This document shows, in pieces, positions 1-64,000 of a stretch of DNA of 64,000 nucleotides. The notes beneath the pieces were generated by a model, which was not told the origin of the DNA, searched no databases, and worked only from the letters and a program-made list of their open reading frames with translations. The translations under genes were made by a program, and so were the position numbers. How positions within the stretch are numbered: position 1 is the stretch's first letter; the number at the start of each line of letters is the position of its first letter. This DNA is from Patescibacteria group bacterium (lineage in GTDB: Bacteria > Patescibacteriota > UBA1384 > XYA2-FULL-43-10). Location of the stretch: the NCBI GenBank assembly GCA_041674405.1, contig JBAYVT010000001.1, positions 103,967 to 167,966 on the forward strand. Reading direction: 5' to 3'.

Positions 1-1342
1 TTCGGATTGGTTTCTTGCCTCTATATGGTGGGACCAGCAAAGTTGAGATTGTGAGAGTGACGATCATACCGATCCATGCAATATATAAAATTCTTCTATA
101 AATAAATGGAAAATAGAAGGCCATTACCGTTTCTTTGAAAGAACCGTTCAATACAAGCGGATACCAAGACGCCGTTGCCAAAATGATTGAGGCCGTTGAC
201 CACGATACATGCGACTCCCAGAGTATTAGAGCATTTGACCAGCGATCTATCCAATGGATTTTTTTGTCCTTGATAGTGTGTTCCATCACATATGGTATAT
301 CGGAAACCCCCCAAGACCATCTTCGTTTCTGGAGATACTGCTCTTTGATCGTTGATTTCATATCTCCGGCCAAGATTGCATCCTGATAAATCGGAGTGTA
401 CAGCGGGACAACATCATGGTCGCCATTGAAACGATAATAGCTTCTCCAAAACTGATGGCCGTCCTCAACAACAGATTGCTTTGACCAGAAATCAGTCATT
501 TCCAGCGCAGCCATACTTTGAGCTTGTGCAGAAAAATTGCGCAAGCGCGAAGGCCTGGTAGCCACGATAAGCTGCCAAAAAGATGAACCCATCGCAATCA
601 GCCTCATCGGCATCGGCACATCCCAAATATTGTTGAAAAACATCGGTAATGGCTGAAAACTTTTATGAATCGGATCAGGATCAGTAAGATACAAATAAGT
701 GAGGCAGGGCAAATAATTTTTGTCCATTCTGTGATCGGCATCCATATTGGTCACGATAACATTGTCCAAGGGAATATTCTTTTTCTTGAAATATTCAAGC
801 ATGATTTTGCCAGAATACGTGATATTTGGCCCTTTGCCAATAATCTCGTTTGGCATATCTTTCGGGTGCATTATAACCAAATAATCTGCAACTTTATCTT
901 TATATTTTTCAGTAAGGATTTTTCCGTATGGCTCTGCTTGCTCTTTGGCGCGTTCCTCAATTGCCAAAACGTAAACGACTTTGTCCATTGGATAGTTTGA
1001 TTGATAAACAGATTGGATGGAGTGTTCAAGTATGGCGATGTCTTCTTTGTATGTTGGCACGATCACAAGGTGCCATATATCCTTGTAACTCTTGTCTGGC
1101 GGAAGCTGCTTCAATTTGGCGAACCAATCAATCTTTGTGTCTTTTCTGTAGTTTTTATAACCCAAAATGAGCCTGTATGACATAAAGAATGTGCGCACAA
1201 GCCAGAACGTGACATAAAACAGAAGCACTATCGCCAAAAACCTTGGGGCATAATAAGCCAGAAACAATGGGGATATAATCACAACCCAGGCAATCGCGCC
1301 AGGTAAAATTTCAAAAAATCGTTTGTATTTCCAGTTTGACAT
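1..1342 (-). CDS. Family 2 glycosyltransferase (processive, cellulose-synthase-like), partial; the 5' (N-terminal) end and start codon lie within the window at 1342 and the 3' end runs off the window edge at position 1
   Basis: Manual translation of the minus strand from ATG (rc 1340-1342) has no stop through to position 1. It contains the DxD motif (NMDADH) and the QxxRW motif (QKRRW) typical of processive GT2 enzymes, plus N- and C-terminal TM segments. It is absent from the ORF track because it runs off the edge. Confidence 0.75.
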   Translation of the reverse strand, partial: MSNWKYKRFFEILPGAIAWVVIISPLFLAYYAPRFLAIVLLFYVTFWLVRTFFMSYRLILGYKNYRKDTKIDWFAKLKQLPPDKSYKDIWHLVIVPTYKEDIAILEHSIQSVYQSNYPMDKVVYVLAIEERAKEQAEPYGKILTEKYKDKVADYLVIMHPKDMPNEIIGKGPNITYSGKIMLEYFKKKNIPLDNVIVTNMDADHRMDKNYLPCLTYLYLTDPDPIHKSFQPLPMFFNNIWDVPMPMRLIAMGSSFWQLIVATRPSRLRNFSAQAQSMAALEMTDFWSKQSVVEDGHQFWRSYYRFNGDHDVVPLYTPIYQDAILAGDMKSTIKEQYLQKRRWSWGVSDIPYVMEHTIKDKKIHWIDRWSNALILWESHVSWSTASIILATASWYPLVLNGSFKETVMAFYFPFIYRRILYIAWIGMIVTLTISTLLVPPYRGKKPIR

Positions 1343-1665
1343 TATTTATTCCCATAAATGTAGAACATTTCCAGCACGAAGATAAATATACTATAAAATG
1401 GCAATGCACCCAAAAGAAGATGAGAAATATGTTCGTCTTTTTTATACGAATATATGGATAATATAAGATGCAATATTAATATTACCAGAAGAAGTTGAAT
1501 TGGATAATAGTTCAGGCGAGTATATACAAAAATACCATTATCTGTAATTCCTTTTGTCCAAATGAAATATTCGATAATCCCAGAAACTGCGGCAACAATG
1601 ACAAAATATCGATTGAATAAATCGTTCCAAAGGCAATTTTTAATGTTTTCAAATAATATTTTCAT
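1342..1665 (-). CDS. Small polytopic membrane protein (hypothetical). Its stop overlaps the GT2 start (TAATG).
   Basis: 107-aa ORF, very hydrophobic, translationally coupled to the downstream GT2. Confidence 0.5.
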   Translation of the reverse strand: MKILFENIKNCLWNDLFNRYFVIVAAVSGIIEYFIWTKGITDNGIFVYTRLNYYPIQLLLVILILHLILSIYSYKKDEHISHLLLGALPFYSIFIFVLEMFYIYGNK

Positions 1666-1671
1666 ATTGTT

Positions 1672-1747
1672 TGGAGCCGAAACCGGGAGTCGAACCCGGG
1701 ACCTTCACTTTACGAAAGTGCTGCTCTACCAACTGAGCTATTTCGGC
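1672..1747 (-). tRNA. tRNA-Thr (anticodon CGT)
   Basis: rc reads GCCGAAA-TA-GCTC-AGTTGGTA-GAGC...TTCGTAA (anticodon CGT)...CCGGGTTCGACTCCCGG-TTTCGGC-T-CCA. Cloverleaf is recognisable and CCA is encoded. Confidence 0.85.
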
Positions 1748-1751
1748 AATA

Positions 1752-2018
1752 GGCGACTAACAGGCGGGCGAAAGCATTGCTCTATCGACTGAGACCCGAA
1801 GGGTACCCTTTCCCGAAGGAAAGACCCAACGGGTAGCCATTGGCTCCTTTGGCTTGGGTCTACGCTGGCGAATCAAAAATCCCCTCATAATTCACTCATA
1901 AAGATAGCAAATATTAGGGGATTACACAATGCATTTGTAGCTCCTCGACAAACTCGGGGTAAACAGTTACCCCAATTTCGCGATTACGTTCCGCGGGGCA
2001 GCCAGAATTGATATTGTT
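1752..2018. ncRNA. Unassigned GC-rich, hairpin-dense ~270-nt spacer between tRNA-Thr and tRNA-Gly. Candidate structured RNA; identity unknown.
   Basis: Perfect hairpins GGGGTAAC/GTTACCCC, ATCCCCT...AGGGGAT, CTTTCC-CGAA-GGAAAG and GACCCAA...TTGGGTC. A segment resembles a tRNA D-arm (CTCAGTCGATAGAGC). No ORF. Confidence 0.25.
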
Positions 2019-2092
2019 TGGAGCGGGATACCGGAATCGAACCGGCGACTTATCCTTGGGAAGGACACATTTTACCACTAAACTAATCCCGC
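2019..2092 (-). tRNA. tRNA-Gly (anticodon CCC)
   Basis: rc reads GCGGGAT-TA-GTTT-AGTGGTA-AAAT-G-TGTCC-TTCCCAA-GGATA-AGTC-GCCGG-TTCGATT-CCGGT-ATCCCGC-T-CCA. Confidence 0.85.
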
Positions 2093-2310
2093 ATTAACGC
2101 ATTCTGCTTCAAACCGCTCGAAATAGACGAAGTGAAGCAGGTCAACTAAACTAATCTGTGCTAGCAATAAAACACTTTATCTAAATCTCAGCTATTTTTC
2201 AACTATGGTTTATATATTATTGTTAGAAGTCCTAATTATTTTATTCAAAGGTAATGGTATAGTTAACCTTAGAATAAATTCAATTATTATTTTAACGGGA
2301 GGAGATGAAA

Positions 2311-2478
2311 ATGCCAACAAAAGCAGGAATCAAAAGACGCGGATTTGCATCTATGAGCCTAGAAAAACGGAAGAAAATTGCCAGCATGGGCGGCAAAGCC
2401 TCCCATGCCAAGGGTACAGCTCATGAATTCACACCCGAGGAAGCTAGAATCGCCGGGCGCAAAGGCGGACTGAAGTAG
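2311..2478 (+). CDS. KGG-repeat general stress protein (YciG/YmdF-like), 55 aa
   Basis: GGAGG RBS 8 nt upstream. Product is MPTKAGIKRRGFASMSLEKRKKIASMGGKASHAKGTAHEFTPEEARIAGRKGGLK with KGG-type repeats. It is under 60 aa, so it is missing from the ORF track; the listed 2205..2426 ORF is a different frame. Confidence 0.7.
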   Translation: MPTKAGIKRRGFASMSLEKRKKIASMGGKASHAKGTAHEFTPEEARIAGRKGGLK

Positions 2479-2585
2479 CTGCAATTTTGATTTTTTAAAT
2501 AAAAATTAATGATCAATTTTGAAAAAGTTGATAGGGATTTTTTTGTGTTGTAAAATAATAAAAAGAATAATAAAGAAGGGAGAAG

Positions 2586-2792
2586 ATGGAGACAAGGAAA
2601 CTAAACTGGGTGCTGACACTTGTTTTGTCAATCATTGTCGGGCAGCTAGGCGTGGACAGATTTATGATGGGACAAGTGGGGCTGGGAATTTTGAAATTAA
2701 TCACTGCCGGTGGCTGTGGCATATGGTGGATTATAGATATCATCCTTATTGCAACAAAGCACCCGTTCCCCGGAATTGAATGGGAAGCTTAA
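2586..2792 (+). CDS. TM2 domain-containing membrane protein
   Basis: GQLGVDRFMMGQVGLGILKLITAGGCGIWWIIDII matches the TM2 domain signature. AAGGGAGAAG RBS. Confidence 0.75.
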   Translation: METRKLNWVLTLVLSIIVGQLGVDRFMMGQVGLGILKLITAGGCGIWWIIDIILIATKHPFPGIEWEA

Positions 2793-2835
2793 TTTTTTGA
2801 AAAAAATAATTTCTAAATTTATTGAAATTATATCA

Positions 2836-3171
2836 ATGGGAACGCCACAAAGCGTTCTCATTGTTTTATCGTCTATTCTGATAGTCGAGGCCGCGGTCCC
2901 GGAAAACTTTTGGTTCAATAATTCACTATGGCATTGCCCGATACAACGATTTATTATGCCTCTATTTTTCGGCAGCCATTGTCCTTCCTCAGGATTTTTT
3001 GTCGGCTGCCGCTGCCCAGGTTGTGGGATGACCCATGCGTTATCGGCCTTGATGCATGGTAATTTGCATGCTGCAATTGACTATAACATTCTTGTGGTTC
3101 CCTTGTCTTTGGTTGTGCTGTATTTGATAATTTCAAGCATAATCCACTTATATAAAATTACCCGACAATAA
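2836..3171 (+). CDS. DUF2752 family protein (CPxCGxTR motif)
   Basis: CPGCGMTHA motif with flanking TM helices. This family is often next to TM2/CD225 genes. The true start could instead be the upstream alternative at 2749. Confidence 0.6.
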   Translation: MGTPQSVLIVLSSILIVEAAVPENFWFNNSLWHCPIQRFIMPLFFGSHCPSSGFFVGCRCPGCGMTHALSALMHGNLHAAIDYNILVVPLSLVVLYLIISSIIHLYKITRQ

Positions 3172-3225
3172 TTTCGACTTCAATAATGATAACTTTTTTC
3201 AAATCAAAAACTTTCATTCCGACCA

Positions 3226-3274
3226 AACGTAACAATTCTTCCGCGGTCACGGAAGAATTGTTACGTTTTTTATT
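3226..3274 (+). terminator. Rho-independent terminator (18-bp stem plus T7)
   Basis: AACGTAACAATTCTTCCG-cggtca-CGGAAGAATTGTTACGTT followed by TTTTTTA. Confidence 0.8.
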
Positions 3275-3389
3275 GTCATTTGTATTAAAATAGTTTTTTT
3301 GAAAAATCAGTTATAATATTTATATAGTATTTTTCATAGAATATTCAGAACAATAATTTATAAAATAATTTTAATTCACTGGAGGCACA

Positions 3390-3713
3390 ATGAAGCGTGG
3401 AATTGAAAGAGGCGGTGTGTCCGCCGACGAGCTAAGCGAATACGAAGAAATGGGTGTTCCAGAACCAGACAATCCGGTTTCGCGACAATTAGCAAAAGGG
3501 GAACAGATAGAAGGCACACAAAACCCGGGAAGACCAATATCACACGAATTACAACAAAGAGCTGCCGAAGCTCAAGTTGAAACTGCCGAGCACACAGAAG
3601 AGATAACGAGAGAACAGGAGCGCGCTCGCGAAGAAGAACAAAGACGCATTGCGGAGGTTCGCAGCAGCATCGAGGCAACGCCCGAGAGTGACGGCCCCAT
3701 AGAAGAAAATTAA
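3390..3713 (+). CDS. Acidic, low-complexity hypothetical protein (E/Q/R-rich, likely disordered)
   Basis: GGAGG RBS. The body is ~50% GC, noticeably richer than the flanks. Possibly stress/LEA-like, unassigned. Confidence 0.5.
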   Translation: MKRGIERGGVSADELSEYEEMGVPEPDNPVSRQLAKGEQIEGTQNPGRPISHELQQRAAEAQVETAEHTEEITREQERAREEEQRRIAEVRSSIEATPESDGPIEEN

Positions 3714-3726
3714 CTTTTTATTTAAC

Positions 3727-4164
3727 ATGTCTGAACAAAGAACAAAAGTTGGCGTCGGAGTAATGATTCTGCGTGGCGGTAAGATCCTTTTGGGTTTGCG
3801 GAATGAAGATGCAGAAAAAGCCAGTTCCGAACTTCATGGCGAGGGCACGTGGACAATGCCTGGCGGAAAGATGGATTTTCAAGAAAAACTGGTTGATCTT
3901 TGTTTTCGTGAAACAAAAGAGGAAACTGGGATCGAGATTGCCAAAGATAAACTAAAACTTATCAGCATTCAAGAAAACATCACCGCGGACAAGCATTTCA
4001 TCACACTGGGATTTCTCTCGGAAAATTTTTCCGGAGAGCCGAAAGTTTGCGAGCCGGATGAGATCATCGAGTGGCGCTGGTTTCCAATCGCCGATATTCC
4101 GGAAAATATCTTTCCACCAAGCAAACAGGTGCTAGATCACTATTTGAATCATAAAATATTCTAA
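3727..4164 (+). CDS. NUDIX hydrolase
   Basis: Nudix box [24 protein letters not shown]. Confidence 0.85.
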
Positions 4165-4502
4165 AATTTTTTCTCAGTATATTCTTTGATGGCAACAGCA
4201 TTATTGTGCTCGGTATCTTTTGCTGCGAATAACAGGGTAATATTTTTGTGCTTTTTCAAATTTTCAAGCTCTCCCCTATTCGACTCAAGTTCTAAAAAAT
4301 ATTTCTGTTTGAATTCTGACCATTTGTCATCGTTGTGGCCGAACCACTTTCGAAGCTCGTTTGACGGCGCAATCTCCTTGAGCCAAAGATCAATTTTCGC
4401 TTCTTCTTTTTTTATTCCCCTTGGCCACAACCGATCAACTAGAACTCGAAAGCCGTCATTTCTACTCGCTGGTTCATAAATTCGTTTGAGAATAATATCC
4501 AT
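4161..4502 (-). CDS. DUF488 (YeaO-like) family protein
   Basis: RIYEP...[41 protein letters not shown] matches the DUF488 signature. Confidence 0.8.
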
Positions 4503-4562
4503 AATAACAGAATAAAATAAATTCGAGTGTATTGCTAGAACAAAATTTCCAAAATCAGACCC

Positions 4563-5486
4563 TTATAATGTTGGAGTTGGTTGAAAACGATTTTTGAAAT
4601 TATCAATCAGTTTTTGGAAAAATCCGATTGGCGATTTGCAAGTCGAATTAAACATTTGGATATCTTCACTTGATAGCATTGGGTCAGACAAATTTTGAGC
4701 TCCCAAGATTGAATACATTATTGAAGTATCAATCGCATCATGCCCAAGTGAAAGAGCGTGCCCTAGTTCGTGCATCAGAACCAAGCGTAATTCCTCACTG
4801 TTGCCAAATGTGAAAATATCAATTTTAGGATCAGCTGGATAATATAGCCCCGATGTAATAATCTTATTTTGGTCTGTACTAATTTCATTGTTCAACTGGC
4901 CCAAATTGGAATTATGGTCGTTAATTTGGATATTTAGAAGGCTGATGTAATCATTAATTTGCGAACGCCTTTTATCGAGATTGGCTTTTTCTGATTGTAA
5001 TCGGGTATATACTTCCTGCGGTGCTCCGCCGTGTAAATTCCAGTATTGAACGGTTGAATTATAATCATTCAAATCAGATTCGTAACTCGTAATCATGGAT
5101 TCCAATTTTGATTTTGCTGAATCAATCGCATTACCAGAAGAATCAAGATTTGCAACCTCGGAATTTAATTTATCAACATTTGCTTGGCGCTCATCATAGA
5201 CCAGGTTAATTTTTAATTTAGCTGATGAATCGTATAAGAGAACCTGCTCGCCGGCTTCCGAATTCCAACGACTAGTTGCATCATCGGCAATTTTTGACAA
5301 GTCTGAATTTGAAATTTTAAAACGCGGATCAACATTGCCAATGGCATACTTTACAGGAAGTTTGCATGGATTTTTCAAAAAAACAGAATATAAATAATAT
5401 CCTGCCATTAAAATCAGAATCAAAAAAATTGCTGCTGGCCAAAAACTACTGCGTTTATTCGAAGTTAGTTGGATATTTTCTTCCAT
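4563..5486 (-). CDS. Membrane-anchored zinc metalloprotease (matrixin/M10-like HExxHxxGxxH)
   Basis: N-terminal TM helix, a long coiled-coil-like N/S/Q-rich region, then HELGHALSLGHD. Confidence 0.75.
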   Translation of the reverse strand: MEENIQLTSNKRSSFWPAAIFLILILMAGYYLYSVFLKNPCKLPVKYAIGNVDPRFKISNSDLSKIADDATSRWNSEAGEQVLLYDSSAKLKINLVYDERQANVDKLNSEVANLDSSGNAIDSAKSKLESMITSYESDLNDYNSTVQYWNLHGGAPQEVYTRLQSEKANLDKRRSQINDYISLLNIQINDHNSNLGQLNNEISTDQNKIITSGLYYPADPKIDIFTFGNSEELRLVLMHELGHALSLGHDAIDTSIMYSILGAQNLSDPMLSSEDIQMFNSTCKSPIGFFQKLIDNFKNRFQPTPTL

Positions 5487-5529
5487 ACCAAAATTATATC
5501 GCCTTTGGAATTAGCATAAAAGATATTGA

Positions 5530-5900
5530 ATAAATAATATTCGGGGAGGGGCTCGCGTGATGCTAACCCCTGGGTCTCCCTCCGGCCAACGCTACGTGGC
5601 AGATCCCCTCGGAGCAGACGGGTATCTCAACGATTGTTGGCTTCTCCGGGTCATCGGATGGATACCTTACGAGCAAGATGAGTTGGCCGTCAGTGGCGTA
5701 GCTGGTGCTGAGCACCGCTGTCACAAGACCGAATATATCTTCTCGCACGCTCGGGATCCACACTTCATCACCCGGAGAGAAATGCCTGACACCGCGTAGC
5801 CGGGATGGCACCAGATTTTTAGCCACGAGGGCATTTTTCTGCGCCACCCAGCCATTCTGGGCACCTAAAGATGCGAGCACCTGGTGCTCACCCCTTTCCG
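5530..5900. other. GC-rich (~58%) ~370-bp island with no credible ORF. Candidate structured RNA or foreign fragment.
   Basis: Three overlapping ORFs in different frames (5557..5799+, 5563..5880-, 5705..5956+). The minus one starts on GTG with no RBS. Palindromes GGTGCTGAGCACC and GAGCACCTGGTGCTC. Confidence 0.3.
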
Positions 5901-5971
5901 TATGTCTAGCGTTATGTTTACTCTATACGAAAATTGACTTTTGTCAACAAAATTAATAGTTCTAGAACTGT

Positions 5972-6688
5972 TTATATTGCAAATTTGATAGCAAGATAGA
6001 TCACGGCCATACCGAGAATTGTCATGATAGTAGTCAGGAAACGTGGGTGGCGATGATGGGATTCGGGCACAAGATCAGATGCACCGATGTAAAGGAAAAA
6101 ACCACCAAAAACAGCAAGAATCAAACCCAGAGTACTTTCAGATACACTAAAGAAAAATGTCGAGAGAACGCCAAAAACCGGTGCAAGAGCATCGAATAGG
6201 AGTAATGTGAATGCCGTTTTTGATTTGCCGCGGTTTTTCAGAATGAAGTTGACGGTATTTATGCCATCGGAAAAATCGTGGGCAAGTACAGCCACAGCAA
6301 CGACGATGCCGACAACCGGCGAAACCTTGAATGCCAGACCGATTCCAAGGCCATCGAGAAAACTATGAATTATGAGAGTAATTGCTCCAGCTAAGCCATT
6401 ATGATTTTCATCTTTATGCTCATGATCACCATGCGCATGAATGACTAAAATGCGATCAAGTATCATAAAAAGTATGAAACCAATGGCAATGAATGTGGTT
6501 GCCAGCGATGAGTCATATTTTTCTGAAACCAATTCGATTGATTCCGGCAAAAGATCGAAAAGCGCCACACCAACCACCGCACCAGCAGAGAACCCGAGAA
6601 TGATATGAAGTTTGTCCTTGAAACGAAGAGCAAATAGCCCGCCAAGCAATGTGGCAAAGAATGTCGCGATCGCGAATGCAATAATCAT
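5972..6688 (-). CDS. ZIP family metal (zinc) transporter (ZupT-like)
   Basis: HDFSDGINTV and GASDLVPE motifs, His-rich loop HAHGDHEHKDENH, multiple TM helices. Confidence 0.85.
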   Translation of the reverse strand: MIIAFAIATFFATLLGGLFALRFKDKLHIILGFSAGAVVGVALFDLLPESIELVSEKYDSSLATTFIAIGFILFMILDRILVIHAHGDHEHKDENHNGLAGAITLIIHSFLDGLGIGLAFKVSPVVGIVVAVAVLAHDFSDGINTVNFILKNRGKSKTAFTLLLFDALAPVFGVLSTFFFSVSESTLGLILAVFGGFFLYIGASDLVPESHHRHPRFLTTIMTILGMAVIYLAIKFAI

Positions 6689-6727
6689 AACTCTACATTA
6701 GGTAATTTTTATTTGAATGTAAATAGA

Positions 6728-6757
6728 GGTAAAAATAGCCTTGCGGCTATTTTTACC
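6728..6757 (-). terminator. Hairpin terminator downstream of the DUF1254/DUF1214 gene
   Basis: GGTAAAAATAGCC-ttgc-GGCTATTTTTACC, 13-bp stem. Confidence 0.5.
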
Positions 6758-6824
6758 TTATTGGGGTCAATCGTGGACGATATTAGAACCATTACACGAA
6801 AATTACAGAAGAAATATCCGCAAG

Positions 6825-8276
6825 TTATTTTGCAGGCTGAATTGCCGGTAGTTGCCAGATTTTTCCATCGAGTATGCTATCAATTTTGTCTGATTGGGGT
6901 GCAAATAGACGCCACATCACTTCAAACCCTTGGCCACTAGCGGTCGGAAGCCAGTTGTTTTGTTTTGCCGAATCCGTAGGTTGTTCTGCCTGTAAATAGA
7001 AGTCGATTGAGCCATCGGAATTGGTTGAAAGCTCCGATGAATTGGTGAAGGCATAGCGGTTCAGCGAATTTGGAATCATCCCTCCCTTGAGATTATAAAC
7101 TGTCAACGACCACCCTTCGCTTGTTGGCGGCGGCGTCTGCATATGCAGGACATAATTGGTTGAGCCGTCGAGCGCTTTTTTATTGTGATCGCTCCAACTT
7201 AGAGCATAAATTGCCTGGTCCGCAGTGAACGCACCCAGGCCAACTTGAGAAACAACCGCACGCTTTTTGTAATCGGTCCCGTATTGTCCAAAACCTCCGA
7301 GCATATAGCCATTATATTTATCAAAATCCACAACCGCTTGTTCCTCGGTGTATTTTTTAATTTGATCTGGACCGGCAGCAACAGCATCATTTAAGCCCCG
7401 CAGCACATCACTATTTAGGCGAGAATTTTCTGAAGGTTTCATGCCGGGACCAATGCCAACTTCTGCAAATTTATTTAATTCTTCTTGGTCCCTTGCTGGC
7501 GGAATAAAGAGTTGAAGTTGCTCCCCAAGCTGATCGAAAAACTTTGCGTTGGTGGGTATTGAATATTTTGTTACTGTTGTTACTGGTTTAGATGGTGCCG
7601 ATGGTTGATAGCTTGTGCCAAATTTTGAAAGCGGTGTTAAAGCATAGCCATCCTGAATCTTGTTGACGGAGGCAAGATCACTCGCTCCTTTAAGTTGTGT
7701 CGAGCCGATAACCCAGATGCGTGAATAATCCGCATTAATTCGCTGTGCTCCTTCTGGAATCGCCACGTCTTTTTGAGAGGGATCAGCAATCACATAATCG
7801 CCCGGCTTTGTATTGCTGGCGCTGCCTAAATTTATGAGATTCTCGGTGTAAGGATCAAGAAGGGCCAAAACAAAATAGTGATCCGTCACTTCAGGCACAT
7901 GCAGAACTTGAGGCTCATCTTTAAGGTCGAGCCAGGCGATTGAAGACAAAGACGTTGCACCCGTTGCCACAACTGCCGAGCTGCCCGCATTGTTGAGTGT
8001 TCGCACATTATTAAACTGATTTGTCGGTCCGAATGCTCCCTCAGAGACATTGACACTTGTCATGCTCTGGAACGTGGCGTTGGTCGTCATTAGTGGCAAT
8101 CCATAGGTATAAGCTTCCAGACCGATTTTATATCCTTTGTCGTAGTTTGCGGTTTTTATGCGTTGCTTATAAGCTTTAGTTTGGCTAAATACTAAAAACC
8201 CAATACCTAATACCAAGATAATAATTCCAGTGATGAGAAAAAATTTTACCTTAGATCCCTTTTTGTCTTTTTCCAT
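6825..8276 (-). CDS. DUF1254/DUF1214 domain protein with N-terminal signal anchor
   Basis: LHVPEVTDHYFVLALLDPYTENL is a DUF1254-like core. ~480 aa with an N-terminal TM helix. Confidence 0.65.
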   Translation of the reverse strand: MEKDKKGSKVKFFLITGIIILVLGIGFLVFSQTKAYKQRIKTANYDKGYKIGLEAYTYGLPLMTTNATFQSMTSVNVSEGAFGPTNQFNNVRTLNNAGSSAVVATGATSLSSIAWLDLKDEPQVLHVPEVTDHYFVLALLDPYTENLINLGSASNTKPGDYVIADPSQKDVAIPEGAQRINADYSRIWVIGSTQLKGASDLASVNKIQDGYALTPLSKFGTSYQPSAPSKPVTTVTKYSIPTNAKFFDQLGEQLQLFIPPARDQEELNKFAEVGIGPGMKPSENSRLNSDVLRGLNDAVAAGPDQIKKYTEEQAVVDFDKYNGYMLGGFGQYGTDYKKRAVVSQVGLGAFTADQAIYALSWSDHNKKALDGSTNYVLHMQTPPPTSEGWSLTVYNLKGGMIPNSLNRYAFTNSSELSTNSDGSIDFYLQAEQPTDSAKQNNWLPTASGQGFEVMWRLFAPQSDKIDSILDGKIWQLPAIQPAK

Positions 8277-8374
8277 GCCCCTCCTAGTAATGTAAATTTA
8301 AGTTCCGTTTATTAAATTGTAACCTAGCTGCAACAAACAAAAAAGCCATACAATAAATTTATAGCCGTTTTGTT

Positions 8375-8410
8375 GGCTGGACATAGCAGATCCGGTTTGA
8401 ATTTTTTATG
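8375..8410. repeat. Imperfect direct repeat copy A (GGACATAGCAGATCCGGTTTGAA); partner at 9507-9540
   Basis: ~23/26 identity with GGACATAGCGGATCAGGTTAGAA. The pair brackets the 2-hydroxyacid dehydrogenase gene. Confidence 0.5.
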
Positions 8411-8498
8411 TTCAGGATAGAATTTCTAACCCAGATATAGCTTAACTGTTATAGAAGTGATAATCTTTAAGAACAACAATTATGTGATGGAAGTAACT

Positions 8499-9395
8499 AT
8501 GAAAATCGTGACTTTAGGTATCGATTTAAGCGATGAGCATAAAAAAATATTAACATCTCTTGGTGATCTCGAATTGTCTGATGCGCCGGTTAGTGTTGAT
8601 GATTTTTTAGAAAAAACAAGCGGGGCGGATATTATCTATAGCGACGGCGATTATTTGCTGGATAGTTTACTTAAACTTAAGAATGTATTTATCACATATC
8701 CGTTTGTGGAACTGGGTTTGTTTGATTCTGAGGAACTGAAAAGGAATGGAGTGTATGTAGCGAATGCACGGGGTGGAAACAAAAATTCTGTTGTCGAGTG
8801 GGTTATGTTCATGGCGCTTTCTTTATTTAGAAAATTTATTCCGATGGTCAGAGCCAAAGAGAGTTTTCCCTTTAAACTGAATGAAAGCCTTGAAGGCAAA
8901 ACAGTTTTAATCGTCGGTCATGGCTCAATAGGCAGTCAAATAGGTGCTCTGTGTGAAGCATTCGGTATGAAAACTAAATATTTTGAACGAGGTGACGATC
9001 TTTCTTCAAAAGCAAGAGATGCCGATTTAGTCATTAATGCTTTGAACTGCAATTCCAGTAGTAAAAATTTATTGAACGAATTATTTTTTTCAAATCTCAA
9101 AAAAGGATCTTACTTTATCACCTTTGCTCGACCGTACACTTATGACATTGATGGCCTCATGAAGTCGATAAACGCAGGAATCGTCGCTGGTGCAGCAATT
9201 GATTGTGATCCCGAGTCATTTGGTGACACCAAGAACGAATTTTATAGAAAAGCTTTTGACAATGATAAAATATTAGTTACACCACATATCGCTTTTTCAA
9301 CAACAAAAGCCAGCAAAGCAGGAAAAGATCTTGCCATTAAAAATATTGAGTCATACATTAAGGGCAAACCTCAAAATATTTTAACCAAGGAATAG
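8499..9395 (+). CDS. D-isomer-specific 2-hydroxyacid dehydrogenase family protein (NAD-binding)
   Basis: GHGSIGSQIG Rossmann motif and catalytic-domain architecture. The start was moved to ATG 8499 (MKIVTLG) from the track's GTG at 8457. Confidence 0.8.
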   Translation: MKIVTLGIDLSDEHKKILTSLGDLELSDAPVSVDDFLEKTSGADIIYSDGDYLLDSLLKLKNVFITYPFVELGLFDSEELKRNGVYVANARGGNKNSVVEWVMFMALSLFRKFIPMVRAKESFPFKLNESLEGKTVLIVGHGSIGSQIGALCEAFGMKTKYFERGDDLSSKARDADLVINALNCNSSSKNLLNELFFSNLKKGSYFITFARPYTYDIDGLMKSINAGIVAGAAIDCDPESFGDTKNEFYRKAFDNDKILVTPHIAFSTTKASKAGKDLAIKNIESYIKGKPQNILTKE

Positions 9396-9506
9396 TGCTC
9401 TATCTGGCCGACGGGTATCCCGACCTCTTCCTTCGGTTCGATCACGGGCTACATTCATCAAATAAAAATGCGCTTAGATTTCTAACGAAACCCATGCGCA
9501 TTTTTA

Positions 9507-9540
9507 CTGGCGGGACATAGCGGATCAGGTTAGAACTTAT
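9507..9540. repeat. Imperfect direct repeat copy B (partner of 8375-8410)
   Basis: See copy A. The adjacent ATTTCTAAC motif is also duplicated (8421 and 9478). Confidence 0.5.
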
Positions 9541-9548
9541 TGTATGAC

Positions 9549-10079
9549 TTAGATTAACTCTTGTCTGTTCAATTTCATTAAATACTCAAAGTTGCCATCT
9601 TCTGTATTCCTTACCGTTTTGAAATGTTTGAAGCCCACTTTCTCGTATGCCCTGATTGCAGCCACATTCTTCGGGTCGGGAGCGATAATACATTTTTCTA
9701 CTTTAAATTGTTTGAAAGCAATTTCTTTAAGAAATTTTTTTATTATAAACTCACCATACCCTTTATGAAGGAAGTCTTGATTACCAATAAATAAATCTAC
9801 AGAAACGGCATTATCTTTGTAGTCAATTGCTTTTTTGTGGTCTGGATAATCATCCATCTGATAAGTCTGAATTAATCCGATGGGGGTTTGTTCAATATAT
9901 ATAATATGACAGAAGGTCGGCTTTTCGCCTGCTATTCTTGGCAGATAGATTTCATTTATTTCTTTCATTGTTGGCGTTCCAGGCCTGAACCACTCTTTCA
10001 CAAAATCTTGGTTTCGCCATTTCAACAGAAGAGGTAAATATTTTTGCTTCAATTTTTTGAACGAGATATTGCTTTCCAT
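9549..10079 (-). CDS. GNAT family N-acetyltransferase
   Basis: GNAT fold signature region ...HKGYGEFIIKKFLKEIAFKQF... Size is typical, about 176 aa. Confidence 0.7.
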   Translation of the reverse strand: MESNISFKKLKQKYLPLLLKWRNQDFVKEWFRPGTPTMKEINEIYLPRIAGEKPTFCHIIYIEQTPIGLIQTYQMDDYPDHKKAIDYKDNAVSVDLFIGNQDFLHKGYGEFIIKKFLKEIAFKQFKVEKCIIAPDPKNVAAIRAYEKVGFKHFKTVRNTEDGNFEYLMKLNRQELI

Positions 10080-10128
10080 TGTTTTATTTTAGCATAAAGA
10101 TAAATGAGTCAAAACTCCACTTTGCCTT

Positions 10129-10158
10129 CAACAAAAAAGTAAGATGCCGAGGCATCTT
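10129..10158 (-). terminator. Rho-independent terminator on minus strand
   Basis: Minus strand reads AAGATGCC-tcg-GGCATCTT followed by ACTTTTTTGTT. Confidence 0.65.
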
Positions 10159-10163
10159 TTTAA

Positions 10164-10183
10164 CCTGCCTGCCGGCAGGCAGG
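10164..10183. repeat. Perfect 20-bp GC-rich palindrome CCTGCCTGCCGGCAGGCAGG
   Basis: Exact inverted repeat. Candidate operator or recombination site. Confidence 0.6.
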
Positions 10184-10239
10184 CGCACTGAATTTACACT
10201 TTATTATTATATCTTGTTATATGCTACTGAGCTATCTTT

Positions 10240-10390
10240 TTCATTGGCGGGATCGACCGGACAATCTCACGCGGCCTTCGGCCTCTCCATAGGGCTTCCG
10301 CCCTCTGGCGCTTCGCTGTCACCTCGCACGGGAGACCAATTGTTCTCCCGACCCCACTCGTGTTCGAGTCCAGCCTTCTGCCTCCGCATA
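10240..10390 (-). ncRNA. Candidate ~150-nt GC-rich structured sRNA bracketed by two minus-strand terminators (identity unknown)
   Basis: ~60% GC in a ~35% background, with several hairpins (GGCCTTCGGCC, GGGAGAC..GTTCTCCC, ACTCG-tgtt-CGAGT). It lies between the terminators at 10388-10417 and 10129-10158. Overlapping ORFs on both strands look spurious. Confidence 0.3.
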
Positions 10391-10417
10391 AAACAAAAAT
10401 AGCCCAGTGGCTATTTT
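10388..10417 (-). terminator. Rho-independent terminator after tRNA-Asp
   Basis: Minus strand reads AAAATAGCC-actg-GGCTATTTT followed by TGTTTTAT. Confidence 0.7.
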
Positions 10418-10423
10418 GCTTTA

Positions 10424-10500
10424 TGGCGGGAACGACCGGACTCGAACCGGCGACCTCCACAGTGACAGTGTGGCGTTCTAACCAACTGAACTACGTCCCC
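10424..10500 (-). tRNA. tRNA-Asp (anticodon GTC)
   Basis: rc reads GGGGACG-TA-GTTC-AGTTGGTTA-GAAC-G-CCACA-CTGTCAC-TGTGG-AGGTC-GCCGG-TTCGAGT-CCGGT-CGTTCCC-G-CCA. Confidence 0.85.
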
Positions 10501-10555
10501 GTGCCAATTACCAACAAATTATAACAGAATTGCAGTTCCAGATCAAGATTCTACA

Positions 10556-11095
10556 CTAATAATTCCTTACTTCCCAGATTATCATGTCGCTGTTATTGGC
10601 CACAGCTTTGTTATGATATGAAAATTCAATTACACTATCGGGGTATTTAGAATTTATCTCAACTAATTTTTCATAATTCTCGTTACCGCAAATCGATTTT
10701 ATGGTTGAAACAGCGGAGATTCCAGATTCATCACGAGCATCGATCCGGATATTTTTGTTTTCTGTATATGTGATATCGCAATATCGCTCACTACGCACTA
10801 AATGGCACAAAAGAACTAAACTTTCAGGTGGCGTCCATTCGTGAAAATACATCAAGTTTTCTGAAAGCCCCAATATTTTTAGTTGCCCAATTCTTGCCGG
10901 AATTTCCGAAGTGTAGATTCCCTCCTGAAAATGATTTCCCGGTCGTAGATAACGAATAGCGACAAGACCAGTAAAACCACTAGAGTACAAGTCCTCTTTT
11001 TTTCTCCAAATTCTTGTCGAATTTCCCAAATCGCCTCTCGTCAGCAGTGACACCATTTGGATTTTGTTAGAAATTTTCATGTTCAGTTTCATCAT
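10556..11095 (-). CDS. Hypothetical protein (179 aa, no family recognised)
   Basis: Intact ORF with host-like composition and no recognisable motif. Confidence 0.4.
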   Translation of the reverse strand: MMKLNMKISNKIQMVSLLTRGDLGNSTRIWRKKEDLYSSGFTGLVAIRYLRPGNHFQEGIYTSEIPARIGQLKILGLSENLMYFHEWTPPESLVLLCHLVRSERYCDITYTENKNIRIDARDESGISAVSTIKSICGNENYEKLVEINSKYPDSVIEFSYHNKAVANNSDMIIWEVRNY

Positions 11096-11133
11096 ATCAA
11101 AAATTTATAATCTTTCTTTGCTATAATCAGATT

Positions 11134-11889
11134 ATGAAAATTGTTTCCTGGAATGTGAATGGGATAAGGTCGGCTGGAAAGCAAGGTTTTTGGGATTGGT
11201 TTAAGAAGTGCGATGCCGATGCGGTTTGTTTGCAGGAATTGAAGATCGATGAGAACGCGATGAACGGAATCGCAAAAATTGACGGCTACCAGGCCTTTTT
11301 TAATTTTGCCGAGAAAAAGGGTTATTCGGGAGTAGCTATATACTTGCGGAATAGTTTCAATGCCGTAGCAAAAAAATTTTCTCTTGGCCTTGAGCGATTT
11401 GACAATGAGGGCAGATATATCGAGCTCGATCTTGGAGATTTTATTTTGATCAATATTTACATTCCTCATGGCGGCAGGCAAAAAGAAAATCTTAAATACA
11501 AACTTAATGTTTATGAAAAATTATTCGAAAGATTAAAGGAACTTTCCAGCCGAAAAATTATTTTGTGCGGAGATTTTAATATTGCACACGAAGAAATTGA
11601 CTTGGCCCGGCCAAAAAGTAATAAAAACAATATAATGTTTACGCCGGAAGAACGAGCGATAGTCGATCAGGTGCTGAATTCGGGATTTACGGATACTTTT
11701 CGCAAGTTTCATGATGACGGCGGTCATTATACATGGTGGCCATGGTTAAAAAATTGCCGAGATCGCAACCTTGGCTGGCGGATTGATTATATTTTTGCAT
11801 CGGATAATATTCAATCAAAGATTAGAGACGGACTAATATTTGAAAAGATTCTCGGCTCCGACCACTGCCCTATCGGGATTAAAATGTAG
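11134..11889 (+). CDS. xth: Exodeoxyribonuclease III (EEP family)
   Basis: MKIVSWNVNGIRS..., with QELK, GDFNIAHEEID and SDHCPI motifs of the ExoIII/APE1 family. Confidence 0.9.
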   Translation: MKIVSWNVNGIRSAGKQGFWDWFKKCDADAVCLQELKIDENAMNGIAKIDGYQAFFNFAEKKGYSGVAIYLRNSFNAVAKKFSLGLERFDNEGRYIELDLGDFILINIYIPHGGRQKENLKYKLNVYEKLFERLKELSSRKIILCGDFNIAHEEIDLARPKSNKNNIMFTPEERAIVDQVLNSGFTDTFRKFHDDGGHYTWWPWLKNCRDRNLGWRIDYIFASDNIQSKIRDGLIFEKILGSDHCPIGIKM

Positions 11890-12041
11890 CAACCTGTCCC
11901 CGTACAAGACTATATTCCTACATTTTTTGCAAAAAACTTTATTGCATTTTTTCGGCAACTCATTTGTCGATTTTTGATTCTTTTGTTAGAATGGCTTTGC
12001 CTGAAAAAGGAGTACCTACCATTACAAGGAGAGTGAGCGCA

Positions 12042-13091
12042 ATGCGCGATTGGATCAAGGGAACGGTTCGCCCGATTTCCTTTCTGGCCGTTGTCCCGGT
12101 ATTACTTGGTGCAATTGTCAGCGGAACGCGCATGGACCATCACATTGCCTATGCGCTCCTCGGTGCGATTTTGGCTGTTGGCTTCGCCAACAGCTTTAAC
12201 ATTGTAATCGATCGCAAGATTGACAAACACAATCCCGACAAGAAAACCCTAGCCATTCGTCAACCGGTGAGGGCTTGGTACGGAGTGCTGTTTCTGCTGC
12301 CCCCGCTGGCTTTCTGTCTGCGCAACTGCCAGTTCAACCACATCCTCCTCTCGATTCTTTTCTACCTGTCCTGCCTGTACAGTTACTTGTACGGCAATGT
12401 GCCAGTGTTGAAGAGAATATCGGTCGCGGCAATTGTTGCGGCCACGGCCTTCCTTGATGTGGAAAGGTTCAACCTCGCCGTGTGGGTGCTGGCAGTAGTC
12501 ATCTTTGCCTTCATCTACTGGCGGGAGTCGCACAAAGATTCCGACGACAGGAAGGAGGATACCGAAATGAAGTTCGCCTGGATTCGGACCGGGATCACGC
12601 TCAACTGGTGGCTCGTAACGGCGCCGATCGCGGGTGCGGCAATTTACCTCTCGTGCCTCGTTGCCACCGGGAAGCCAATCAGCACAGCAGACATAGCGCT
12701 CGCGCTCGGCATTGCGATCTCGATCTGGTCGTACGTTCAGATCAGGTCGAAATACCATCTGTACAAAGTGCGATTGGCCCATGGGGCGCCTGCAGGCCGC
12801 CTGGGAATAGTTGTCTCGATGGTGGGCTTGATGCCCTCCTTTGTCAACCCGCTGTTCCTGGCCATTGTGGTGGTAAACTGCGCCTCAATCATCCACCGCA
12901 GCTTCAGGGGCCAGATCCCTTTCCACACTGGCTCGATCGCCCATGATGCGTACCTCTGGGCGAGCCTACCGCTCATGGCCATGGCCAAAGTCGGCTATCA
13001 CCCACTACTTCTCGCCGCATCAATCCTGCTAGCCAGTGTCACTTGCGCCAACATGCACCGGCTGAAGTGTGCAACAACCCCTGCGATGTAG
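12042..13091 (+). CDS. UbiA-family membrane prenyltransferase-like protein (GC-rich gene, ~58% GC)
   Basis: NSFNIVIDRKIDKHNPDKKTLAIRQP resembles the UbiA N..D...D motif (DPPR-synthase-like), with 8-9 TM helices. AAGGAGAG RBS precedes ATG 12042; the track's TTG start at 11964 is in frame upstream. Confidence 0.55.
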   Translation: MRDWIKGTVRPISFLAVVPVLLGAIVSGTRMDHHIAYALLGAILAVGFANSFNIVIDRKIDKHNPDKKTLAIRQPVRAWYGVLFLLPPLAFCLRNCQFNHILLSILFYLSCLYSYLYGNVPVLKRISVAAIVAATAFLDVERFNLAVWVLAVVIFAFIYWRESHKDSDDRKEDTEMKFAWIRTGITLNWWLVTAPIAGAAIYLSCLVATGKPISTADIALALGIAISIWSYVQIRSKYHLYKVRLAHGAPAGRLGIVVSMVGLMPSFVNPLFLAIVVVNCASIIHRSFRGQIPFHTGSIAHDAYLWASLPLMAMAKVGYHPLLLAASILLASVTCANMHRLKCATTPAM

Positions 13092-13114
13092 TCTCGGCTA
13101 CCCCGCAACATCAG

Positions 13115-13150
13115 GACAGCTCGTCTCCCCGGCGAGCTGTTTTGTTTTTC
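13115..13150 (+). terminator. Rho-independent terminator
   Basis: CAGCTCG-tctccccgg-CGAGCTG followed by TTTTGTTTTT. Confidence 0.75.
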
Positions 13151-13300
13151 ATGCATTTTTGGGCAATATTACAAATGTTAAATGCCAACTTCTTGATACC
13201 ATATATCAAGTTATGAAATTATAGCTACATGGCTCGTTGACTTTTTGATTTGTTTTAAGTAGATTTATCATACATTTAGTCGCAACTAGAAATTTTTCAA

Positions 13301-16210
13301 ATGAAAAAAGAAAAAACTATTCGCGATAAGGCCATGCGCCACACCGGCATTGAAATTGTCGGCGATATGCCATGGGGTACTCATTTTTGCCAGTTTTATA
13401 AAACCAAAGAAGATCTTATCGATGTTTTAGTCCCCTACTTTAGAGAGGGACTTTTAAATAATGAAAAATGTATTTGGGTCACTTCCGGCTTTTTAAATGA
13501 TGACGAAGCGATCACCGCGCTTCTTAAAGTAGTTCCAAGCATTCAAAAATATATAAAAAGCGGCCAGATTGAAATTTTCCCGTACACTAATTGGTATTTG
13601 AAACACGGAAAATTTGATCTTAAGCGCGTCCTTGCCAAGTGGGTTAAAAAACACGATGAAGCGATAAGAGATGGTTATGAAGGAATAAGAGTTACCGGAA
13701 ATCCGTTTTGGATCGATAACAAGAAGGACTGGAATGATTTTGCCGAGTACGATGCTGAAATTAATAATATTATTGATGATTATAATCTTCTCATTCTTTG
13801 CACTTACTCGCTTGAAAAATGCAACTCAGATGCAATTTTCGACGTGGTTGCAAACCATGAATTTGCCCTGACCAAACGTGATGGAAAGTGGAAATTAATT
13901 GAAAATTCCGAACACAAAAAAACAGGGCAAGCCCTGCTAGAAAGTGAAAAAAAATACCGTTCGTTGTTTGACCAAATGTCGGAAGGCTTTGCACTGCATG
14001 AAATTATTTGCGATAAAAGTGGAAAACCAATTGATTATCGTTTTATAAATGTAAATCCCGGATTTGAAAAGTTAACAGGCCTAAAAGCGAAAAATATAAA
14101 CGGGAAATTACTTAGTGATGTATTGCCCAATGAAGATCCCAAATGGCTGCGCGAATATGGCGAAGTGGCACTCACTGGCAAACCGGCTCGTTTTGAAAGT
14201 TATTCACCAACCTTAAAACGCTATTATAATGTTTTTGCATATTCGACAAACCCGGGGCAGTTCGCTGTAATTTTTTCTGATATCACAGACAGAAAACTTG
14301 CTGAAATTGAAACGGCAACTAATCTAATGAAATATTCTGTTTTATTTAATTCAATTCCTGTGGGAGTTAGTGTTACTGATCGCAAGGGAAATATTATCGA
14401 AACAAATGAAGAAACATCCAGGATTTTAGAAGAGTCACGCGAGAGCATAATGGGAAGAAAAATTGGCCACCCCAAATGGAAATCCATTTATTCCGATGGA
14501 AAGAAAATCAAACCCGATGAATTTCCAAGCCTTACTACCCTGCATGAAAAACGCATTGTTGATGATTTTGAGATGGGGCTCGTAAAAGAAAAAAACAAAA
14601 TTACCTGGATCAGTGTATCCTCCCAACCAATACAGAAAATCGAGGATTACGGGGTACTTACCACATATATAGACATAACCAAACGCAAGCTGGCCGAAAA
14701 TGAGCTAAAAAAGCTTCAACAACAAATGACTGCAATTTTGGAAAACATCGATGGTGGGTTTATTGCATTAAACAAAGATTGGAAATATACATTTATAAAC
14801 AAAAAGGCGGCAAATAATTTATTTAAAGAGCCGGAAGATTTGATCGGAAAAAATATTTGGACGGAGTTTCCAAAACTACTAGGCACTTCTATAGAAAAAA
14901 ATTTTAGAAAAGTAATGCACACCAACGTGCCTATGTACTACGAAGAAAAGGGAATTGAAACAGACCGGTGGTATGAAAACCACATTTATCCCATACCTGA
15001 AGGTATTGCGATTTTTTGGAGTGATATTACTGCACGTAAACGTGCGGAGCTAGAAAATGCGCTTCTATCTAAAACTCTTAAAAAGGAAGATCGCAGAAAA
15101 AACGAATTTATTGCCATACTCGGCCACGAGCTCCGCAATCCACTTGCTCTCCTTTCCGCATCAATTCAAATCCAGAGGGAGTCTCTTGAAAAATGCCGGA
15201 AAGGACAAAAATTTGACAAAAAATTAGTGTTTGAGGCTAATGAAATTTCAGCCGAGCAGATAAATACAATGTCCACATTACTCAATGATCTTTTGGACAT
15301 TTCTCGGATATCTCGCGGTAAAATTCAACTCAGAAAAGAAAAGATTCCTTTAAATTCAATTATTAAAAAAGCAATGAATTCTGTTTTGCCAAATATTGTT
15401 GCAAAAAATCATATTCTAAAAGAGGAATTGGCCGGTGAAAATATTGTCCTCTATGCTGATCCGGTTAGGATTGAGCAAATTATTGTAAACCTACTAAATA
15501 ATGCCGCCAAATATACTGATCCGAAAGGAAAAATTGTTATTAAGACCTCTTTTGATAACAATTTTGCGATTATTTCTATCCGAGACACTGGGATTGGAAT
15601 ACCAAATAACCAATTGGATGAAATATTTGAACCTTTCGTGCAATTGAGCACCGCACAAAAAAAATCTCAAGGCGGTCTTGGAATAGGCTTGATGCTGTCC
15701 AAACAATTGGCAGAACTTCATGGCGGCGACATAAAAGCTAAAAGCAACGGTATGAATAAAGGCAGTGAATTTATTGTCCAGATTCCAGCCGATTTAAAAC
15801 ACCGCAACCATTCAAGAATAAGGCAAGAAAACAAAAACGAAGGCAAAACAACAAAAAAAGTCCTCTTGGTAGATGATAATACACGGATAGCCGAGTTGTT
15901 TAGTAAGTTACTATCTCAATTTGGATATCTTACCAAAACAGCTTTTGAGGGCGAAAGCGCAATCAAAATTTCAAAGTCATTTAATCCAGATATTATTTTA
16001 CTTGATATCGGCCTTCCAGGAATCGATGGCCATGAAACTGCCAGATTGCTTCGAAAACAACACAGAAACAACCCTTCTTTAAAAATAATTGCCATAAGCG
16101 GATACGGAACAAGCGAGGATAAAAAGAAATCAAAAGAAGCAGGTTGTGACGCGCACATAACCAAACCGGTTAATGCTAACAAGCTCCGTGAAATTATTGA
16201 GGCTATATAA
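13301..16210 (+). CDS. Hybrid sensor histidine kinase: MEDS-like N-terminal domain, ~3 PAS, HisKA, HATPase_c and C-terminal receiver
   Basis: N-terminal GTHFCQFYKTKEDL is a MEDS-type signature. Three ...DITDRK/DITKRK/DITARK PAS boundaries. H-box ILGHELRNPL, G-boxes DTGIGI and GGLGIGL. REC domain LLVDDN...LLDIGLPGIDG...K. Confidence 0.85.
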   Translation: MKKEKTIRDKAMRHTGIEIVGDMPWGTHFCQFYKTKEDLIDVLVPYFREGLLNNEKCIWVTSGFLNDDEAITALLKVVPSIQKYIKSGQIEIFPYTNWYLKHGKFDLKRVLAKWVKKHDEAIRDGYEGIRVTGNPFWIDNKKDWNDFAEYDAEINNIIDDYNLLILCTYSLEKCNSDAIFDVVANHEFALTKRDGKWKLIENSEHKKTGQALLESEKKYRSLFDQMSEGFALHEIICDKSGKPIDYRFINVNPGFEKLTGLKAKNINGKLLSDVLPNEDPKWLREYGEVALTGKPARFESYSPTLKRYYNVFAYSTNPGQFAVIFSDITDRKLAEIETATNLMKYSVLFNSIPVGVSVTDRKGNIIETNEETSRILEESRESIMGRKIGHPKWKSIYSDGKKIKPDEFPSLTTLHEKRIVDDFEMGLVKEKNKITWISVSSQPIQKIEDYGVLTTYIDITKRKLAENELKKLQQQMTAILENIDGGFIALNKDWKYTFINKKAANNLFKEPEDLIGKNIWTEFPKLLGTSIEKNFRKVMHTNVPMYYEEKGIETDRWYENHIYPIPEGIAIFWSDITARKRAELENALLSKTLKKEDRRKNEFIAILGHELRNPLALLSASIQIQRESLEKCRKGQKFDKKLVFEANEISAEQINTMSTLLNDLLDISRISRGKIQLRKEKIPLNSIIKKAMNSVLPNIVAKNHILKEELAGENIVLYADPVRIEQIIVNLLNNAAKYTDPKGKIVIKTSFDNNFAIISIRDTGIGIPNNQLDEIFEPFVQLSTAQKKSQGGLGIGLMLSKQLAELHGGDIKAKSNGMNKGSEFIVQIPADLKHRNHSRIRQENKNEGKTTKKVLLVDDNTRIAELFSKLLSQFGYLTKTAFEGESAIKISKSFNPDIILLDIGLPGIDGHETARLLRKQHRNNPSLKIIAISGYGTSEDKKKSKEAGCDAHITKPVNANKLREIIEAI

Positions 16211-16239
16211 ATCTTTGAGATTATTTACTAAATAGTGTT

Positions 16240-16277
16240 CTCGGGCGCGCTCTCCGGCGCGCCCGAGTGGGTTTTCC
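16240..16277 (+). terminator. GC-rich hairpin terminator after the sensor kinase
   Basis: CTCGGGCGCGC-tctccg-GCGCGCCCGAG followed by TGGGTTTTCC. Confidence 0.6.
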
Positions 16278-16411
16278 GGCTGCCGCTCCGGCGCCGGTTT
16301 CGGTTTGCTGGCTTATTAAGGCTTTTAAGCCGCACTTGCCTCTCGGAGAACCGCTTGCTGCTCTCCCAACCCCCAGGAACATCCCGAATGTCTGGAAATG
16401 ATTGTGCTTGC

Positions 16412-16615
16412 CTAGCTGATGACATTGCTCTCAGCCTCCTCATAAGCGAAAGAGCAAAGCCCTCCATTTACGGCTACCATCCGCGCTCTCTTTATCCCAG
16501 ACATCGTCAGCGCAACAAGAATGGTGCCAGCGCTCTCTCGCTTGACAACCACCCTCTGCCCTTTCTTGTCCACGATCACTCCATCCTTAGCAATCAAAGT
16601 TCCATCACAAGCCAT
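16412..16615 (-). CDS. Small GC-rich hypothetical protein (67 aa)
   Basis: GGGAGGAAG RBS 4 nt upstream of ATG. Coherent 67-aa ORF MACDGTLIAKDGVIVDKKGQRVVVKRESAGTILVALTMSGIKRARMVAVNGG... in a ~55% GC islet. Confidence 0.45.
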   Translation of the reverse strand: MACDGTLIAKDGVIVDKKGQRVVVKRESAGTILVALTMSGIKRARMVAVNGGLCSFAYEEAESNVIS

Positions 16616-16671
16616 CAATCTTCCTCCCTGTTTGTTCTGGATGCCAGACCTTCAATCGCTCGAAAATCTGG

Positions 16672-16701
16672 CACAAAAACAAAAACCGGCCAATGGGCCG
16701 G
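16672..16701 (-). terminator. Rho-independent terminator on minus strand
   Basis: Minus strand reads CCGGCC-cattg-GGCCGG followed by TTTTTGTTTTTG. Confidence 0.65.
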
Positions 16702-16840
16702 ATTTCTTCAAAAAATATTTAGTTAAGCTTTTACATTAAAAATCACGGCCCTGGTGGTCATGTGTAAAATAAAACCAAAAATTTCTTGTGATATTATTCA
16801 TGCTACTTCAAATATTATCAACAAATTTAAAACAAGTCAA

Positions 16841-17806
16841 TTATCGTCCTCTGGCTCTTAGATCTTTGTATGTCAAAGTAAGAATTGAGGAAAAAAATCC
16901 GCTGGTAATTCCGGAAATAATCAAGAACACAACAAGTGCAGCACATCCAAATATTATCCAAAAAGCTATTCCCAAGAAATGTGCGACAATATACAGTAAA
17001 TATCCAATTCCAACAACAAATAATCCAAGAAGAGTGGTTACGATCGCGATGGCAATCCCAAGGCCGATGCAAAACCCAAAAACGATCAAATACGACAAAA
17101 CAAAGTGCTGCCAATTTTTATTAAAATACTTACGTCCAACTGCAATTGCTTTGTCAGCAGGTAAATTTTCTAAAAACAAAGCTCTCTCAACAACCGGAAA
17201 TATCAAGGCTAAATAAATAGTGTAAAAAATGAACACAAGGCCAAATAATATTCCAAAAACTATTGCCAGTGTCTTCATTTCGTATATCAAAAGCATGATG
17301 ATTGGAATCAGAAGTACCAAAAAGGGAAGAATTATAATAAAAAACCAAATTACCGAAAGGCTTAAGCGGCGCCAGAATAATTTGTGCCCAAGCAGCCACG
17401 AATCCTTCAATCTTAGATCTTTGCCATCATCAAGCTTTGGAATCGCTCGAATCAAGGCACCCCTTGAAGCTAGCGAGATATATATTAAGGCTGCTACTAA
17501 AACAATGGCCAATATCATAATCCCGACCCAAATATAAATACTGTCAAAAATTTGCGGTCCCATAGAATCAACCAAGGCTTTACCGGCATCCTTAACTTCC
17601 GCTCTTGCCAAGCTGGCGATAGTTCCATTGTTGGGTACCAGCTCCTTTAATCTCTGGTAATCCGGTTGAGCGTTGTTATCGAATAAATAATTAATCTGGT
17701 TTGATCCGAAAGAAAATCCACCCGAAAGCAGACCAAGAAACCAGAGATATTTGTATTTTTTTATAAGGTTAAACGAGCGCTTTATAATACTTTCGAAATT
17801 TATCAT
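16841..17806 (-). CDS. Polytopic membrane protein (hypothetical, ~8 TM)
   Basis: 321 aa and strongly hydrophobic. Overlaps the upstream micro-ORF with ATGA. Confidence 0.5.
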   Translation of the reverse strand: MINFESIIKRSFNLIKKYKYLWFLGLLSGGFSFGSNQINYLFDNNAQPDYQRLKELVPNNGTIASLARAEVKDAGKALVDSMGPQIFDSIYIWVGIMILAIVLVAALIYISLASRGALIRAIPKLDDGKDLRLKDSWLLGHKLFWRRLSLSVIWFFIIILPFLVLLIPIIMLLIYEMKTLAIVFGILFGLVFIFYTIYLALIFPVVERALFLENLPADKAIAVGRKYFNKNWQHFVLSYLIVFGFCIGLGIAIAIVTTLLGLFVVGIGYLLYIVAHFLGIAFWIIFGCAALVVFLIISGITSGFFSSILTLTYKDLRARGR

Positions 17807-17928
17807 CTGATCTCCTGATTTTGCCTTACCGGCTCACCATTCTTTGTATTTACAAAATTAAAATACGCGAACAGGGCAAACCCGATGATGATTACCAACA
17901 AAACTGAAAGCAATATCTTTTTTGACAT
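17803..17928 (-). CDS. Small hydrophobic peptide (41 aa: MSKKILLSVLLVIIIGFALFAYFNFVNTKNGEPVRQNQEIR), translationally coupled (ATGA) to the downstream membrane protein
   Basis: Manual translation. Stop TGA overlaps the start ATG of the 16841..17806 gene. Single TM helix. Confidence 0.35.
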   Translation of the reverse strand: MSKKILLSVLLVIIIGFALFAYFNFVNTKNGEPVRQNQEIR

Positions 17929-17940
17929 ATATCCCTAAGA

Positions 17941-18933
17941 TTAGAAAAGATTTACAATGATGCTTTTATTTTTTAATCCTGAAAGCCAGCTGTCAAAACT
18001 TTCGTCGATAATACCAGTTTTGCTTTCCACTTTGAGAATATGCCAGCCAAAGGATGTTCTGAACGGTTCTGAAACAACTCCGATCGGCTGGGTGAAAGCA
18101 ACATCTTCAAACTCCGTGACCATATCTCCTCGTGCAAATGGATCCAAAAGCCCACCGTTAGTATTGCTGCCTACATCTTCTGAATATTTCGTCGCCGCTT
18201 CAGCAAAATCCAAGCCTCCGGCAATTTGTTTTACAACATCGTCGACTTTTGCTTTTGCGGCATCTATTTGCTCCTGTGTTGCATTCTCGTCAACTCGTAT
18301 CAAAATATGGCGGACAGTTACCCGTTCGATCATATCATTGTTAAATTTATCACGTAGAAGCTGCGATCTGATGAGTTTTTTGAACTGAGCTACATCAAGG
18401 CCGTAAAGATCATTTAATACTTTTTCTACCGATTCGTTACCCCCATTTTGGTCTACAATGCTTTGGTAAGCATCATTTACATCTTTGTTTGAGACCGATA
18501 ATTTATACTTAATTGCTTCATCCGCAATAATATTATTTTCTGATAGCTGTGATAATATTTGCAGGGATAGTGCAGAATTATCGATGTTTTGTTCTCCTGT
18601 CGATGTGTAGAAATGAGTAATATAATTTTTTTCCTCAAAATACGAACTCGCTGTTACTACGCCATGAGACGAAAAGACAACCGGCATTGGAATAAATTTA
18701 ACCGCATCTTGAACGAACTTTGTTTCGGACTTAAATCCATAAAGCATAATTCCTAAAACCAATTCTGCTATGGCGACAACCAATACAACTGCGACTATTA
18801 CGAAATTTACAACGCTTCGGATTTTGGGCGCATGCTTATACGTATGAATCGGCTTCATATTTGCCGCCCCATCCTTTATTTTCGATGCAAACTCTTTCGT
18901 TTTTTCATGAATCCGTAAAATTTTTTCTTTCAT
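17941..18933 (-). CDS. Parvulin-type peptidyl-prolyl cis-trans isomerase (PrsA/SurA-like) with N-terminal membrane anchor
   Basis: PpiC domain HILI...GGLLDPFARGDMVTEFEDVAFTQPIGVVSEPFRTSFGWHILKV. Confidence 0.8.
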   Translation of the reverse strand: MKEKILRIHEKTKEFASKIKDGAANMKPIHTYKHAPKIRSVVNFVIVAVVLVVAIAELVLGIMLYGFKSETKFVQDAVKFIPMPVVFSSHGVVTASSYFEEKNYITHFYTSTGEQNIDNSALSLQILSQLSENNIIADEAIKYKLSVSNKDVNDAYQSIVDQNGGNESVEKVLNDLYGLDVAQFKKLIRSQLLRDKFNNDMIERVTVRHILIRVDENATQEQIDAAKAKVDDVVKQIAGGLDFAEAATKYSEDVGSNTNGGLLDPFARGDMVTEFEDVAFTQPIGVVSEPFRTSFGWHILKVESKTGIIDESFDSWLSGLKNKSIIVNLF

Positions 18934-18981
18934 ATGTCTCCTTATAAAGAAATTTTATACCTATTTGCACGCAAATTCAAA

Positions 18982-19545
18982 TTAGCTGCCCCATGACGAA
19001 GTTAGAAGAAGGACAGCGATCATCATCCAGAACAAGGTTACGTAGGTTGAAAATGAATTCGTTTTTTTATCCGGAATGATTGTAAAACAAAAACCGGATA
19101 AAAGATAAGCCGCGAGGGCAATTATCAAGCTTCTATTGAGCGGGTTGATTAAAAAATAACTTAATATTAAAAAAAGCTCCAGTATAAGCAGGGAAAATAG
19201 CAAAAGATAAACCAGTCTTTTTCGCCCGAGAATTCCCAATTTTTGTTCCAAGTATGTAAATAAAAATCCATAAATCAAGACCGAAGCAAGCATAATAATC
19301 CATAGCGGCAAATTAAAATAGAATAAAAATCCGTATAGAGCAAAGGCAGAGACAAACGATAAGAATATTAAAACTAAGTTTGTGCTTTTTTCTGCCCACA
19401 CTAAATATAGGATTGGCAATGAGATAACCGAGACAAGAATATTTATAGAAAAAATATCATTTAAAAACCAAAAAGCTATAGTAGCCCACAACAATATCAG
19501 AGTAAGAATAATTCTCCGGAGAAGTTTGCTTTTTAAAAATGCCAT
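18982..19545 (-). CDS. Membrane protein (hypothetical, ~6 TM)
   Basis: 187-aa hydrophobic ORF. Confidence 0.45.
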   Translation of the reverse strand: MAFLKSKLLRRIILTLILLWATIAFWFLNDIFSINILVSVISLPILYLVWAEKSTNLVLIFLSFVSAFALYGFLFYFNLPLWIIMLASVLIYGFLFTYLEQKLGILGRKRLVYLLLFSLLILELFLILSYFLINPLNRSLIIALAAYLLSGFCFTIIPDKKTNSFSTYVTLFWMMIAVLLLTSSWGS

Positions 19546-19681
19546 AAATTTTGGTCTAAAATCCTATTTTCTAAATCCTAAACAATTATAAATGTTCAAA
19601 ATCCAAAATATCAAATAATTTCCGTTTTTGATATTTTAAAATTGGAATTTTTGAATTTATTTAGAATTAAGAGTTTCTGAT

Positions 19682-21040
19682 TCAAGGATTTTTATTAAAT
19701 CCTTGGTAGTTGTCACCAATGATAACATCTATATCAACATTATTTCCCGGCGATGTTTTTTGGACCACTTCACAGCTAAGTCTGTTTTTCAAAAATTGTA
19801 AAGTGATTTTCTTTGCCCCGTTTGTATAATCATATATTATCGTCTTCGGATATTTACTTTTGGCCGTGTCGACATTTATGACATTATAGCTATAGCTTTT
19901 AAGAACTTCTGAGAGTTGGCTCCCAAGACCGGCTTTGTTTGATCCATTTAGCACTTCTATTTTTGCATTTTCTTTAGTCAAGTTGGGATCAGTAAATATT
20001 TCATGAGCGATCATCTGAATTTGTTCCCAGTTTCCGGTTTTTGGTTTTAGTATGTATGCCCCATTGGCAGTGCTATCGACAAGCTCACCATCGGATCCAT
20101 TAGTCAAAACCTTGGAAATTATCTTCGATGTATCTACATCTTTTATCAATTTTGCCATTGCATATAATTCATTTGGGGTAAAATCGGTTCTAACATGGTC
20201 GCCAACAACATTTACCAAATCAACAAGCTTTTTCGGATTAGCAAGGAAGCCCAAATTGAAAATCTTATCTTTAACTGCGGCAATTACTTTTTGTTGCCGG
20301 AGCGCGCGGTCGAAATCAGATGTAGTCTCTCTTGACCTTGCATATTTTAATGCGGTCGTGCCGTCCAGATGGTGCTGGCCAGCTTTGATATTGAACGGAG
20401 AATACGATTTCATATCGTCAGCAGGAAAAAAAGGATCGTAAAGATTTTTGTCGACATTTACATCGATTCCACCAATTTGATCAACTAGTTTTTTGAATCC
20501 ATAAAAATCAAGCGAAACGTAATAATGTATTGGTAGATCAAGTATATTGCCAACCGTTTCTTTAACCAGTGCGGCGCCACTGCCTTGCTTTTGCTTTTCG
20601 CCAACGGTATAAATTTCATTAATTTTTACATTGTAATTCTTCTTTCCAGGAACCGGAACGTATAAATCGCGCGGTACCGAAAGCATGGCAACGGTTTTAT
20701 TATCTGGATTGATCGACACAACCATCATTGAGTCTGTAAGTTCCCCACCAGGATGGCCAGAGCCGCCTTTTCCCATCACAAGAATATTTATCCTTCCATC
20801 CCCCTCTCCCTTCAACTCATAATTACTCCCCTTGGCAAAAAACGGAGAGCCGGTAAGATTATTGGGATCAAAGATTTTTTTACCCGATGCTATCAAATAC
20901 GAAAGATATGATCCTGAAACGATAAGAATTGCAAGAACAATCAAGAAAGTAATTTTCCAGCCTTTTTTCTGATAAAAGTATTTAGGCCCAACTGTATGAA
21001 AGTTTTTGTCGTCTCTTTTAGCTTTTCTTCGTAGGAACAT
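19682..21040 (-). CDS. LytR-CpsA-Psr (LCP) family cell-envelope phosphotransferase with C-terminal LytR_C-like region
   Basis: N-terminal TM helix, then LCP core INILVMGKG...DSMMVVSINPDNKTVAMLSVPRDLYVPV. Confidence 0.8.
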   Translation of the reverse strand: MFLRRKAKRDDKNFHTVGPKYFYQKKGWKITFLIVLAILIVSGSYLSYLIASGKKIFDPNNLTGSPFFAKGSNYELKGEGDGRINILVMGKGGSGHPGGELTDSMMVVSINPDNKTVAMLSVPRDLYVPVPGKKNYNVKINEIYTVGEKQKQGSGAALVKETVGNILDLPIHYYVSLDFYGFKKLVDQIGGIDVNVDKNLYDPFFPADDMKSYSPFNIKAGQHHLDGTTALKYARSRETTSDFDRALRQQKVIAAVKDKIFNLGFLANPKKLVDLVNVVGDHVRTDFTPNELYAMAKLIKDVDTSKIISKVLTNGSDGELVDSTANGAYILKPKTGNWEQIQMIAHEIFTDPNLTKENAKIEVLNGSNKAGLGSQLSEVLKSYSYNVINVDTAKSKYPKTIIYDYTNGAKKITLQFLKNRLSCEVVQKTSPGNNVDIDVIIGDNYQGFNKNP

Positions 21041-21088
21041 AAAAAAATCCGATTAAGGTAATAAGTTAATTTTACCAGAAATTGTTTA

Positions 21089-21496
21089 TTAAGTTCTAGT
21101 GCTTTGGGTAATTTTCGGAGGATACTTATACTTCGGCAATACCGGACAATCAAATATTGATCCCTTTATCTGTGAAAACGCTGAAATAATTTCTTTCTTT
21201 CCACCCGGTGATTCGACCCCGACAATTGGTATGTTTAGGGCAAAGGCCATGGAGTTAAGAGTGGCAAGCCCTATTCTAAGCCCAGTATATGAACCTGGGC
21301 CAGGAACCGCCATAATAATTTCAATATCTTGTTTGCTAATCGCGTGTTTTTTTAACAATTTATCAATCGAAAATATTAAAAGCTCAGATTGCATCCCCTT
21401 GCTTTCAAACTTAATTTCGTCGATTTTGACAAAATCTTTCTTGCAAAACAATGCAATGATGGTTTGGTCAGAGGTTGTATCAGTAAATAGGATCAT
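21089..21496 (-). CDS. tsaB: tRNA t6A biosynthesis protein TsaB (short form)
   Basis: TsaB N-terminal region IIMAVPGPGSYTGLRIGLATLNSMAFALNIPIVGV. Confidence 0.75.
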   Translation of the reverse strand: MILFTDTTSDQTIIALFCKKDFVKIDEIKFESKGMQSELLIFSIDKLLKKHAISKQDIEIIMAVPGPGSYTGLRIGLATLNSMAFALNIPIVGVESPGGKKEIISAFSQIKGSIFDCPVLPKYKYPPKITQSTRT

Positions 21497-21499
21497 GGT

Positions 21500-21916
21500 T
21501 TAATCGTTAATAATAATTTTGCGTTCATTTTCTGAAATATATTCAAATGAAACTTTTTTTGAATTTTTAGGTAAAATTTCTTCAATATTTTCAGGCCACT
21601 CAATTACAATAATCTCATCGTTTTTTGCTAAATCTTCCAAAAGACCTATCGATTCCGCATCTTCTTTTGAACCGATGCGATAGCAATCAAAATGAACTAA
21701 ACTCCCTGATTCCATCGGATATTTTTTACAAAAAACAAAGGTTGGGCTTGTAATTTCCTCCTTGATTCCAAGGGCCTGCGCCAAACCTTTAGTAAAGGTT
21801 GTTTTGCCTGAACCAAGATCGCCAAAAAGCAGGGCGACATCGCCAGGCTTTAAGCTTTTTCCAAATTGATAACCAGCTCTTCTTGTTTCATCGGCTGATT
21901 TTGCTGCAATCTCCAT
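21500..21916 (-). CDS. tsaE: tRNA t6A biosynthesis ATPase TsaE
   Basis: P-loop GDLGSGKTTFTKG, typical ~140 aa. Confidence 0.85.
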   Translation of the reverse strand: MEIAAKSADETRRAGYQFGKSLKPGDVALLFGDLGSGKTTFTKGLAQALGIKEEITSPTFVFCKKYPMESGSLVHFDCYRIGSKEDAESIGLLEDLAKNDEIIVIEWPENIEEILPKNSKKVSFEYISENERKIIIND

Positions 21917-23463
21917 TTTTGACTAAGCTCCAGATAATTAATCGGCTGGTCATATCCCGAAGTTGGCAATCTTCCTGAAGTCAAAATTTTAACACCATCC
22001 TTAAAAAAAGGCAATATTCTATACTCATTTTTATATTGCGATACAATTCCGGAAATTCGAACTTTGTCACCTTTTTTCATCTTAGGTTTCTTAATTCCGG
22101 TCGACTTTCTAATCAATACCTTTAATTCTGCCCCATCAGAAATAATAAATGTGCTGCCAGATGTTTGCACAACAATCCCCTCCGTTGTAATTATTTTACC
22201 TTCAAATTTTTCTCCCACATCGGCAATATTTATAAATTGCGGAGTCACTGGTGAGAGCGCGTAATCGATTATAATGATATCGGCTGGGTTAGAAATTTTA
22301 ATTCTTCTTTCTGAGCTTGTTTCCAAGAGAACACCAACTACTGAAACCCTCAAGCCACTTTGTAAATTTGGAAACGATTTATCGCTTGAATAAACCTGGA
22401 TACCGGCAGTATCATCTTCTATATAAAACGAATTAGAAGAAAGTACACCCGGCGACGCAGTAACAACACCGGAAATTGTAACCTTATCTTCGTTCTCCAT
22501 TTTTCTGGCCTCGGATATCGGAATAATCTCCTGGGCGATGTTTAAAAATGAAAATCCAATATTTTCTCGTCCTGGCGTAACATTATTTGTCCAGTCAAAT
22601 ATTCCGGAAATTTTTGAAAAACTTTGGCCAATTTTCGCTTTTAAATAATCTACATTTGATTTGATCGTATTATCGGGATCTAGAAGTAAGACTCTGTCAC
22701 TATCATCGTTTAAAGATATACCCGTAGTAAAATTATAGAATGCTAAATATTGCGTTGGCAGAAGGATTGTTCCTGGGGGAATTTTAAATTTTTTTACTGA
22801 TCCAAGGGTGTCTTCAAGGCTCCAGCCGCCGATATCTACAGGATCGCTACAATAATTGTAAATCTCAATAAATTCATTCTTGGCTCCATTCTCGGGGTGT
22901 GGTAAAATTTCTGAAATTTCCACACAATCAGGGGAAGGAGTCGGTTCGACCAATAAATTTTCACCACCTTTTGTTAAGGGGATTATTCTAAAGTCTGAAA
23001 AATCTAAATCAGAATCGTAGCCGTTTGGAATCCTTCCAATCGATTCTCCCTTCGCTGGAACCGGTGCATTATTCGAAAGTGGTCCGAAGGTTACGCGATC
23101 AATTTCCAAATCTTTATTTTTCAAAACCAAGGTCGAACCGCTATTTGCTAGCCAATTTGTGCCAAGATTACAAACATAATAATTACCGGAAACAGGACAC
23201 ATTGTTTCCGTAAGCTGTTTTTCATATTTGCTTCCGCTATTGGTAATTTTAACAAGGAAGTAGTCAGATAAATTTATCGGAAGATTAATTGGATTAAAAA
23301 TTTCTGCCCATTCAGTATCCGCACCATCTGAAATTTGATTTGGATAAACTTCATTGATAATCAGATGCTCCTCGGCTTTTGCATTGCTTGGTAACATAAA
23401 AATAACACAGACAATAAACATGAAAGTGCCCATGACGAATTGAAACAACACCCCTCTTCTCAT
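21850..23463 (-). CDS. Secreted protein with two lamin-tail (LTD) domains and a C-terminal beta-rich/OB-like region
   Basis: Signal peptide. Two LTD signatures IINEVYPN...EWAEIFN and ISEILPHPENGAKNEFIEIYN. Its 3' end overlaps the tsaE start by ~67 nt. Confidence 0.6.
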   Translation of the reverse strand: MRRGVLFQFVMGTFMFIVCVIFMLPSNAKAEEHLIINEVYPNQISDGADTEWAEIFNPINLPINLSDYFLVKITNSGSKYEKQLTETMCPVSGNYYVCNLGTNWLANSGSTLVLKNKDLEIDRVTFGPLSNNAPVPAKGESIGRIPNGYDSDLDFSDFRIIPLTKGGENLLVEPTPSPDCVEISEILPHPENGAKNEFIEIYNYCSDPVDIGGWSLEDTLGSVKKFKIPPGTILLPTQYLAFYNFTTGISLNDDSDRVLLLDPDNTIKSNVDYLKAKIGQSFSKISGIFDWTNNVTPGRENIGFSFLNIAQEIIPISEARKMENEDKVTISGVVTASPGVLSSNSFYIEDDTAGIQVYSSDKSFPNLQSGLRVSVVGVLLETSSERRIKISNPADIIIIDYALSPVTPQFINIADVGEKFEGKIITTEGIVVQTSGSTFIISDGAELKVLIRKSTGIKKPKMKKGDKVRISGIVSQYKNEYRILPFFKDGVKILTSGRLPTSGYDQPINYLELSQKWRLQQNQPMKQEELVINLEKA

Positions 23464-23466
23464 CGG

Positions 23467-24438
23467 TTATATCCCCTTATAAAAAATCTCATTATTGCGA
23501 ATAAACGATTGCATCAATCGTTTTAGAAAAGGATCAGAGATTTGGCTCTTGTATTTATTGATTGCAGACTCCTTGGAATCGATTTGCCCGCGCGTAAGGT
23601 TAAATTTATACCAAATTCTCGCACCAGAGGTAAGCCTTACTGGTGGTGTAATTGATTTATCCTTATGTAGACCCGAATCACTGGGAAAATTTCTGTAGTG
23701 GACAAGGTAGCTAAAATATGCCGCATTCGATCCTGTCTCTCCCACCCCTTTCATAACAAATTCCCCCGTTGCCCGATGGTCGGAATGCCGATCATAAATA
23801 CTGGTCGCAAGAACAATTGTTGGTTTATAATTTTCGATAATATCTTTAATATTTTTATCAAGGTTTTTGCCGGTATACGATACATTTGGTAAATAAGAAT
23901 TATTATAAGGGGTCGAGCTGGTGTGGGTATATGGTGACTCATAGGGCCTAGACCAGTTTTTCACAAACAAACTGTAGATACCGCGGTCAGGATAACCCAA
24001 AAAAATTATATTATCGTTGTGTACACCGAGGACCGACAGAGCGTTTTTGCTTTCATCCTGACGCTTATAACCCGATGAAATATAATCAGATGCGCTGGGA
24101 TATAATTTTCTAAATTCTTCAGCAGTCGTGAAATGATGGCCATCACCATTGGTTATAAAAACGACAATAACTTTTGCCCCATTTTGTACTGCTTGAGCAA
24201 TATATCCTCCGGTACCCAAAATCTCATCATCATTGTGCGGAGCAAAGATGAGGATTGTATCATTCTCTCTCGGGTCCGGCATGTTTGGCATAAAATTAAG
24301 AGATGCACTAGGGGCTGAAGCATAACTGCGCAGAAAAATTATATTGCCAATAAAAATCAAAACAAGAGCCGCAAGAACCCAGAACCACCTGGCCTTATAA
24401 ATTCTTTTGAAATCTTTTTGGTTTTTTACCTTAAACAT
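23467..24438 (-). CDS. PIG-L/LmbE family N-acetylglucosaminyl deacetylase, membrane-anchored
   Basis: APHNDDEILGTGG and HSDHRATG motifs. Confidence 0.8.
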   Translation of the reverse strand: MFKVKNQKDFKRIYKARWFWVLAALVLIFIGNIIFLRSYASAPSASLNFMPNMPDPRENDTILIFAPHNDDEILGTGGYIAQAVQNGAKVIVVFITNGDGHHFTTAEEFRKLYPSASDYISSGYKRQDESKNALSVLGVHNDNIIFLGYPDRGIYSLFVKNWSRPYESPYTHTSSTPYNNSYLPNVSYTGKNLDKNIKDIIENYKPTIVLATSIYDRHSDHRATGEFVMKGVGETGSNAAYFSYLVHYRNFPSDSGLHKDKSITPPVRLTSGARIWYKFNLTRGQIDSKESAINKYKSQISDPFLKRLMQSFIRNNEIFYKGI

Positions 24439-24440
24439 AT

Positions 24441-25496
24441 TTAAATTATTAACATTGCATCACCATAAGAATAAAAACGATATTTTGAATTGATAGCAAA
24501 TTCATACGATTTCTTTATATTTTTTTCTCCAGCAAAAGCCGACACGAGCATAAGTAGGGTTGACTTTGGTAAATGAAAATTGGTCACCAATGCATCAATA
24601 CTTTTAAATTTATAGCCTGGATAAATAAAAATGTCGGTCCAACCGGAAATTGCTTCGCTTTGGCCTTTTACTTCGTGCTTTTCGCTGTTAATTTCAATTT
24701 GGCCGAACGCTGTTTCAAGCACTCGAGCCGTAGTCGTGCCCACTGCAATAATCCTGCCACCATTATTTTTTGTCTGTAGAATTTTTGAGATCAGTTTTTT
24801 ACTAATCTCAAAATATTCGCTATGCATTTTGTGGTCTTTAATGTCATCAACTTTCACCGGTGCAAAAGTCCCCAGCCCAACATGAAGCAAAACAAATTCA
24901 ACATCGACACCCTGTCCTTTGATCTGTTCGAGAAGTTCTTTTGTAAAATGTAGCCCGGCGGTTGGAGCTGCCACACTGCCTTTGCGTTTGGCAAATATTG
25001 TTTGGTAGTTGTCTCTATCGGGGGCCTCGCTTTTACCTTTTCGAATATATGGCGGAATTGGAATAAGGCCAATTTTTTCTATTTCAGAGATAAACCGGTC
25101 TCCGCCCAAATTAAACCTCACGATATACATGTCATTCTTTTTTTCTTGTACAATTGCTTCCAATTTGGAGCTTTCAAAAACTACGCGTTTTCCAGATTTT
25201 AGCCTTTTACCTAGTATCTCCCATTCAAAATTATTAATTTGCTTATGTAGAAAAATTTCCACACTTCCGTGAGTCAAATAATTTTTACCGAGAAGCCTAG
25301 CCGGAATTACTTTAGTATTGTTCAAGACCAACAAATCACCAGGTTTGAAAAATTTTGTAATATTTTTGAAAATATCAGATTGTATCTCGCCAGATTCCTT
25401 GTCCAGAACTAAAAGACGCGAGTGGTCCCGCGGCTCTGCCGGAGATTGTGCAATCAACTCCGAAGGCAACTCATAATCAAAGTCTGATAATTTCAT
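24441..25496 (-). CDS. queA: S-adenosylmethionine:tRNA ribosyltransferase-isomerase
   Basis: MKLSDFDYELPSELIAQSPAEPRDHSRLLVL... matches QueA over its full length. Confidence 0.95.
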   Translation of the reverse strand: MKLSDFDYELPSELIAQSPAEPRDHSRLLVLDKESGEIQSDIFKNITKFFKPGDLLVLNNTKVIPARLLGKNYLTHGSVEIFLHKQINNFEWEILGKRLKSGKRVVFESSKLEAIVQEKKNDMYIVRFNLGGDRFISEIEKIGLIPIPPYIRKGKSEAPDRDNYQTIFAKRKGSVAAPTAGLHFTKELLEQIKGQGVDVEFVLLHVGLGTFAPVKVDDIKDHKMHSEYFEISKKLISKILQTKNNGGRIIAVGTTTARVLETAFGQIEINSEKHEVKGQSEAISGWTDIFIYPGYKFKSIDALVTNFHLPKSTLLMLVSAFAGEKNIKKSYEFAINSKYRFYSYGDAMLII

Positions 25497-25565
25497 ATTT
25501 TTAACTTAAATGTAATTACTAACACTCACTGGTTTTAAGTTTTCAGTTATTAGATATTAATTAAA

Positions 25566-26447
25566 CTATAAGTCGATTTCTTCATTTTCGCGTAATTCTT
25601 TTTCATCTTTTAAATCTTTGAAATTTTTATTCTCAACTTCATTTTTTTTAGCAGGCTCGCCCTCCGCTTGTTCATTCAAGTCGGAATGTGAAGATTGGTT
25701 TTCAGTGTCATTCTCTTTTTTTGAAGATTCTATGCCGGAAATAATGTGTGAACTATGGCCTCTTTCAGATATTTGTTTAAGATCATTAGCACTAACTCCG
25801 GTATCAAGCGGTTCTCGCCCCCTAAAGAAATCTTTTGTCCTTTTCCTTGCCAGATCCAGGACTTCCGGATGGAAAGTTTCATTAAAATCCCCCTCTCCCA
25901 ATTCCAACTCTTCGCGCTGGCTTTCTTCAAGTTGGGCTTCATGAAGATCAACAATCTTTTTCGAAATGATATATGGGTGGGGAACCGACCGAAATACGAA
26001 GTTTTCGCGCTCTCCTGCCGTCTGAATTGTCACGTCCCCGTAATGAAACATAGTCGAAAAAAAACCTTCCTCTTTTGCACTCACATCCTGTACCTGATGA
26101 AGATGAAGTTCGGCAATATCTCGCTTAAAAAATCCATTTTGAGAAATGTCCACAATTCTTTCATTCGTCACGATATATACGTCCAGATAATAATCTACAA
26201 AACCAAAAAGCATGGTGCCTAAAATTATCAGGAGGTATGCGGGAATGACCAAATAAAACAAATCCACAACTTGCGGAGAAAATATCACAGACGGGCTCGT
26301 CGCATATACCAGAAAAATAATCAATGGAATTAGCATAAACACAAATAGCGCCACAAAAATTCCATATGTAACCCAGTGCCTTCGAAGCAGCAAAAAAACT
26401 TTTTCTTCAGATTTTTGTCCCGGAAAATATCTCCCCGTGATTGGCAT
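25566..26447 (-). CDS. Bacterial PH-domain (bPH_2/YdbT-like) membrane protein with acidic C-terminal tail
   Basis: Two TM helices then DVYIVTNERIVDI..., with a long E/K/D/N-rich C-terminus. Confidence 0.6.
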   Translation of the reverse strand: MPITGRYFPGQKSEEKVFLLLRRHWVTYGIFVALFVFMLIPLIIFLVYATSPSVIFSPQVVDLFYLVIPAYLLIILGTMLFGFVDYYLDVYIVTNERIVDISQNGFFKRDIAELHLHQVQDVSAKEEGFFSTMFHYGDVTIQTAGERENFVFRSVPHPYIISKKIVDLHEAQLEESQREELELGEGDFNETFHPEVLDLARKRTKDFFRGREPLDTGVSANDLKQISERGHSSHIISGIESSKKENDTENQSSHSDLNEQAEGEPAKKNEVENKNFKDLKDEKELRENEEIDL

Positions 26448-26463
26448 AGTTCTCCTTTTAAAT

Positions 26464-26703
26464 TCAAGTTAGGCTAATGCTTGCCGGCCAAGACCTGGTT
26501 AAAATAAGAATTAAGGAAACTACAATAATAGTTGTTGTAAATACAGAATATATGATTATCACAGGCTTTGTGAGATCTCCCACATACCCGAAACGCCATA
26601 AGTGATAAACACCCATTATGCTATAGACGATGAACAGGACTATAAAGATAAGGTAAGTGATTAACAAGTAAAGCATGGCGAAATTCCTGATTACAAATGA
26701 CAA
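26464..26703 (-). CDS. Small membrane protein (79 aa, 2 TM)
   Basis: Hydrophobic ORF, tightly spaced after the downstream gene. Confidence 0.4.
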   Translation of the reverse strand: MSFVIRNFAMLYLLITYLIFIVLFIVYSIMGVYHLWRFGYVGDLTKPVIIIYSVFTTTIIVVSLILILTRSWPASISLT

Positions 26704-26729
26704 AAAACTAAGTTATTTGATATTTGATA

Positions 26730-27329
26730 CTATTCCAATATTCCTTCTTCTGATGAATAAACACAACCGCAGTAATTTGGAATATGCATATTGTGATTCT
26801 TTGCGTAGTTTCTGCCGTTCCAATATCCTTTACGGAAATCTTGGTAGAAAAACAGCGGTCCAGAATTTCGTTCTAACTCAAGACCGATATTCCAAATTTC
26901 ATCGTGATCTTTGTATGGAGATACCAACATCGTACTCACAAAGTAATCCATTTTTAGCGCCTTAGCTTCGTTATATGTTCTAGTAAGCACTAATAAATTG
27001 CATAACTGGCATCTCTTAGTTTTCCAACGCTTTTTGTCGGTGATATATTTTATTGAATTTTTATCCTGATATGGCATAATTGGCTGAAAAAAATCCTGAA
27101 TATCGTACTCTGGCGCAATTAATTTAATGCCATTTTCTTTGCAAAATTTTTCTACATCGGATTTTCGCCGGAGATATTCTGCCCTGCCATGAACTTGCGG
27201 ATTATAGAAAAAGCCGGTAACTGCAAAATTCTCTTTTTTTAGTAGCTGATAAACATAGCTAAAGCAAGAAGAACAACAAATGTGAACCATGATCTTTTTT
27301 GACTTTTCAGTTTTTTTCTCCCCCATCAA
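26730..27329 (-). CDS. queH: Epoxyqueuosine reductase QueH (DUF208)
   Basis: HICCSSC and CQLC cysteine clusters in DUF208 arrangement. Sits next to queA. Confidence 0.8.
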   Translation of the reverse strand: MMGEKKTEKSKKIMVHICCSSCFSYVYQLLKKENFAVTGFFYNPQVHGRAEYLRRKSDVEKFCKENGIKLIAPEYDIQDFFQPIMPYQDKNSIKYITDKKRWKTKRCQLCNLLVLTRTYNEAKALKMDYFVSTMLVSPYKDHDEIWNIGLELERNSGPLFFYQDFRKGYWNGRNYAKNHNMHIPNYCGCVYSSEEGILE

Positions 27330-27346
27330 AACTCCTTTGCCCTCCG

Positions 27347-28393
27347 CTATACCAAACTTTGTTGCCCAGAATATTTTTTATTCATGTGCGCGTAAGCTAA
27401 TTCAGTTGCAACCCTCCCCTTTCTTGTTCTGTCGATGAATCCAAGCTGCAAAAGATAAGGTTCAACCACATCTTCAATGGTATCTTTGTCTTCCGAAATT
27501 GAAGCAGAAATTGTATCTAACCCGACCGGGCCACCTTTAAATTTATCAATTATTGCAGATAAATATGCGCGGTCATTTTTATCCAACCCCAACTGGTCTA
27601 TCTCTAGTGCTAAAAGGGCGCTGTTAGCGATTTCGGCTGTAACGTTACCTTTATGTTTCACCTCAGCAAAATCTCTGACTCTTTTTAAAAGTCTATTTGC
27701 AATACGCGGGGTTTTTCTCGCTCTTTTGGAAATTTCAGCGATACCTGATTCGTCGATATTAATTTTCAAAATTTCCGCTGATCGCCTGATAATCTCGGAA
27801 AGTTCGGCTTCGTTATAAAAATCCAAACGATGTGATACGCCGAATCTATCACGAAGCGGAGAAGAAAGCGAACCGATTTTTGTAGTTGCGCCAACCAGCG
27901 TAAAACGCGGCAAATCAATTCTCATGGTTTTGGCCGAAGGACCCTTACCAAGGATTAGGTCTATTGCGTAGTCTTCCATTGCGGGATAAAGAACCTCCTC
28001 AATGTTTCGGTTCAAACGATGAATTTCATCAATAAAAAGGACATCGCCAGGAGAAAGATTAGTGAGAATACTCGCCAAATCCCCGGCTCGTTCGATTGCT
28101 GGTCCCGAAGTTACCCTGATTCCCGAACCCATTTCATTGGCAATAATGTGCGCAAGCGTAGTTTTACCGAGACCGGGTGGTCCGTACAGGAGAACGTGTT
28201 CTATTGATTCGCCGCGTTTTTTTGCTGCCTCGATAAAGATTGAAAGGTTATATTTTATTGGTGCTTGCCCGACATAATCATCAAGGATTTTCGGCCGTAT
28301 GGTAATTTCAAAATCATCATCCTTGGAAACTTCAGGATCCAGCGCATTGTGGTCTCCAATATTTTCGTCTTCGTAATTTTCTTCCATATGCAA
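27347..28393 (-). CDS. ruvB: Holliday junction branch-migration ATPase RuvB (with ~40-aa acidic N-terminal extension)
   Basis: [22 protein letters not shown] Walker A, RuvB sensor regions and a C-terminal winged helix. Confidence 0.95.
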
Positions 28394-28453
28394 AAATTAG
28401 CCCTTTACCTAGGCTAATAATATCATAGGGATTGGACGAAAACTAGTTCAATG

Positions 28454-29500
28454 TCAGTTGTGAGGAGGATTTTCATAACACAACCATTCGGCCTCCGTCT
28501 CGCCCTGATTAATCACCTGGTGGCTGGCTCCCGGTAAAATTGTAATGGAAGGAAGACGATTAAAAAAACTTTTAGTTATGATTGGTGGGCATTTCTTACC
28601 AGATTCAAATTTTTTCTTTTTGCCATTGACAATCACTTCCAATGTTCCTTTTATGACAGCAATCCGATGTTCAGTGAGGGGATGTTTGTGCAAATCGGTT
28701 TTTGAGCCCGGCTGCATAATCATATAGGCCAAGGATGATTTACCTCTAAATGGACACGTTTTTAATCCTGAGATTTTTTTATATTTGATGGCGTTCGATC
28801 GATTTGGCGAACATTCGATGATCCTTGGCTTAAATCCCCATGACCAGACTCGATATTGTTTGCCTTCGATTGGCCTAAGGTATGGGATTTTTATATAACC
28901 TGTCGCCTCAAACCCTGCATTTGTCAACCTATTAGATAAAAATTTTCCAGAAGTAAAATAATAATCTGCTCTTCCAATATATTCGAGATCTTTTTTGTTT
29001 CTCGGCTCTTCATTGCCGATCATAATTATTCCTCCACTTTCCAGGGTAGTGTACGACTGGCACAAAAAATTTTCCAGAAGCAAACTTTTGCCTACAAGAT
29101 GGCCAATAAGACCGTCAGAAAATATAACGTGAAATTTTTCTTTCAGTTTGAATGGCTTAGAAACATCTAAAATTTGGGTATTAAGGCCTTTTTGACGAGC
29201 ATATTCAAGGGCTGAATTACAAAGATCAGTCGCCAGAATATTGTAACCTGCATCAGCCATATCTTTTTCCAAAAAAGCATTGCCGCAACCGCAGCTTAAA
29301 ACATTTTTCTTGTTAGATGGTAAATATGAGGAGAGCTCAGAGACCAATCTCATGACAGTTCGGCGATATGATTTGTGTGAGGTGGACGGAGTCATCGATT
29401 GTTTTATGGCTCCACCCTTTTCCCAGACATCAAGACGACTTTGCCCATTTTCAGCGGCATTTTCATAGTAATTTTTGACCTGTGCCTGAAATTTGCCCAT
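28454..29500 (-). CDS. Class I SAM-dependent methyltransferase fused to a C-terminal cupin domain
   Basis: Motif I VLSCGCGNAFL. C-terminal HKHPLTEHRIAVIKGTLEVIVNG is a cupin_2-like beta-barrel. Confidence 0.65.
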   Translation of the reverse strand: MGKFQAQVKNYYENAAENGQSRLDVWEKGGAIKQSMTPSTSHKSYRRTVMRLVSELSSYLPSNKKNVLSCGCGNAFLEKDMADAGYNILATDLCNSALEYARQKGLNTQILDVSKPFKLKEKFHVIFSDGLIGHLVGKSLLLENFLCQSYTTLESGGIIMIGNEEPRNKKDLEYIGRADYYFTSGKFLSNRLTNAGFEATGYIKIPYLRPIEGKQYRVWSWGFKPRIIECSPNRSNAIKYKKISGLKTCPFRGKSSLAYMIMQPGSKTDLHKHPLTEHRIAVIKGTLEVIVNGKKKKFESGKKCPPIITKSFFNRLPSITILPGASHQVINQGETEAEWLCYENPPHN

Positions 29501-29517
29501 AAAACCCTGATAATTAA

Positions 29518-30081
29518 TTATTTAAGGCGTTTCAAGCACCATTTTATTTTTTCTTGCCCCGATGTGTAATCTTTGGGGATTGAACGAACGATCAAGACAA
29601 CGTCTGATTTTTTATAACCAAGCGATATCAGTGCTTCAAGAATATCGTCATCCTCATTCTGAAGGGAAATCACACCTGAACCATCCAATCCAGATAGTTT
29701 GGGTTTCAAATCAAGAATGATCTTAGCCGCAACTTTCTTGCCTATTCCAGAAATCGATGTGAAAAATCCTAGATCGTCGGAAATAATCGCCTGAATAATT
29801 TTATCCGATCTTGATGCCGACATTATCGCCATCCCAGCTTTCGGCCCGACGCCATTGACCGAAATTAACTTTTCAAAAAGTTCGAGTTCTTCCCATGTCT
29901 TAAATCCGTAAAAATCATCCGCATCTTCTTTGATATGTTCGTGGATAAATATCTCGATTTCTTCGTTTTCTTTAGCAATATAATTTTGGCCAATAGAAAT
30001 TCTGAAGCCAACTCCAGCCACATCTAAGATAATTATCCCATTTTGAATTAATTTAATTTTTCCTGACAAATAGCTGATCAT
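29518..30081 (-). CDS. ruvA: Holliday junction DNA helicase subunit RuvA
   Basis: OB fold then two HhH motifs (GVGPKAGMAIM, GIGKKVAAKII), ~190 aa. Confidence 0.9.
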   Translation of the reverse strand: MISYLSGKIKLIQNGIIILDVAGVGFRISIGQNYIAKENEEIEIFIHEHIKEDADDFYGFKTWEELELFEKLISVNGVGPKAGMAIMSASRSDKIIQAIISDDLGFFTSISGIGKKVAAKIILDLKPKLSGLDGSGVISLQNEDDDILEALISLGYKKSDVVLIVRSIPKDYTSGQEKIKWCLKRLK

Positions 30082-30135
30082 AGCTCAGTCCTTGGTTATT
30101 GGTGTGTAGTCCATAGGAGATTCTGTAAAATGAAT

Positions 30136-31521
30136 TTATTCATCAACGATCACTCCCCCGTTATTCTCAATAATTTTAATAACCTGATCGCGCTTTTCTT
30201 CGATAAGTTCAGGATCTGTTCCTTCTAAATTTAGCCGGACCAGTGGCTGGGTTGCAGACGGCCGCAAGTTGAGATGCCACTCGTTGTATTCAACAGACAA
30301 CCCATCTTCTTCGTTCGTTTTTCCATCGTTAAATTTATTTTTCAACGTCCGAATGACATTGTCAATGTCTTTAACTTGAAAATTTGTTTCTTCAAACATA
30401 AAAATACTCTCTCGATATTCTTCCAATGCTTCTGATAACTTAATATTGTTTTCAGATAAATATTCAACAATTAAAAGCAAGGTAATCATTGACGAATCAG
30501 CAAAGAAAAAATCCCGATAAATGTTGTGAGCGGACGCTTCACCGCCAAAAATCGCGTTAACTTTCTGCATCTTTTCACGAATAAATGGATAGCCCGATTT
30601 AGATGGAAGATATTTTGACCCAAGGCTTTCAACTTGATTTTTAACCGCCCAACCGCGGCGCATGTCAAAAACAACTGTGTTTGCGCCATTCTTTGTGATT
30701 AAGATTTTAGAAATAAGTGCGCTTAAATAATCTGTGTCAACAAAGTCTCCATTCTCATCCAAAAGAGCGATCCTGTCAGCGTCGCCATCAAAGATAGCCG
30801 CAAATGACAGGTCGTCAATTTTTTTGCATTCCTCGATAAGTTGATTCCTATTTTTGGAAAGCATTGGATTTGGCCCATGGTTTGGAAAGTCGCCATCAGG
30901 AACAAAATTGATTTGAGTCATTTTGATGGGTAAACCTCTGGTAATTTTGGTAAGGACATTCCCCGCGACACCATTTGAAGCATCACAAACAAATTTGATT
31001 GGTTTAATATTTTTAATATCAATAAATGAAAAAATTTTTTCTAAATAATCCGGCCAAATATCAATTTTTTTAATTTCTCCGCGTTTCGATTGTGTCTCCA
31101 TATTTCCATTTTCGGACAATGCAATGTTTTTAATCTTTTCAAGGCCATAACCCATGCTTACCGGAAGCACTTCAGAATCAATAATCTTTATCCCATTATA
31201 TTCTCTTGGGTTGTGTGAAGCAGTGATCATAACACCAGGCACTTTAAGATGACCGCAAGCAAAATAAACTACCTCAATCGGCACCATGCCAAGATCAAAG
31301 ACATCAACTCCGGCATCCAAAAAAATCTCCTTTGCTTCAGCGGCAAATTCAGGCGATGAAAGCCGGGAATCAAAACCAAGAACAACACTCTTTGGTTCAA
31401 GATATTTGATGAGGGCGGCAGCAATCTTTTTAATTGCTTCCACACCTAATTCCTCCGGCACAACCCCGCGAATATCATAAGTTTTAAAGATTGACGGATT
31501 CATTGCTCCACACTCCTTCAT
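30136..31521 (-). CDS. Phosphoglucomutase/phosphomannomutase (alpha-D-phosphohexomutase)
   Basis: Active-site TASHNPREYNGIK and Mg-binding FDGDADR. The likely start is the internal ATG at 31503 (MNPSIFKTYDIRG). Confidence 0.9.
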   Translation of the reverse strand: MKECGAMNPSIFKTYDIRGVVPEELGVEAIKKIAAALIKYLEPKSVVLGFDSRLSSPEFAAEAKEIFLDAGVDVFDLGMVPIEVVYFACGHLKVPGVMITASHNPREYNGIKIIDSEVLPVSMGYGLEKIKNIALSENGNMETQSKRGEIKKIDIWPDYLEKIFSFIDIKNIKPIKFVCDASNGVAGNVLTKITRGLPIKMTQINFVPDGDFPNHGPNPMLSKNRNQLIEECKKIDDLSFAAIFDGDADRIALLDENGDFVDTDYLSALISKILITKNGANTVVFDMRRGWAVKNQVESLGSKYLPSKSGYPFIREKMQKVNAIFGGEASAHNIYRDFFFADSSMITLLLIVEYLSENNIKLSEALEEYRESIFMFEETNFQVKDIDNVIRTLKNKFNDGKTNEEDGLSVEYNEWHLNLRPSATQPLVRLNLEGTDPELIEEKRDQVIKIIENNGGVIVDE

Positions 31522-32677
31522 TATTTAACGCTTCAATCAGAAGCCTCTTGTTTGCTTCTAATCCTTTTTTAGCATGGTCTATTTCTTCCGTTGTTGTTAA
31601 ATTTCCATTCTTTAGTCTTAGCCAATAATACATCATTGGCACTCTGGCAAAACGATAATAAATCAATGCTAATCGAAATAATTCTTTAAAATCCGGATTT
31701 TCCGAATTCTCCTCCAAAACTTCCGAAAACATTTCTTGCTGTCTTTCCGGATACATCCAGTGAGTGGCTGGAATATACGAAAAAGCAGCGGCTTGGTTGT
31801 CGAGTAATTTTAATCTTTCCCAGTCAATTATCGTCATTGAACCATCGTCTGATTTTATTATGTTGCTCATATTTATATCAATGTTAGTAAATACTGCGCC
31901 AGAATTTCTTACAAATTCTTCCTTTTCGTCTAAAAGAGCCATCATTCTGTCAAAAACATCATCACCAAGCCACTCCCTATATTCAGATTCATGCTCGTGC
32001 ATCATTTCTCGATTTCTTTTGTGGGTCGGGCAGGCTCCCTCAGAATTCATTGTTATTTCTGGGTGCTCGGCTGCAATTTTTTCCGGATTCATTGCCTTTT
32101 GCATCGCTTTAATAAACTCGACTAAATTCTTAAAATCCTCTATTGGCATTGGCCCATCGGCAGCTTCGAACCACACGTGGCTCATGGGCTCCCCTTCGGC
32201 ATATTCATACTGAACAAAACCATTGCCATTTTCCTCGGATTCACTTGCAAGATATTTGGGAATATTGACGCGTCCTCTTATATTTTCGGGAATTTCTTCT
32301 TCAATATCACTCGCGATATCCTCATAAAAAATTCTTTCGTTTCTGGCTTCACCCCTAGGATCTTCGCCGCTTAAACGCATTTTAGTAATAACAATCTTGT
32401 GTTCAGGGTGTGCGCCTTCAAATATCCAAAATGGACGAGTGACTTTATTTTCTCTTATATAATTCAGAACCGCCTCGTCCCCCTCCAAATTTAGATCAAT
32501 ATTTTCATGTACGCCATAAAATCTTACTGGCCTAACTTCCTGCACACCTCGGCTTTTCAAACACTCAAGTACCTGTTGCCAAAGCTTATTAAGCTCATCC
32601 CCAGATTCAATTTTTTCTTTCCAACTCAATCCCTCGATTGGCTCTTCGTGGCTTGAGGAATTAATTCCATCTCTCAT
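31484..32677 (-). CDS. APH/ChoK-fold kinase-like protein (phosphotransferase enzyme family)
   Basis: Catalytic-loop-like FTNIDINMSNIIKSDDGSMTIIDWE, a variant of HGD..N...D[FW]E. Confidence 0.55.
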   Translation of the reverse strand: MRDGINSSSHEEPIEGLSWKEKIESGDELNKLWQQVLECLKSRGVQEVRPVRFYGVHENIDLNLEGDEAVLNYIRENKVTRPFWIFEGAHPEHKIVITKMRLSGEDPRGEARNERIFYEDIASDIEEEIPENIRGRVNIPKYLASESEENGNGFVQYEYAEGEPMSHVWFEAADGPMPIEDFKNLVEFIKAMQKAMNPEKIAAEHPEITMNSEGACPTHKRNREMMHEHESEYREWLGDDVFDRMMALLDEKEEFVRNSGAVFTNIDINMSNIIKSDDGSMTIIDWERLKLLDNQAAAFSYIPATHWMYPERQQEMFSEVLEENSENPDFKELFRLALIYYRFARVPMMYYWLRLKNGNLTTTEEIDHAKKGLEANKRLLIEALNNEGVWSNESVNL

Positions 32678-32681
32678 ATTT

Positions 32682-33653
32682 TTACCTCACATGCAAAATT
32701 GCTTCGAAAGAATCGCCGGCAGCAGCAAGATACCTTGCCCATATATGAGTCCTGTCGATTTTTTTTGATTCCTCAGTCGTTTTGATCTTTAAACTAATGG
32801 ATGGCCATTTGTGCATATGAAACAAAATTCTTATGATACTGGACCGAAACATTTCTTCTAACTTTTCGTTTGTAATAAATAGTTCTATCAGCACCTTCTG
32901 CCAATTTTCGTATCTCCACAGAAATAACCAGAGGTATGTAAAATCAATTGTAAGGTTATCAAAACAAAATTGCTCGAAATCAGAAAATATTATATTATCT
33001 CCCGGGCGAACAATAATATTAGCCGGGCTCATATCACTATTACATGCTTTAATATTTTCGTTTGAATAGTATAATTTTTTATTATTCGCAAAGAAATTCT
33101 GCTGATTTATCAGTGATAGACCTAGATATTTACCAATATTTTCCGGATTGTAATCTTCCAAATCTTCGAAATATTTTTGTTGAAAATTCTTTTTCAGGTT
33201 ATTTAATTCATGAGATTCTACGGATATTTTTTGTAAAGATTCCAAGTTGTCAATAATTTTTGGAACAATAATTTTGTCCTTGTCTATAAACTCATTTCTT
33301 AAAATATCATATCCCATAAGCGATTCATTTGGCAGGAGCATTGAAAGGGAGTTCCCTGGATAATATTGGCGAATAGACCAAAAATATTTACCACTAATTC
33401 CTGTTTCTATAATTTTCGCTCTTGCAAGGCCAAAATTCTTGTTGTGTTTATCAATATATTGGTCGACGGCTTTTTCTTTCTCCATATTTCTAACCCGGCC
33501 GGTAGAGCTTTTAGGAAAAATTTTTAGCACCACTTCATTGTTATTGATCAGCCCAACAAAAATATAACTTTCCCTTTCGTAGTCCTTTTTAATAGCCAAT
33601 TTTTCATTAAAATGCAAATCCACAAAGAGATCTGCGAGTTCTTTTTGATACAT
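32682..33653 (-). CDS. APH/ChoK-fold kinase-like protein (second paralog)
   Basis: NSDMSPANIIVRPGDNIIFSDFEQ is a Brenner/catalytic-loop analogue. Confidence 0.55.
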   Translation of the reverse strand: MYQKELADLFVDLHFNEKLAIKKDYERESYIFVGLINNNEVVLKIFPKSSTGRVRNMEKEKAVDQYIDKHNKNFGLARAKIIETGISGKYFWSIRQYYPGNSLSMLLPNESLMGYDILRNEFIDKDKIIVPKIIDNLESLQKISVESHELNNLKKNFQQKYFEDLEDYNPENIGKYLGLSLINQQNFFANNKKLYYSNENIKACNSDMSPANIIVRPGDNIIFSDFEQFCFDNLTIDFTYLWLFLWRYENWQKVLIELFITNEKLEEMFRSSIIRILFHMHKWPSISLKIKTTEESKKIDRTHIWARYLAAAGDSFEAILHVR

Positions 33654-34736
33654 CTAGCTAATCCTTTCGTACAAATTCATGTATTTTTCCGCCACCGCAT
33701 CGAAAGAATATTTTTCTTCAACCGTTTTCCGACAATTTTTTCTCATTTCCTGGTACTGCTTTTCGGGCAGTGACAATATTTTATTGGCTGCCTCCTCAAA
33801 AGCGCGGATATCTCCTTGTTCAACCTTATATCCGTTTACCCCGTTTTCAATTATTTCATCCACCGCTCCCGTTTTGTAGGCAATAACCGGAGTTCCACAT
33901 GCCATCGCTTCGATTACCGTGAGGCCAAAAGTTTCATTCGAAGAAGGAAACAATAAGGCCTTGGCGCTATAAAAACCGGGCCTTTTTTCTTTATCCACAA
34001 AACCAACAGCTGTGATTTCATCGTTTAAGCTTGGTAATATATCGCTCCTAAAATATTTTTCATTTTCACCGATTGGCTTTCCCCCAATCTCGAGTTTATA
34101 GTGCAATTTACTGGCAACCTTGATTGCGTGAGTGGCTCCCTTGGGCTCGATCATGCGCCCAATCCAGACGAAATTATCTTTAGCGCTTTCAGAAAAAGGA
34201 AAGTCGCCAAGATACACCCCATTGGGTATTATTTCATGTTGGCGTGAAAAGTCTTTCATTTGGAAACCTGAAACACCAACAAAGGTAATCAGGTTAATTT
34301 GTTCGGGCGTTAATAGATCAAATAATATTTTGTAACTAAAATTTTCTATTCCCATATGCATGGTAAGAATAGATTTTTTACCATTTTTGGCCGCCAGATA
34401 TACAGGTAAAAAATTCACCATACTAAAATGAGTCATCCTATCTTCGCACATCACTCTGTCAATTGCTTTTGCATAAACTGCAAATTCTTCAAACGCTGTA
34501 GTGCGATAATTCCAGCCAGTATTGAAAAAATCTGCTCGCTTCGAATATCCTAAAGATTTTTCTACTATGGGTATCAGAGAATTTAATTTTTCAGAATCTC
34601 CAGTCGCCAACAATTCAAAGTTGTCCAATTTCTGTTCCAATGTTTTGGCTAGGTAATAATTAAAAACCTCTAAGCCTCCGGGCACGGCAGGACCGGTTGG
34701 CATAAATATGTTAGAAAATAAAGAAATTTTTTTCAT
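33654..34736 (-). CDS. Glycosyltransferase family 4
   Basis: ETFGLTVIEAMACGTPVIAYKTGAVDEI is a GT4 EX7E region. Confidence 0.85.
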   Translation of the reverse strand: MKKISLFSNIFMPTGPAVPGGLEVFNYYLAKTLEQKLDNFELLATGDSEKLNSLIPIVEKSLGYSKRADFFNTGWNYRTTAFEEFAVYAKAIDRVMCEDRMTHFSMVNFLPVYLAAKNGKKSILTMHMGIENFSYKILFDLLTPEQINLITFVGVSGFQMKDFSRQHEIIPNGVYLGDFPFSESAKDNFVWIGRMIEPKGATHAIKVASKLHYKLEIGGKPIGENEKYFRSDILPSLNDEITAVGFVDKEKRPGFYSAKALLFPSSNETFGLTVIEAMACGTPVIAYKTGAVDEIIENGVNGYKVEQGDIRAFEEAANKILSLPEKQYQEMRKNCRKTVEEKYSFDAVAEKYMNLYERIS

Positions 34737-34737
34737 C

Positions 34738-35859
34738 TTAACCCAAAAATTTATTATATGCAGCTAGGTAATTTTGCGCCATTTTAACAAGGCTAAATTC
34801 CTTGATGATCCTATCGCGTGGAGCAGATGGCTTTATGAAAGACGCTTTTTTAAGAGCTTCTCGAATCTCATTTTTACCAAAACTACTAATCAAGATTCCG
34901 TTCTCGCCATTATTGATCACATCTTTAATACCCCCGATCGGTGACGCTATCGGAACAACCCCCGAAGACATCGCCTCCAGAAGGACCATGGGCATACCTT
35001 CTCTTTCAGTTGGCATAAATATCAACTTTGCGTTTTGATAAATCGGAATAAGCTCATTTGGAGTTTTGTACCCCAAATAATCCACGTTATCTTTTCCAAA
35101 ATATTGTTTTTCTAATCTCTCAAAATATTTAATCTCATTCGGAGACGAACCTCTTGGCCCGATTATAGAAAGTTTTTGCCCGGATTCTTTTACGGATAAT
35201 ATCAACTCCTCAACTTTTTTTTCGGGCACAATTCTCCCAACAAATATCACTCCTTGTTTTTCAGAATTTGCCTGAAAATTATATTTGTCTGTATCAACCC
35301 CATTGGGAGTGTAGCCGAAATTTTTGATGCTATTTTTTTGGCAAAATTTCTCATTGTCGTGGCTTATGCAAGTCATACCAGATGATGATTTTGACAATTC
35401 ACGATAACGATATTGATCATAAGCGTGAAAAATACTAGCTAAATCACCATGGATCGTATACAAAACCGGAATCTTTGCAGCCAAGAATATAAAGAAATTT
35501 GTCCTCATATCATGAGAATTAATAAGATCAATTTTACCCGCCCTATAGGCTTTTAAGGCTTCATTGGCAGCAAAAAGATCGCTCTCTACCCTTCTTTGTG
35601 TATATTCAATCGGATTTTTTGTGTCTGGCCCGAATTCCCTCCACGCAGATGGCAGATCCGCCCCGCTGCAAGTAATTTCATTACTGCTGTCCCTGGAAGT
35701 AAAAACCATATTCTCACAATTAAGATCGGACAATTTTTTTGATAATTCGAACACTAGAGAGTTTGGTGCGCAAATAACGTCTGGGTCGGGTGGCACCGGT
35801 TTCGAGCTAAGAGGAATGATTCCAACTCTAATTTTTTTTGATCGCCTTTTGAACAACAT
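34738..35859 (-). CDS. Glycosyltransferase family 4
   Basis: EREGMPMVLLEAMSSGVVPIASPIGGIKDVI. Confidence 0.85.
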   Translation of the reverse strand: MLFKRRSKKIRVGIIPLSSKPVPPDPDVICAPNSLVFELSKKLSDLNCENMVFTSRDSSNEITCSGADLPSAWREFGPDTKNPIEYTQRRVESDLFAANEALKAYRAGKIDLINSHDMRTNFFIFLAAKIPVLYTIHGDLASIFHAYDQYRYRELSKSSSGMTCISHDNEKFCQKNSIKNFGYTPNGVDTDKYNFQANSEKQGVIFVGRIVPEKKVEELILSVKESGQKLSIIGPRGSSPNEIKYFERLEKQYFGKDNVDYLGYKTPNELIPIYQNAKLIFMPTEREGMPMVLLEAMSSGVVPIASPIGGIKDVINNGENGILISSFGKNEIREALKKASFIKPSAPRDRIIKEFSLVKMAQNYLAAYNKFLG

Positions 35860-35931
35860 TATGTTATAGTTTTATTAAGTTAATCTATTCCATTATGTTT
35901 CAATTTGGACAATTAATCAAATAGAGGGATT

Positions 35932-36717
35932 ATGAAAATATCTATCGTCATGCCTGTGTATAATCGTGAAGATTTCTTACCAGAAGTCTTGCAAAGCTAT
36001 TTCAACCAAACGGATAAGGACTGGGAACTAATAATTGTCGATGATTGCAGCATAGATTCGAGTTTCACAATCTGCCAAGATCTTGCCAAAAAAGATGATC
36101 GAATAAAATGTTTTCGCCTGAAAAAAAATTCTGGTGTTGCCATCGCAAGAGATTATGGCAACAAAAAAGCGAATGGAGATATTATTGTCGTTGCGGACTC
36201 TGATGATTTTGCCTATCCCGATAGAATCAAAATAATTAGAGAGTATTTTGAAAAGAATCCTGATGCTGACATCTTCTATACCAATATGGATCTAAATTAC
36301 ATTGACGATGGAATAGTAAAACCTAGATTTTTTCAGCCTTATGTCAAAGATTTATTATATAACATAAATTTTGTGCCTAACGCATCTTCGTCTTATAAGA
36401 AATCGGCCTACGTCAAAGTAGAGGGCTACGATAGCGAGCAAAAGATTGGAGAAGACTACGATCTCTGGCTTCAGTTTTCTGATAAAAACATGAAGTTTGG
36501 TTATGACCCTCGGCCAACAGTAAAAGTTACTATGCATAAAAAAAGTATTCGTTCAGAAGAGCAAGATAAACACCGCTCATATATTGAGCGAGTTTGGAAA
36601 AAACATAAATCAGCCGGAGCTGATCTAACTCAGGTTAAACAATTGGCAAATAAAGAAACATATGACTTTTTCAGCCAACCAAATAAATTAGAACTATGGT
36701 TCAATATTAAGAATTAG
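35932..36717 (+). CDS. Glycosyltransferase family 2
   Basis: ISIVMPVYNRE...LIIVDDCSID with DxD (ADSDD). Confidence 0.9.
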   Translation: MKISIVMPVYNREDFLPEVLQSYFNQTDKDWELIIVDDCSIDSSFTICQDLAKKDDRIKCFRLKKNSGVAIARDYGNKKANGDIIVVADSDDFAYPDRIKIIREYFEKNPDADIFYTNMDLNYIDDGIVKPRFFQPYVKDLLYNINFVPNASSSYKKSAYVKVEGYDSEQKIGEDYDLWLQFSDKNMKFGYDPRPTVKVTMHKKSIRSEEQDKHRSYIERVWKKHKSAGADLTQVKQLANKETYDFFSQPNKLELWFNIKN

Positions 36718-37837
36718 CGATCAATCTTTTATATAAACTCTCATATTGTGGAACAATTTTTCCAACAGAGAAATTTTCTTCAACTTTCTTTTTTGCATTT
36801 TCTGAAATTTTCTTGTACTCCCTTTCATCTGTTAGGACCTGAACAGCATATTCAGCCATTTTTGAAGTCTCACCAACCTCTACCAAAAAACCATTCTTTT
36901 GATGATCAATCATCTCGCTCATTCCGCCCACCCTGGTAGAAATGACCGGGACCCCCAAAGACATCGCTTCCAAAGATGACAAGCTAAAGTTCTCTTTTTC
37001 CGAGGGCAAAAGAAATAAATGAGAAATCGACAATAGTTTTTCTATTGAGCTTTGCAAACCCAAGAAATGAATTTTATTTATCAGCCCGCGCTTGGACGCC
37101 AATTTATATGCCGTACGCTGTTCTGGCCCGTCGCCAATTAACAATAATCTGGAATCAACCTTCTTCTGAACTTCTTCAAATACTTTTATCACGTCTTCAA
37201 TTCGTTTAACAGCGCGGAAGTTGGACATATGGGTAATGATCTTTGCATTATTGGTTCCAAAAACCTCTTTTAAATCCTCGGGTATTTTCTTAGGCGGTTT
37301 TATATCCACAAAATTGTAAATTACATCGATCTTTTCTTCTAATTTATATGCTTCTTTCGCTTCATCCACCATGGCTTTTGAAACAGAGGTAATTGCATCT
37401 GATTTGGAAATGGTAAAACCAACCGCATCTTTAATTATTGGATCATGCCCAATAATTGAAACATCCGTCCCATGCAAAGTAGTCACGACTTTAACTTTTT
37501 TCCCGGCCCTCTCCACCATTTCTCGAGCAATGTATGCAGACAGCGAATGGGGAACAGCGTAATGGCAATTGATAACCTGAATATTGTTCTGCATTACAAC
37601 ATTGTATATTTTATTTGCCAGAGTTAATGAATAGGGAGCAGTATCAAAAAGCGGATATTCAAATTGTTCAACTTCATGATAGAAAACATTTTTTTTCCAC
37701 GGACCAATAAGCTTGAAAGGTACTTCGGATGCAATAAAATGGACCTGGTGGCCCCTTTTTGCTAATTCGAGACCAAGAGAGGTACCGACAATTCCACTCC
37801 CGCCGCTTGAAGGATAACATATTATTGCAATTTTCAT
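36707..37837 (-). CDS. GT4 glycosyltransferase, BshA/MshA-like (N-acetyl-glucosaminyl transferase type)
   Basis: N-terminus MKIAIICYPSSGGSGIVGTSLGLELAKRGHQVHFIA closely resembles the BshA N-terminus, with a GT4 C-terminal E...E region. Confidence 0.75.
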   Translation of the reverse strand: MKIAIICYPSSGGSGIVGTSLGLELAKRGHQVHFIASEVPFKLIGPWKKNVFYHEVEQFEYPLFDTAPYSLTLANKIYNVVMQNNIQVINCHYAVPHSLSAYIAREMVERAGKKVKVVTTLHGTDVSIIGHDPIIKDAVGFTISKSDAITSVSKAMVDEAKEAYKLEEKIDVIYNFVDIKPPKKIPEDLKEVFGTNNAKIITHMSNFRAVKRIEDVIKVFEEVQKKVDSRLLLIGDGPEQRTAYKLASKRGLINKIHFLGLQSSIEKLLSISHLFLLPSEKENFSLSSLEAMSLGVPVISTRVGGMSEMIDHQKNGFLVEVGETSKMAEYAVQVLTDEREYKKISENAKKKVEENFSVGKIVPQYESLYKRLIANS

Positions 37838-37868
37838 ACTACTCTCCTGAATTTATTGATATGGTGAT

Positions 37869-38867
37869 TTAGTCCTTTTTTGCCGGCTTACGCAAGTACT
37901 CTGCTGCCTCTTCCGGAGACATTATATCGATTATGACGCCGCTTCCAAGTTCGTATCCGCCATAATTGGCGAGGCGTGGTGTAATTTCGAGATGCCAGTG
38001 GTAAGAGGCAGAATTTTCGAAAGTATTTGGCAGTGAATGAATATAAAAGTTAAGCGGTATATTTTTAACATTTTTTTCCATTTTTTGCAAGACACAGTGG
38101 AGCGATTCACCCAAAGATTTCATGTGCGATTTAGGCGTATTTTCAAATTCGCTTTCATGGTTTTTGGGCAAAATCCAAGTTTCCATTGGGAATCTGGCAG
38201 CAAAGAACGTGATCGCAATAAAATTATCATTTTCATAAACAATGCGAATTTTTTCTTTCTTTTCATGCTTGATAATGTCGCAAAAAACACAAACGCCGTT
38301 AATGCCATAATACCGCTCTGCGCCGTCCATTTCCCGCCCGACATTATTTGCTACAATTCCCGAGGCAAATATTTGCGCGTGGGGGTGTTCGATTGATGCA
38401 GCGGCCTCTGCTCCCTGATTGTATATTGGCATCACAGAAACCACTCCTTCTACATTTTTCATATCTATATACCGGTCCTGGATGACTTCAAGCATTTCTG
38501 TGATTTTTGAACTATCGAAGGCGATCAAGTTTTCGTCGTGATTTTTTGCAATTATAACTTCGTGATCGCCGACAGCCGGCCTTGCCCTGTAAAAACCTTC
38601 CTCGGGATAGAAACTGCGGAGTTGCGTCTTGGATTCTTTTTCGACGAATGCCGGGAACTTGTTCTCTATAACATAAAAATTTGTTGTTGCGGCTCTGCGA
38701 ACTTTTTCATTTTGTTTGTATCCTTCCGATCCCTCGCAAAACGGGCATTTGGACTTATCAGAAACTTTGACGCTTGGTGGAATTACAAAATCCTGCGGCC
38801 TCTTTGCTCGCTCCGGAGCAATAACAACCCACTCTCCGGTTATAATATTTTGTCTTAACTGAGGCAT
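37869..38867 (-). CDS. Galactose-1-phosphate uridylyltransferase family (GalT-like, HIT superfamily)
   Basis: N-terminal CPFCEGSE zinc knuckle and HPHAQI (HxHxQ) nucleotidyl-transfer motif. Confidence 0.8.
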   Translation of the reverse strand: MPQLRQNIITGEWVVIAPERAKRPQDFVIPPSVKVSDKSKCPFCEGSEGYKQNEKVRRAATTNFYVIENKFPAFVEKESKTQLRSFYPEEGFYRARPAVGDHEVIIAKNHDENLIAFDSSKITEMLEVIQDRYIDMKNVEGVVSVMPIYNQGAEAAASIEHPHAQIFASGIVANNVGREMDGAERYYGINGVCVFCDIIKHEKKEKIRIVYENDNFIAITFFAARFPMETWILPKNHESEFENTPKSHMKSLGESLHCVLQKMEKNVKNIPLNFYIHSLPNTFENSASYHWHLEITPRLANYGGYELGSGVIIDIMSPEEAAEYLRKPAKKD

Positions 38868-38952
38868 CTTAAACCCTCCGCGACACCTTAATTATTCAGA
38901 TAGTTTGTCGCGCCCCTCGTAGCTCATAGAGCGAAGTGGGGCAAATTTAATT

Positions 38953-39459
38953 CTATTTTTTTAGATTGATGTTGGTTTGTGCATGCGTGATTGCAACCGC
39001 CAACGCATCTGCCGCATCATCTGGTTTGGGGCATGATTTGAGTTTGCAAATAATTTTAACCATCTCCTGAATTTGGGATTTTTCCGCTCTGCCATATCCC
39101 GTAAGCGCTTGCTTAACCTGCAACGGCGTATATTCATAAACCGGAAGATTCGCGCCTTTTGCACACACTATGGCCACACCCCTAGCCTCAGCTACCGAAA
39201 TGACAGTTTTTTGGTTCTTGAAAAAAAACAGGCTCTCAATTGCTACTTGGTCTGGTTTTTCCTTTTCAATTATATCAGACAGGCTTTTGTAAATAAAATT
39301 CAATCGGTCAGGCTGGTTGAGATTGGCGCGGGTGCGAATACAACCATATTTAACAGGTCTTATGCCACCTGAAGCCTTCTCTATAACCCCATAACCCATA
39401 ATCCCAGTACCCGGATCGATGCCTAAGATCTTAATTGTTTCATTGCTAAATTGTTTCAT
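38953..39459 (-). CDS. ruvC: Crossover junction endodeoxyribonuclease RuvC
   Basis: ILGIDPGTGIMGYGVIE..., RNase H-like fold, ~168 aa. Confidence 0.9.
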   Translation of the reverse strand: MKQFSNETIKILGIDPGTGIMGYGVIEKASGGIRPVKYGCIRTRANLNQPDRLNFIYKSLSDIIEKEKPDQVAIESLFFFKNQKTVISVAEARGVAIVCAKGANLPVYEYTPLQVKQALTGYGRAEKSQIQEMVKIICKLKSCPKPDDAADALAVAITHAQTNINLKK

Positions 39460-39510
39460 TGCTTCCGCGTTTATCCGCGCAATTCAATCCGCGGTTGGAA
39501 TTTTTTTAAC

Positions 39511-40236
39511 TTAAAGATTTACATTGATGTAAATCTTACTCACATCATCCAGGTCATCAAGCGCATCCATTAGCTTCATCAAAGATTCTTTTTTGTCTTC
39601 AGCAATATCTATAGAAGTATTCGGTTTCATCGAAGGTTCAGCTGATTCTAGCACAATTTTTGCACTCTCCAGGCTGGTTTTCACATTATTTAGATCAGAA
39701 AAATTGGTGTATATATAGTACATACTATCATCTTTTTCGAAATCCTCGGCTCCTGAGTCGATTATCGCTTCCTCAAGTTCTTCATCTTTTAAATTGTTTT
39801 TAGTCTCATCGACTATGATCTCACCAACTTTTTTAAATTGATAATTTACGCTACCCGGCCCAGCAAGGGACCCACCGTTTCGATTTAATATTGCTTTGAT
39901 ATCGGCGACTGTACGATTTTTGTTGTCAGTAAGGCATTCTACTAAAAGTCCAGCCCCACCAGAACCATAAACTTCATATACAACCTCTTCAATAGCCGCT
40001 GCATCTCCTCCGCCTGAACCTCGCTGTATGGCCCGCTCGATGTTTTCTTTTGGCATGCTTGCTGCCTTGGCGTTATCGACAGCCATACGGAGTGTCGGAT
40101 TAGATGCTGGATCCCCCCCACCATCGCGCGCAGCAATCGTGATTAGTTTACCGAGCTTGGTAAATATTTTGCCGCGCTTGGCGTCAATCACTGCTTTTTT
40201 TCTTTTAGTCGTTGCCCATTTGCTATGTCCGGACAT
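39511..40236 (-). CDS. YebC/PmpR family DNA-binding transcriptional regulator
   Basis: MSGHSKWATTKRKKAVIDAKRGKIFTKL is the canonical YebC N-terminus. The track ORF extends 38 codons further upstream; the start is set at MSGHSKW. Confidence 0.9.
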   Translation of the reverse strand: MSGHSKWATTKRKKAVIDAKRGKIFTKLGKLITIAARDGGGDPASNPTLRMAVDNAKAASMPKENIERAIQRGSGGGDAAAIEEVVYEVYGSGGAGLLVECLTDNKNRTVADIKAILNRNGGSLAGPGSVNYQFKKVGEIIVDETKNNLKDEELEEAIIDSGAEDFEKDDSMYYIYTNFSDLNNVKTSLESAKIVLESAEPSMKPNTSIDIAEDKKESLMKLMDALDDLDDVSKIYINVNL

Positions 40237-40300
40237 ATCGAAATCTCCAAATAATTTTACCCTTGCATGATACTTGAAAACGGCCCTGATTTCAATCTTG

Positions 40301-41161
40301 TCAGTTTGGAGAAATACCTCCAGGGGTAAGAGAAAACCCGATTGTGCCATCTCGGTCGGTGCGGTAGTCTTGGATATTTCGGGAATTTAATAAATCAAGA
40401 GTTGCTGCATGCGGATGGCCATATTTATTCTCCACGCCAACCTCAATAACTGCCACCTGAGGATTGATTTCGTTCAGTGTTGTGGCATTTGTCCCGTTTG
40501 TCGAGCCATGGTGAGAAATTTTCAAAAGATCGGCAGAATAATCTACATTATTTGCTTTTAACTGAGCATATGCAATTGCCTGTTCGTCGGTTTCCATATC
40601 GCCGAGAAAATCGGCGCAATGAGAAAATTCGCAAAAACGGACAAATTCCGAAGTATTGTTCAGGTTATCTCCTGAGATTCCCAAATATTTCTTGCCCGGC
40701 CAAAGAAATTGCAATTCAGCATCGCCAAAAACAGAAATCTTGTCTCCAATTTCCGGAATGGACATTGGGATATTTTTAGATGTAACAGCGTTCAAAAAAT
40801 TAAGATATTGATCACTTGTTGTGATAGAACCGGATGAATAAATCTGCCCAACCTCATATCTTTGAATGATTTGATTAATTCCAGTTAAGTGGTCTGCATG
40901 AGGATGAGTCAAAATGACGATGTCAATTCTTCGATCAGTGATCGGCATGATTTTTCCAATTTCTGAAAGGATGCTGTCATCCGGACCGCCATCGATAAGA
41001 ATTTGATAATCACCTTTTTGTATCAGTTCCGCATCCCCTTGGCCAACATTTAAGAAATATATATTGAGACTATCTGTTGTGGGGCTTTTGGCGATTGTAA
41101 CCCAAAGAAAAATCAAAATTATTATCAAAACCCCCAATATAATTTTTGTGATTCTTCTCAT
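40301..41161 (-). CDS. ComEC-type metallo-beta-lactamase domain protein, membrane-anchored (C-terminal module of ComEC/Rec2 as a separate ORF)
   Basis: ILTHPHADHLTGI MBL motif with its own N-terminal TM helix. ATGA overlap with the upstream ComEC N-terminal ORF. Confidence 0.75.
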   Translation of the reverse strand: MRRITKIILGVLIIILIFLWVTIAKSPTTDSLNIYFLNVGQGDAELIQKGDYQILIDGGPDDSILSEIGKIMPITDRRIDIVILTHPHADHLTGINQIIQRYEVGQIYSSGSITTSDQYLNFLNAVTSKNIPMSIPEIGDKISVFGDAELQFLWPGKKYLGISGDNLNNTSEFVRFCEFSHCADFLGDMETDEQAIAYAQLKANNVDYSADLLKISHHGSTNGTNATTLNEINPQVAVIEVGVENKYGHPHAATLDLLNSRNIQDYRTDRDGTIGFSLTPGGISPN

Positions 41162-42702
41162 AAAATTATTCTAAATTTTCTAATACCAAAAAACAAAAAA
41201 ATTATTATGCAAGAATAAAGAAATAAAACTAAAACAATTGAATTTTGGCCAAATTCGAACGATGAAAACGGCAGCACTGAAGCGATTTCAGTAGCCTTGA
41301 TAACATATGTTAAAACTGGCCAAGCGAGTAATGCAAGAATTTTTCCCAAATAATAGTATATTATTCCTGATAGGCCAGCAATGAACGAGACCAGCATGGC
41401 AAGTGGCAGAATCCAAAGAACCAGAAAATTAGCAATCGGAGCAATCAGCGAAAACCTACCAAAAACATAGATAATGAGTGGAAAAACAGCGATTTGTGCC
41501 GATAGGGTTTCAACGAATGGTAATTTTATCCAATCGGGCCAGTTTCGAAATCTTGATGAATCAAATAGCCTTGAAATGATAGGAGAGAAATAAATTAGGC
41601 CAGCAAATGCAAGAAACGAAAGCTGAAAACCAATATCATTTGTAAGAATAAAGGGATTTGCAAGAATCATAATTATTGCCGCAAGCAACATCATATTTGT
41701 CTGATCTGCTTTGCGGCCAACTGTCGACCCATAAATTACCAACGTTGAAAATATTCCCGCCCTTATCACACTTGAGGCAGCACCAGTCATGATCACAAAC
41801 AATGTTACAAGCACGACTCCGGCCCAGAAAGTTTTTCTTTTTCCTAGATGCTGGACAAGTAATTGTGAAAAAACCAGCATGATTATTGTCACGTTATATC
41901 CAGAAAGTGCAACAATATGGGTTAGGCCGGTTCTGTTTAAATCATCGGTTAAATCGGCTGGAATATTTCTCTTGATTCCAAGAACAAGTCCCGCGGCAAG
42001 CGATGCTTGGGGTTCCGGGAGAATACTATTGATCGACTGCTCAAAGTATGATGATATCATATACAATATCCTGATTGAATGCGTAATCATACTCTGATTT
42101 TTTCCACTTTTAAATACTGAATCAGGATTTTGAATAATCCCCGAAACCAGATTTTTCTTAAGAAATTTTTTATACGATGGATCAATGCTGCTACTCGTGC
42201 TTGACTCCACATTTCCAGATAGCTCGACATAATCGCCATATTCAAGAATTGGAATTTTTGGCAAATCGGCCTGAATTCTTGGTTCGGAACTTGAAATAGT
42301 CGTGCCATCGACATTTTTTACTGAAATTTCGACGCGTTGTTTTTCATAATCAACTTGCGGGTTATTTGCTATCATTCCGACAATTTTCACATCGCCAAAT
42401 TTTGGCATCTCGGCCACCCGGCTCGAAAACAAGGAATAAAGCAATAAAGCTAAAAAAATTATTACAAATGACCAAGCAATGATAGTTAAAAGGCGATTTT
42501 TAAGTAGAAAATTTACAAGTGTGAAAAATATTAGAGATATGATGGTAAATAAAATAATTTGCCATGATCGAGCAAAATCAACAGCAGTGTATGACGAGAT
42601 AAAAATCCCTACAATAAATACTAGAGCATAAATTGTAAACACTCGATATGGCGGAATCATTTTTGATTGTAATGTTTTCATCGCTGTTGAAAACCCATTC
42701 AT
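41158..42702 (-). CDS. comEC: ComEC/Rec2 DNA internalisation channel, N-terminal (DUF4131 plus competence) part
   Basis: N-terminal OB-like DUF4131 region followed by the polytopic competence domain. Confidence 0.75.
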   Translation of the reverse strand: MNGFSTAMKTLQSKMIPPYRVFTIYALVFIVGIFISSYTAVDFARSWQIILFTIISLIFFTLVNFLLKNRLLTIIAWSFVIIFLALLLYSLFSSRVAEMPKFGDVKIVGMIANNPQVDYEKQRVEISVKNVDGTTISSSEPRIQADLPKIPILEYGDYVELSGNVESSTSSSIDPSYKKFLKKNLVSGIIQNPDSVFKSGKNQSMITHSIRILYMISSYFEQSINSILPEPQASLAAGLVLGIKRNIPADLTDDLNRTGLTHIVALSGYNVTIIMLVFSQLLVQHLGKRKTFWAGVVLVTLFVIMTGAASSVIRAGIFSTLVIYGSTVGRKADQTNMMLLAAIIMILANPFILTNDIGFQLSFLAFAGLIYFSPIISRLFDSSRFRNWPDWIKLPFVETLSAQIAVFPLIIYVFGRFSLIAPIANFLVLWILPLAMLVSFIAGLSGIIYYYLGKILALLAWPVLTYVIKATEIASVLPFSSFEFGQNSIVLVLFLYSCIIIFLFFGIRKFRIIL

Positions 42703-42746
42703 TTTGTTATATTATCTATGATTGATGGTAAATAAGAAATACGACA

Positions 42747-43232
42747 ATGAAAAAACGAGATAAACAAATTGACGAGGTCAAGGAGCTGGAAGCCAAAGTC
42801 GCCGAACTCACAGCCGGTTGGCAGAGGACACAAGCCGATTTTATGAACTATAAAAAACAGGCTGCTGAAGACCGGGCAAAATTGATCGAATCTGCATGCT
42901 CTGCACTTATTTATGATATTCTGCCGGTCTTGGATCACTTTCAACTCGCAGCTAGACATCTACCAAAAGATCTTGAAAATAATGACTGGGCAATCGGAAT
43001 CAAGCATATAGAGAAACAATTCGAGACTATACTCTCCGAGAATGGTCTGACAAAAATCGAAACTGTCGGAAAACAATTTGATCCTCACTTACATGAAGCT
43101 GTGGAAGAGGTCGAATCCGACGAGCCAGAAGGAACTATTGCCGAAGAAACTTTGGCAGGATATGCATTCAATGGATCTGTGCTGCGTGCAGCCAAAGTAA
43201 AAGTTGTAAAAAATATTCCACCAAAGAGCTAA
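42747..43232 (+). CDS. grpE: Nucleotide exchange factor GrpE
   Basis: Coiled-coil N-terminus ...DFMNYKKQAAEDRAKLIESACSALIYDILPVLDHFQLA and C-terminal beta domain. Confidence 0.85.
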   Translation: MKKRDKQIDEVKELEAKVAELTAGWQRTQADFMNYKKQAAEDRAKLIESACSALIYDILPVLDHFQLAARHLPKDLENNDWAIGIKHIEKQFETILSENGLTKIETVGKQFDPHLHEAVEEVESDEPEGTIAEETLAGYAFNGSVLRAAKVKVVKNIPPKS

Positions 43233-43242
43233 GAGCCAATAC

Positions 43243-43277
43243 CCGCAATGAGGTTAATTTTGCGGACATATTTTTTC
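43243..43277 (+). terminator. Probable terminator after grpE
   Basis: CCGCAA-tgaggttaattt-TTGCGG followed by ACATATTTTTT. Confidence 0.45.
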
Positions 43278-43351
43278 GTGGTGAAGCTGATGAATAGGAT
43301 ATCAGCACCCATACGGGAAGTCAGCCGGTTCGATTCCGGCCACCGCGACCA
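43277..43351 (+). other. tRNA-like 75-nt element: paired acceptor ends, D-arm-like and canonical T-arm plus encoded CCA, but no anticodon arm (tRNA pseudogene or tRNA-mimic)
   Basis: CGTGGTG...GCCGGTTCGATTCCGGC-CACCGCG-A-CCA. The T-arm is identical over 20 nt to that of tRNA-Gly(CCC) at 2019-2092. Only 16 nt sit where the anticodon arm and variable loop (21-22 nt) should be. Confidence 0.45.
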
Positions 43352-43507
43352 TTCGACTCGTTTCACTCGCTCATGGCAAGCCAAAACGAAAAGTGAATCC
43401 ATTCGACTCTCTTTGCTCAGCCCAAATGGTCCCCTTCGGGGCTCATGGTAAACCGTCTGCCTCACCGATTATGGTGGGGCAGAATCCTAATAAGGTATAA
43501 TGAAGCC

Positions 43508-43975
43508 ATGCAACAAAAAACGAAAAAAGATACTATTGAAGAACGCAATGGCGGATTCGCCTGTGCGCATTGTAAGAAATGGGTAAATTTTTCTGACACG
43601 ATCGGAACACATCATAGAAATCATTGCCCCTATTGCCTCTGGTCCCTGCACGTTGACGACAAAGTTTCCGGCGACCGCAAGGCAGACTGCCATAGTAGCA
43701 TGGAGCCGATTGGATTGACGCTCAAAGAGGAAGGAATCGACAAATACGGGAACAAGAAACAGGGTGATGTGATGATTATTCATCAGTGTAAAAAATGTAG
43801 CAAAATTTCAATCAACCGCATCGCCGCCGATGATGGCAATGAAAAAATATTAGATCTATTGAACTATAAAATTGATTCTAAAACAAAAAAAGATCTCAGG
43901 GACTCTTCTATTGTTGTACTCAATCAATCAAATTATCCAGAAATTAAAACAGCTCTAATCGGTAAGAACATTTGA
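43508..43975 (+). CDS. RNHCP domain-containing protein
   Basis: CAHC...HHRNHCPYC...CKKC: the eponymous RNHCP motif with flanking Cys pairs. TATAAT lies 7 nt upstream of the ATG. Confidence 0.75.
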   Translation: MQQKTKKDTIEERNGGFACAHCKKWVNFSDTIGTHHRNHCPYCLWSLHVDDKVSGDRKADCHSSMEPIGLTLKEEGIDKYGNKKQGDVMIIHQCKKCSKISINRIAADDGNEKILDLLNYKIDSKTKKDLRDSSIVVLNQSNYPEIKTALIGKNI

Positions 43976-44575
43976 GGGAGTTTCTTCTAGGTGTTTGATG
44001 TCGTTAATAGTCTTTATGGAAATTTTTTTGTTTTCATCAATCAGTACGACACTAATGCTGGTATTGGCAATTTCTGTAAGCTTGCTGCCAATTTCTTGAT
44101 CAATGTAACAAAATAAATTCTTGAGCCAAATCCCGTGTGTTACAGCTAAAATTGTTTTATCCGAATAATCATTTGCGATCATCTTAATAAATTTCTTGAC
44201 ACGTATAAGCACGTCAGTGTCATTTTCGCCTCCCTCTGGGCAAAAATCTTCCTTAGACAGGCCCGAACTTAATCTCGCCTCCTCACGCAGCACCGACAAT
44301 TTACCTTCAAATATTCCGCTTCCTTTCTCTCGAAGCAAAGGCTCGTAAATAACCGGAAGGTCTGAGTGATATTTCAAAATTTCTTTAATAGTATCTTTGG
44401 TCCTTTTTAGATCGCTACAAAAAGCGATGTCAAAGTGTTGGTCTTTTAATCTCTCTCCAACTTTTCTCGCTTGTTCGGCTCCGATTTCGGAAAGTGGGTT
44501 ATGGGAATGTCCCTGAACAATTTTTTGGTCATTGTAGCCAGTATGTCCATGGCGGACAAATACGAGATTAATCAT
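43955..44575 (-). CDS. Histidine phosphatase family protein (phosphoglycerate mutase-like)
   Basis: N-terminal LVFVRHGHTGYN (RHG motif), downstream catalytic His (VTHG). Confidence 0.85.
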   Translation of the reverse strand: MINLVFVRHGHTGYNDQKIVQGHSHNPLSEIGAEQARKVGERLKDQHFDIAFCSDLKRTKDTIKEILKYHSDLPVIYEPLLREKGSGIFEGKLSVLREEARLSSGLSKEDFCPEGGENDTDVLIRVKKFIKMIANDYSDKTILAVTHGIWLKNLFCYIDQEIGSKLTEIANTSISVVLIDENKKISIKTINDIKHLEETPSNVLTD

Positions 44576-45041
44576 TGAGTTCCTTAATATATTTCACCAG
44601 CCAAAAGGTTTCGTCTGATTTGTTAGTAATTTTGCGATCGCTCAAAAATTTAAACCCGTTTTTTAGATAGAAGGCCCGTGTTCTATTATATGGTTCCCAA
44701 TCTTCTTTGTCAGATAACGTTTCCACAGTAATCTTTTTGACTTCCAGATTTCGCGCTGCCTTCTCAACCTTTTCAAGTAATTGCCCACCTACTCCCTTAC
44801 GATGAGAATTCAAGTTGACACCTAGCCAGGTAATTTTAATATCCCCCTCCTCGGATGAAAAAGTAATAAATCCAACAATTTTGCCATCATTTTCGGCAGC
44901 AAAACCATGATGCAATTTTAGATCAAGCGGAATTTCGTTCGAGATTGCATAATCATCAAACCAACCGGGATTTAGGGATTTTACAACCTTCATTACTCCG
45001 TCATGGTCGATTAGCTCAATCGGCCTAATTTTTATAGTCAT
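44568..45041 (-). CDS. GNAT family N-acetyltransferase
   Basis: ...HRKGVGGQLLEKVEKAARNLEVKKITVET... acetyl-CoA-binding core. Confidence 0.7.
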   Translation of the reverse strand: MTIKIRPIELIDHDGVMKVVKSLNPGWFDDYAISNEIPLDLKLHHGFAAENDGKIVGFITFSSEEGDIKITWLGVNLNSHRKGVGGQLLEKVEKAARNLEVKKITVETLSDKEDWEPYNRTRAFYLKNGFKFLSDRKITNKSDETFWLVKYIKELND

Positions 45042-48000
45042 TTATTTAATCCTCGAGATTCCGATCCAAATTTTCTCACCGTCGATACAGAATTCTTCTG
45101 AACCTTCCGGGTTTTCGATTTTTCCGTCAGTGCTTTCTTTCGCTAGTACTTCTTTGGCAATAATTTCCGACATTGATTTCATCACTTTTTTCAATACCTC
45201 TCCCGATGTAGCGTAATTTACAACTATCCTGTTCTCAACTTCAAACCCGGACTTTTTGCGTAGCGATTGGATGTTGCGGATGAGTTCCCTGGCAACACCT
45301 TCGGTTTTTAATTCGTCAGTTAATACCGTATCAAGCTCGACGCCTGTCTCCCCTACTCCGGAATTCTTATCTCCTTCGTCAATATGAATATCTCGTGCGT
45401 CGACATAAACTACTTTTTTCACATTTACTTCTTCAGCAATGATTGTTTCCAAATCTTCAGACAATTTTTTACCGGAATATTTTAGAAGAGCTAAAGGCTG
45501 GCGAACTTTTATTCCCGCTTCCGATCTTTTGGCTAAGCCAGCTTCAACAATCTGCCGTGTTTCTGCCATCTCATCCAGAACAGAAAGATCAAATTCTTCC
45601 GGTGCGGGGAAATCGGCCAAGTGTACCGATTCCGGATCACTTTCTTGCTTTAGGCCCTGATACACGGTTTCGGCGAACATCGGAGTAAACGGCGCCAAGA
45701 GTTTCGATAAGCCGATCAAAACTTCATACAAAGTATGATATGCCGATTCTTTATCGCTGTCAGACTCCGATTTCCAAAATCTGCGGCGTGAGCGGCGGAC
45801 ATACCAAGTAGAAAGTTCGTTTATAAAATCAAGAATCGTATTTGCCGGTCTGTAGGTATCATAGTTATCCAATGATTCGGTGATGGTTTCGGTAAGTTCG
45901 TTAAACTTCGCAAGGATCCATTTGTCTAGAATGTTTGTAGCTTCTGTTTTTCCGCTCGGCTTCCAACCGTCGATTGATGCGTACATAGAAAAGAATGAAT
46001 AAACATTCCAAAGCGTGATAAATAGGTTGCGGGAAACAGACAAAACTTCTTTTTCTGAAAAAAGCTTCGGCTCACCGGGCTGATTCACAGAATAAAGGAA
46101 GAAGCGGACGACATCGGCGCCAACTTTCTCAAATTCAGCCATCGGCTCGACAATGTTTCCCTTCGACTTCGACATTTTTTGCCCTTTTTCGTCTAGAATA
46201 TGTCCTGTCGAGATAACATTTTTAAAACAAGAATTATTTTTTACAATCGTCGAGATCGCGAGAAGCGTGTAAAACCAGCCTCGGGTTTGATCGATCGCTT
46301 CGCAAATGAAATCAGCCGGGTACTGCTCAGCAAAGAGTTCGCTGTTTTCGAATGGATAGTGATATTGGGCGTATGGCATGGAGCCGGAATCGAACCAGAC
46401 ATCCATCACTTCTGGAGTTCGTTTCATCGTTCCGCCGCATTTGCAGGTGAATTCAACCTCATCAACAAATGGTTTGTGAGGATCGAAGGCAGTACCGTCA
46501 GAATTTAGATAAAATTTATGAGATAATTCATGATCAGGGCGTTCGTGTTGGAAGTATCCAGAATAATCCAAGTTCCCTAAAATCATGTTCAATGCACCAT
46601 TAATGGCCCCGTGTGCAACAATAACGATTGTCTTACCAGGATATTCTTTTCCAATCTTGGCTAAAAATTCTTTGACCCTTTCTACAACATCAGCTCTCGT
46701 TTCCCCCGTGGTGCCAAGCTTAAAATTAAATCTTTGTTCAGGAATTTTCTCAGTCACCAAATAATCTTGAAAATCTTTCCTGTCAAGTCTTTGTTCGGGT
46801 GTAAGCTCATTCCATTCGCCGGAGTCCAGCTCAATGATTCTGTCGTCGAATATCAATTCCGCATCTACATGTTTCTTAACGATTTCTGCGGATTGCTTTG
46901 CTCTCAACACCGGAGAAGATATTATTATGTCAACTTTGTCCTTTATTTTTTTTGCGGTTGTTTCCACCTGAGTCACACCCTTCTCTGTAAGAGGCCATTT
47001 ATCAAGCGCTTTTGAATCAATATCAAGAATGTTTCTCTCCGTTTCACCGTGTCGGACAAAGATCAATTTCGTTACCTTAGTATTGCTCTCGTTGAAATCC
47101 ATAAAATTGCCAACGACTTTTTTCTCGTCACACTTGTCGCAAGTCCAGACCGGGAGCGGCGTCCCCCAATATCTGTCACGGGAAATTGCCCAGTCATTGA
47201 TATTTTCGAGCCAATTGCCAAAACGGCCGTGCTTTAAGTAGGCTGGGTTCCAGTTGATTGTCTCATTATTTTCAAGAAGCTCATCTCGAAGTTTCGACAT
47301 CGCGATATACCAAGAATCCTTGGCAAAGTAGAGAAGCGGTGAGTCACAACGCCAGCAGAACGGATAATCATGGGCGAACATCTCTTTTTTAAATAATATT
47401 CCACGTTTTTCAAGATCGAGTTTCACTTCTTTGTCGGCGTCTTTGACAAAGCTTCCTTTGCCAGCGCCGGCAAGCTCCGTCCCCTTTTCATCAACGGTCT
47501 TTAAAACCTTGATGCCGTTCTTGCGAAAACCAAATTCGTAATCATCCTCACCAAATGCCGGGGCAATGTGGACGATGCCGGTGCCGTCTGAATCGGTGAC
47601 AAAATCGGCGACAATCAGCTTGTAAACTTTCTCTCCACCTTCAGAAAATTTATCTCCGTCCGGATAAATCGCTTCGTAATCCGGTTTGTCGGTGAAAGAT
47701 GGGGCAGCAATTTCCGAACCGGTCAGCTCTTTAATGACATTTGCACCAGGCAAAACGGCATCGAGACGGCTTTGCGCAAGTATATACTTCTCTCCGTCTT
47801 TTTCTGCCAAAACGTATTTGATATTCGGGCCAAATGCTAGAGCGGCGTTGCCTGCGAGCGTCCAAGGCGTTGTCGTCCAGACAAGAAAATACGCATCTTC
47901 ATGATTTGATTTAACCTTGATATAGACTGATTCCTCTTCAACATTCTTGTATCCCTGGGCAACCTCATGAGAAGATAACGCCGTACCGCAGCGCGGGCAA

Positions 48001-48563
48001 TATGGCACGACTTTGTGGCCCCTGTAAAGCAAACCTCGTTTTTCAGCTTCGGATATCACCCACCAGATCGATTCGATATATTTGGAATCGTAGGTGACAT
48101 ATGGATCTTTCATATCGAGCCAGTAGGCCATGCGCTCGGTCATCTTTTCCCACTCGGATTTGTAAACAAAAACCGACTCTTTGCAAAGTTTATTGAATTT
48201 GGCAACCGAAGCATTTTTGTCGCCCGGAACGATATTCTCGATATCGCCCTTGCCAGAAATACCGAGCTCCTTCTCCACCTGAAGCTCTACCGGAAGCCCT
48301 TGCGTGTCCCAGCCTGCTTTGCGTCGGACATTGTAGCCTTGCATAGTTTTATATCGGTTGAAAAGATCTTTGAATGCGCGGTTTAGAACATGATGAATAC
48401 CAGGCTTGCCGTTGGCTGTCGGCGGTCCTTCATAGAATACAAAATTGCCTTTCGGGCTATCCTTCCCAAGGCTCTTCTCAAATGTTTTATCCTCTCGCCA
48501 AAATTCGAGAATTTTCTTCTCTTCTTCCGGTAAATTAAGTTTTGGATCAACCTTTTTGAACAT
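45042..48563 (-). CDS. ileS: Isoleucine--tRNA ligase, type 2 (eukaryote/archaea-like), carrying an inserted ~210-aa histidine-phosphatase-fold domain
   Basis: GPPTANGKPGIHHVL (HIGH region), CP1 editing domain, KMSKSKGN. The RHG-phosphatase insert (LIFVRHGETERN ... IVIVAHGAING) lies between the two zinc knuckles (WTCDKCDEK and FTCKCGG), at roughly nt 46476-47108. Confidence 0.9.
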   Translation of the reverse strand: MFKKVDPKLNLPEEEKKILEFWREDKTFEKSLGKDSPKGNFVFYEGPPTANGKPGIHHVLNRAFKDLFNRYKTMQGYNVRRKAGWDTQGLPVELQVEKELGISGKGDIENIVPGDKNASVAKFNKLCKESVFVYKSEWEKMTERMAYWLDMKDPYVTYDSKYIESIWWVISEAEKRGLLYRGHKVVPYCPRCGTALSSHEVAQGYKNVEEESVYIKVKSNHEDAYFLVWTTTPWTLAGNAALAFGPNIKYVLAEKDGEKYILAQSRLDAVLPGANVIKELTGSEIAAPSFTDKPDYEAIYPDGDKFSEGGEKVYKLIVADFVTDSDGTGIVHIAPAFGEDDYEFGFRKNGIKVLKTVDEKGTELAGAGKGSFVKDADKEVKLDLEKRGILFKKEMFAHDYPFCWRCDSPLLYFAKDSWYIAMSKLRDELLENNETINWNPAYLKHGRFGNWLENINDWAISRDRYWGTPLPVWTCDKCDEKKVVGNFMDFNESNTKVTKLIFVRHGETERNILDIDSKALDKWPLTEKGVTQVETTAKKIKDKVDIIISSPVLRAKQSAEIVKKHVDAELIFDDRIIELDSGEWNELTPEQRLDRKDFQDYLVTEKIPEQRFNFKLGTTGETRADVVERVKEFLAKIGKEYPGKTIVIVAHGAINGALNMILGNLDYSGYFQHERPDHELSHKFYLNSDGTAFDPHKPFVDEVEFTCKCGGTMKRTPEVMDVWFDSGSMPYAQYHYPFENSELFAEQYPADFICEAIDQTRGWFYTLLAISTIVKNNSCFKNVISTGHILDEKGQKMSKSKGNIVEPMAEFEKVGADVVRFFLYSVNQPGEPKLFSEKEVLSVSRNLFITLWNVYSFFSMYASIDGWKPSGKTEATNILDKWILAKFNELTETITESLDNYDTYRPANTILDFINELSTWYVRRSRRRFWKSESDSDKESAYHTLYEVLIGLSKLLAPFTPMFAETVYQGLKQESDPESVHLADFPAPEEFDLSVLDEMAETRQIVEAGLAKRSEAGIKVRQPLALLKYSGKKLSEDLETIIAEEVNVKKVVYVDARDIHIDEGDKNSGVGETGVELDTVLTDELKTEGVARELIRNIQSLRKKSGFEVENRIVVNYATSGEVLKKVMKSMSEIIAKEVLAKESTDGKIENPEGSEEFCIDGEKIWIGISRIK

Positions 48564-48599
48564 AAAATGTCCTTAATTTGAAATTTTAACACTGATCTA

Positions 48600-48860
48600 T
48601 CACACTGATTAACACTGATATTAAAAAAGACCTAACACTATTATAGCGAAAGGCCAATCTTTTTAGTATGTGTTGAACTTTTCACTTTATGCTTTCAACT
48701 TTATACTGAACCGATTGAGGTACCAACCTAATCATTCTTAATTTTGGCAATTACGCTTGCCATACGGGAAGTTCTATTCACCCTTAGGGTTTTCTTCTCC
48801 CAGCTCGTCCGTTGATTGCGGACTTATGCGCTTTTTTCTTATAAATTATATATAGCACAT
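48600..48860 (-). promoter_or_regulatory. Candidate T-box-like leader with promoter upstream of ileS
   Basis: Minus strand shows TTGAAT-17nt-TATATA, then a short hairpin GTCCG-CAATCAA-CGGAC with AUC-A in the loop, a GGCAAGCGTAATTGCC hairpin, and ATTAGGTTGGTACC (13/14 to the T-box core ATTAGGGTGGTACC; TGGT could pair with tRNA-Ile ACCA). No clear terminator or anti-RBS. Confidence 0.3.
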
Positions 48861-48948
48861 CGCTCAGATATATTCAATGAGCTATTGACATAACCAATTA
48901 TTTATGTTACCCTAAGATAAAGAAAATCGACTGCTAGGGGGTCTTACC

Positions 48949-49197
48949 ATGTCCAAAGCTAGTCGTATCGTTTGCGGGATCATCGCATGTCTGCTCCTCT
49001 ACCCGACTTATCGGGTCGGAGCGGTTGCCCTGGATTCAATGTACCGTTACTCGCTACTGAGCGAGCTCGACCTGATGAAGATGCCGCAGGTCGACAGATT
49101 CATCCTGGAGATGCAGTACGGGTGGCCTTTCCTCGTGGCCCTGGCCCTTTTCGTAGGAGTCCTGACCTTGGCGTACAAGGCTCTCTCACGTTATTAG
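48949..49197 (+). CDS. Small GC-rich membrane protein (82 aa, 2 TM), hypothetical
   Basis: AGGGGG RBS, TTGACA-type -35 upstream, own terminator. ~55% GC. Confidence 0.55.
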   Translation: MSKASRIVCGIIACLLLYPTYRVGAVALDSMYRYSLLSELDLMKMPQVDRFILEMQYGWPFLVALALFVGVLTLAYKALSRY

Positions 49198-49234
49198 GGG
49201 TTTGAGTCAGATGAATTGGCCACAAGAGCTCGGG

Positions 49235-49266
49235 CGCCCCACTAGTTGGGGCGTTCTTGCTTTATT
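49235..49266 (+). terminator. Rho-independent terminator
   Basis: CGCCCCA-ctagt-TGGGGCG followed by TTCTTGCTTTATT. Confidence 0.7.
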
Positions 49267-49318
49267 ATAATCATTTGGGTCCATTGTGATATTATTATTG
49301 AAGAGTTAATAGGAAGAT

Positions 49319-49804
49319 GTGGAAATGAATCAAGAAATCTATTTGAAAATCGGAGTTGTGGTTCTAAACGAAAATGACGAAATTCTTTTGATCAAGGAGA
49401 AAGTTGATGAAGAATCAGAACCGGCGCTCAACATCATAAAAGGGACTTTTGATAAACCTCACGAAAGTATTATCGATTGCGCCAAGCGAGAATGCTTGGA
49501 GGAAGCGGGGCTTGAGGTAGAGTTTCTAGGAGTCTTGAATATATTGACCATGCAGTCTCGCGGAAAACTCAAAATCCAGTTTAATTTTGTTGCCAGAGCA
49601 AACACCGACAAGGTTTCCCTGCCAAAAGAAAGAGGCCTCCACATTGAAGGAGAAAATATCATTGGAGAATCTTGGTTTACCAACGATCAGATTGCAGATC
49701 TAGAACCCAAAGATTTTGTTGCAGATTACACGCTACGCATTATCCGAGAATGGATAGAAAATGGTAAAGTATATTCCCTAAATATTTTGGAAGACCAATT
49801 TTAA
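49319..49804 (+). CDS. NUDIX hydrolase
   Basis: Nudix box GTFDKPHESIIDCAKRECLEEAGLEV. Confidence 0.8.
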   Translation: MEMNQEIYLKIGVVVLNENDEILLIKEKVDEESEPALNIIKGTFDKPHESIIDCAKRECLEEAGLEVEFLGVLNILTMQSRGKLKIQFNFVARANTDKVSLPKERGLHIEGENIIGESWFTNDQIADLEPKDFVADYTLRIIREWIENGKVYSLNILEDQF

Positions 49805-49805
49805 A

Positions 49806-50459
49806 TTATTGCAAATACTTAATTGCAATTTCCGCGACTTTGTTTGCTTTCATACCATGTTTATATTTTGACTCAAGGAATTCGATCAACTTTTTTTGCT
49901 TCTCGTAACCTTCTTCGCGATGACTTGGTAAAAATTCGCTAAATTCATAGTTCATCACAAATGTCAGCGCCTCTTTAAAATCGTTAAAACTCTCGTAAGG
50001 CAATCCGGCTTTTTTGAACTCCGGAGCAATCAGCTTATGTGTATAAAAATGTAATATTTCGTGAATAATATTCGAATTTGGATCCGGGCGGCCGAAACAT
50101 ACAAAAAAGTAACCTTGGCCGGTATTATATCCGCAACAAACATTGAATGTTAAAAAAGCGGTCAAATTGTCCTGCGTTTCATTGGTTTCGAAGAATTCAT
50201 CAGCTTTTTTAAAAAAAGGTTTTTCAATTTTTCGCCAATTATTTTCAATCGACTTAGTTTTTTCTGCAATATAGTCTCGTTGGTTCTCAGCATTTTGAGC
50301 AAAATATTTTGTCACATCTCTCTCATTATCAGGATCAAAACCAGACTCTTTAATTATGTAATAATTCTTCGGCTTTTCATTCGAGAGGTGATTTATCGAT
50401 CCAAGCGTAGAAAAATAATTTCCGATTTCTCTCTTTGTTGAATATTTGAAAATTATCAT
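49806..50459 (-). CDS. Hypothetical protein with HExxH motif (possible metallopeptidase-like fold)
   Basis: HEILHFYTH. Start set at MIIFKYST, 1 nt after the upstream stop; the track's longer ORF would overlap the CYTH gene by 65 nt. Confidence 0.4.
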   Translation of the reverse strand: MIIFKYSTKREIGNYFSTLGSINHLSNEKPKNYYIIKESGFDPDNERDVTKYFAQNAENQRDYIAEKTKSIENNWRKIEKPFFKKADEFFETNETQDNLTAFLTFNVCCGYNTGQGYFFVCFGRPDPNSNIIHEILHFYTHKLIAPEFKKAGLPYESFNDFKEALTFVMNYEFSEFLPSHREEGYEKQKKLIEFLESKYKHGMKANKVAEIAIKYLQ

Positions 50460-50460
50460 T

Positions 50461-51105
50461 CTATACCTCGATGTACTCTTTAAATTTTTCGAGGATGTCT
50501 GACAATTTATCTTTTTCAAGATCAATTCGATAACCAGGGCGACTGTTTAATTCATCCAGAAGGTCATAGAACTCTTCCTCACCCAAAACTTTCAGCCCCA
50601 AGGCATCAATTTCTTTGTCTAGTATTTTATTAGCGTCAGCAACATTCTCTTCATCAGTCAAGATTTCGGCCTCAAAATAATGTCCCCAATCAGGGACTTC
50701 AACAACTGCAAATTCGACTCCACGATACTCGTAGTCATATTTTGTGTTCGCCATAAGGACATATTTTGTAAATCCGAGGATTTTTAGAAATTCGATAAAA
50801 TCAGTGAATTTTTTGGTCTCAAATTCAAAATTATATTCTTTTCTGGCATCTTTGCCACTCCATTTGCCATATTTGCATGCTAACTCTGCTTGGCCATTTG
50901 TGATACGGATTTTAAGATCGACCGGATCATCTTTCACTTCGCGAATACTTTTTATGCTTGCGCTTTTTATCATCGAAAAGCGTTTTTTCTTGCCTAAAAA
51001 AGTGCCTTCCTTGGAGAGAAAAGAATTTAAATGCTCAAACTTTTCCGCGGTCAGTAGCCCGCGATGCTCGACTTCCATCTGCGACATATTATTCCTTATG
51101 GCCAA
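50461..51105 (-). CDS. CYTH-domain protein (triphosphate tunnel metalloenzyme / class IV adenylyl cyclase-like)
   Basis: N-terminal EVEHRGLL (ExExK-type) and alternating charged beta-strand pattern. Confidence 0.65.
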   Translation of the reverse strand: MAIRNNMSQMEVEHRGLLTAEKFEHLNSFLSKEGTFLGKKKRFSMIKSASIKSIREVKDDPVDLKIRITNGQAELACKYGKWSGKDARKEYNFEFETKKFTDFIEFLKILGFTKYVLMANTKYDYEYRGVEFAVVEVPDWGHYFEAEILTDEENVADANKILDKEIDALGLKVLGEEEFYDLLDELNSRPGYRIDLEKDKLSDILEKFKEYIEV

Positions 51106-51133
51106 ATTTAAAAAGTAGTATTATTATTTTACT

Positions 51134-52135
51134 ATGGAAAACAAACTAATTACCAGTCTAAATAAATTTTACAGTTTAGATATTACTCGGATTGTTGCCA
51201 AAGCTAAGGGCGGATTTTTGAGTGATAATATGATTGTGGCAAACAAAGACCAAAAATTCTTTCTACGCAAATACCGTGACAAATATTCCAGTGATGATAT
51301 TGCAAGTATACACAAAAGTAAGCAATTTTTCTTCGAACATGGCATTCCCATAATCATGCCGATTAAAACCGTAAATGGAGACACATTCGTTGAAATTACT
51401 GGTAAATTTTATGGATTATTTCCATTTATCGAAGAAAAAGATATTAACCGAAACAAGCTAAACGACGACGTTTTAATATCAATCGCTCAGATGCAAGCGA
51501 AAATGCATCTTTTGAGTAAAGATGGAACGCCAAAAGTTACTGTAGAATCGAAAAATGTTTGGGATAAAAAAAAATCTTTACAAATGGCAAAGGAATTTGG
51601 AAAAATCATTTCACAGAAAAAATTATTAAATGGATTTGATCGCTTAGCAAGGAAATTTATTAGGCTAAAGAAGAAAATAATTGAAGAAAATAAATTAAAG
51701 TTTGAAGATTTGAACATCAGGTCAGATCACCTGGTTCATGGTGATTTCCATGCCGGTAATCTGTTTTATGACGATAACGATACGGTAAAATATGTATTCG
51801 ATCTCGAAAAAACGATTTTCGCGCCACGGGCATTTGAGCTTGTTAGGTCAATCATATTTATATGTTTCAGTAAGGGCTTTGAAAAGGGCATGGAAAAAGC
51901 CGGTTTGTATTTGAAAGCTTATCACAAAATATATCCGATCTCGGATTCAGAATTTCGGGCAGGATTTCTCATGAGATATCTTGATATGGCTCATTCTTTC
52001 TGGATCGAAGAGCATCATTATCTAAAGAAGTACTACAAAACAGATGTTTTATACCGAGACGATTTTATAAAACTAGAATATTTTTCCCGTGATATCAAGG
52101 GCGTGATTCGGAGAATATTAAAAAACGCGAAATAG
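51134..52135 (+). CDS. APH-family phosphotransferase (aminoglycoside/homoserine-kinase-II-like)
   Basis: HLVHGDFHAGNLFYDDNDTVKYVFDLE matches HGD..N...D[FL]E. Confidence 0.75.
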   Translation: MENKLITSLNKFYSLDITRIVAKAKGGFLSDNMIVANKDQKFFLRKYRDKYSSDDIASIHKSKQFFFEHGIPIIMPIKTVNGDTFVEITGKFYGLFPFIEEKDINRNKLNDDVLISIAQMQAKMHLLSKDGTPKVTVESKNVWDKKKSLQMAKEFGKIISQKKLLNGFDRLARKFIRLKKKIIEENKLKFEDLNIRSDHLVHGDFHAGNLFYDDNDTVKYVFDLEKTIFAPRAFELVRSIIFICFSKGFEKGMEKAGLYLKAYHKIYPISDSEFRAGFLMRYLDMAHSFWIEEHHYLKKYYKTDVLYRDDFIKLEYFSRDIKGVIRRILKNAK

Positions 52136-52143
52136 CGAAATAG

Positions 52144-55100
52144 CTAAATCACGATATTTACAATTTTTCCAGGTACGACGATTACTTTTTTAATCTCTTT
52201 GCCAGTAATAAATGCGCTGACTTTTTCACTATTTTTAGCAGCTTCCTCGAGGGCAGTTTTTTCAATATCTTTATCTACTTCGATGACATCGCGAAGTTTG
52301 CCATTGACCTGAATGGCAATTTTGATCTTATCGTCGCCTTTCAAGCTTTCATCAAATTTCGGCCAAGCTGAATTTGAAACCAAACCCTCGTTGCCGAGCT
52401 TTTCCCATAATTCTTCGGCCAAATGAGGAGCAGCCGGTGCTAGAAGCTGGCAGAATACACCAAATGATTTTTTACTAATTTCTTTCTCGGCCGACATAAG
52501 ATTGTTGAAAGTCATAAGTTTGGCAACATAAGTATTCAAGTTGAATCGCTCAAGATCGTTCTCAACAGCAAAGACTAATTTATTTACAGCAACTGCAAGA
52601 TTATCACTATCAACTTTACCAGAGACTTTGTCCGAGTTTTCCCAAACTTTATTAAGAAATCTTGAAACGCCAGATAAGCCGTCCATGTTCCAGGCGGATT
52701 CTTTATCATACGGCCCGATGAACATAATGTAGGTGCGAAGCGCATCGGCACCATAGCGCTTCACAACATCATCCGGATTGACCACATTCCCCCGCGATTT
52801 GCTCATTTTTTGGTTGTCCGCGCCAAGTATGATCCCGTGAGCGATTCGTTTGTTATATGGCTCAAGCGTTGGCACTTTGCCAAGATCATATAGAAATTTG
52901 TGCCAAAAACGCGAATACAAAAGGTGCAAAGTTGTATGTTCGTTGCCGCCATTGTAAAGATCAACCGGCATCCAATATTTCAATTCTTTGACTGATGCTG
53001 AGAAAATGTCTTCGCTTGATTCATAATTCTTGATTCTTGATTCTTGATTCATTGCGTAAGCGATGAAGTACCACGATGATCCCGCCCAGTTTGGCATCGT
53101 ATCGGTCTCGCGCTTGGCGGGGCCGCCGCACTTCGGGCAGGTTGTATTTACCCAGTCGGTAATTGCGGCAAGCGGGGACTCACCGGTATCGGTCGGCTCA
53201 TACTTTTCAACCTCCGGTAAAGTAAGTGGTAAATCTTTCTCATCCATCGGCACAGTCCCGCACTTCTCGCAGTGGATGATAGGGATCGGCTCGCCCCAGT
53301 AGTGCTGGCGGGAAAATATCCAGTCACGAAGCTTGAAATTGACTGCGAAATCCCCGGCACCCATTTCCTTGAGCTTCTCGGTTATTTTCTTTTTACCTTC
53401 TTCTGATGTTAACCCATCAAACTCTTTGGAATTGGCAAGAACGCCATATTCCTCAAATGAATGTGCTGGATTATGAAAGCGGTCACGGACAATTTCATGC
53501 TCTATCGGCAGGACATATCCTTTGATATTCTCAATTTCATCCCAATCCGCCCAGAACGGTTCGCTTTCCTCTGCCTCTTCTTTGGATAACGGCTCCTGCT
53601 CCTCATCAAGCAACTCGAAAGCCAAAGGATAATATGTAGCTTTTCTATTCACATTTTTGTGAGTTGCATGGAAATGGACTTCCATCGGGCCGCCTAAGTT
53701 TCGAACGAATTTGACGTTCTTGTAACCGGTTTCTTCTAAAATCTCGCGCTTGGCGGTATCAACGATTGATTCACCTGGCTCAATGCCGCCGATAACCAAC
53801 CCGATCCAAGGAAACTTCTTCCACTTAAGGGCTAGAACTTTGTTATTTTTGGGATTTATTACCACGGCATAAACCTGCTTTCGCTCGACTGTCTCTACGC
53901 CATCGATTGGCGGATCATTTTTATCAATTAGTTTAGGAATGATAACTTCCTTGATTGGAATATTGTATTTTTCGGCAAATTCAAAATCCCTCTGGTCGTG
54001 CGCAGGCACCGCCATCACGGCACCGGTTCCATAGGTTGCGAGAACATAATCAGCAATCCACACAGAAACTTCCTCGCCGTTTATCGGATTTATAGCTTTA
54101 ATTCCTTTTAATTCCACTCCAGTCTTGTCTTTGGCAAGCTCAGTCCTGTCCATATCTGACTTTTTCTTCGCATTTTCAATATAGTTTTCCACATCTTTGA
54201 CATTTGATATTTGATCTTTGATTTTGTCAACGAGTTCGTGTTCCGGCGCTAATACTATATATGTCACGCCGAAAAGCGTATCCGCGCGAGTAGTGTAGAC
54301 CTTGATAATATTATCATTTAAGGATTCCAGAAACTTGGCTCTTTCAAGATCATTTTTTCCGGCTCTGCGTTCTTTTTGGGCGGTAATCTTATAACAATTT
54401 GCCAGCCATTTTGCATCGGGAACTAAAAATTCATGCCCGTCCAGTTCTTTTATAGTATCTCCCAGATCATGATCAAGTGTCCCAATCTCAATGTTGAAAT
54501 CATCAGTACGAAAGACGCAAACCTGAAATTTTCCGTTGTCCTTATCTTCAATTTTACTGTAACCAAGTTCAGAAAAGATTTTTTTGCTTTCATCAAAATC
54601 TTTGGCCAAAACTCCCAAATCAACATCTGCAGGATTTTCAAAAATATTTCCGCAATATCCAGCAACTGCAAAAGTACCATTAACCCAGAGTTTGATATTG
54701 CGCTTTTTAAATTCTGAATTGATCCTATCAATCGCTTCAAGCATTTTATTTGTTTTGTCAGAAATATTGGCATTCCCAAGATCAACTTTTTCTGAAGTTT
54801 GCTCCGCTTCGGTTGAAATGACAATTTTAAAATCAATTTCCGTTCCCTCGGATCGGCCAATCCAGTTTATCTGCTGGGTTTTGATATTCTCAAGATAATC
54901 AACGGTATCGAGATCCTTGATCAATCTATCTGCATAGGCTGTGATACGGAGCATCCATTGCTTCTGTTTGCGTTTTTCTGTCTGCGCGCCGCAGCGTTCA
55001 CAATTTCCGCCGATCACCTCTTCGTTGGCGAGGATGATTTTGCATGATGGGCACCAGTTAACTGGCATCTCGGCCTGAAATGCCAAGCGTGGAGTTTCTT

Positions 55101-55587
55101 TGTCGTCATCGGCAACTTCGACAAGCTTGCCGTTGACAATCGCGTGCTTATAGAACTGCATGAATATCCACTGCGTCCATTTATAATAATTGGGATCAGT
55201 AGTATTGACCTCGCGACCCCAATCGAAGGAATAGCCAAGCGATTTCATCTGCTTTTTGAAGGTCGCAATACTTAGTGTGGTAACGTCTCTTGGTTTTGTC
55301 TTGGTTTTAATTGCGTAATTCTCTGTCGGCAGACCAAATGCGTCCCAACCCATTGGAAAAAGAACATTGTAGCCTTGCATCCTTTTCATACGCGTAAACG
55401 CATCCGAGGCGGTGTAACCCATGCAGTGTCCAACGTGCAATCCTGATCCGGAAGGATAAGGGAACTCCATGAGGGAGTAGAACTTCGGCTTATCGGAAAA
55501 ATCAATGGACTGGCCGTATTTCGCCTCTTCCCAGGCCTTCTGCCATTTAGATTCAATTTTTTCAAAATCGTATTTTGCCATAATCAA
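52144..55587 (-). CDS. leuS: Leucine--tRNA ligase carrying two inserted enzyme-fold domains (nucleotidyltransferase-like and NUDIX)
   Basis: HVGHCMGY (HIGH), CPSC...CERCG zinc domain, NWIGRSEG, CP1 editing, KMSKSRGN, 1147 aa. Insert 1 sits between EIDFKI and VYTTRADT (E. coli has 7 aa there) and contains GTFAVAGYCGNIFENPADVDLGVL, a GS...DhDh nucleotidyltransferase motif. Insert 2 after YNIPIKEVI contains the Nudix box GGIEPGESIVDTAKREILEETGY. Confidence 0.9.
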   Translation of the reverse strand: MIMAKYDFEKIESKWQKAWEEAKYGQSIDFSDKPKFYSLMEFPYPSGSGLHVGHCMGYTASDAFTRMKRMQGYNVLFPMGWDAFGLPTENYAIKTKTKPRDVTTLSIATFKKQMKSLGYSFDWGREVNTTDPNYYKWTQWIFMQFYKHAIVNGKLVEVADDDKETPRLAFQAEMPVNWCPSCKIILANEEVIGGNCERCGAQTEKRKQKQWMLRITAYADRLIKDLDTVDYLENIKTQQINWIGRSEGTEIDFKIVISTEAEQTSEKVDLGNANISDKTNKMLEAIDRINSEFKKRNIKLWVNGTFAVAGYCGNIFENPADVDLGVLAKDFDESKKIFSELGYSKIEDKDNGKFQVCVFRTDDFNIEIGTLDHDLGDTIKELDGHEFLVPDAKWLANCYKITAQKERRAGKNDLERAKFLESLNDNIIKVYTTRADTLFGVTYIVLAPEHELVDKIKDQISNVKDVENYIENAKKKSDMDRTELAKDKTGVELKGIKAINPINGEEVSVWIADYVLATYGTGAVMAVPAHDQRDFEFAEKYNIPIKEVIIPKLIDKNDPPIDGVETVERKQVYAVVINPKNNKVLALKWKKFPWIGLVIGGIEPGESIVDTAKREILEETGYKNVKFVRNLGGPMEVHFHATHKNVNRKATYYPLAFELLDEEQEPLSKEEAEESEPFWADWDEIENIKGYVLPIEHEIVRDRFHNPAHSFEEYGVLANSKEFDGLTSEEGKKKITEKLKEMGAGDFAVNFKLRDWIFSRQHYWGEPIPIIHCEKCGTVPMDEKDLPLTLPEVEKYEPTDTGESPLAAITDWVNTTCPKCGGPAKRETDTMPNWAGSSWYFIAYAMNQESRIKNYESSEDIFSASVKELKYWMPVDLYNGGNEHTTLHLLYSRFWHKFLYDLGKVPTLEPYNKRIAHGIILGADNQKMSKSRGNVVNPDDVVKRYGADALRTYIMFIGPYDKESAWNMDGLSGVSRFLNKVWENSDKVSGKVDSDNLAVAVNKLVFAVENDLERFNLNTYVAKLMTFNNLMSAEKEISKKSFGVFCQLLAPAAPHLAEELWEKLGNEGLVSNSAWPKFDESLKGDDKIKIAIQVNGKLRDVIEVDKDIEKTALEEAAKNSEKVSAFITGKEIKKVIVVPGKIVNIVI

Positions 55588-55630
55588 AATTTAGCACGAT
55601 CAATCTAATTAATCAACGCTGATAGTATAT

Positions 55631-56371
55631 CTATGGTAGGCGACAAAAAAGTACTTCTTGTTGGTAATCTTTCGTTTCTGCAATTATTTTTCCCTCCGTT
55701 GAAAATAAGTAACCACCTCCCGGAAAATCATCATCCATATTTCGTCCAGACTGAGTCGCGACAGCAATATTGATTTTATTTTCTCTGGCATAATTTCCAA
55801 TTTTTGTAATGCAATTATTTTTCCACCACAAATAGCCCTTCTCCCAGTTACGATTTTCTCGATCGCCATACAAATCAGGAGATGCGCACTCAAACACTAC
55901 TTTGCAACCCTTGGTTGCATATTCTTTATATAATTCTGGCAAATCAATATCAGCACAAATTGTAATGCCGAACCTTACTCCACCCAAATCAAAAATTGGT
56001 GATTCAACTCCAGAAGAAAAAATCTTCTCCTCTCCGCTTTGGACATTATGCTTACGGTAAACACCTACGATTTTCCCATTTTGAGCAAAAATTTGGGTAA
56101 TGTGATATCCGGAATTGTCTTTTTCTCCTATTCCAAACAAAATTGCAATATCCTTGCTTGCTCCAACAACTTTCTTTACAGGTTTGCTCTCTAATTCCAG
56201 ACATGTATCGATATAATTATTTTCTGTAAAATAACCCGTTAGACTCATTTCCGGGAACACGGCTACATCCGCCTTTGCTTTTGCTGCAAAAGAAATATAA
56301 TCGGACATTCTCTCCGAATTAATTTTGATTTCACCCTTTGCTGAGGGCATTTGAACCAAAGCTATTTTCAT
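55631..56371 (-). CDS. Carbon-nitrogen hydrolase (nitrilase superfamily)
   Basis: MKIALVQM..., FPEMSLTGY, catalytic GITICADI (E-K-C triad context). Confidence 0.8.
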   Translation of the reverse strand: MKIALVQMPSAKGEIKINSERMSDYISFAAKAKADVAVFPEMSLTGYFTENNYIDTCLELESKPVKKVVGASKDIAILFGIGEKDNSGYHITQIFAQNGKIVGVYRKHNVQSGEEKIFSSGVESPIFDLGGVRFGITICADIDLPELYKEYATKGCKVVFECASPDLYGDRENRNWEKGYLWWKNNCITKIGNYARENKINIAVATQSGRNMDDDFPGGGYLFSTEGKIIAETKDYQQEVLFCRLP

Positions 56372-56802
56372 TGTTTATTCGTTAAATATTTAACAAGTTT
56401 TTCTTTTGCAAATGTTGGATAAAGATTTGGGGTTTTTGAAATGTCGTCGAAATCCATCCAGTGAATATAGTATTGATTATTTGAATCAGTCAACATTTTT
56501 CGCGGTTCGTTGAGTTTCGGTTTTCCGCTGAATTTATCAATCAAGAAAAAGTAGCTGGTTCTACCAATATCATTTCCATTCTTTTCAACATATCCCTCAA
56601 ACAAAAGTTTTCCAGTTTCAGCATCAATACCGAGTTCTTCTTTCAATTCGCGCTTCGCTGTTTGCTCGAGACTTTCTCCTTCCTCGACTCCACCGCCGGG
56701 AAAGCTAAAATATTCTTCTCCATCCTTGATCCTACGAAACAGGAGAATTTTATTATCTTTCAATATAATCCCGCACGCTCTTTGGGTTATCCTAAAATTC
56801 AT
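56368..56802 (-). CDS. NUDIX hydrolase
   Basis: FPGGGVEEGESLEQTAKRELKEELGI. ATGA overlap with the downstream C-N hydrolase. Confidence 0.9.
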   Translation of the reverse strand: MNFRITQRACGIILKDNKILLFRRIKDGEEYFSFPGGGVEEGESLEQTAKRELKEELGIDAETGKLLFEGYVEKNGNDIGRTSYFFLIDKFSGKPKLNEPRKMLTDSNNQYYIHWMDFDDISKTPNLYPTFAKEKLVKYLTNKQ

Positions 56803-56867
56803 AAACGTCTGTTTAATATTTAGTTGAACAATGATATTTTATCATGCACATTAGCTGCATGACTAAT

Positions 56868-56956
56868 AATTTTCTAGTTAATTCTTGATATTAGAAATCT
56901 TATCGAAATCCATCCAATGGATATAGTGCTAGTTGTTAGAATCACTCAGCATTTTC
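56868..56956 (-). pseudogene. Decayed C-terminal fragment of a NUDIX paralog (KMLSDSNN*HYIHWMDFDKISNIKN*)
   Basis: ~80% nt identity over 53 nt to 56447-56499 of the intact NUDIX gene, with protein-level similarity (KMLTDSNNQYYIHWMDFDDISKTPN) interrupted by stops. It overlaps the last codons of the methyltransferase gene. Confidence 0.5.
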
Positions 56957-57716
56957 CCAGAATTACAAAATATTGAGGAGAATTATTTTCGAAAATTTTA
57001 AGTATTTTCCAACCCGTCGGGCGAATTAGTTGCTCTAATTCACTCGGTGACAGATAGAGATATTCAAACCAGGGACCCGTGATGTCATCATATCGTACTC
57101 TCAATTTTACCTCTCCGGAAAGTTTGCCCTTTTTTAGGTTACAATTAAAATATGATCGATAGGCTGGATCATAAATCTTGTCCGGATTTGAACTCTCGGC
57201 AATAATAATAGCATTGTCACTTCCAGCACCATGGAGTCGTCTAAGAATTTCAGGGGCTTTTATTTGATTTTGCAATAGGCCCAAGTTATTACCCATTAAC
57301 AAAAAGGTGTCATACTTCAAATCTAACGAATCATTTATGTTCTCAATTTGACCGATTAATGATTTCTTTATACCTTGCATCTTGCACACCCTGATAGCGA
57401 GCGGAGAAGGGTCCATAGCTGTGACGTCTAATCCTTTTTCTTGTAAGTACAGGGCGTGTCTACCTGGTCCACACCCAATATCTAAAATCTTACCTTTGGC
57501 AAAGCCAACTGCAATAATCTCATTTTTGCTCCATTGTTCTGATTTTATAAAATAAAAATTTCCCGCAGATACTTCCGTTAAGCCATCATCTCTTTCGATT
57601 AGGAGAACATTGTCTTTGCCATTAAAACAATCCCAAATCTGTCTCCCAAAGGCATCATTATTTCTTTTTGCCTTCATGTTTAAAAACCAGTAATATATTT
57701 GTAGCATACACTTCAA
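56946..57716 (-). CDS. Class I SAM-dependent methyltransferase
   Basis: Motif I ILDIGCGPGRHALYL. Confidence 0.8.
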   Translation of the reverse strand: MKCMLQIYYWFLNMKAKRNNDAFGRQIWDCFNGKDNVLLIERDDGLTEVSAGNFYFIKSEQWSKNEIIAVGFAKGKILDIGCGPGRHALYLQEKGLDVTAMDPSPLAIRVCKMQGIKKSLIGQIENINDSLDLKYDTFLLMGNNLGLLQNQIKAPEILRRLHGAGSDNAIIIAESSNPDKIYDPAYRSYFNCNLKKGKLSGEVKLRVRYDDITGPWFEYLYLSPSELEQLIRPTGWKILKIFENNSPQYFVILGKC

Positions 57717-57823
57717 TATTAACTATAATTTGAGCAAAAACACAATTGATGATTCTCTAAATCATGAAGGAATCCTGATGGCTCAGCATATTAGTTGCAT
57801 AACTATCCTTAAATAAAAACAGT

Positions 57824-58882
57824 TTGCAAGAGTATCAACTCATCAAATTGTGGAAGGAAATAATGGTAGAAGGAAAATTTTATTTTTCACATGAACATGA
57901 GCAGCATACAGGCTTTACAGACAGTGAAGGAAATGATTGGGATGTACCTGGGCGGCTGGAGAAAATTGTCTCATGGATTGCCAGAAGGTATGGAGAAAAT
58001 TATTTAAATGTTCTGCAAGAAATAAACGAGTCTGATTTTATTGATATAATTCGGCGGGTTCACGAAGCCGAAATGATAGAGGAACTGAAACAAACTAGCC
58101 TAAGAGCAAAGGATGGCGAAGCCCTAATTACGTCATTTGACTCAGATAAGGAAACGAGCGTTACTCCTGTTTCGAGACATACATATAAAAGCGCACTTGC
58201 TGCGGTAAAATGCTCTCTTTCAGCAGCCGAAATGTTGAAAAGCTCTCGGTCAAACCTTGCTGTCGCCTTATCACGCCCTCCAGGACATCACGCTGGGAAA
58301 AATTATTATCATGGTTTTTGTTACATGAACAATATTGCTGTCGCAGCCGAATCTTTAAAAGAGGATGGAGAAAGAGTAGCAATTCTGGATATTGACGCTC
58401 ATCATGGCGACGGAACTCAACAAATCTTCCAAGATGACTCAAGCGTATTTTACTCTTCGCTTCACGCTGATCCAAATCTGGTGCTTCCGCATACCGGAAA
58501 GTCTGACGAGATCGGTAATGACGGAAGTATTTTGAATCTCCCTTATTCAATTGGTATCTCGACAGAAGAATATTTGACCTTGCTGAATTTTTCGCTTAAA
58601 CATATCCAAATGTTTGACCCGCAATATCTGTTAATATCGGCTGGATTTGATACCCACAAACGCGAATTTGAATCGATGGGCTTGCCACCAGTTACGCAGC
58701 TTGATTCACCCGACTACGAGGAGATAGGGCGGATGATTGGATCATTGTCTTTGCCAACTGGGGTGGTTCTTGAAGGGGGTTACAACCAAACTGCGTTGAG
58801 CGAAGCTTTGATGAATTTTACTATTGGCCTGGAGAACAGCTTAAAAACCAAGCCATGCTTTGACTTTTTTGCTCTAAAGTGA
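57824..58882 (+). CDS. Histone deacetylase/acetoin-utilisation (HDAC, arginase-deacetylase fold) family hydrolase
   Basis: ILDIDAHHGDGTQ, PPGHHAG and GFCYMNN motifs. Confidence 0.85.
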   Translation: MQEYQLIKLWKEIMVEGKFYFSHEHEQHTGFTDSEGNDWDVPGRLEKIVSWIARRYGENYLNVLQEINESDFIDIIRRVHEAEMIEELKQTSLRAKDGEALITSFDSDKETSVTPVSRHTYKSALAAVKCSLSAAEMLKSSRSNLAVALSRPPGHHAGKNYYHGFCYMNNIAVAAESLKEDGERVAILDIDAHHGDGTQQIFQDDSSVFYSSLHADPNLVLPHTGKSDEIGNDGSILNLPYSIGISTEEYLTLLNFSLKHIQMFDPQYLLISAGFDTHKREFESMGLPPVTQLDSPDYEEIGRMIGSLSLPTGVVLEGGYNQTALSEALMNFTIGLENSLKTKPCFDFFALK

Positions 58883-58895
58883 GTATTATTTTGCT

Positions 58896-61800
58896 ATGTA
58901 TAATGTTAAGCTACTACATGATTTTTTTGTGTTTCAGTCTCAAAAAAATCCCAATCAAATTGCCGTCGTTGATTTCAAAAAATCCTATACCTATAAAGAA
59001 ATCGAAACAAGCGCTAATCGCCTTGCTTTTGAATTGACCAGTCACTCCCCTGCGCTTCAACAGGATAAAATCGGATTTTTTACAGATCGTTCGGTTGATT
59101 CGATAATTATTATGCTTGGCATATTAAAATCAGGCCATGCTTTTGTTCCTATCGATCCCAACCTACCAGCAAAGCGCATCGAATATATTTGCGATAAAGC
59201 CACGATTAAAACTATCGTTTCAGGAAACACAGAATATTATTCAAGCAAAAAACAAACAATTATTCACCTTCGGTCGATCATAACCGTCAAAGATTTCAAG
59301 TATAAAGAAATAAAAATTCCAGACGATAGAATTGCATATTGTCTATTTACATCAGGATCAACGGGGAGACCTAAGGGGGCGCTGATCAAACACTCCGGTA
59401 TTGTACAATCTATTAAAAACTTTAAAAAGGCATATCATTTTGATAAAAACAGCAAGGTACTTCAATTTGCTAGCCTATCGTATGATGCGTCCCTATCAGA
59501 GATTTTCCCAACTTTTGCTGCCGGTGGAACTATTTATATTCCGCCCAGAGAAGTGATTTTAGATATTGATAAGTTATCATCATACATTATCGAGTCAGGT
59601 ATAACAGCAGCAATATTTCCGCCTACTGTTATCGGGCACCTTAACAAAGATTCTCTTTCTTCACTCTCAACTTTAGTGTCCGCAGGCGAAGAATGCCCTG
59701 CTGATTTAGCAAATAGAATGTATGAATTGGTTCCACATTTTATTAACGCATACGGACCCACAGAAGCTTCAGTAGGAGTTACCACCTTTGAACTAGACCG
59801 GAAAATAAAAAATGCAGTTCCTATTGGCAAAGCTTTACCTGGATACAAGATTTATATATTAAACAAGGTTGGTCAAAGAGTCTCTATTGGCCAAATTGGC
59901 GAACTCTGTATAGGCGGCGTTGGAGTTTTTGCCGGTTATATCGGGGATAGCGCAAAAACTCACGAAGTTTTAATCCCTAATCCTTTTGGCGTCGGTTATC
60001 TGTATAAGACCGGCGATCTTGTAAAACAAGATGCGAATGGGCAAATTTATTATGTTGGAAGGAATGACTTTCAAATAAAATTACATAGCATTAGGATGAG
60101 CCCGGAAGAAATCGAAAGAGAAATTAAGAAGCTGCCAAAAATCAATGAATGCGTGGTTGTTGATGGATGTCTTGAAAGTAACAAGGAACACAAATTGGTC
60201 TGTTATTTTACTGCCTCAGAAGATTTAAATTTAACAGTAACACGAGATATCCTTCGTTCCAAGTTGCAACCACATATGATTCCCCAGGTTTTCATCCATA
60301 TTCCTTCAATGCCTCTGACCCCAAGCGGAAAAATCGACCGACATGCACTTCAAATAAAACCCGTCAGAATAAAAACTGAGACAGATACTCTTAACGACAG
60401 CGTAATTTCTGACTCTCCAATAGCACGCATATGGAAAGATATTTTGGGCACGAACTCCGTGTCTCTTGAAGACAACTTTTTTGAATTAGGCGGATCATCT
60501 ATCTCCGCCATGCGGATCGTCTCGAAGATTAATAAAAATACAGACTTTCATGCAAACATAAATTTAATTTTTGAATATCCTGTTTTTAATGATTTCGTTC
60601 GCGCCCTAGAAAAAGAAGCTTCAGAGACAGAAAAAGAACATGATAAGACATTTGCAGACCAAAAGTTAACAGACCCAGAAAAGTTATTTTGGGCCGCCAA
60701 CTATACTTCCAAGAAACCGGAAGCATATACACTAACTGAAGTGTTTGAACTTAATGGACAAATAAATACAAACAGACTTCAAAGAAGTTTCGAGTTTCTA
60801 ATTAGTCAATTTCCTAAATTACGCACCAATTTCAGATTTAGGTTCGATAAAATTGAAAAAGTGATTAAAAATGAAAAATCATATCCGTTCTGTCTCCGTG
60901 ATTATTCAAATCTGGATATCTCCAGAGCAAGAAAAAAGGCCAGGCAAACCCAGGAACATATTGCCAACATTCCCATGGATCTGGAAAAAGACTGGCTCTT
61001 TGTAGCCTATTATTTGAAATTGTCTGAAGTAGAAGGACTGCTGATCTTCCATGCCCATCACATTGTTATGGACGCCAGAGCAATGGAAATTATATCTAAA
61101 AAATTTTGGGATTATTATGAACACCATCAAGATTACAAGTTGGTGGAAAATATTAATTCTATGCATTCACAACCTACAGATGATGAAAAAACCTTTTGGA
61201 AAGAATATTTGTCCCGAGCAGATGATAATTTGACTTCATTGCCATATGACAATCCCAAGAATGAAACAACAGAAAACAATGGAAAGACTATTATACATCC
61301 ATTACCTTTGCGATTGGCCCGAGAAGGATCCAAAACTGCTACGGCTCTAGGCATTACCCCTTTCTCTCTTTTTCGAAATATTTTTTCCTTACTCCTTCAT
61401 CGTCTTTCAAATCAGGTTAATTTAACTGTTGGCACGGCTGTCAGCCTGCGAGATGACAACAGTGAAAATGATATTGGTGTTTTCTTAAATACATTACCTA
61501 TCCGGTCAACTTTGCGGAGCGGAGAACCAATAGAAAAATATCTAGTAAGACAAAATAAGGAATTTATACATTGCTTTAAACACAGGAACCTTTCACTACC
61601 TCATATTCTCAAACTAATTCAGAATGACTGCAAAAAAGACTCTCAGCCCCTATTTAATGTAATGTTTGATTATATTGCTGAAGAAGGCACTTCTAAGGTA
61701 ATCGGTTTGCAAGTAAAACGTCAAAGGGCCTTTCCGGCAACTGCACTTTTTGATCTTACCCTCACGGTCAAAGAATTAAATTGCGGTTTTGAATTGCTGT

Positions 61801-64000
61801 GGGAATATAACACCAATCTATTTAACGAGAAAACTCTTCGAAAATTTATGAATTGGTATGAAAATATCTTTCATAACTCAATCAATGATCTAAAACAAAA
61901 TGCTTCTAAGATCGATTTTTTAACACAAAAAGAAAAACAGTTACTAGAAGATTTCAATTCTACTGATATAACGATTCCCAATTCTTGTTTTATCCAAGAA
62001 TTTGAAAAGAATATCAGTAAATTTTCTGATAAGATTGCGGCTACCAGTGGTGACAAAACCATAGATTACAAAACTCTCAATCAAAAAGCAAATATTTTAG
62101 CAAGGAAGCTCCTGGAACATAAAATCGGCATTAATGATAAAATTGGCGTTTTAATGCCCAGAGGCATTGATCTGATCATCTCAATTCTTGCGATATGGAA
62201 AGTACGAGCCGTTTATGTTCCTCTTGAACCGGATTTTCCAGATGATAGGATCCGGCAAATGTCAATGCAAGCAAATCTTTCATGTATAATTTCCAAAAAT
62301 GAATATAGCAGAGAGAGGGTGATCACTGAGGTGCCTTTTTTGCATTTTGATAGCGTGCAAAAAAAGAAGGAAGCAGATATGGAAAATTTAAATATCCGCG
62401 GATCGATGAATGATCTTGTATATGTTATTTTTACCTCTGGATCGACAGGCAAACCCAAGGGGGTGATGATAGAACAGTTGGGGATGGTTAATCATTGCAA
62501 TGAAATGATTAAATTTTTTCACCTTAAAGAAAATACCATTATGGCACAAACAGCCTCTCATTGTTTTGATATCTCTATATGGCAATTAGTTGCCCCTTTG
62601 CTAATTGGAGGCAAAATTATAATCTACTCGAAAGATCATCAGCTGAATCTAAAGGCACTCTTTGAGTCAATTATTGAAGATAAAATCACGATCGCTGAAC
62701 TTGTTCCTTCGTATCTATTTGCTCTACTTGAACATATCAATCATCATGTCAATAACAATAGGCTTAATGATCTTTGCCACATGCTGACAACCGGCGAGGC
62801 TGCTTCTAATAAACTTGTTGAGAGTTGGTACGCTATTTATCCTGAAATCCCCCTTACCAATGCCTATGGGCCAGCGGAAGCATCTGATGACACCAATCTG
62901 TACACTTTGACAAAACAAGAAGCCATTCCCAATACGCCTATTCCCGTTGGTAAACCAATAGGAAATGTCAAGATTTACATTCTTGACTCATTTTTAAATA
63001 GGTGCCCTATCGGCATAAAAGGTGAAATTTATATCTCTGGAATTGCAGTCGGAAAAGGGTATATAAATGATCATGAAAAGACTAAGGCAGCATTTCTCAC
63101 CAACCCTTTCTCTGGCAACAAAGAACGGATGTATAAAACAGGAGACATTGGAAGCTGGAATAGCGATGGAACTATCAACTTTTATGGTCGCACTGATTTT
63201 CAAGTAAAAATCAGAGGATATAGAATAGAGCTTGAAGAGATCGAGAACCAAATTGAAGATATCCCTTATGTCAGTCAGGCTGTAATTATTGTAAAAAACT
63301 TTGGTAACTCGAAGCAGTTATATGCATTCATTACTGGTCAGGGGCAGATCGAAGAGAATCCCATACGAAGTTCGCTTCAAGCCAAACTTCCGGCCTACAT
63401 GATTCCCCAAAGAATAATTCAGTTGAATGAAATACCGCTAAATCATAATGGCAAGGCAGACCGAAAGTTATTATCTAAAATTGATATTGCTAATCACCAA
63501 GAGAAGCTTGATAAAGTTTTGTCTGAGAAACAACAAATTTTGCTTGAGACCTGGAAATCAATATTTAAAGATAACGAAATTACCATAAATGACAATTTTT
63601 TTGACCTCGGAGGAGACTCAATTTCCAGCATACAGATAATCTCAAGATTGTTATCTCAGGGCTACGAGCTAGATATTGAAAATTTTTTTGCACACCCGAC
63701 AATATGCCAACTCGCCTCTTTTGTGATTAAAAAACAATACATTGGATCGATCCCCATTTCGGAAAAACCATTCTTTCTCACTCCAATTCAAAAATCTTTT
63801 CTAGAAAAGTCGCTCGGTAATCCAAATTGGTATAACCAGTGTGTAGTAATTGAAGGCAAGAAATGGAATACAGAGAAATTAAAAGAATCGCTTTTACACA
63901 CACTTAAAGCGCATCCGGCATTTTCATTACGTTTTAATAATTTCGAACAGCAATATATAAAGTCTGTTGATTTTTCCAAATACATCTTTGAGTACTCGGC
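58896..64000 (+). CDS. Non-ribosomal peptide synthetase, modules A1-T1-C1-A2-T2-C2..., partial; the 5' end and start codon lie within the window at 58896 and the 3' end continues beyond the window end at 64000
   Basis: Manual translation in frame 0 from ATG 58896 has no stop to the window end. Adenylation core motifs LFTSGSTGRPKG / IFTSGSTGKPKG (A3), NAYGPTEAS / NAYGPAEAS (A5), YKTGD (A7), GRxDFQxKxxxxRxxxxEIE (A8) and PSGKIDR / HNGKADRK (A10). PCP motifs FFELGGSSISAM and FFDLGGDSISSI. Condensation His motif HHIVMDARA. Confidence 0.85.
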   Translation, partial: MYNVKLLHDFFVFQSQKNPNQIAVVDFKKSYTYKEIETSANRLAFELTSHSPALQQDKIGFFTDRSVDSIIIMLGILKSGHAFVPIDPNLPAKRIEYICDKATIKTIVSGNTEYYSSKKQTIIHLRSIITVKDFKYKEIKIPDDRIAYCLFTSGSTGRPKGALIKHSGIVQSIKNFKKAYHFDKNSKVLQFASLSYDASLSEIFPTFAAGGTIYIPPREVILDIDKLSSYIIESGITAAIFPPTVIGHLNKDSLSSLSTLVSAGEECPADLANRMYELVPHFINAYGPTEASVGVTTFELDRKIKNAVPIGKALPGYKIYILNKVGQRVSIGQIGELCIGGVGVFAGYIGDSAKTHEVLIPNPFGVGYLYKTGDLVKQDANGQIYYVGRNDFQIKLHSIRMSPEEIEREIKKLPKINECVVVDGCLESNKEHKLVCYFTASEDLNLTVTRDILRSKLQPHMIPQVFIHIPSMPLTPSGKIDRHALQIKPVRIKTETDTLNDSVISDSPIARIWKDILGTNSVSLEDNFFELGGSSISAMRIVSKINKNTDFHANINLIFEYPVFNDFVRALEKEASETEKEHDKTFADQKLTDPEKLFWAANYTSKKPEAYTLTEVFELNGQINTNRLQRSFEFLISQFPKLRTNFRFRFDKIEKVIKNEKSYPFCLRDYSNLDISRARKKARQTQEHIANIPMDLEKDWLFVAYYLKLSEVEGLLIFHAHHIVMDARAMEIISKKFWDYYEHHQDYKLVENINSMHSQPTDDEKTFWKEYLSRADDNLTSLPYDNPKNETTENNGKTIIHPLPLRLAREGSKTATALGITPFSLFRNIFSLLLHRLSNQVNLTVGTAVSLRDDNSENDIGVFLNTLPIRSTLRSGEPIEKYLVRQNKEFIHCFKHRNLSLPHILKLIQNDCKKDSQPLFNVMFDYIAEEGTSKVIGLQVKRQRAFPATALFDLTLTVKELNCGFELLWEYNTNLFNEKTLRKFMNWYENIFHNSINDLKQNASKIDFLTQKEKQLLEDFNSTDITIPNSCFIQEFEKNISKFSDKIAATSGDKTIDYKTLNQKANILARKLLEHKIGINDKIGVLMPRGIDLIISILAIWKVRAVYVPLEPDFPDDRIRQMSMQANLSCIISKNEYSRERVITEVPFLHFDSVQKKKEADMENLNIRGSMNDLVYVIFTSGSTGKPKGVMIEQLGMVNHCNEMIKFFHLKENTIMAQTASHCFDISIWQLVAPLLIGGKIIIYSKDHQLNLKALFESIIEDKITIAELVPSYLFALLEHINHHVNNNRLNDLCHMLTTGEAASNKLVESWYAIYPEIPLTNAYGPAEASDDTNLYTLTKQEAIPNTPIPVGKPIGNVKIYILDSFLNRCPIGIKGEIYISGIAVGKGYINDHEKTKAAFLTNPFSGNKERMYKTGDIGSWNSDGTINFYGRTDFQVKIRGYRIELEEIENQIEDIPYVSQAVIIVKNFGNSKQLYAFITGQGQIEENPIRSSLQAKLPAYMIPQRIIQLNEIPLNHNGKADRKLLSKIDIANHQEKLDKVLSEKQQILLETWKSIFKDNEITINDNFFDLGGDSISSIQIISRLLSQGYELDIENFFAHPTICQLASFVIKKQYIGSIPISEKPFFLTPIQKSFLEKSLGNPNWYNQCVVIEGKKWNTEKLKESLLHTLKAHPAFSLRFNNFEQQYIKSVDFSKYIFEYS

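Follow-up and report, generated by a model that had tools for sequence, protein, structure and literature searches.

Large GC-rich non-coding RNAs, such as OLE, GOLLD, ROOL, HEARO (omega RNA) and raiA, together with RNase P RNA and tmRNA, stand out as GC islands in AT-rich genomes and fold more stably than shuffled sequence. Genomic islets are acquired genes in tRNA-linked variable regions. The serralysin inhibitors of the Inh/AprI family are small β-barrel proteins encoded beside M10-family metalloprotease genes. A locus in the genome of an uncultured Patescibacteria (CPR) bacterium resembles each of these in part. It forms a GC island, about 350 nt long, within a genome that is otherwise AT-rich, its composition is foreign-like, and it lies beside an M10 protease gene with a reading frame of about 105 codons whose product is predicted to be β-rich. 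We analysed 64,000 nucleotides of DNA around this island (hereafter the window). The reading we favour, with somewhat better than even confidence, is that the island is a lineage-specific small protein gene on the minus strand, ORF105, of foreign-like composition. Its observed base comprises the composition, an open frame, orthology of the flanking DNA, a protein similarity confined to one frame and a coding counterpart in a related genome; what we infer is that the promoter is used, that the frame is translated from its GTG, how the product folds and that the DNA is of foreign origin.

Composition and setting of the island

The GC content of positions 5540–5900 is 58.7%, and that of 5530–5900, for which an earlier note on this DNA had given about 58%, is 57.1%, compared with 39.2% for the window. 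Among 370-nt windows of the 64 kb, the island is surpassed in GC only by a UbiA-prenyltransferase-like gene (12.0–13.2 kb), and its deviation is clearly more than chance. It lies, as had been described, between a metalloprotease gene and a ZIP transporter gene:

4563–5486, minus strand: Peptidase_M10 (matrixin) metalloprotease gene, one flank of the island
5540..5900, no strand: GC-rich island, delimited by composition
5972–6688, minus strand: ZIP transporter gene, the other flank of the island

The protease is predicted to be membrane-anchored, with its protease domain extracytoplasmic. Three contigs from other assemblies (L001, L084 and L085) contain the island unaltered, and the island is therefore not an assembly artefact. 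Across the 1,446-bp JGI contig (L001) the window is 99.86% identical, with only 2 differences, at 6377 and 6383, both in the ZIP gene and 0 in the island.

The two palindromic hairpins noticed earlier are both exact:

5704–5716, no strand: palindrome GGTGCTGAGCACC, encoding A-V-L-S-T within ORF105
5875–5889, no strand: palindrome GAGCACCTGGTGCTC, within an imperfect inverted repeat (5867..5897)

Neither palindrome has a further exact copy in the 64 kb. The half-sites GGTGCT/AGCACC are common to both, in both arrangements, and 4 of the 24 GGTGCT hexamers of the window lie inside the island. The island also holds two copies of a 14-nt sequence in direct orientation, AGGGGTKAGCAYCA as read on the minus strand (5558–5571 and 5882–5895, 12/14 identical, 86%), one at the stop codon and one in the SD region of ORF105; they are in frame at a spacing of exactly 108 codons, and either copy makes up the 5′ arm of a hairpin. 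A second direct repeat, AT-rich and 19 nt long (5477–5495 and 5917–5935, 79% identical), lies on either side of the island. We rejected a mobile element as an explanation, since by a rough estimate the direct repeats and a 10-nt terminal inverted repeat are within chance expectation.

Reading frames and a counterpart in a related genome

All of the overlapping frames reported in the earlier note were recovered, the longest being the minus-strand frame with a GTG start, together with a fourth on the minus strand:

5557–5799, plus strand: ORF of 80 aa
5563–5880, minus strand: ORF105, 105 codons, GTG start at 5880–5878, TAG stop at 5565–5563, frame open from about 5925
5705–5956, plus strand: third ORF, 83 aa
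5721–5864, minus strand: fourth ORF, 47 aa

The low complexity that had been ascribed to the shorter frames is not evident from their translations. Around ORF105 the following candidate signals can be read:

5920..5947, minus strand: sigma-70-like promoter match TTGACA-16-TAGAGT (10/12, a consensus match only), just upstream of the island and on the strand of the gene
5891..5897, minus strand: SD-like AAAGGGG, 10 nt 5′ of the GTG, read from the sequence
5867..5897, no strand: imperfect 15+15-nt inverted repeat; in minus-strand RNA the start-codon region would be paired through it with the SD-like motif (probability of the core helix 0.97)
5543..5580, minus strand: GC-rich, terminator-like hairpin (−19.8 kcal/mol, z −3.0) that takes in the TAG stop and continues past it, with an A/U-rich tail after it
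5493..5498, minus strand: perfect TATAAT box, 6 nt upstream of the ATG of the protease gene (5486)

ORF105 would thus form its own short transcription unit between the ZIP and M10 protease genes, on the same strand as both. Read along the minus strand, the unit would open with the sigma-70-like promoter (5947–5920) and a leader of about 30 nt carrying the SD-like AAAGGGG, continue with the GTG start, 105 codons and a TAG stop inside the GC-rich hairpin, and be bounded downstream by the protease's own TATAAT promoter. The hairpin gave no match in a strict terminator scan. The frame had earlier been faulted for having no ribosome-binding site, a statement that the SD-like motif does not bear out; in this window the presence of an SD is in any case uninformative, because about two thirds of the genes sampled lack one. 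Native genes of the window have ATG starts and AT-rich, unstructured upstream regions, and ORF105 has a GTG and an SD-like motif inside a strong hairpin.

The coding evidence from the sequence of ORF105 itself is weak to marginal. GC at codon positions 1, 2 and 3 is 0.62, 0.47 and 0.63, lowest at position 2, and G at position 1 is 0.39. The period-3 power of the island has P = 0.04, far weaker than that of small genes in the same place in two related loci, L082 and L093 (P < 0.0005). Although 113 codons are open, 18% of dinucleotide shuffles of the island yield a frame as long (P = 0.18), and the length of ORF105 by itself is not beyond chance. An AlphaFold2 model made without an alignment (pLDDT 44) suggests, at low confidence, an N-terminal helix followed by five β-strands. 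By inspection, the N terminus, MLASLGAQNGWVAQKNALVAKN, has no hydrophobic signal-like stretch, and the product would appear to be made without a signal peptide.

Gene callers differ at this locus. JGI predicts ORF105 as a hypothetical protein (P0001), and ENA/Logan predicts a 79-aa ORF on the plus strand (5557/5560–5799). NCBI records neither protein, though it does record the neighbouring protease, and apparently called nothing at the island. That the plus-strand ORF of 79/80 aa is the true gene is very improbable. It was called in two assemblies, and its low-GC middle codon position, as in ORF105, is like that of an antisense shadow frame; however, it spans only two thirds of the island, runs opposite to both neighbours, forms a singleton cluster and has no Pfam or PHROG match, and compared with the small gene of L082 the plus frames reach only P = 0.18–0.26.

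L082 is the closest protease relative with usable context (ENA ERZ27297473 k141_1246765, a related Patescibacteria contig), its protease being 69% identical to that of the window. Directly upstream of the orthologous protease gene, in the slot and on the strand that ORF105 occupies in the window, it carries a gene for a 113-aa hypothetical protein (P0124). With a period-3 signal of P < 0.0005 and GC of 0.46/0.33/0.60 at codon positions 1/2/3, this gene is clearly coding. The part of ORF105 that matches it is:

5761..5820, minus strand: codons for KNLVPSRLRGVRHFSPGDEV, the segment matching the L082 gene, 10/20 identical

BLASTP aligns KNLVPSRLRGVRHFSPGDEV with KNLILLNERNVKHFKRGDKV of the L082 protein over these 20 residues at a pairwise E of 1e-4. 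The Smith–Waterman score is 50, with a permutation P of 3e-4 in the ORF105 frame and of 0.18–0.75 in the other five. Compared with all six frames of the 64 kb, the L082 protein has its best match in the island; conversely, once copies of the genome that the window comes from are set aside, ORF105 has its best match in the L082 gene. Synonymous codons differ between the two genomes at several of the identical residues. The proteins have the motif KNL....R.V.HF..GD.V in common, a global alignment adds D-G and S..I.H matches near the C terminus, and the ORF105 frame is intact throughout the aligned length and ends at a comparable point.

The two genes are alike in their similar length, their elevated GC3 and the hairpin after the stop. 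They differ in that global identity is only about 26%, so that the similarity is carried mainly by the 20 residues; ORF105 has a 16-residue insertion and is without the first ~40 residues of the L082 ORF, the GC of the island is much higher (59% versus 46%) and its coding periodicity is weaker. The DNA 3′ of both small ORFs also aligns, with a hairpin at the stop, then CCTCYCC..TAT.TATT and then TATAATTTTRGTATGGA. The L082 hairpin stands in the same aligned place as the 5543..5580 hairpin, with another sequence. Judged from this alignment, the intergenic DNA downstream of both small ORFs is orthologous.

The earlier note had held that the island contains no credible ORF, a statement that this frame-specific homologue in the corresponding position contradicts, if weakly. 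It had also named a conserved protein in one frame as the finding that would refute it; L082 supplies a weak case of this, with a 20-residue core and no other homologue. Searches with the L082 protein found no other relative, and it is itself an orphan (AlphaFold2 pLDDT 49). ORF105 and the L082 gene would then represent a fast-evolving family of two detectable members, each directly upstream of an orthologous M10 protease gene.

Wider searches returned no further member. None of three island ORFs has a match in Pfam (E ≤ 10) or PHROGs, and a sequence search of the PDB with ORF105 gave nothing meaningful. A word-indexed search of 5.8 billion proteins finds ORF105 only. A full HMMER search of 1.84 billion protein representatives returns ORF105 and two repeat proteins, with no real homologue; we set the two aside as artefacts, in which a chance short motif is multiplied by at least 9 repeats. 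Plasmids and phages, searched as DNA and by tblastn, hold no relative of the island, and a Stutzerimonas hypothetical protein was discarded at an E of only about 0.4. Two scans of metagenome contigs (one by protein, one by two-sequence alignment) and one of viral contigs found no relative either. There is no DNA-level relative of the island among 98 fetched Patescibacteria loci (L001–L098), and neither an island homologue nor synteny among 80 loci of ZIP-gene relatives (identity ≤67%).

We also considered the serralysin inhibitor family Inh/AprI (PF02974) for ORF105 and rejected it, there being no Pfam match at E ≤ 10 and no signal-like N terminus. By analogy, a predicted β-rich product of about 105 aa encoded beside an M10 protease gene may serve as a lead. 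ORF105 differs from these inhibitors in having five predicted strands (AlphaFold2, low confidence) rather than eight and, by inspection, in having no signal peptide.

Several of these results would also suit a decaying relic, in which the island derives from an L082-type small gene or from a transferred gene that is no longer expressed as protein, as foreign DNA drifting in an intergenic slot. We regard this as unlikely. A relic could explain why the periodicity is weak while that of the L082 and L093 genes is strong, why the GTG start is buried in a hairpin, why NCBI apparently leaves the region empty while other callers choose differing strands, and why no homologues were found and the ORF length is not significant. 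Yet the frame has stayed intact along the full alignment with L082 to a comparable end, and a promoter-like site, an SD-like motif and a post-stop hairpin are all present; one would expect DNA under no selection, in a genome of 39% GC, to drift to lower GC and pick up stop codons.

RNA fold and the protease promoter

The minus-strand fold of the island has an energy of −156 kcal/mol and a z of −3.7 (plus strand, −2.4). Control window-strands of the same length (n = 84) have a mean z of −0.48, an s.d. of 1.22 and a minimum of −3.59, which places the minus-strand island beyond all of them. Several minus-strand helices have pairing probabilities >0.95, and the strongest predicted helix, of 9 bp, joins 5770–5778 with 5643–5651. 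By comparison, the region of tRNA-Asp and a conserved element beside it has a z of −8.6, a small GC-rich gene has −2.9 on both strands and the coding L082 gene has −2.5. These values weaken the fold z-score as evidence for an RNA.

The proposal of the earlier note that the island is a large structured RNA is not supported. An Rfam 15 scan of 5300–6100 with permissive filters gave 0 matches at E ≤ 10, and at gathering thresholds the whole window yields 3 tRNAs and nothing else. ARAGORN finds no tmRNA. These scans bear out the note's own comparison by eye, which had found no match to RNase P, tmRNA, SRP, cobalamin or group II signatures. Conservation of sequence or structure with compensatory changes was not found: the island has no DNA relative in the 98 loci, in plasmids or in phages, and its similarity to L082 is at the level of protein. 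The slot in L082 holds a coding gene, and one arm of the strongest helix falls in the 16-codon segment that L082 lacks. The island thus differs from OLE and the other large RNAs in matching no covariance model at E ≤ 10, in showing no conservation of DNA or structure in relatives, and in its 3-base periodicity and frame-specific protein match.

A structured, lineage-specific non-coding RNA, about 340 nt long and transcribed from the minus strand, is in our view distinctly unlikely, as is its variant, an mRNA with functional structure. Such an RNA would fit the high GC, which in this AT-rich genome also marks the tRNAs and the conserved element at 10.2 kb, as well as the extreme minus-strand z, the confident helices, the two unique palindromes with common half-sites and the promoter-like site upstream with a hairpin at the 3′ end. 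Set against this are the empty Rfam scan, the databases searched without a DNA relative, the protein-level similarity to the L082 slot in one frame only, the helix arm absent from L082, the z of −2.5 for a coding gene compared with −8.6 for a true RNA, and the period-3 signal. A further reading, which we give only a slim chance, is a lineage-restricted RNA of about 340 nt, or a message that is also a structured regulator, in which the hairpin sequestering the SD and start codon and the paired palindromes are functional. Were it true, the hairpin and palindromes could act, for example, as a switch controlling expression beside the M10 protease gene.

The protease itself apparently has its own promoter and a leaderless mRNA, as judged from the TATAAT box and from the block TATAATTTTRGTATGGA, which is kept together with the −10 box in L082 (~5985–6003; window 5484–5498). 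With a separate promoter for the protease and a hairpin after ORF105, the island would form a separate unit that ends in the hairpin. Several other genes of the window also have TATAAT-like boxes near the ATG. The same region bears on whether the island belongs to one of the flanking mRNAs, either as a 3′ UTR of the ZIP gene or, in the M10 protease mRNA, as a cis-regulatory element or long 5′ leader. Its shared strand, its place between the two genes and its structure would speak for this. We find it scarcely probable. The TATAAT 6 nt before the ATG, conserved in L082, implies that the protease mRNA begins downstream of the island and is leaderless, a hairpin stands between the island and the protease promoter, no riboswitch or leader family matches, and nothing of the kind precedes the protease gene in L086 and L094.

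The slot upstream of the protease

The GC3 of ORF105 is 0.63, compared with 0.383 ± 0.071 for 58 ORFs of the window, 3.5 s.d. above the mean and exceeded only by that of the UbiA-like gene. ORF105 thus appears compositionally foreign, either recently acquired or not yet adapted. The earlier suggestion of a foreign fragment has support from composition only, and no donor or homologue was found. No donor lineage emerged from plasmids, phages, viral contigs, metagenome contigs or the 1.84 billion protein representatives, and no integrase or other mobility gene was seen among the neighbours. The UbiA-prenyltransferase-like gene (11964–13091, plus strand; GC3 0.68) shows the strongest deviation in composition within the window and was probably acquired horizontally.

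In related genomes the place of ORF105 is filled in different ways. In L093, whose protease is 66% identical to that of the window, the slot is occupied by an unrelated 103-aa gene (186–497, plus strand) with 55% GC in a locus of 44%, an AGGAGG motif, a strong terminator and a period-3 P < 0.0005. L086 and L094 have a NUDIX gene beside the protease and no small ORF upstream; in more distant protease relatives the slot holds other small ORFs, a tRNA or a conserved element linked to a tRNA. Loci L086–L092 and L094–L098 carry other small ORFs or none, and the 70-aa, 98-aa, 103-aa and 169-aa neighbours in protease relatives have no significant similarity to ORF105. Because the small genes, tRNA or element found there differ among relatives or are missing, the position upstream of the M10 protease is a variable slot, often beside a tRNA gene, with small GC-elevated orphan genes. 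In L089, a 215-aa orphan gene of 60–65% GC (2851–3498, minus strand) lies beside the orthologous protease in a locus of 48%.

This arrangement recalls genomic islets: ORF105 has a foreign-like composition, and in relatives the slot adjoins a tRNA gene and an element duplicating the tRNA 3′ end, with small GC-elevated orphans that differ by lineage. It differs from them in that neither a mobility gene nor a donor was found and that, in the window, tRNA-Asp and the element lie about 4.4 kb from the island.

A second GC-rich island of the window (48921–49280) contains an 82-aa ORF (48949–49197, plus strand) that looks hydrophobic by inspection and has no Pfam match. It has a TTGACA promoter-like site, its ATG is preceded at 7 nt by an AGGGGG ribosome-binding site, and its terminator hairpin, GGGCGCCCCACTAGTTGGGGCGTTCTTGCTTT, is clear. 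Small GC-rich genes with clear signals thus exist in this genome.

The tRNA-linked element is a GC-rich conserved sequence of 115–146 nt that directly follows a gene for tRNA-Asp, tRNA-Lys or tRNA-Glu; in the cases checked for strand, the two lie on the same one. Its copies are:

10244–10389, minus strand: element in the window, following tRNA-Asp (10424–10500)
L082 4579–4692; L087 3706–3836; L088 513–643; L089 3691–3820; L016 1273–1395, strand not given: complete copies
L097 ~1060–1270, strand not given: longer variant
L093 1–57, strand not given: partial copy

Complete copies thus occur in six loci from at least five genomes. The core, GGGAYUCGAAC..GGGGUCGGGAGAAC..UCUCCCG, is 93–98% identical between the window and L087–L089, whose proteases are only 56–59% identical. 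The last ~18 nt of the element copy the 3′ end of the adjacent tRNA (T-stem strand, acceptor strand and mostly the CCA), and its 5′ end is complementary to this copy. A terminator-like hairpin follows the element in L082 and L016. Of the 33 pairs that RNAalifold predicts, 5 show compensatory changes, and Rfam gives no match. The element may be an att-site-bearing remnant marking a variable region, or a tRNA-mimicking small RNA. It looks more intriguing than the island and may be of wider interest for how variable regions form in reduced genomes.

By itself, ORF105 matters little, as one more uncharacterised orphan small gene in a Patescibacteria genome. The locus carries a lesson for annotation, in that three pipelines treat it in three ways and that a GC island without database homologues can be coding, something that only synteny with a close relative brought out. 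A role of ORF105 linked to the M10 protease is conceivable; should the gene prove real, its recurrence beside an M10 metalloprotease gene would hint at a protease-associated small protein.

Follow-up and report, generated by a model that had tools for sequence, protein, structure and literature searches.

A family of conserved non-coding units with ends copied from the adjacent tRNA or rplL gene: putative protein-less insertion elements in Patescibacteria-like genomes

By comparing one intergenic locus of a Patescibacteria group bacterium with other copies of the same sequence, we have shown that the GC-rich segment behind its tRNA-Asp gene is a real conserved non-coding unit, one member of a repeated family in which the ends are taken from the 3' end of the neighbouring gene. 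The locus lies within the 64,000-nucleotide stretch of DNA analysed here (the window), to which all coordinates refer. We hold, with about even confidence, that the segment and the spacer hairpin T1 that precedes it constitute a small (~110-200 nt), non-autonomous, protein-less and orientation-biased insertion element encoding a structured RNA. Its kinship would be both with target-duplicating insertion elements and with structured non-coding RNAs, and any function assigned to it is putative. The family, which is found in Patescibacteria-like small-genome bacteria, appears to have been uncatalogued until now.

Results

Architecture of the unit downstream of tRNA-Asp

An earlier note on this DNA had proposed a candidate sRNA here, with the minus-strand order tRNA-Asp, terminator, GC-rich segment, AT-rich spacer, palindrome and second terminator, and the coordinates bear this order out. 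The tRNA-Asp(GTC) gene (10424-10500, minus strand), called by ARAGORN and matched by the Rfam tRNA model with 70.8 bits, is the gene whose 3' end the element copies, and a promoter scan placed a promoter-like site for it at 10546-10518 on the same strand. It is followed by the spacer hairpin T1, AAAAUAGCC-ACUG-GGCUAUUUU plus a U-tract (10391-10417, minus strand). The hairpin proper (10417-10396) is one of the two terminator-like hairpins recovered at the expected places by the terminator scan, in which it has the look of a bidirectional terminator. The tRNA 3' end, T1 and the 5' arm of the element together make a long imperfect palindrome with T1 at its centre; the T1 region is identical at 45 of 46 positions in the orthologous locus L138, and the spacers of other copies are palindromic as well. 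The GC-richness noticed earlier is also real (58-64% over approximately 10250-10400 vs a window background of ~38%). Beyond the unit lies a downstream flank (10131-10244, minus strand) comprising the AT-rich spacer, the GC-rich 20-bp palindromic repeat, present as described at 10164-10183, and the second terminator-like hairpin (10158-10141, minus strand), ahead of a gene annotated by Pfam as a GNAT acetyltransferase (9549-10079). Comparison with other copies places spacer, palindrome and second terminator outside the conserved unit: this terminator stands ~85 nt past the unit with unrelated repeats in between, and in other members of the family a terminator directly follows the 3' arm. The promoter scan of the window locus found no sigma-70-like promoter belonging to the element itself, and Pfam annotation found no recombinase among its neighbouring genes in the window.

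The window copy extends from 10387 to 10245 on the minus strand, T1 preceding it, and all of the parts described below are on that strand. It is bounded by two copies of the tRNA end, a 3' direct repeat and a 5' inverted copy, both of which the earlier description had overlooked. The 5' arm (10362-10387) reproduces the tRNA-Asp T-loop, T-stem and acceptor 3' strand in inverted (antisense) and partly diverged form, and the 3' arm, GTCCGGTCGATCCCGCCA (10245-10262), directly repeats the 3' end of tRNA-Asp, CCA included, at 17 of 18 positions; two matches of the tRNA end were found in none of 100 shuffles. The minimum free energy fold joins GGCUGGAC of the 5' arm (10375-10368) to GUCCGGUC in the 3' arm, and likewise GCGG at the start of the 5' arm (10387-10384) to a CCGC close to the 3' end. 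The variant CGAUCCC carried by the 3' arm is the acceptor allele of the tRNA-Asp of L006, a relative with an empty site, and relative to that site the 3' arm marks the boundary of the insertion.

Between the arms lies, to begin with, a single-stranded conserved block, GAGUGGGGUC (10350-10359), which belongs to the core pattern shared by 63 metagenome contigs and is kept as G(A/G)GGGG(U/C)C in diverged copies. It is followed by hairpin A, GGGAGA-ACAAUUGG-UCUCCC (10330-10349), which shows compensatory changes, and by the subtype-B domain (10286-10329), in which GUGCGAGGUGAC and the sequence after it lead to a GGAA-capped hairpin; the invariant blocks of this domain are common to L112, L118, L130, L137, L138, L145 and the window. 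The GGAA-tetraloop hairpin, CC-AGA-GGGC-GGAA-GCCC-UAU-GG (10308-10287), contains an internal loop that we take to resemble a tetraloop receptor, and a small hairpin beside it covaries among subtype-B copies (GCC/GGC vs GCU/AGC). Hairpin C, GGCC-GAA-GGCC (10273-10283), has changed in a compensatory manner between orthologues. The GUGAGAU block (10264-10270) occupies the position of a T-loop copy, recurs in the majority of tRNA-linked copies, in the one subtype as in the other, and, opposite UCGAAC of the 5' arm, would form tandem G.A/A.G pairs. Every one of the small hairpins named in the earlier note could be located in the sequence.

Other copies and their neighbours

Four metagenome assemblies of the same organism are identical at this locus and carry no comparative signal. 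Samples known to contain the organism include JGI 3300037067, ENA ERZ27247358, SRR18595300 and SRR22315508. Use of the flanking exonuclease as a query in a genome collection gave 80 loci from Patescibacteria and DPANN; these exonuclease relatives, at most 63% identical and scattered across CPR and DPANN, were useful for L006 and L010 only. A placement of the source organism among relatives of the Patescibacteria is probable, given the best matches of the exonuclease, the likeness of its tRNA-Asp to that of L006 and the origins of the other family members. In L010, the sole genome copy, found by similarity searching, a tRNA-Gln gene is followed by a hairpin and then by a segment that shares the core (GAGUGGGGU-GGGA...UGGUCUCCC) and whose last part repeats the 3' end of tRNA-Gln. 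A degenerate pattern of the core, specified at 22 bases and with a chance expectation estimated at <1, matched 63 metagenome contigs, a search in which the apparent conservation of the family is partly fixed by the pattern itself. The search for the same element elsewhere that had been suggested as a check was thus positive, in these contigs and in one genome.

There are 55 distinct copies, 48 of them with complete flanks, and 39 of these 48 follow closely behind a tRNA or rplL gene in the same orientation. A called co-oriented tRNA gene, of one of 11 identities, precedes 32 of the 48 at a distance of 17-130 nt; a further three follow a tRNA-Asn gene that ARAGORN missed because of a group I intron inside it, and four follow rplL in the same orientation. 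About four copies are 'mirrored', converging on a tRNA, and among classified copies ~90% are co-oriented with the host gene. When a tRNA-Pro copy found by a profile hidden Markov model (HMM) is counted, at least 12 tRNA identities are represented overall. Subtype B, to which the window belongs, has the invariant block CCAGAGGGCGGAAGCCCUAUGGA, and its near-identical cores stand beside tRNA-Asp, tRNA-Asn and tRNA-Leu in different organisms.

All-against-all clustering of the ORFs within ±6 kb revealed no protein family that accompanies the copies with any consistency: the largest cluster is GTPase-like and scattered in position, and the rplJ and rplL clusters merely reflect the rplL-linked copies. 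In L139 the 3' arm borders on a gene for a large serine recombinase, which is simply a neighbour, and a GIY-YIG cassette is unique to L138. There is no integrase gene in the element, no ORF fits the ~180-bp insert and no recombinase recurs within ±6 kb. Viral collections scanned with the core pattern and two other conserved blocks held no phage copies, and as for a plasmid origin, the tRNA is the only part that matches plasmids.

Derivation of the arms from the neighbouring gene

In 33 of the 48 complete copies the 3' end of the upstream gene is directly repeated with a score of at least 12, the maximum in shuffled sequence being 10, and an inverted copy of the same gene end sits just 5' of the core in other copies as it does in the window. 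The repeat takes in the last 18-25 nt of the gene and is sometimes extended through the terminator, as is the duplicated segment in L104, L118 and L135. In most copies the 5' arm corresponds to acceptor-5'/T-stem-5' and the 3' arm to T-stem-3'/acceptor-3'/CCA, and L103 has a perfect arm of 21 nt; in mirrored copies the 3' arm of the RNA is antisense to the tRNA. The 5' arm repeats the same gene end in inverted orientation, which allows the arms to pair with each other and form a closing helix, P1.

The copies linked to rplL show that it is the target that supplies the arms and that these are not signals peculiar to tRNA, since there the arms copy the 3' end of rplL, stop codon included. Reading of the sequences shows only synonymous differences between the real rplL end and its duplicate downstream. 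In L010, L091 and L100 the tRNA gene does not encode CCA, and the 3' arm does not carry it either. This rules out a retro-copy from mature tRNA and implies that the template was DNA or a primary transcript.

Conserved fold and strand

The description of the segment as 'structured' holds for the comparison with other copies and could not have been claimed from the window sequence by itself, since single-sequence folding was no better than that of shuffled sequences (z = -0.97 and -1.41 for the two strands). Across the family the order from 5' to 3' is 5' arm, GAGUGGGGUC, hairpin A, a joining segment ending in GGAA, hairpin B or the subtype-B domain, the variable hairpin C, GUGAGAU or a true T-loop copy, and 3' arm. 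Subtype A has hairpin B with the invariant loop AACCGWGGGU; in subtype B, GGGGUGAC and the GGAA-capped hairpin replace hairpin B.

Compensatory helices among homologues, the mark of a conserved structured RNA, are seen in hairpins A, B and C. For hairpin A, five of eight pairs show compensatory double changes among 26 copies, a value equalled in 0 of 500 shuffles, and slid controls gave 0-2. Hairpin B is represented by ~19-24 distinct complementary stem sequences, whose own two strands make, on average, 5.4 Watson-Crick pairs in succession vs 2.7 when the strands of different copies are crossed; five or more pairs are formed in 83% of own-strand and 8% of cross comparisons. Hairpin C reads GGCC/GGCC in the window vs GCAC-GGA-GUGC in the orthologous L138, and AGGC/GCCU or GGC/GCC in other subtype-B copies. 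In addition, there is covariation between the base that stands two positions ahead of GGAA and the variable base in the loop of hairpin B (U-A 19, G.U 15, A-U 3 and ~3 exceptions by hand tabulation; 16, 15 and 3 in a scripted count that captured one class off-register). This makes a 4-bp pseudoknot of the form NNGG/CCGN linking hairpin A and the hairpin B region probable, with a signal that is confined to two or three classes of sequence and may in part reflect phylogeny. The helices were parsed sequence by sequence; a hand-written structure is unreliable as the basis of a covariance model because of column offsets, and MAFFT with RNAalifold on whole units recovered hairpin A alone because the variable hairpins misalign.

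With respect to strand, pairs in P1 include four G.U and no A.C on the strand of the element, and together with the G.U pairs of the pseudoknot this bias favours an RNA whose transcription runs parallel to that of the tRNA. The closing pair of hairpin A is C.A in two copies and would be U.G on the other strand. We assign the element to the strand co-directional with the tRNA with moderate confidence, on these base-pairing grounds.

Occupied and empty sites

The L006 metagenome-assembled genome, also from Patescibacteria, has a tRNA-Asp that is 97% identical to that of the window and no element behind it. Its flank after the tRNA aligns with the L138 flank after the 3' arm with a score of 143 (shuffles: mean 15.6, maximum 30) and with the L138 spacer with a score of only 18. 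An empty-site junction for the window's organism would read tRNA-Asp followed directly by ATGAAAAAG and the sequence beyond it. Relative to L006, L138 and the window have an extra ~196 bp bounded by the repeat, and the two appear to have inherited it vertically. The empty site could equally reflect an insertion in L138 and the window or a deletion between direct repeats in L006; as such a deletion gives the same picture, insertion is not proven. The direct duplication of a tRNA 3' end that is expected to bound an integrative element is seen at 17 of 18 positions in the window and in the 33 of 48 copies referred to above, and is in keeping with the empty site.

Matches to the strict core occur once per contig, even in contigs of 200-430 kb, and the profile HMM detects further, diverged copies beyond these. 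By this means a 10-kb stretch of L098 was seen to contain at least four tRNA genes that each have an element of their own, and L134, L103 and L117 were seen to have two copies each; L122 contains an alternating array in which three elements share arms. Thus occupied and empty sites, and several copies at different sites, are both observed, as they would be for a mobile element, and a single-copy housekeeping RNA is rejected by the several diverged copies per locus.

Known identities considered

No family in Rfam 15 matches the element, either in the gathering scan of the window or in a scan of 511 nt at E<=10, which was the outcome of the check proposed earlier (6S, SRP, tmRNA and others). Permissive Rfam searches of 16 other copies gave nothing beyond tRNAs, the end of one rRNA, a single group I intron located elsewhere and matches at the level of chance. 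A tRNA or tRNA pseudogene is rejected because ARAGORN and Rfam call only the true tRNA-Asp and nothing at 10245-10390, and ARAGORN finds no tmRNA in the window, just as Rfam gives no tmRNA match at E<=10. SRP RNA, 6S RNA, ribozymes and riboswitches were likewise sought in both the gathering and the permissive scans and not found.

RNase P RNA had been rejected on account of its missing core, rightly so: no model matches in the window or in the 16 copies, and the element measures ~110-150 nt. RNase P RNA is roughly 300 nt in size. The RNase P RNAs of CPR bacteria are diverged yet detectable with RF00010 at lowered thresholds (PMC8172020). The 11-nt resemblance to RNase P reported in the earlier note is on the strand opposite to that favoured by pairing and falls inside an invariant block of the subtype of the window. 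A group I intron is rejected because RF00028 does not match the element and the upstream tRNA is intact; the 46.8-bit Intron_gpI match in L089 is a true intron of the upstream tRNA and not part of the element.

The ORFs overlapping the segment (10079-10402, plus strand; 10224-10460 and 10267-10389, minus strand), suspected from the start of being artefacts of GC content, are ruled out as genes by a 17-nt indel between the window and L138. Hairpins of variable length, compensatory stem changes in L138 and the overlap of one of the ORFs with the tRNA gene point the same way. A search of the searchable literature by keywords and by conserved sequence strings found no description of the element.

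Discussion

The reading that we prefer is that of a selfish, non-autonomous insertion element, which accords better than a housekeeping RNA of the host with an occurrence that is patchy, a copy number that varies and the re-targeting from one tRNA to another. The unit sits right behind a highly conserved and highly expressed gene, a tRNA or rplL, and would be transcribed by read-through from the promoter of that gene; given the lack of a promoter-like site of its own and the ~90% co-orientation, read-through is its most likely mode of expression. The host gene would be kept intact by the duplicated target end, as in integrase-type insertions at tRNA 3' ends, and the folded RNA would be the selected product, serving the maintenance or spread of the element, for example as a processing or recombination-directing RNA. 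New insertions might arise by recombination at the duplicated 3' end, by Campbell-type or homology-assisted integration or by homing after a break, and the inverted arm might come from snap-back or template-switching at the terminator hairpin, from a small circle carrying a hairpin copy of the target, or from selection for P1 pairing. Several observations weigh against this reading. A terminator-like hairpin stands between tRNA and element, so that read-through is assumed; the element has no recombinase, nuclease or reverse transcriptase as a constant neighbour; the evidence for strand is modest; and the folding energy of a single sequence is not significant. Patescibacteria have been reported to be without group II introns (PMC13011429). 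A more far-reaching version, to which we give a substantial though lesser chance, is that the ~100-nt pseudoknotted body is a ribozyme, or a guide or scaffold for a host enzyme, in a new class of mobile RNA that uses base pairing to home to highly expressed genes at their 3' ends, with both the antisense arm (5') and the sense arm (3') re-templated from each target through snap-back or template-switching or through a small circle.

Other explanations account for part of these data. A non-coding RNA of benefit to the host is one that we think unlikely: its terminal helix would mimic the acceptor/T-arm minihelix of the neighbouring tRNA, with an NCCA 3' end, and would be handled by RNase P, RNase Z, the CCA-adding enzyme and possibly a synthetase or EF-Tu, the RNA acting as a tRNA-linked regulator, decoy or sensor. 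In most copies P1 does have the form of a minihelix with the body in place of the T-loop, the fold is conserved by compensatory change, inheritance between the window and L138 appears vertical and co-orientation with tRNAs is strong. A processing signal, however, need not copy the adjacent tRNA in particular, and the rplL-linked arms have no likeness to tRNA, the mirrored copies have a 3' arm antisense to the tRNA, L006 has no element at the same tRNA, copy number varies and neither ARAGORN nor the Rfam tRNA, tmRNA and TLS models recognize the element. Rather less probable in our estimate is a purely DNA-level recombination structure, in which inverted arms ~100 nt apart, folded as single-stranded DNA, mimic the double-stranded target much as in CTX-phage attP or integron attC, or else a remnant or cis-mobilizable miniature of a tRNA-integrating island with an integrase acting in trans. 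The hairpins would then be features of the DNA, with no need of an RNA. Integrases that target tRNA, tmRNA and rplL genes are established, and 3'-end targets in tRNA and rplL genes together with a direct repeat are their typical products; duplication that includes the terminator suits Campbell-type integration, and the serine recombinase beside the 3' arm of L139 and the alternating, arm-sharing arrays of L122 would also suit this explanation. Yet an integrase is not consistently nearby, and one sequence-specific recombinase cannot recognize all of the arms because they differ from target to target; nor would one expect strong co-orientation with the host gene, or, in an att site, a ~100-nt core conserved across very different genomes with pseudoknot-like covariation and G.U pairs.

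The two remaining explanations are contradicted by the comparison of copies across the family. The earlier proposal of a free-standing, trans-acting sRNA gene between two terminators, to which the resemblance to a tRNA end would be incidental, now seems very improbable. Terminator-like hairpins on both sides and a GC-rich conserved body speak for it, and so much of the proposal as concerns a discrete, conserved, structured non-coding unit on the minus strand stands; its isolation between two terminators does not. The tRNA-end repeat is not due to chance and recurs with the sequence of each neighbour in turn, so that the unit is one of a repeated family with ends copied from the adjacent gene; it has no sigma-70-like promoter, L006 offers an empty site and the second terminator is set off behind unrelated repeats. 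We give even less credence to a functionless, decayed tandem duplicate of tRNA-Asp with inserted sequence. GGGGUCG (10355-10349) could pair with CGAUCCC in the manner of an acceptor stem, and a D-arm-like GAGA-ACAAUUGG-UCUC comes next, but this acceptor- and D-arm-like block is the invariant core of the family and occurs beside tRNA-Gln, tRNA-Lys, tRNA-Leu, rplL and other genes as well, where it is unable to pair with the 3' arm; moreover, several helices evolve in a compensatory manner, and neither ARAGORN nor Rfam sees a tRNA.

The nearest known systems are integrative elements that target tRNA genes, att sites folded from single-stranded DNA and the guide RNAs of transposons; every one of these has one or two features in common with the unit described here and departs from it in others. 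With tRNA-targeting integrative elements (tyrosine-integrase islands, prophages, cis-mobilizable elements and integrative and conjugative elements at the rplL 3' end) it shares the site at a tRNA or rplL 3' end, the bounding direct repeat that keeps the gene intact and the empty site in a relative. Unlike them it measures ~180-200 bp, has no integrase or ORF and has arms for many targets, as well as an extra, inverted copy of the target, a conserved pseudoknotted body and a strong co-orientation. The attP site of CTX phage and the attC sites of integrons similarly have two inverted repeats ~60-140 nt apart, a stem that mimics the target duplex and a structure conserved more than the sequence of the arms, but the centre of our element is strongly conserved in sequence, with hairpins and a pseudoknot, and its arms depend on the target; no Xer- or IntI-type partner was identified for it. 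The omega RNA/reRNA of IS200/IS605 elements and the bridge RNA of IS110 resemble it in being structured non-coding scaffolds of ~100-200 nt with target-matching segments. However, no TnpB, IscB or IS110 recombinase gene is found in or beside the element and no Rfam family matches it, and its target-matching segments are complementary to each other instead of matching adjacent half-sites as in transposon guide RNAs.

Two further comparisons concern RNAs associated with tRNA. The patescibacterial group I introns within tRNA genes, which sit at position 35/36 (PMC13011429), come from the same phylum, occupy the same kind of host gene and are likewise small, ORF-less structured RNAs (PMC13011429), and the host-complementary segment at the 5' end of the element resembles an internal guide sequence. 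In contrast to these introns, the element lies outside the mature tRNA, is much smaller, leaves the host gene uninterrupted and has no Intron_gpI match. In tmRNA, viral tRNA-like structures (TLS) and minihelices of the mascRNA type, as in most copies of the element, a T-stem/acceptor strand with a CCA 3' end pairs with the 5' end. The element differs from such tRNA-like domains in that it copies the adjacent gene, that the mimicry is absent from rplL-linked and mirrored copies and that it goes unseen by ARAGORN and Rfam.

If our interpretation is true, Patescibacteria hold uncatalogued structured elements that exploit the 3' ends of tRNA and rplL genes in a new way: an element too small for any protein would nonetheless have ends tailored, in sense and antisense, to its own insertion site. 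Re-specifying arms of ~20 nt for each target without a protein would bear on programmable recombination and RNA-guided mobility, and, should a new class of mobile RNA be involved, this would amount to a programmable insertion system that has no protein gene and rides on tRNA transcription. For annotation, such elements may give rise to false ORFs and tRNA-end fragments in CPR genomes and could be mistaken for island att sites or sRNAs. The core pattern, the two body subtypes and the more than 55 distinct copies would together serve as a covariation data set for a new RNA model.

Further insertions at element-bearing loci

At L138, the locus that carries the orthologous copy of the element behind tRNA-Asp, a GIY-YIG-like ORF of 94 aa lies directly upstream of the tRNA gene, so placed that its stop codon overlaps the tRNA 5' end (approximately 1203-829, minus strand). 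Ahead of this ORF is an incomplete tRNA-Asp-like 5' part, which breaks off at the T-loop position. The unit is a second insertion, which duplicates the opposite end of the same tRNA-Asp. Among the element-bearing loci, the GIY-YIG-like insertion was found in L138 only.

A large serine recombinase gene, with homologues in the comparison contigs L136 and L118, abuts the tRNA-like 3' arm in L139, its ORF being convergent and ending directly after the arm; this 3' arm may have been used as an attachment site by another mobile element. The gene upstream of the element in L139, and likewise in L117, ends in ...CTGCCA and is not recognisable as a tRNA. Three elements of alternating orientation, with tRNA-Ser-like arms in common, make up an array in L122 (the entire contig being 1.9 kb), and one of the three has a shorter core (GGGAAGGGACC) without hairpin A.

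In L089 the gene upstream of the element is a tRNA-Asn with a group I intron (1617-1840, minus strand), matched in Rfam at 46.8 bits, slightly below the gathering score; ARAGORN made no call for this intron-split tRNA-Asn. The same type of locus is present in L120 and L136, and the L089 intron is consistent with the published 35/36 introns of Patescibacteria.

Sequences flanking the element

The region of T1, the terminator-like hairpin between tRNA-Asp and the element (window 10391-10423), is identical to that of L138 at 45/46 positions, whereas identity in the neighbouring 5'-arm region is only about 60 % and the two tRNAs diverge strongly over their 5' two-thirds. T1 seems to be under constraint at the sequence level or to have been exchanged recently.

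A short way downstream of the element lies a GC-rich palindrome, CCTGCCTGCCGGCAGGCAGG (window 10164-10183), a 15-mer of which was found again in unrelated CPR loci (L056:12964; L060: 633, 978, 6121 and 8994; L088:7650; L142:532) within 1.3 Mb of sequence, where an estimated 0.002 or so matches would be expected by chance. The L142 copy is inserted within another copy of the element. The palindrome resembles a very small repeat of the REP or MITE type.

Other genes in the window

An adjacent tRNA-Gly(CCC) and tRNA-Thr(CGT) pair, neither member of which carries the element in the window, is common to the window (1672-2092, minus strand) and L006 (14268-14417), a Patescibacteria MAG; this small piece of synteny supports a relationship between the two. 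A UbiA-family prenyltransferase gene (11964-13091, plus strand), possibly a recent horizontal acquisition, lies within a patch of 55-60 % GC in a genome of about 38 % GC. For the leucyl-tRNA synthetase (1147 aa; 52144-55587, minus strand), the match to the family model is split: a class-I N-terminal match extends to residue ~190-225, the best LeuRS stretch covers residues 688-1147, and we infer an insert of several hundred residues between the matched stretches. The isoleucyl-tRNA synthetase (1173 aa; 45042-48563, minus strand) contains a histidine-phosphatase-like domain at residues ~498-674.

Follow-up and report, generated by a model that had tools for sequence, protein, structure and literature searches.

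Kinase, GalT-family enzyme and mutase frame lineage-variable glycosyltransferases between ruvC and ruvA in Patescibacteria

Background

In a Patescibacteria MAG, the stretch of 64,000 nucleotides analysed here (the window) carries, from position 30,136 to 38,867, genes for a phosphohexomutase, two kinase-like proteins (K1 and K2), four glycosyltransferases and a GalT-family protein, and the question is what such a set of genes could be making. A preliminary description had read it as a salvage chain, in which free sugars become sugar-1-phosphates, then UDP-sugars, and are finally built into a glycan. The eight open reading frames and the folds assigned to them are all present according to Pfam and NCBIfam, and are listed below with their relevant neighbours.

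28454..29500, minus strand: SAM-methyltransferase and cupin fusion (Methyltransf_11 and Cupin_2, Pfam)
29518..30081, minus strand: ruvA, downstream island boundary (orthologs 48-59% identical, after PGM or K2 in 18 dereplicated loci)
30136..31521, minus strand: PMM/PGM-type phosphohexomutase (PGM), near-invariant frame gene (four PGM_PMM domains, Pfam)
31484..32677, minus strand: K1, accessory kinase gene (APH 25.4 bits, just over the 23.2-bit cutoff, Pfam)
32682..33653, minus strand: K2 kinase, invariant frame gene (APH 20.9 bits, just under the 23.2-bit cutoff, Pfam)
33654..34736, minus strand: GT4c, core GT4 (Glycos_transf_1 99 bits, Pfam)
34738..35859, minus strand: GT4b, accessory GT4 (Glycos_transf_1 102 bits and Glyco_transf_4, Pfam)
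35932..36717, plus strand: small soluble GT2, near-constant core gene (Glycos_transf_2 118 bits, Pfam)
36707..37837, minus strand: predicted BshA ortholog (GT4), in slot 2 directly after GalT (TIGR03999 equivalog, NCBIfam)
37869..38867, minus strand: GalT-family (class I, HIT) protein, invariant frame gene (GalP_UDP_transf 56 bits, HIT and GalP_UDP_tr_C, Pfam)
38953..39459, minus strand: ruvC, upstream island boundary (orthologs 52-74% identical, directly before GalT in 13/13 loci)
51134..52135, plus strand: third APH gene (APH 66 bits, Pfam)

Results

An island at a fixed position

We compared the window with 26 dereplicated K2-carrying loci from other Patescibacteria and found the gene order yebC-ruvC-GalT-variable cassette-K2 kinase-(PGM)-ruvA-ruvB-queH. 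GalT adjoins ruvC in all 13 dereplicated loci reaching ruvC, PGM stands between K2 and ruvA in 15 of the 18 reaching ruvA, and K2 falls inside the interval in every group reaching ruvA downstream (18/18) or ruvC upstream (13/13). Because this arrangement recurs in 26 dereplicated loci, the clustering of the eight genes is not due to chance. The cluster of the window is one copy of a position-fixed island between ruvC and ruvA, so far seen in Patescibacteria only.

Counted by orthogroup, K2 is present in 11/11 loci, GalT in 8/8, PGM and GT4c in 10/11 each and GT2 in 9/11. Besides the frame genes, one GT4 of the GT4c type and the small GT2 are near-constant; K1, the third GT4 and GT4b fall into the variable part. 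The frame made up of kinase, mutase and GalT-family enzyme is conserved as a functional unit around glycosyltransferases that vary with the lineage. Three loci (L024, L028 and L031) have no PGM and keep the K2-GalT pair. In the L002/L003 lineage, a Mur-ligase-family gene occupies the place expected for GalT, and the contig ends before ruvC.

Spacing in the window is tight: the start of the phosphohexomutase gene and the end of K1 share 38 nt, K1 and K2 are 4 nt apart, GT4c adjoins the K2 start codon (0 nt) and 1 nt separates GT4c from GT4b. In other loci, the GT4c-type gene mostly lies directly upstream of K2. The methyltransferase-cupin gene belongs to the same tightly spaced minus-strand string and separates ruvA from ruvB in the window genome only; most other loci have no gene of this type in that gap, and L009 and L028 have other genes there. 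With low confidence, we suggest a possible accessory role in tailoring for its product.

The kinases

A search through 1.84 billion proteins gave 111 K2-family representatives at E<1e-30; the genome matches of the family are all Patescibacteria (10/10). APH is matched by 59 of 99 members and Choline_kinase, weakly, by 23. The D[FW]E...DN...D signature of the family is of the APH/choline-kinase type, the window protein reading NSDMSPAN...SDFE. Both kinases had been described as degenerate, one of them perhaps regulatory. The motif loss, however, is limited to the His and Gly of HGD: both proteins retain the Asn as well as the two Asp residues, catalytic and metal-binding. Across the 99 members, position 44 is K in 89 and R in 10, E60 is kept in 97, D207 in 98, and N212, D225 and D237 in 99/99 each. 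Conserved at 89-100% in its catalytic residues, the K2 family is therefore not degenerate.

Searched against the PDB, the K2 profile finds PknB-type kinases, LanKC, LicA (4R77, 24.8 bits) and APH(3') as its best matches. The anomeric (C1) specificity ascribed to the kinases was not borne out by this search, as none of the 60 matches listed is named an anomeric sugar kinase. Neither K1 nor K2 has any match in NCBIfam. The predicted structure of K2 has a pLDDT of 51. By its sequence, K2 belongs to an uncharacterised family of small-molecule kinases of the APH/choline-kinase-like (ELK) type, so far seen in Patescibacteria only, and is its founding member in the window; it is most likely a sugar kinase, C1 being favoured over C6. 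Its identity across loci is 28-44%, against 53-76% for GalT, and no higher than that of the glycosyltransferases, a pattern also compatible with the variable product being the substrate of the kinase.

K1 has a single homolog among 5.8 billion proteins (P0002, 34% identity), in which its K99, D267, N272 and D285 are all kept. The HMM classification proposed for the kinases puts K1 and K2 on the two sides of the APH cutoff, as listed. The K2 HMM reaches K1 with 30 bits (E 5e-9), BLAST aligns the two at 26% identity across 133 aa, and the K1 motif in the window is NIDINMSN...IDWE. An AF2 model of K1 (pTM 0.67) resembles macrolide phosphotransferases, YtaA and YihE in fold, with TM 0.45-0.56 and 11-16% identity. 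K1 is a remote, lineage-specific paralog of the K2 family with an APH fold. It has no ortholog in any other compared locus and therefore lies outside the island core. The third APH gene is real but unrelated to the cluster: it is located outside the conserved island, and it is unrelated to K2, whose HMM misses it.

The variable cassette and export genes

GT4b has an ortholog in L001 only (45% identity). The GT2 gene keeps its opposite-strand orientation in L001, L005, L006, L016, L017 and L028, and its product is without TM segment. In other islands, slot 2 holds BshA/MshA/GlgM-like GT4s (133-150 bits), a GT2-HAD fusion matching glucosyl-3-phosphoglycerate synthase best (144 bits) and followed by a His_Phos_1 phosphatase, or an OtsA-like GT20 (425-501 bits), all of these non-BshA enzymes scoring under their equivalog cutoffs. 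The families thus matched suggest that slot 2 is repeatedly filled by small-acceptor glycosyltransferases of differing kinds. The cassette of L031 contains a GH130 phosphorylase, an S6PP-like phosphatase and an extra APH kinase; no phosphatase was found in the window's own cassette.

A glycan had been expected as the product. No membrane segment was detected in the eight cluster proteins of the window or in any unassigned cassette ORF covered by the scan, and Wzx, Wzy, a phosphoglycosyl transferase and an ABC transporter were all missing from the about 20 cassettes examined. With no export, polymerase or initiating enzyme among their genes, these cassettes lend no support to a surface glycan as the product. 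One could still imagine a surface or wall glycopolymer locus, serotype-like or teichuronic-type, with a lipid-linked product, with the genes for initiation, flipping and ligation elsewhere and with K2 as a WaaP/WaaY-like kinase modifying the glycan. As in cps and O-antigen loci, the chromosomal position is fixed, the sugar-activation genes at the ends are conserved and the glycosyltransferase centre is variable. The best NCBIfam matches of the GT2 and of GT4c include the teichuronic-acid and EPS transferases TuaG, TuaC and EpsE. Several cassettes have CsaB/WcaK-like pyruvyl transferases (88.7 bits for CsaB-like ones), some have DUF218 proteins, and an LCP glycopolymer ligase is encoded within the window, 10 kb away (19682-21040); these three point towards wall polymers, against the reading that we favour below. 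Like WaaP/WaaY, K2 has a protein-kinase-like fold and sits in a glycosyltransferase operon, translationally coupled to the upstream glycosyltransferase gene, which it abuts or overlaps, and it evolves as fast as the glycosyltransferases. However, cps and O-antigen loci differ from the cassettes examined, in which neither an initiating transferase nor a flippase, a polymerase or an exporter is encoded, and slot 2 recurrently holds phosphatases and enzymes for small-molecule acceptors. Moreover, the Kdo/WaaP family is absent from the Pfam families matched by the 99 K2-family members, the island host is monoderm-like and without lipid A/core genes, and the island kinase is constant while the glycosyltransferases vary. 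We regard a glycopolymer locus as rather unlikely.

The GalT-family protein and the mutase

The GalT-like protein carries the HPHAQI motif and just passes TIGR00209 (105.6 bits, cutoff 102.1, NCBIfam), but its best PDB match is At5g18200 (1Z84), an ADP-glucose phosphorylase, with 177 bits over residues 2-327, whereas E. coli GalT reaches 80 bits. Nine orthologs share C41xxC44, H102, H110, H161-P-H163-A-Q165, C193xxC196, H237, H290 and GG[YF]E[LM]GS. The full set of nucleotidyl-transfer and metal residues is present, and the protein is thus predicted to be catalytically intact. The patterns of its two metal sites and its C-terminal loop, GG[YF]E[LI]G, recur in At5g18200, whereas the plant enzyme has HSHSQ where the island protein, as E. 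coli GalT, has HPHAQ. The protein falls into the At5g18200-like subgroup and would be either a nucleotidyltransferase for hexose-1-phosphate or a phosphorylase. In NCBIfam, the phosphohexomutase stays under the cutoffs of PMM/PGM (342 bits) and of archaeal GlmM (318 bits); its loops TASHNP, DGDADR, GEASAH and RPSAT can be read in the translation.

GalT chemistry is a nucleotidyl exchange, which needs UDP-glucose and makes no net UDP-sugar. As such an exchange depends on an NDP-hexose that is already there, UDP-sugars cannot be built from scratch in this way. This weighs on the salvage chain taken literally, in which a NahK/AmgK-like K1 or K2 would act on scavenged GlcNAc, GalNAc or Gal and GalT would make the UDP-sugar in a cell without de novo synthesis. 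The coupling of kinase and GalT in this chain stands (GalT 13/13, PGM 15/18 loci), the pair being invariant even without PGM, but the building of UDP-sugars from scratch does not. GalT enzymes follow a ping-pong mechanism via E-UMP, and HexNAc-1-P was not used by the class I GalTs tested (bioRxiv 10.64898/2026.09.13.751320). Neither GalE, among the window's scanned ORFs and the classified island genes, nor a source of NDP-hexose for the exchange, within the 64-kb window, was found.

The precedent for this chain is the Bifidobacterium GNB/LNB pathway (GH112 phosphorylase, NahK, class II GalT, GalE), where APH-fold anomeric kinases are paired with GalT enzymes (bioRxiv 10.64898/2026.09.13.751320). 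The island likewise has an APH-fold kinase with a GalT-family enzyme, and L031 adds a glycoside phosphorylase beside an APH kinase. Unlike that pathway, the island has a class I GalT, the L031 phosphorylase is GH130 and not GH112, GalE is absent, and NahK-specific similarity was found neither for K2 (profile against the PDB) nor for K1 (fold comparison). The Bifidobacterium pathway is moreover catabolic, whereas the island carries glycosyltransferases. The Leloir pathway (GalK-GalT-GalE and PGM) also has a kinase leading to a class I GalT exchange, with a phosphohexomutase handling hexose-1-phosphate, and its GalT shares the CxxC zinc ligands and the HPH nucleophile motif; it differs in its GHMP kinase, the island kinase being of the protein-kinase-like/APH fold, in having GalE, and in its GalT, since the island enzyme is At5g18200-like, its second metal site being of the Cys2His2 type and its loop GG[YF]E[LM]GS. 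Again, the gal operon is catabolic, whereas the island genes frame glycosyltransferases. We hold the literal salvage chain to be unlikely.

The slot-2 gene of the window

Three GT4s had been counted in the cluster. The GT4 fold holds for all of them (Glycos_transf_1, 99-131 bits), but the glycan role does not hold for the one in slot 2. This protein matches TIGR03999 over its full length with 485.5 bits (cutoff 273.7) and the solved BshA structures 2JJM, 3MBO and 5D00 with 350-357 bits over residues 1-372; it is thus predicted to be a BshA ortholog, a UDP-GlcNAc:L-malate N-acetylglucosaminyltransferase whose acceptor would be malate and not a glycan. BshA orthologs (65-67% identity) are confined to L006, L016 and L017. 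At 23467-24438, at a distance of 12 kb, the window encodes a deacetylase of the PIG-L family.

These matches, with the PIG-L gene, could indicate a bacillithiol-like thiol pathway, in which BshA makes GlcNAc-malate, the PIG-L protein GlcN-malate and a BshC encoded elsewhere adds cysteine, the other genes being unrelated neighbours. However, the PIG-L protein reaches 56 bits where BshB1 requires 182.5, no BshC-size ORF scanned in the window matches the BshC family, BshA occurs in some islands only, its slot being taken elsewhere by other small-acceptor glycosyltransferases, and the papers listed first for bacillithiol together with CPR terms do not mention bacillithiol. We find such a pathway improbable. 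The resemblance to known small-acceptor systems (BshA/MshA, and the synthase/phosphatase pairs OtsA/OtsB, GpgS/GpgP and SPS/SPP) lies in slot 2, where BshA/MshA/GlgM-like, OtsA-like or GpgS-like-HAD and His_Phos_1 proteins are found; those systems contain nothing that corresponds to the conserved kinase, GT2 and GT4c. Finally, that the kinases are LicA-like phosphocholine/ethanolamine kinases or antibiotic (APH/MPH) kinases lying among glycosyltransferases by chance is very improbable, for beside the weak Choline_kinase and LicA matches of K2 and the macrolide phosphotransferases as best fold matches of K1, the similarity is at fold level only (TM <=0.56), NCBIfam gives no match, LicC- or LicD-type genes were not seen among the classified island genes, and a resistance gene would not be expected to stay so strictly together with GalT and PGM.

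Discussion

We favour the reading of the locus as a position-fixed glycosylation island, so far seen in Patescibacteria only, whose frame supplies activated sugars to variable glycosyltransferases, and we give it a probability of about 0.5. Hexoses would enter as phosphate esters, via the K2 kinase, the mutase or both. The GalT-family enzyme would then transfer nucleotidyl groups between NDP-hexoses already present and hexose-1-phosphate (or phosphate) and so set the pool of donor sugars; the persistence of the K2-GalT pair without PGM fits a minimal route from kinase to nucleotidyl transfer. The gene in slot 2 would make a small primer glycoside. As this gene is a predicted BshA ortholog in the window genome, the primer expected there is GlcNAc-malate, with UDP-GlcNAc and L-malate as the substrates, a primer which GT2, GT4b and GT4c may extend or parallel. 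K1 would be an additional, lineage-specific kinase of the same superfamily as K2.

In this proposed glycosylation island, a classical exported polysaccharide is the less likely end product; most likely it is a glycoside or short oligosaccharide which is cytoplasmic, or at least cytoplasmically assembled. The conserved frame looks like what is expected of a sugar-activation module feeding glycosyltransferases.

Gene content and packing of the cluster

All eight open reading frames previously described in this cluster are present, and the folds then proposed for them were confirmed with Pfam and NCBIfam:

30136-31521, minus strand: PGM, a four-domain PGM/PMM phosphohexomutase (Pfam/NCBIfam)
31484-32677, minus strand: K1, a weak APH-family protein (Pfam APH 25.4 bits, cutoff 23.2)
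32682-33653, minus strand: K2, a weak APH-family protein (Pfam APH 20.9 bits, cutoff 23.2)
33654-34736, minus strand: GT4c, a GT4 glycosyltransferase (Pfam/NCBIfam)
34738-35859, minus strand: GT4b, a GT4 glycosyltransferase (Pfam/NCBIfam)
35932-36717, plus strand: GT2, encoded opposite to the other genes (Pfam/NCBIfam)
36707-37837, minus strand: the third GT4, an ortholog of BshA (TIGR03999)
37869-38867, minus strand: GalT/HIT protein (Pfam/NCBIfam, HPHAQI motif)

The minus-strand genes are densely packed: PGM shares 38 nt with K1, K1 and K2 are 4 nt apart, K2 and GT4c 0 nt, GT4c and GT4b 1 nt, and the same string goes on with ruvA, a fusion of methyltransferase and cupin, ruvB and queH. A scan for promoter consensus sequences (52 hits vs 41.7±6.6 in shuffled sequence) and a scan for terminators (16 vs 13±3.3) did not rise over background, hence operons are called here from gene spacing only. 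On that spacing GalT, K2 and PGM, which we call the frame genes, may be co-transcribed. The fusion (SAM methyltransferase and cupin, 28454-29500, minus strand), which lies between ruvA and ruvB in this genome only, could serve the cluster as a tailoring enzyme or be an unrelated insertion.

The phosphohexomutase has all four Pfam domains of the alpha-D-phosphohexomutase superfamily, and its translation shows the loops for phosphoserine, metal, sugar and phosphate (TASHNP, DGDADR, GEASAH and RPSAT). Its NCBIfam scores, 342 bits for PMM/PGM and 318 bits for the archaeal GlmM, are each under the cutoff of the model.

A position-fixed island in Patescibacteria

Homologs of K2 were sought on Logan, ENA and JGI contigs, in reference genomes (with 14 K2-family sequences as the query) and in metagenomes, and the open reading frames next to them were compared with the proteins of the window. 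This gave 39 loci, which fall into 26 groups at 95% K2 identity. Every named genome with a K2 locus belongs to the Patescibacteria (Saccharibacteria, Berkelbacteria and unclassified members). The order of the genes is constant: yebC, ruvC, GalT, a cassette of 2-6 genes, K2, in some loci a small GT2, PGM, ruvA, ruvB, queH. GalT directly adjoins ruvC in all 13 groups whose contig reaches ruvC, and PGM stands between K2 and ruvA in 15 of the 18 groups reaching ruvA; it is absent from three loci (L024, L028 and L031).

Counted by orthogroups, K2 is found in 11/11 loci, a GT4 of the GT4c type in 10/11, PGM in 10/11, the small GT2 in 9/11 and GalT in 8/8. K1, on the other hand, has no counterpart in the other loci, a single one of them (L001) carries an ortholog of GT4b, and orthologs of the third GT4 occur in three only (L006, L016 and L017). 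From this distribution we concluded that the cluster, which had been presented as one compact unit, is a conserved core of five genes to which three lineage-specific accessories are added.

Some irregularities may be recorded here. In one Saccharibacteria lineage the place of PGM is taken by a 632-aa protein in which only PGM domain II is recognisable (L006, 10912-12810; L037, 338-2236). In the lineage of L002 and L003, whose contig stops short of ruvC, a Mur-ligase-family gene (L003, 93-1436) precedes GT4-K2-GT4-GT4-PGM at the position expected for GalT. In the window, the YebC open reading frame (39511-40350, minus strand), 279 aa as listed, shares 50 nt with the MBL-fold gene upstream of it; its start is probably the internal Met of MSGHSKWATTK, the first ~38 codons being likely untranslated.

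The kinases

Word-indexed searches had given K1 and K2 the appearance of near-orphans. For K2 this was overturned by HMMER, run exhaustively over 1.84 billion representatives, which found 111 clusters at E<1e-30, all of about 315-330 aa; K1 was still nearly unique after the homolog searches. Judged from their sequences the two are distant paralogs, 26% identical over 133 aa spanning the catalytic loop, and the K2-family HMM gives K1 a score of 30 bits.

In an alignment of 99 K2-family sequences, position 44 is K in 89 and R in 10, E60 is kept in 97, D207 in 98, and N212, D225 and D237 in 99/99 each. The consensus, VLLKI...KE...GDLxPANIII...DFEW..DN...D, reads as the signature of APH/choline kinases (ELK) and not as the DFG/APE pattern of protein kinases. 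In K1, residues K99, D267, N272 and D285 are kept in the homolog P0002. The preliminary description had considered the motifs of both proteins degenerate, and one of the two possibly regulatory; we found no support for this, as the catalytic Lys, Asp and Asn and the metal-binding Asp are retained in K1 and in K2. Since these canonical residues are conserved, both are predicted to be active small-molecule kinases.

What the two kinases resemble is less specific. Among the 99 members of the K2 family, 59 match Pfam APH (best E 2.9e-13) and 23 match Choline_kinase; Kdo/WaaP is absent from the 13 Pfam families matched by these members, and from the Pfam matches of K1 and K2 of the window. Against the PDB, the best matches of the K2 profile are all weak and mixed: PknB-type kinases 40 bits, LanKC 27, LicA 25, APH(3') 23. 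It had been proposed that an APH-fold anomeric kinase starts the pathway; the PDB does contain structures of such sugar-1-kinases (NahK, AmgK, Mak, MtnK), and no entry by such a name appears in the best 60 PDB profile matches of K2, or among 50 Foldseek matches of the K1 model. NCBIfam models gave no match to K1 or K2 at E<=0.01. As to antibiotic phosphotransferases (APH, the other identity that had been envisaged, and MPH), no curated NCBIfam resistance family matches either protein, and the likeness of K1 to MPH structures is at fold level only (TM <=0.56, 11-16% identity). More generally the AlphaFold model of K1 (pLDDT 63, pTM 0.67) resembles macrolide phosphotransferases, YtaA/CotI, YihE and the amicoumacin kinase, with TM of 0.45-0.56 and 11-16% identity; because these matches are only fold-level, we draw no substrate from them. 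The model of K2, built from a 3-sequence alignment, has a pLDDT of 51 and is unusable.

The third APH-family gene that had been pointed out, K3 (51134-52135, plus strand), is real, with 66 bits for Pfam APH. We rejected it as a member of the system: it has no similarity to K2, lies 12 kb off, beside a CYTH protein, and is outside the conserved island. It is divergent from the CYTH-domain gene (50461-51105, minus strand), and its best NCBIfam matches, which are weak, are to YihE/SrkA-type kinase and type II homoserine kinase. Likewise, a 339-aa open reading frame by K2 in L001 was discarded as an equivalent of K1, having no match to Pfam, to the K1 HMM or to the K2 HMM. Two related genomes have K2 broken up into a pair of open reading frames (L011, 9971-10953 and 11030-11929; L036, 1864-2831), and in L011 an extra K2 paralog follows the split copy; this suggests duplication and decay in the kinase slot.

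The GalT-like enzyme

The GalT protein passes the class I GalT model TIGR00209 (IPR001937) narrowly, with 105.6 bits for a cutoff of 102.1, and stays under the cutoff of the equivalog NF008724 (133 bits vs 448). The nucleotidyl-transferase residues, whose loss would have spoken against a GalT-type activity, are all present: C41xxC44, H102, H110 and H161-P-H163-A-Q165 are invariant in nine orthologs and align with C52/C55/H115/H164/H166 of E. coli GalT, the Zn ligands and the nucleophile. By these residues we predict that the protein is catalytically intact.

Of the solved structures, that of Arabidopsis At5g18200 (1Z84) is the nearest to it, with 177 bits, vs 90 bits for P. aerophilum GalT and 80 bits for E. 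coli GalT. Its second CxxC/His/His cluster also occurs in At5g18200, as does the C-terminal loop GG[YF]E[LI]G, a stretch that the alignment with E. coli GalT does not reach. McCoy et al. 2006, as cited in PMC6329318 and in bioRxiv 10.64898/2026.09.13.751320, reported At5g18200 to be no GalT but an ADP-glucose phosphorylase. Enzymes of the GalT type form a covalent nucleotidyl-enzyme and swap the nucleotide between NDP-hexose and hexose-1-phosphate or phosphate (bioRxiv 10.64898/2026.09.13.751320); they make no nucleotide sugar from NTP. As such enzymes only exchange the nucleotide, the step from sugar-1-P to UDP-sugar in the chain first proposed needs a source of UDP-glucose. Among the scanned open reading frames of at least ~130 aa in the 64-kb window there is no canonical sugar-1-P nucleotidyltransferase, GalU, GalE, GlmS or GlmU.

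The BshA ortholog and the gene position after GalT

The third GT4 scores 485.5 bits on TIGR03999, the BshA equivalog (cutoff 273.7), its residues 1-373 covering model positions 1-374, and it matches solved BshA structures over its full length with 350-357 bits. BshA transfers GlcNAc from UDP-GlcNAc to L-malate (PMC5790435). The gene sits directly after GalT, a position which we call slot 2. In other loci this slot holds BshA/MshA/GlgM-like GT4s (133-150 bits over the full length, under cutoffs), a GT2-HAD fusion whose best match is glucosyl-3-phosphoglycerate synthase (144 bits, cutoff 262) and which is followed by a His_Phos_1 phosphatase gene, or an OtsA-like GT20 (425-501 bits, under cutoffs). 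In L031 it is occupied by an extra APH kinase together with a beta-mannoside phosphorylase of GH130, and an S6PP-like phosphatase lies farther along.

A de-N-acetylase of the PIG-L/LmbE family (23467-24438, minus strand) is found 12 kb from the BshA ortholog. The NCBIfam model that it matches best is BshB1, 56 bits vs a cutoff of 182.5, and on BshB2 it scores 36.7 vs 195; its substrate could be GlcNAc-malate or some other glycoside of GlcNAc. No match to the BshC family was obtained among the scanned open reading frames of at least 400 aa in the window. With the PIG-L protein under both BshB cutoffs and no BshC match, we rejected a complete bacillithiol pathway in the window.

Other features of the window

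The remaining features that we recorded are the following:

13301-16210, plus strand: hybrid sensor kinase, 969 aa, with N-terminal MEDS, several PAS, HisKA/HATPase and receiver domains
43955-44575, minus strand: stand-alone His_Phos_1 gene, just downstream of the isoleucyl-tRNA synthetase
45042-48563, minus strand: isoleucyl-tRNA synthetase, 1173 aa, with a His_Phos_1 domain (aa 500-679) inserted in the catalytic domain
49319-49804, plus strand, and 56368-56802, minus strand: stand-alone NUDIX genes near the leucyl-tRNA synthetase
52144-55587, minus strand: leucyl-tRNA synthetase, 1147 aa, with an insertion after the editing domain, a NUDIX hydrolase domain at aa 570-687
58884-64000, plus strand: giant open reading frame of at least 1,705 codons, with its start near 58884, which continues past the end of the window

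The sensor kinase is elaborate signalling for a reduced genome. His_Phos_1 genes also occur within the glycosylation island of two other genomes (L029 and L034). The stretch from 59 to 64 kb, at first sight free of open reading frames, is occupied by the giant one; its region (58884-64000) has no tandem repeats and no Rfam matches, those of the whole window being three tRNAs only.

What the island may make and what K2 may do

The frame thus consists of a predicted-active ELK-type kinase, of an At5g18200-like enzyme of the GalT family, intact by its residues, and usually of a PMM/PGM-type mutase; it surrounds soluble glycosyltransferases, the first of which is predicted to act on a small acceptor. 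Hexoses would enter as phosphates via K2, the mutase or both, and the GalT-family enzyme would interconvert hexose-1-P and NDP-hexose. In this genome the BshA ortholog would make GlcNAc-malate, which GT2, GT4b and GT4c would then extend or parallel.

No hydrophobic or transmembrane segment was found in the cluster proteins of the window or in the unknown cassette open reading frames scanned. The enzymes of slot 2 being of the small-acceptor type, the proteins scanned being devoid of transmembrane segments and the cassettes examined of export genes, we favour assembly in the cytoplasm: small glycosides or short oligosaccharides built on small acceptors fit better than a classical exported polysaccharide. 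We nevertheless keep alive the reading of the island as making a wall polymer. Other cassettes carry CsaB-like pyruvyl transferases (they also add DUF218 proteins), and 10 kb from the island the window has an LCP ligase; what this reading lacks is a flippase, a polymerase, an initiating phosphoglycosyl transferase or an ABC exporter, none of which is present in the cassettes examined. The ligase itself (19682-21040, minus strand), a LytR-CpsA-Psr glycopolymer-to-peptidoglycan ligase with a LytR_C domain, implies that some polymer is attached to the wall of this organism.

Concerning K2, the reading that we put first, with a probability of about 45%, is that of a precursor sugar kinase. The best argument for a supply of hexose-1-P by K2 is that the pair formed by K2 and GalT persists where PGM is absent. 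That K2 phosphorylates instead the product or the acceptor seems less likely; the main argument for a product kinase is the low conservation of K2: across loci K2 is 28-44% identical vs 53-76% for GalT. WaaP-type glycan kinases would be the known parallel, and K2 is like them in genomic context only. Other roles share the probability which these two leave.

The island as a whole might be an NTP-sparing, phosphorylase-type route to NDP-sugars which feeds lineage-specific cytoplasmic glycosides, a proposal that we regard as speculative and improbable. Hexose-1-phosphates would come from K2, or from a phosphorylase such as the GH130 enzyme of L031; the At5g18200-like enzyme would work as a reverse phosphorylase (hexose-1-P + NDP -> NDP-hexose + Pi); and the donors would glycosylate primers depending on the lineage: malate via BshA here, 3-phosphoglycerate via GpgS-like and glucose-6-P via OtsA-like enzymes in other genomes.

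Relation to known systems and significance

The island shares its logic with the Leloir pathway, from which it differs by having neither a GHMP kinase nor GalE, and with the GNB/LNB pathway of Bifidobacterium, where an APH-fold NahK is combined with a GalT; unlike in the latter, its GalT is of class I and not of class II, GalE is missing and there is no NahK-specific similarity. Its layout is that of variable polysaccharide loci, whose export machinery is missing from it. Our literature searches brought up neither this island nor the K2 family, and nothing relevant on GalT in Saccharibacteria or on bacillithiol in CPR. The individual folds are ordinary: what is new is a kinase family that has so far turned up in Patescibacteria only, always paired with an unusual enzyme of the GalT family, and the conserved, position-fixed combination to which they belong.

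What was an observation on a single genome is now a defined comparative object: an island at a fixed position, a K2 family, and a slot which swaps among BshA-, GpgS-, OtsA- and GlgM-like primer synthases. Three of its products, K2, the GalT-like enzyme and the BshA ortholog, are small soluble proteins open to direct expression and assay. The interest of the island rests on the combination and the conservation of its enzymes, whichever role of K2 holds.

Patescibacteria make up a large part of bacterial diversity, with very small genomes and a dependence on hosts, and to our knowledge little is known of their supply of activated sugars or of their glycoconjugates. If K2 modifies the product, it would represent a new family of bacterial glycan or glycoside kinases. 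If it is a sugar kinase whose product goes to a phosphorylase-type GalT homolog, this would explain how reduced genomes sustain glycosylation; and the NTP-sparing route, if true, would be an undescribed way to nucleotide sugars and glycosides for energy-poor, host-dependent CPR cells.
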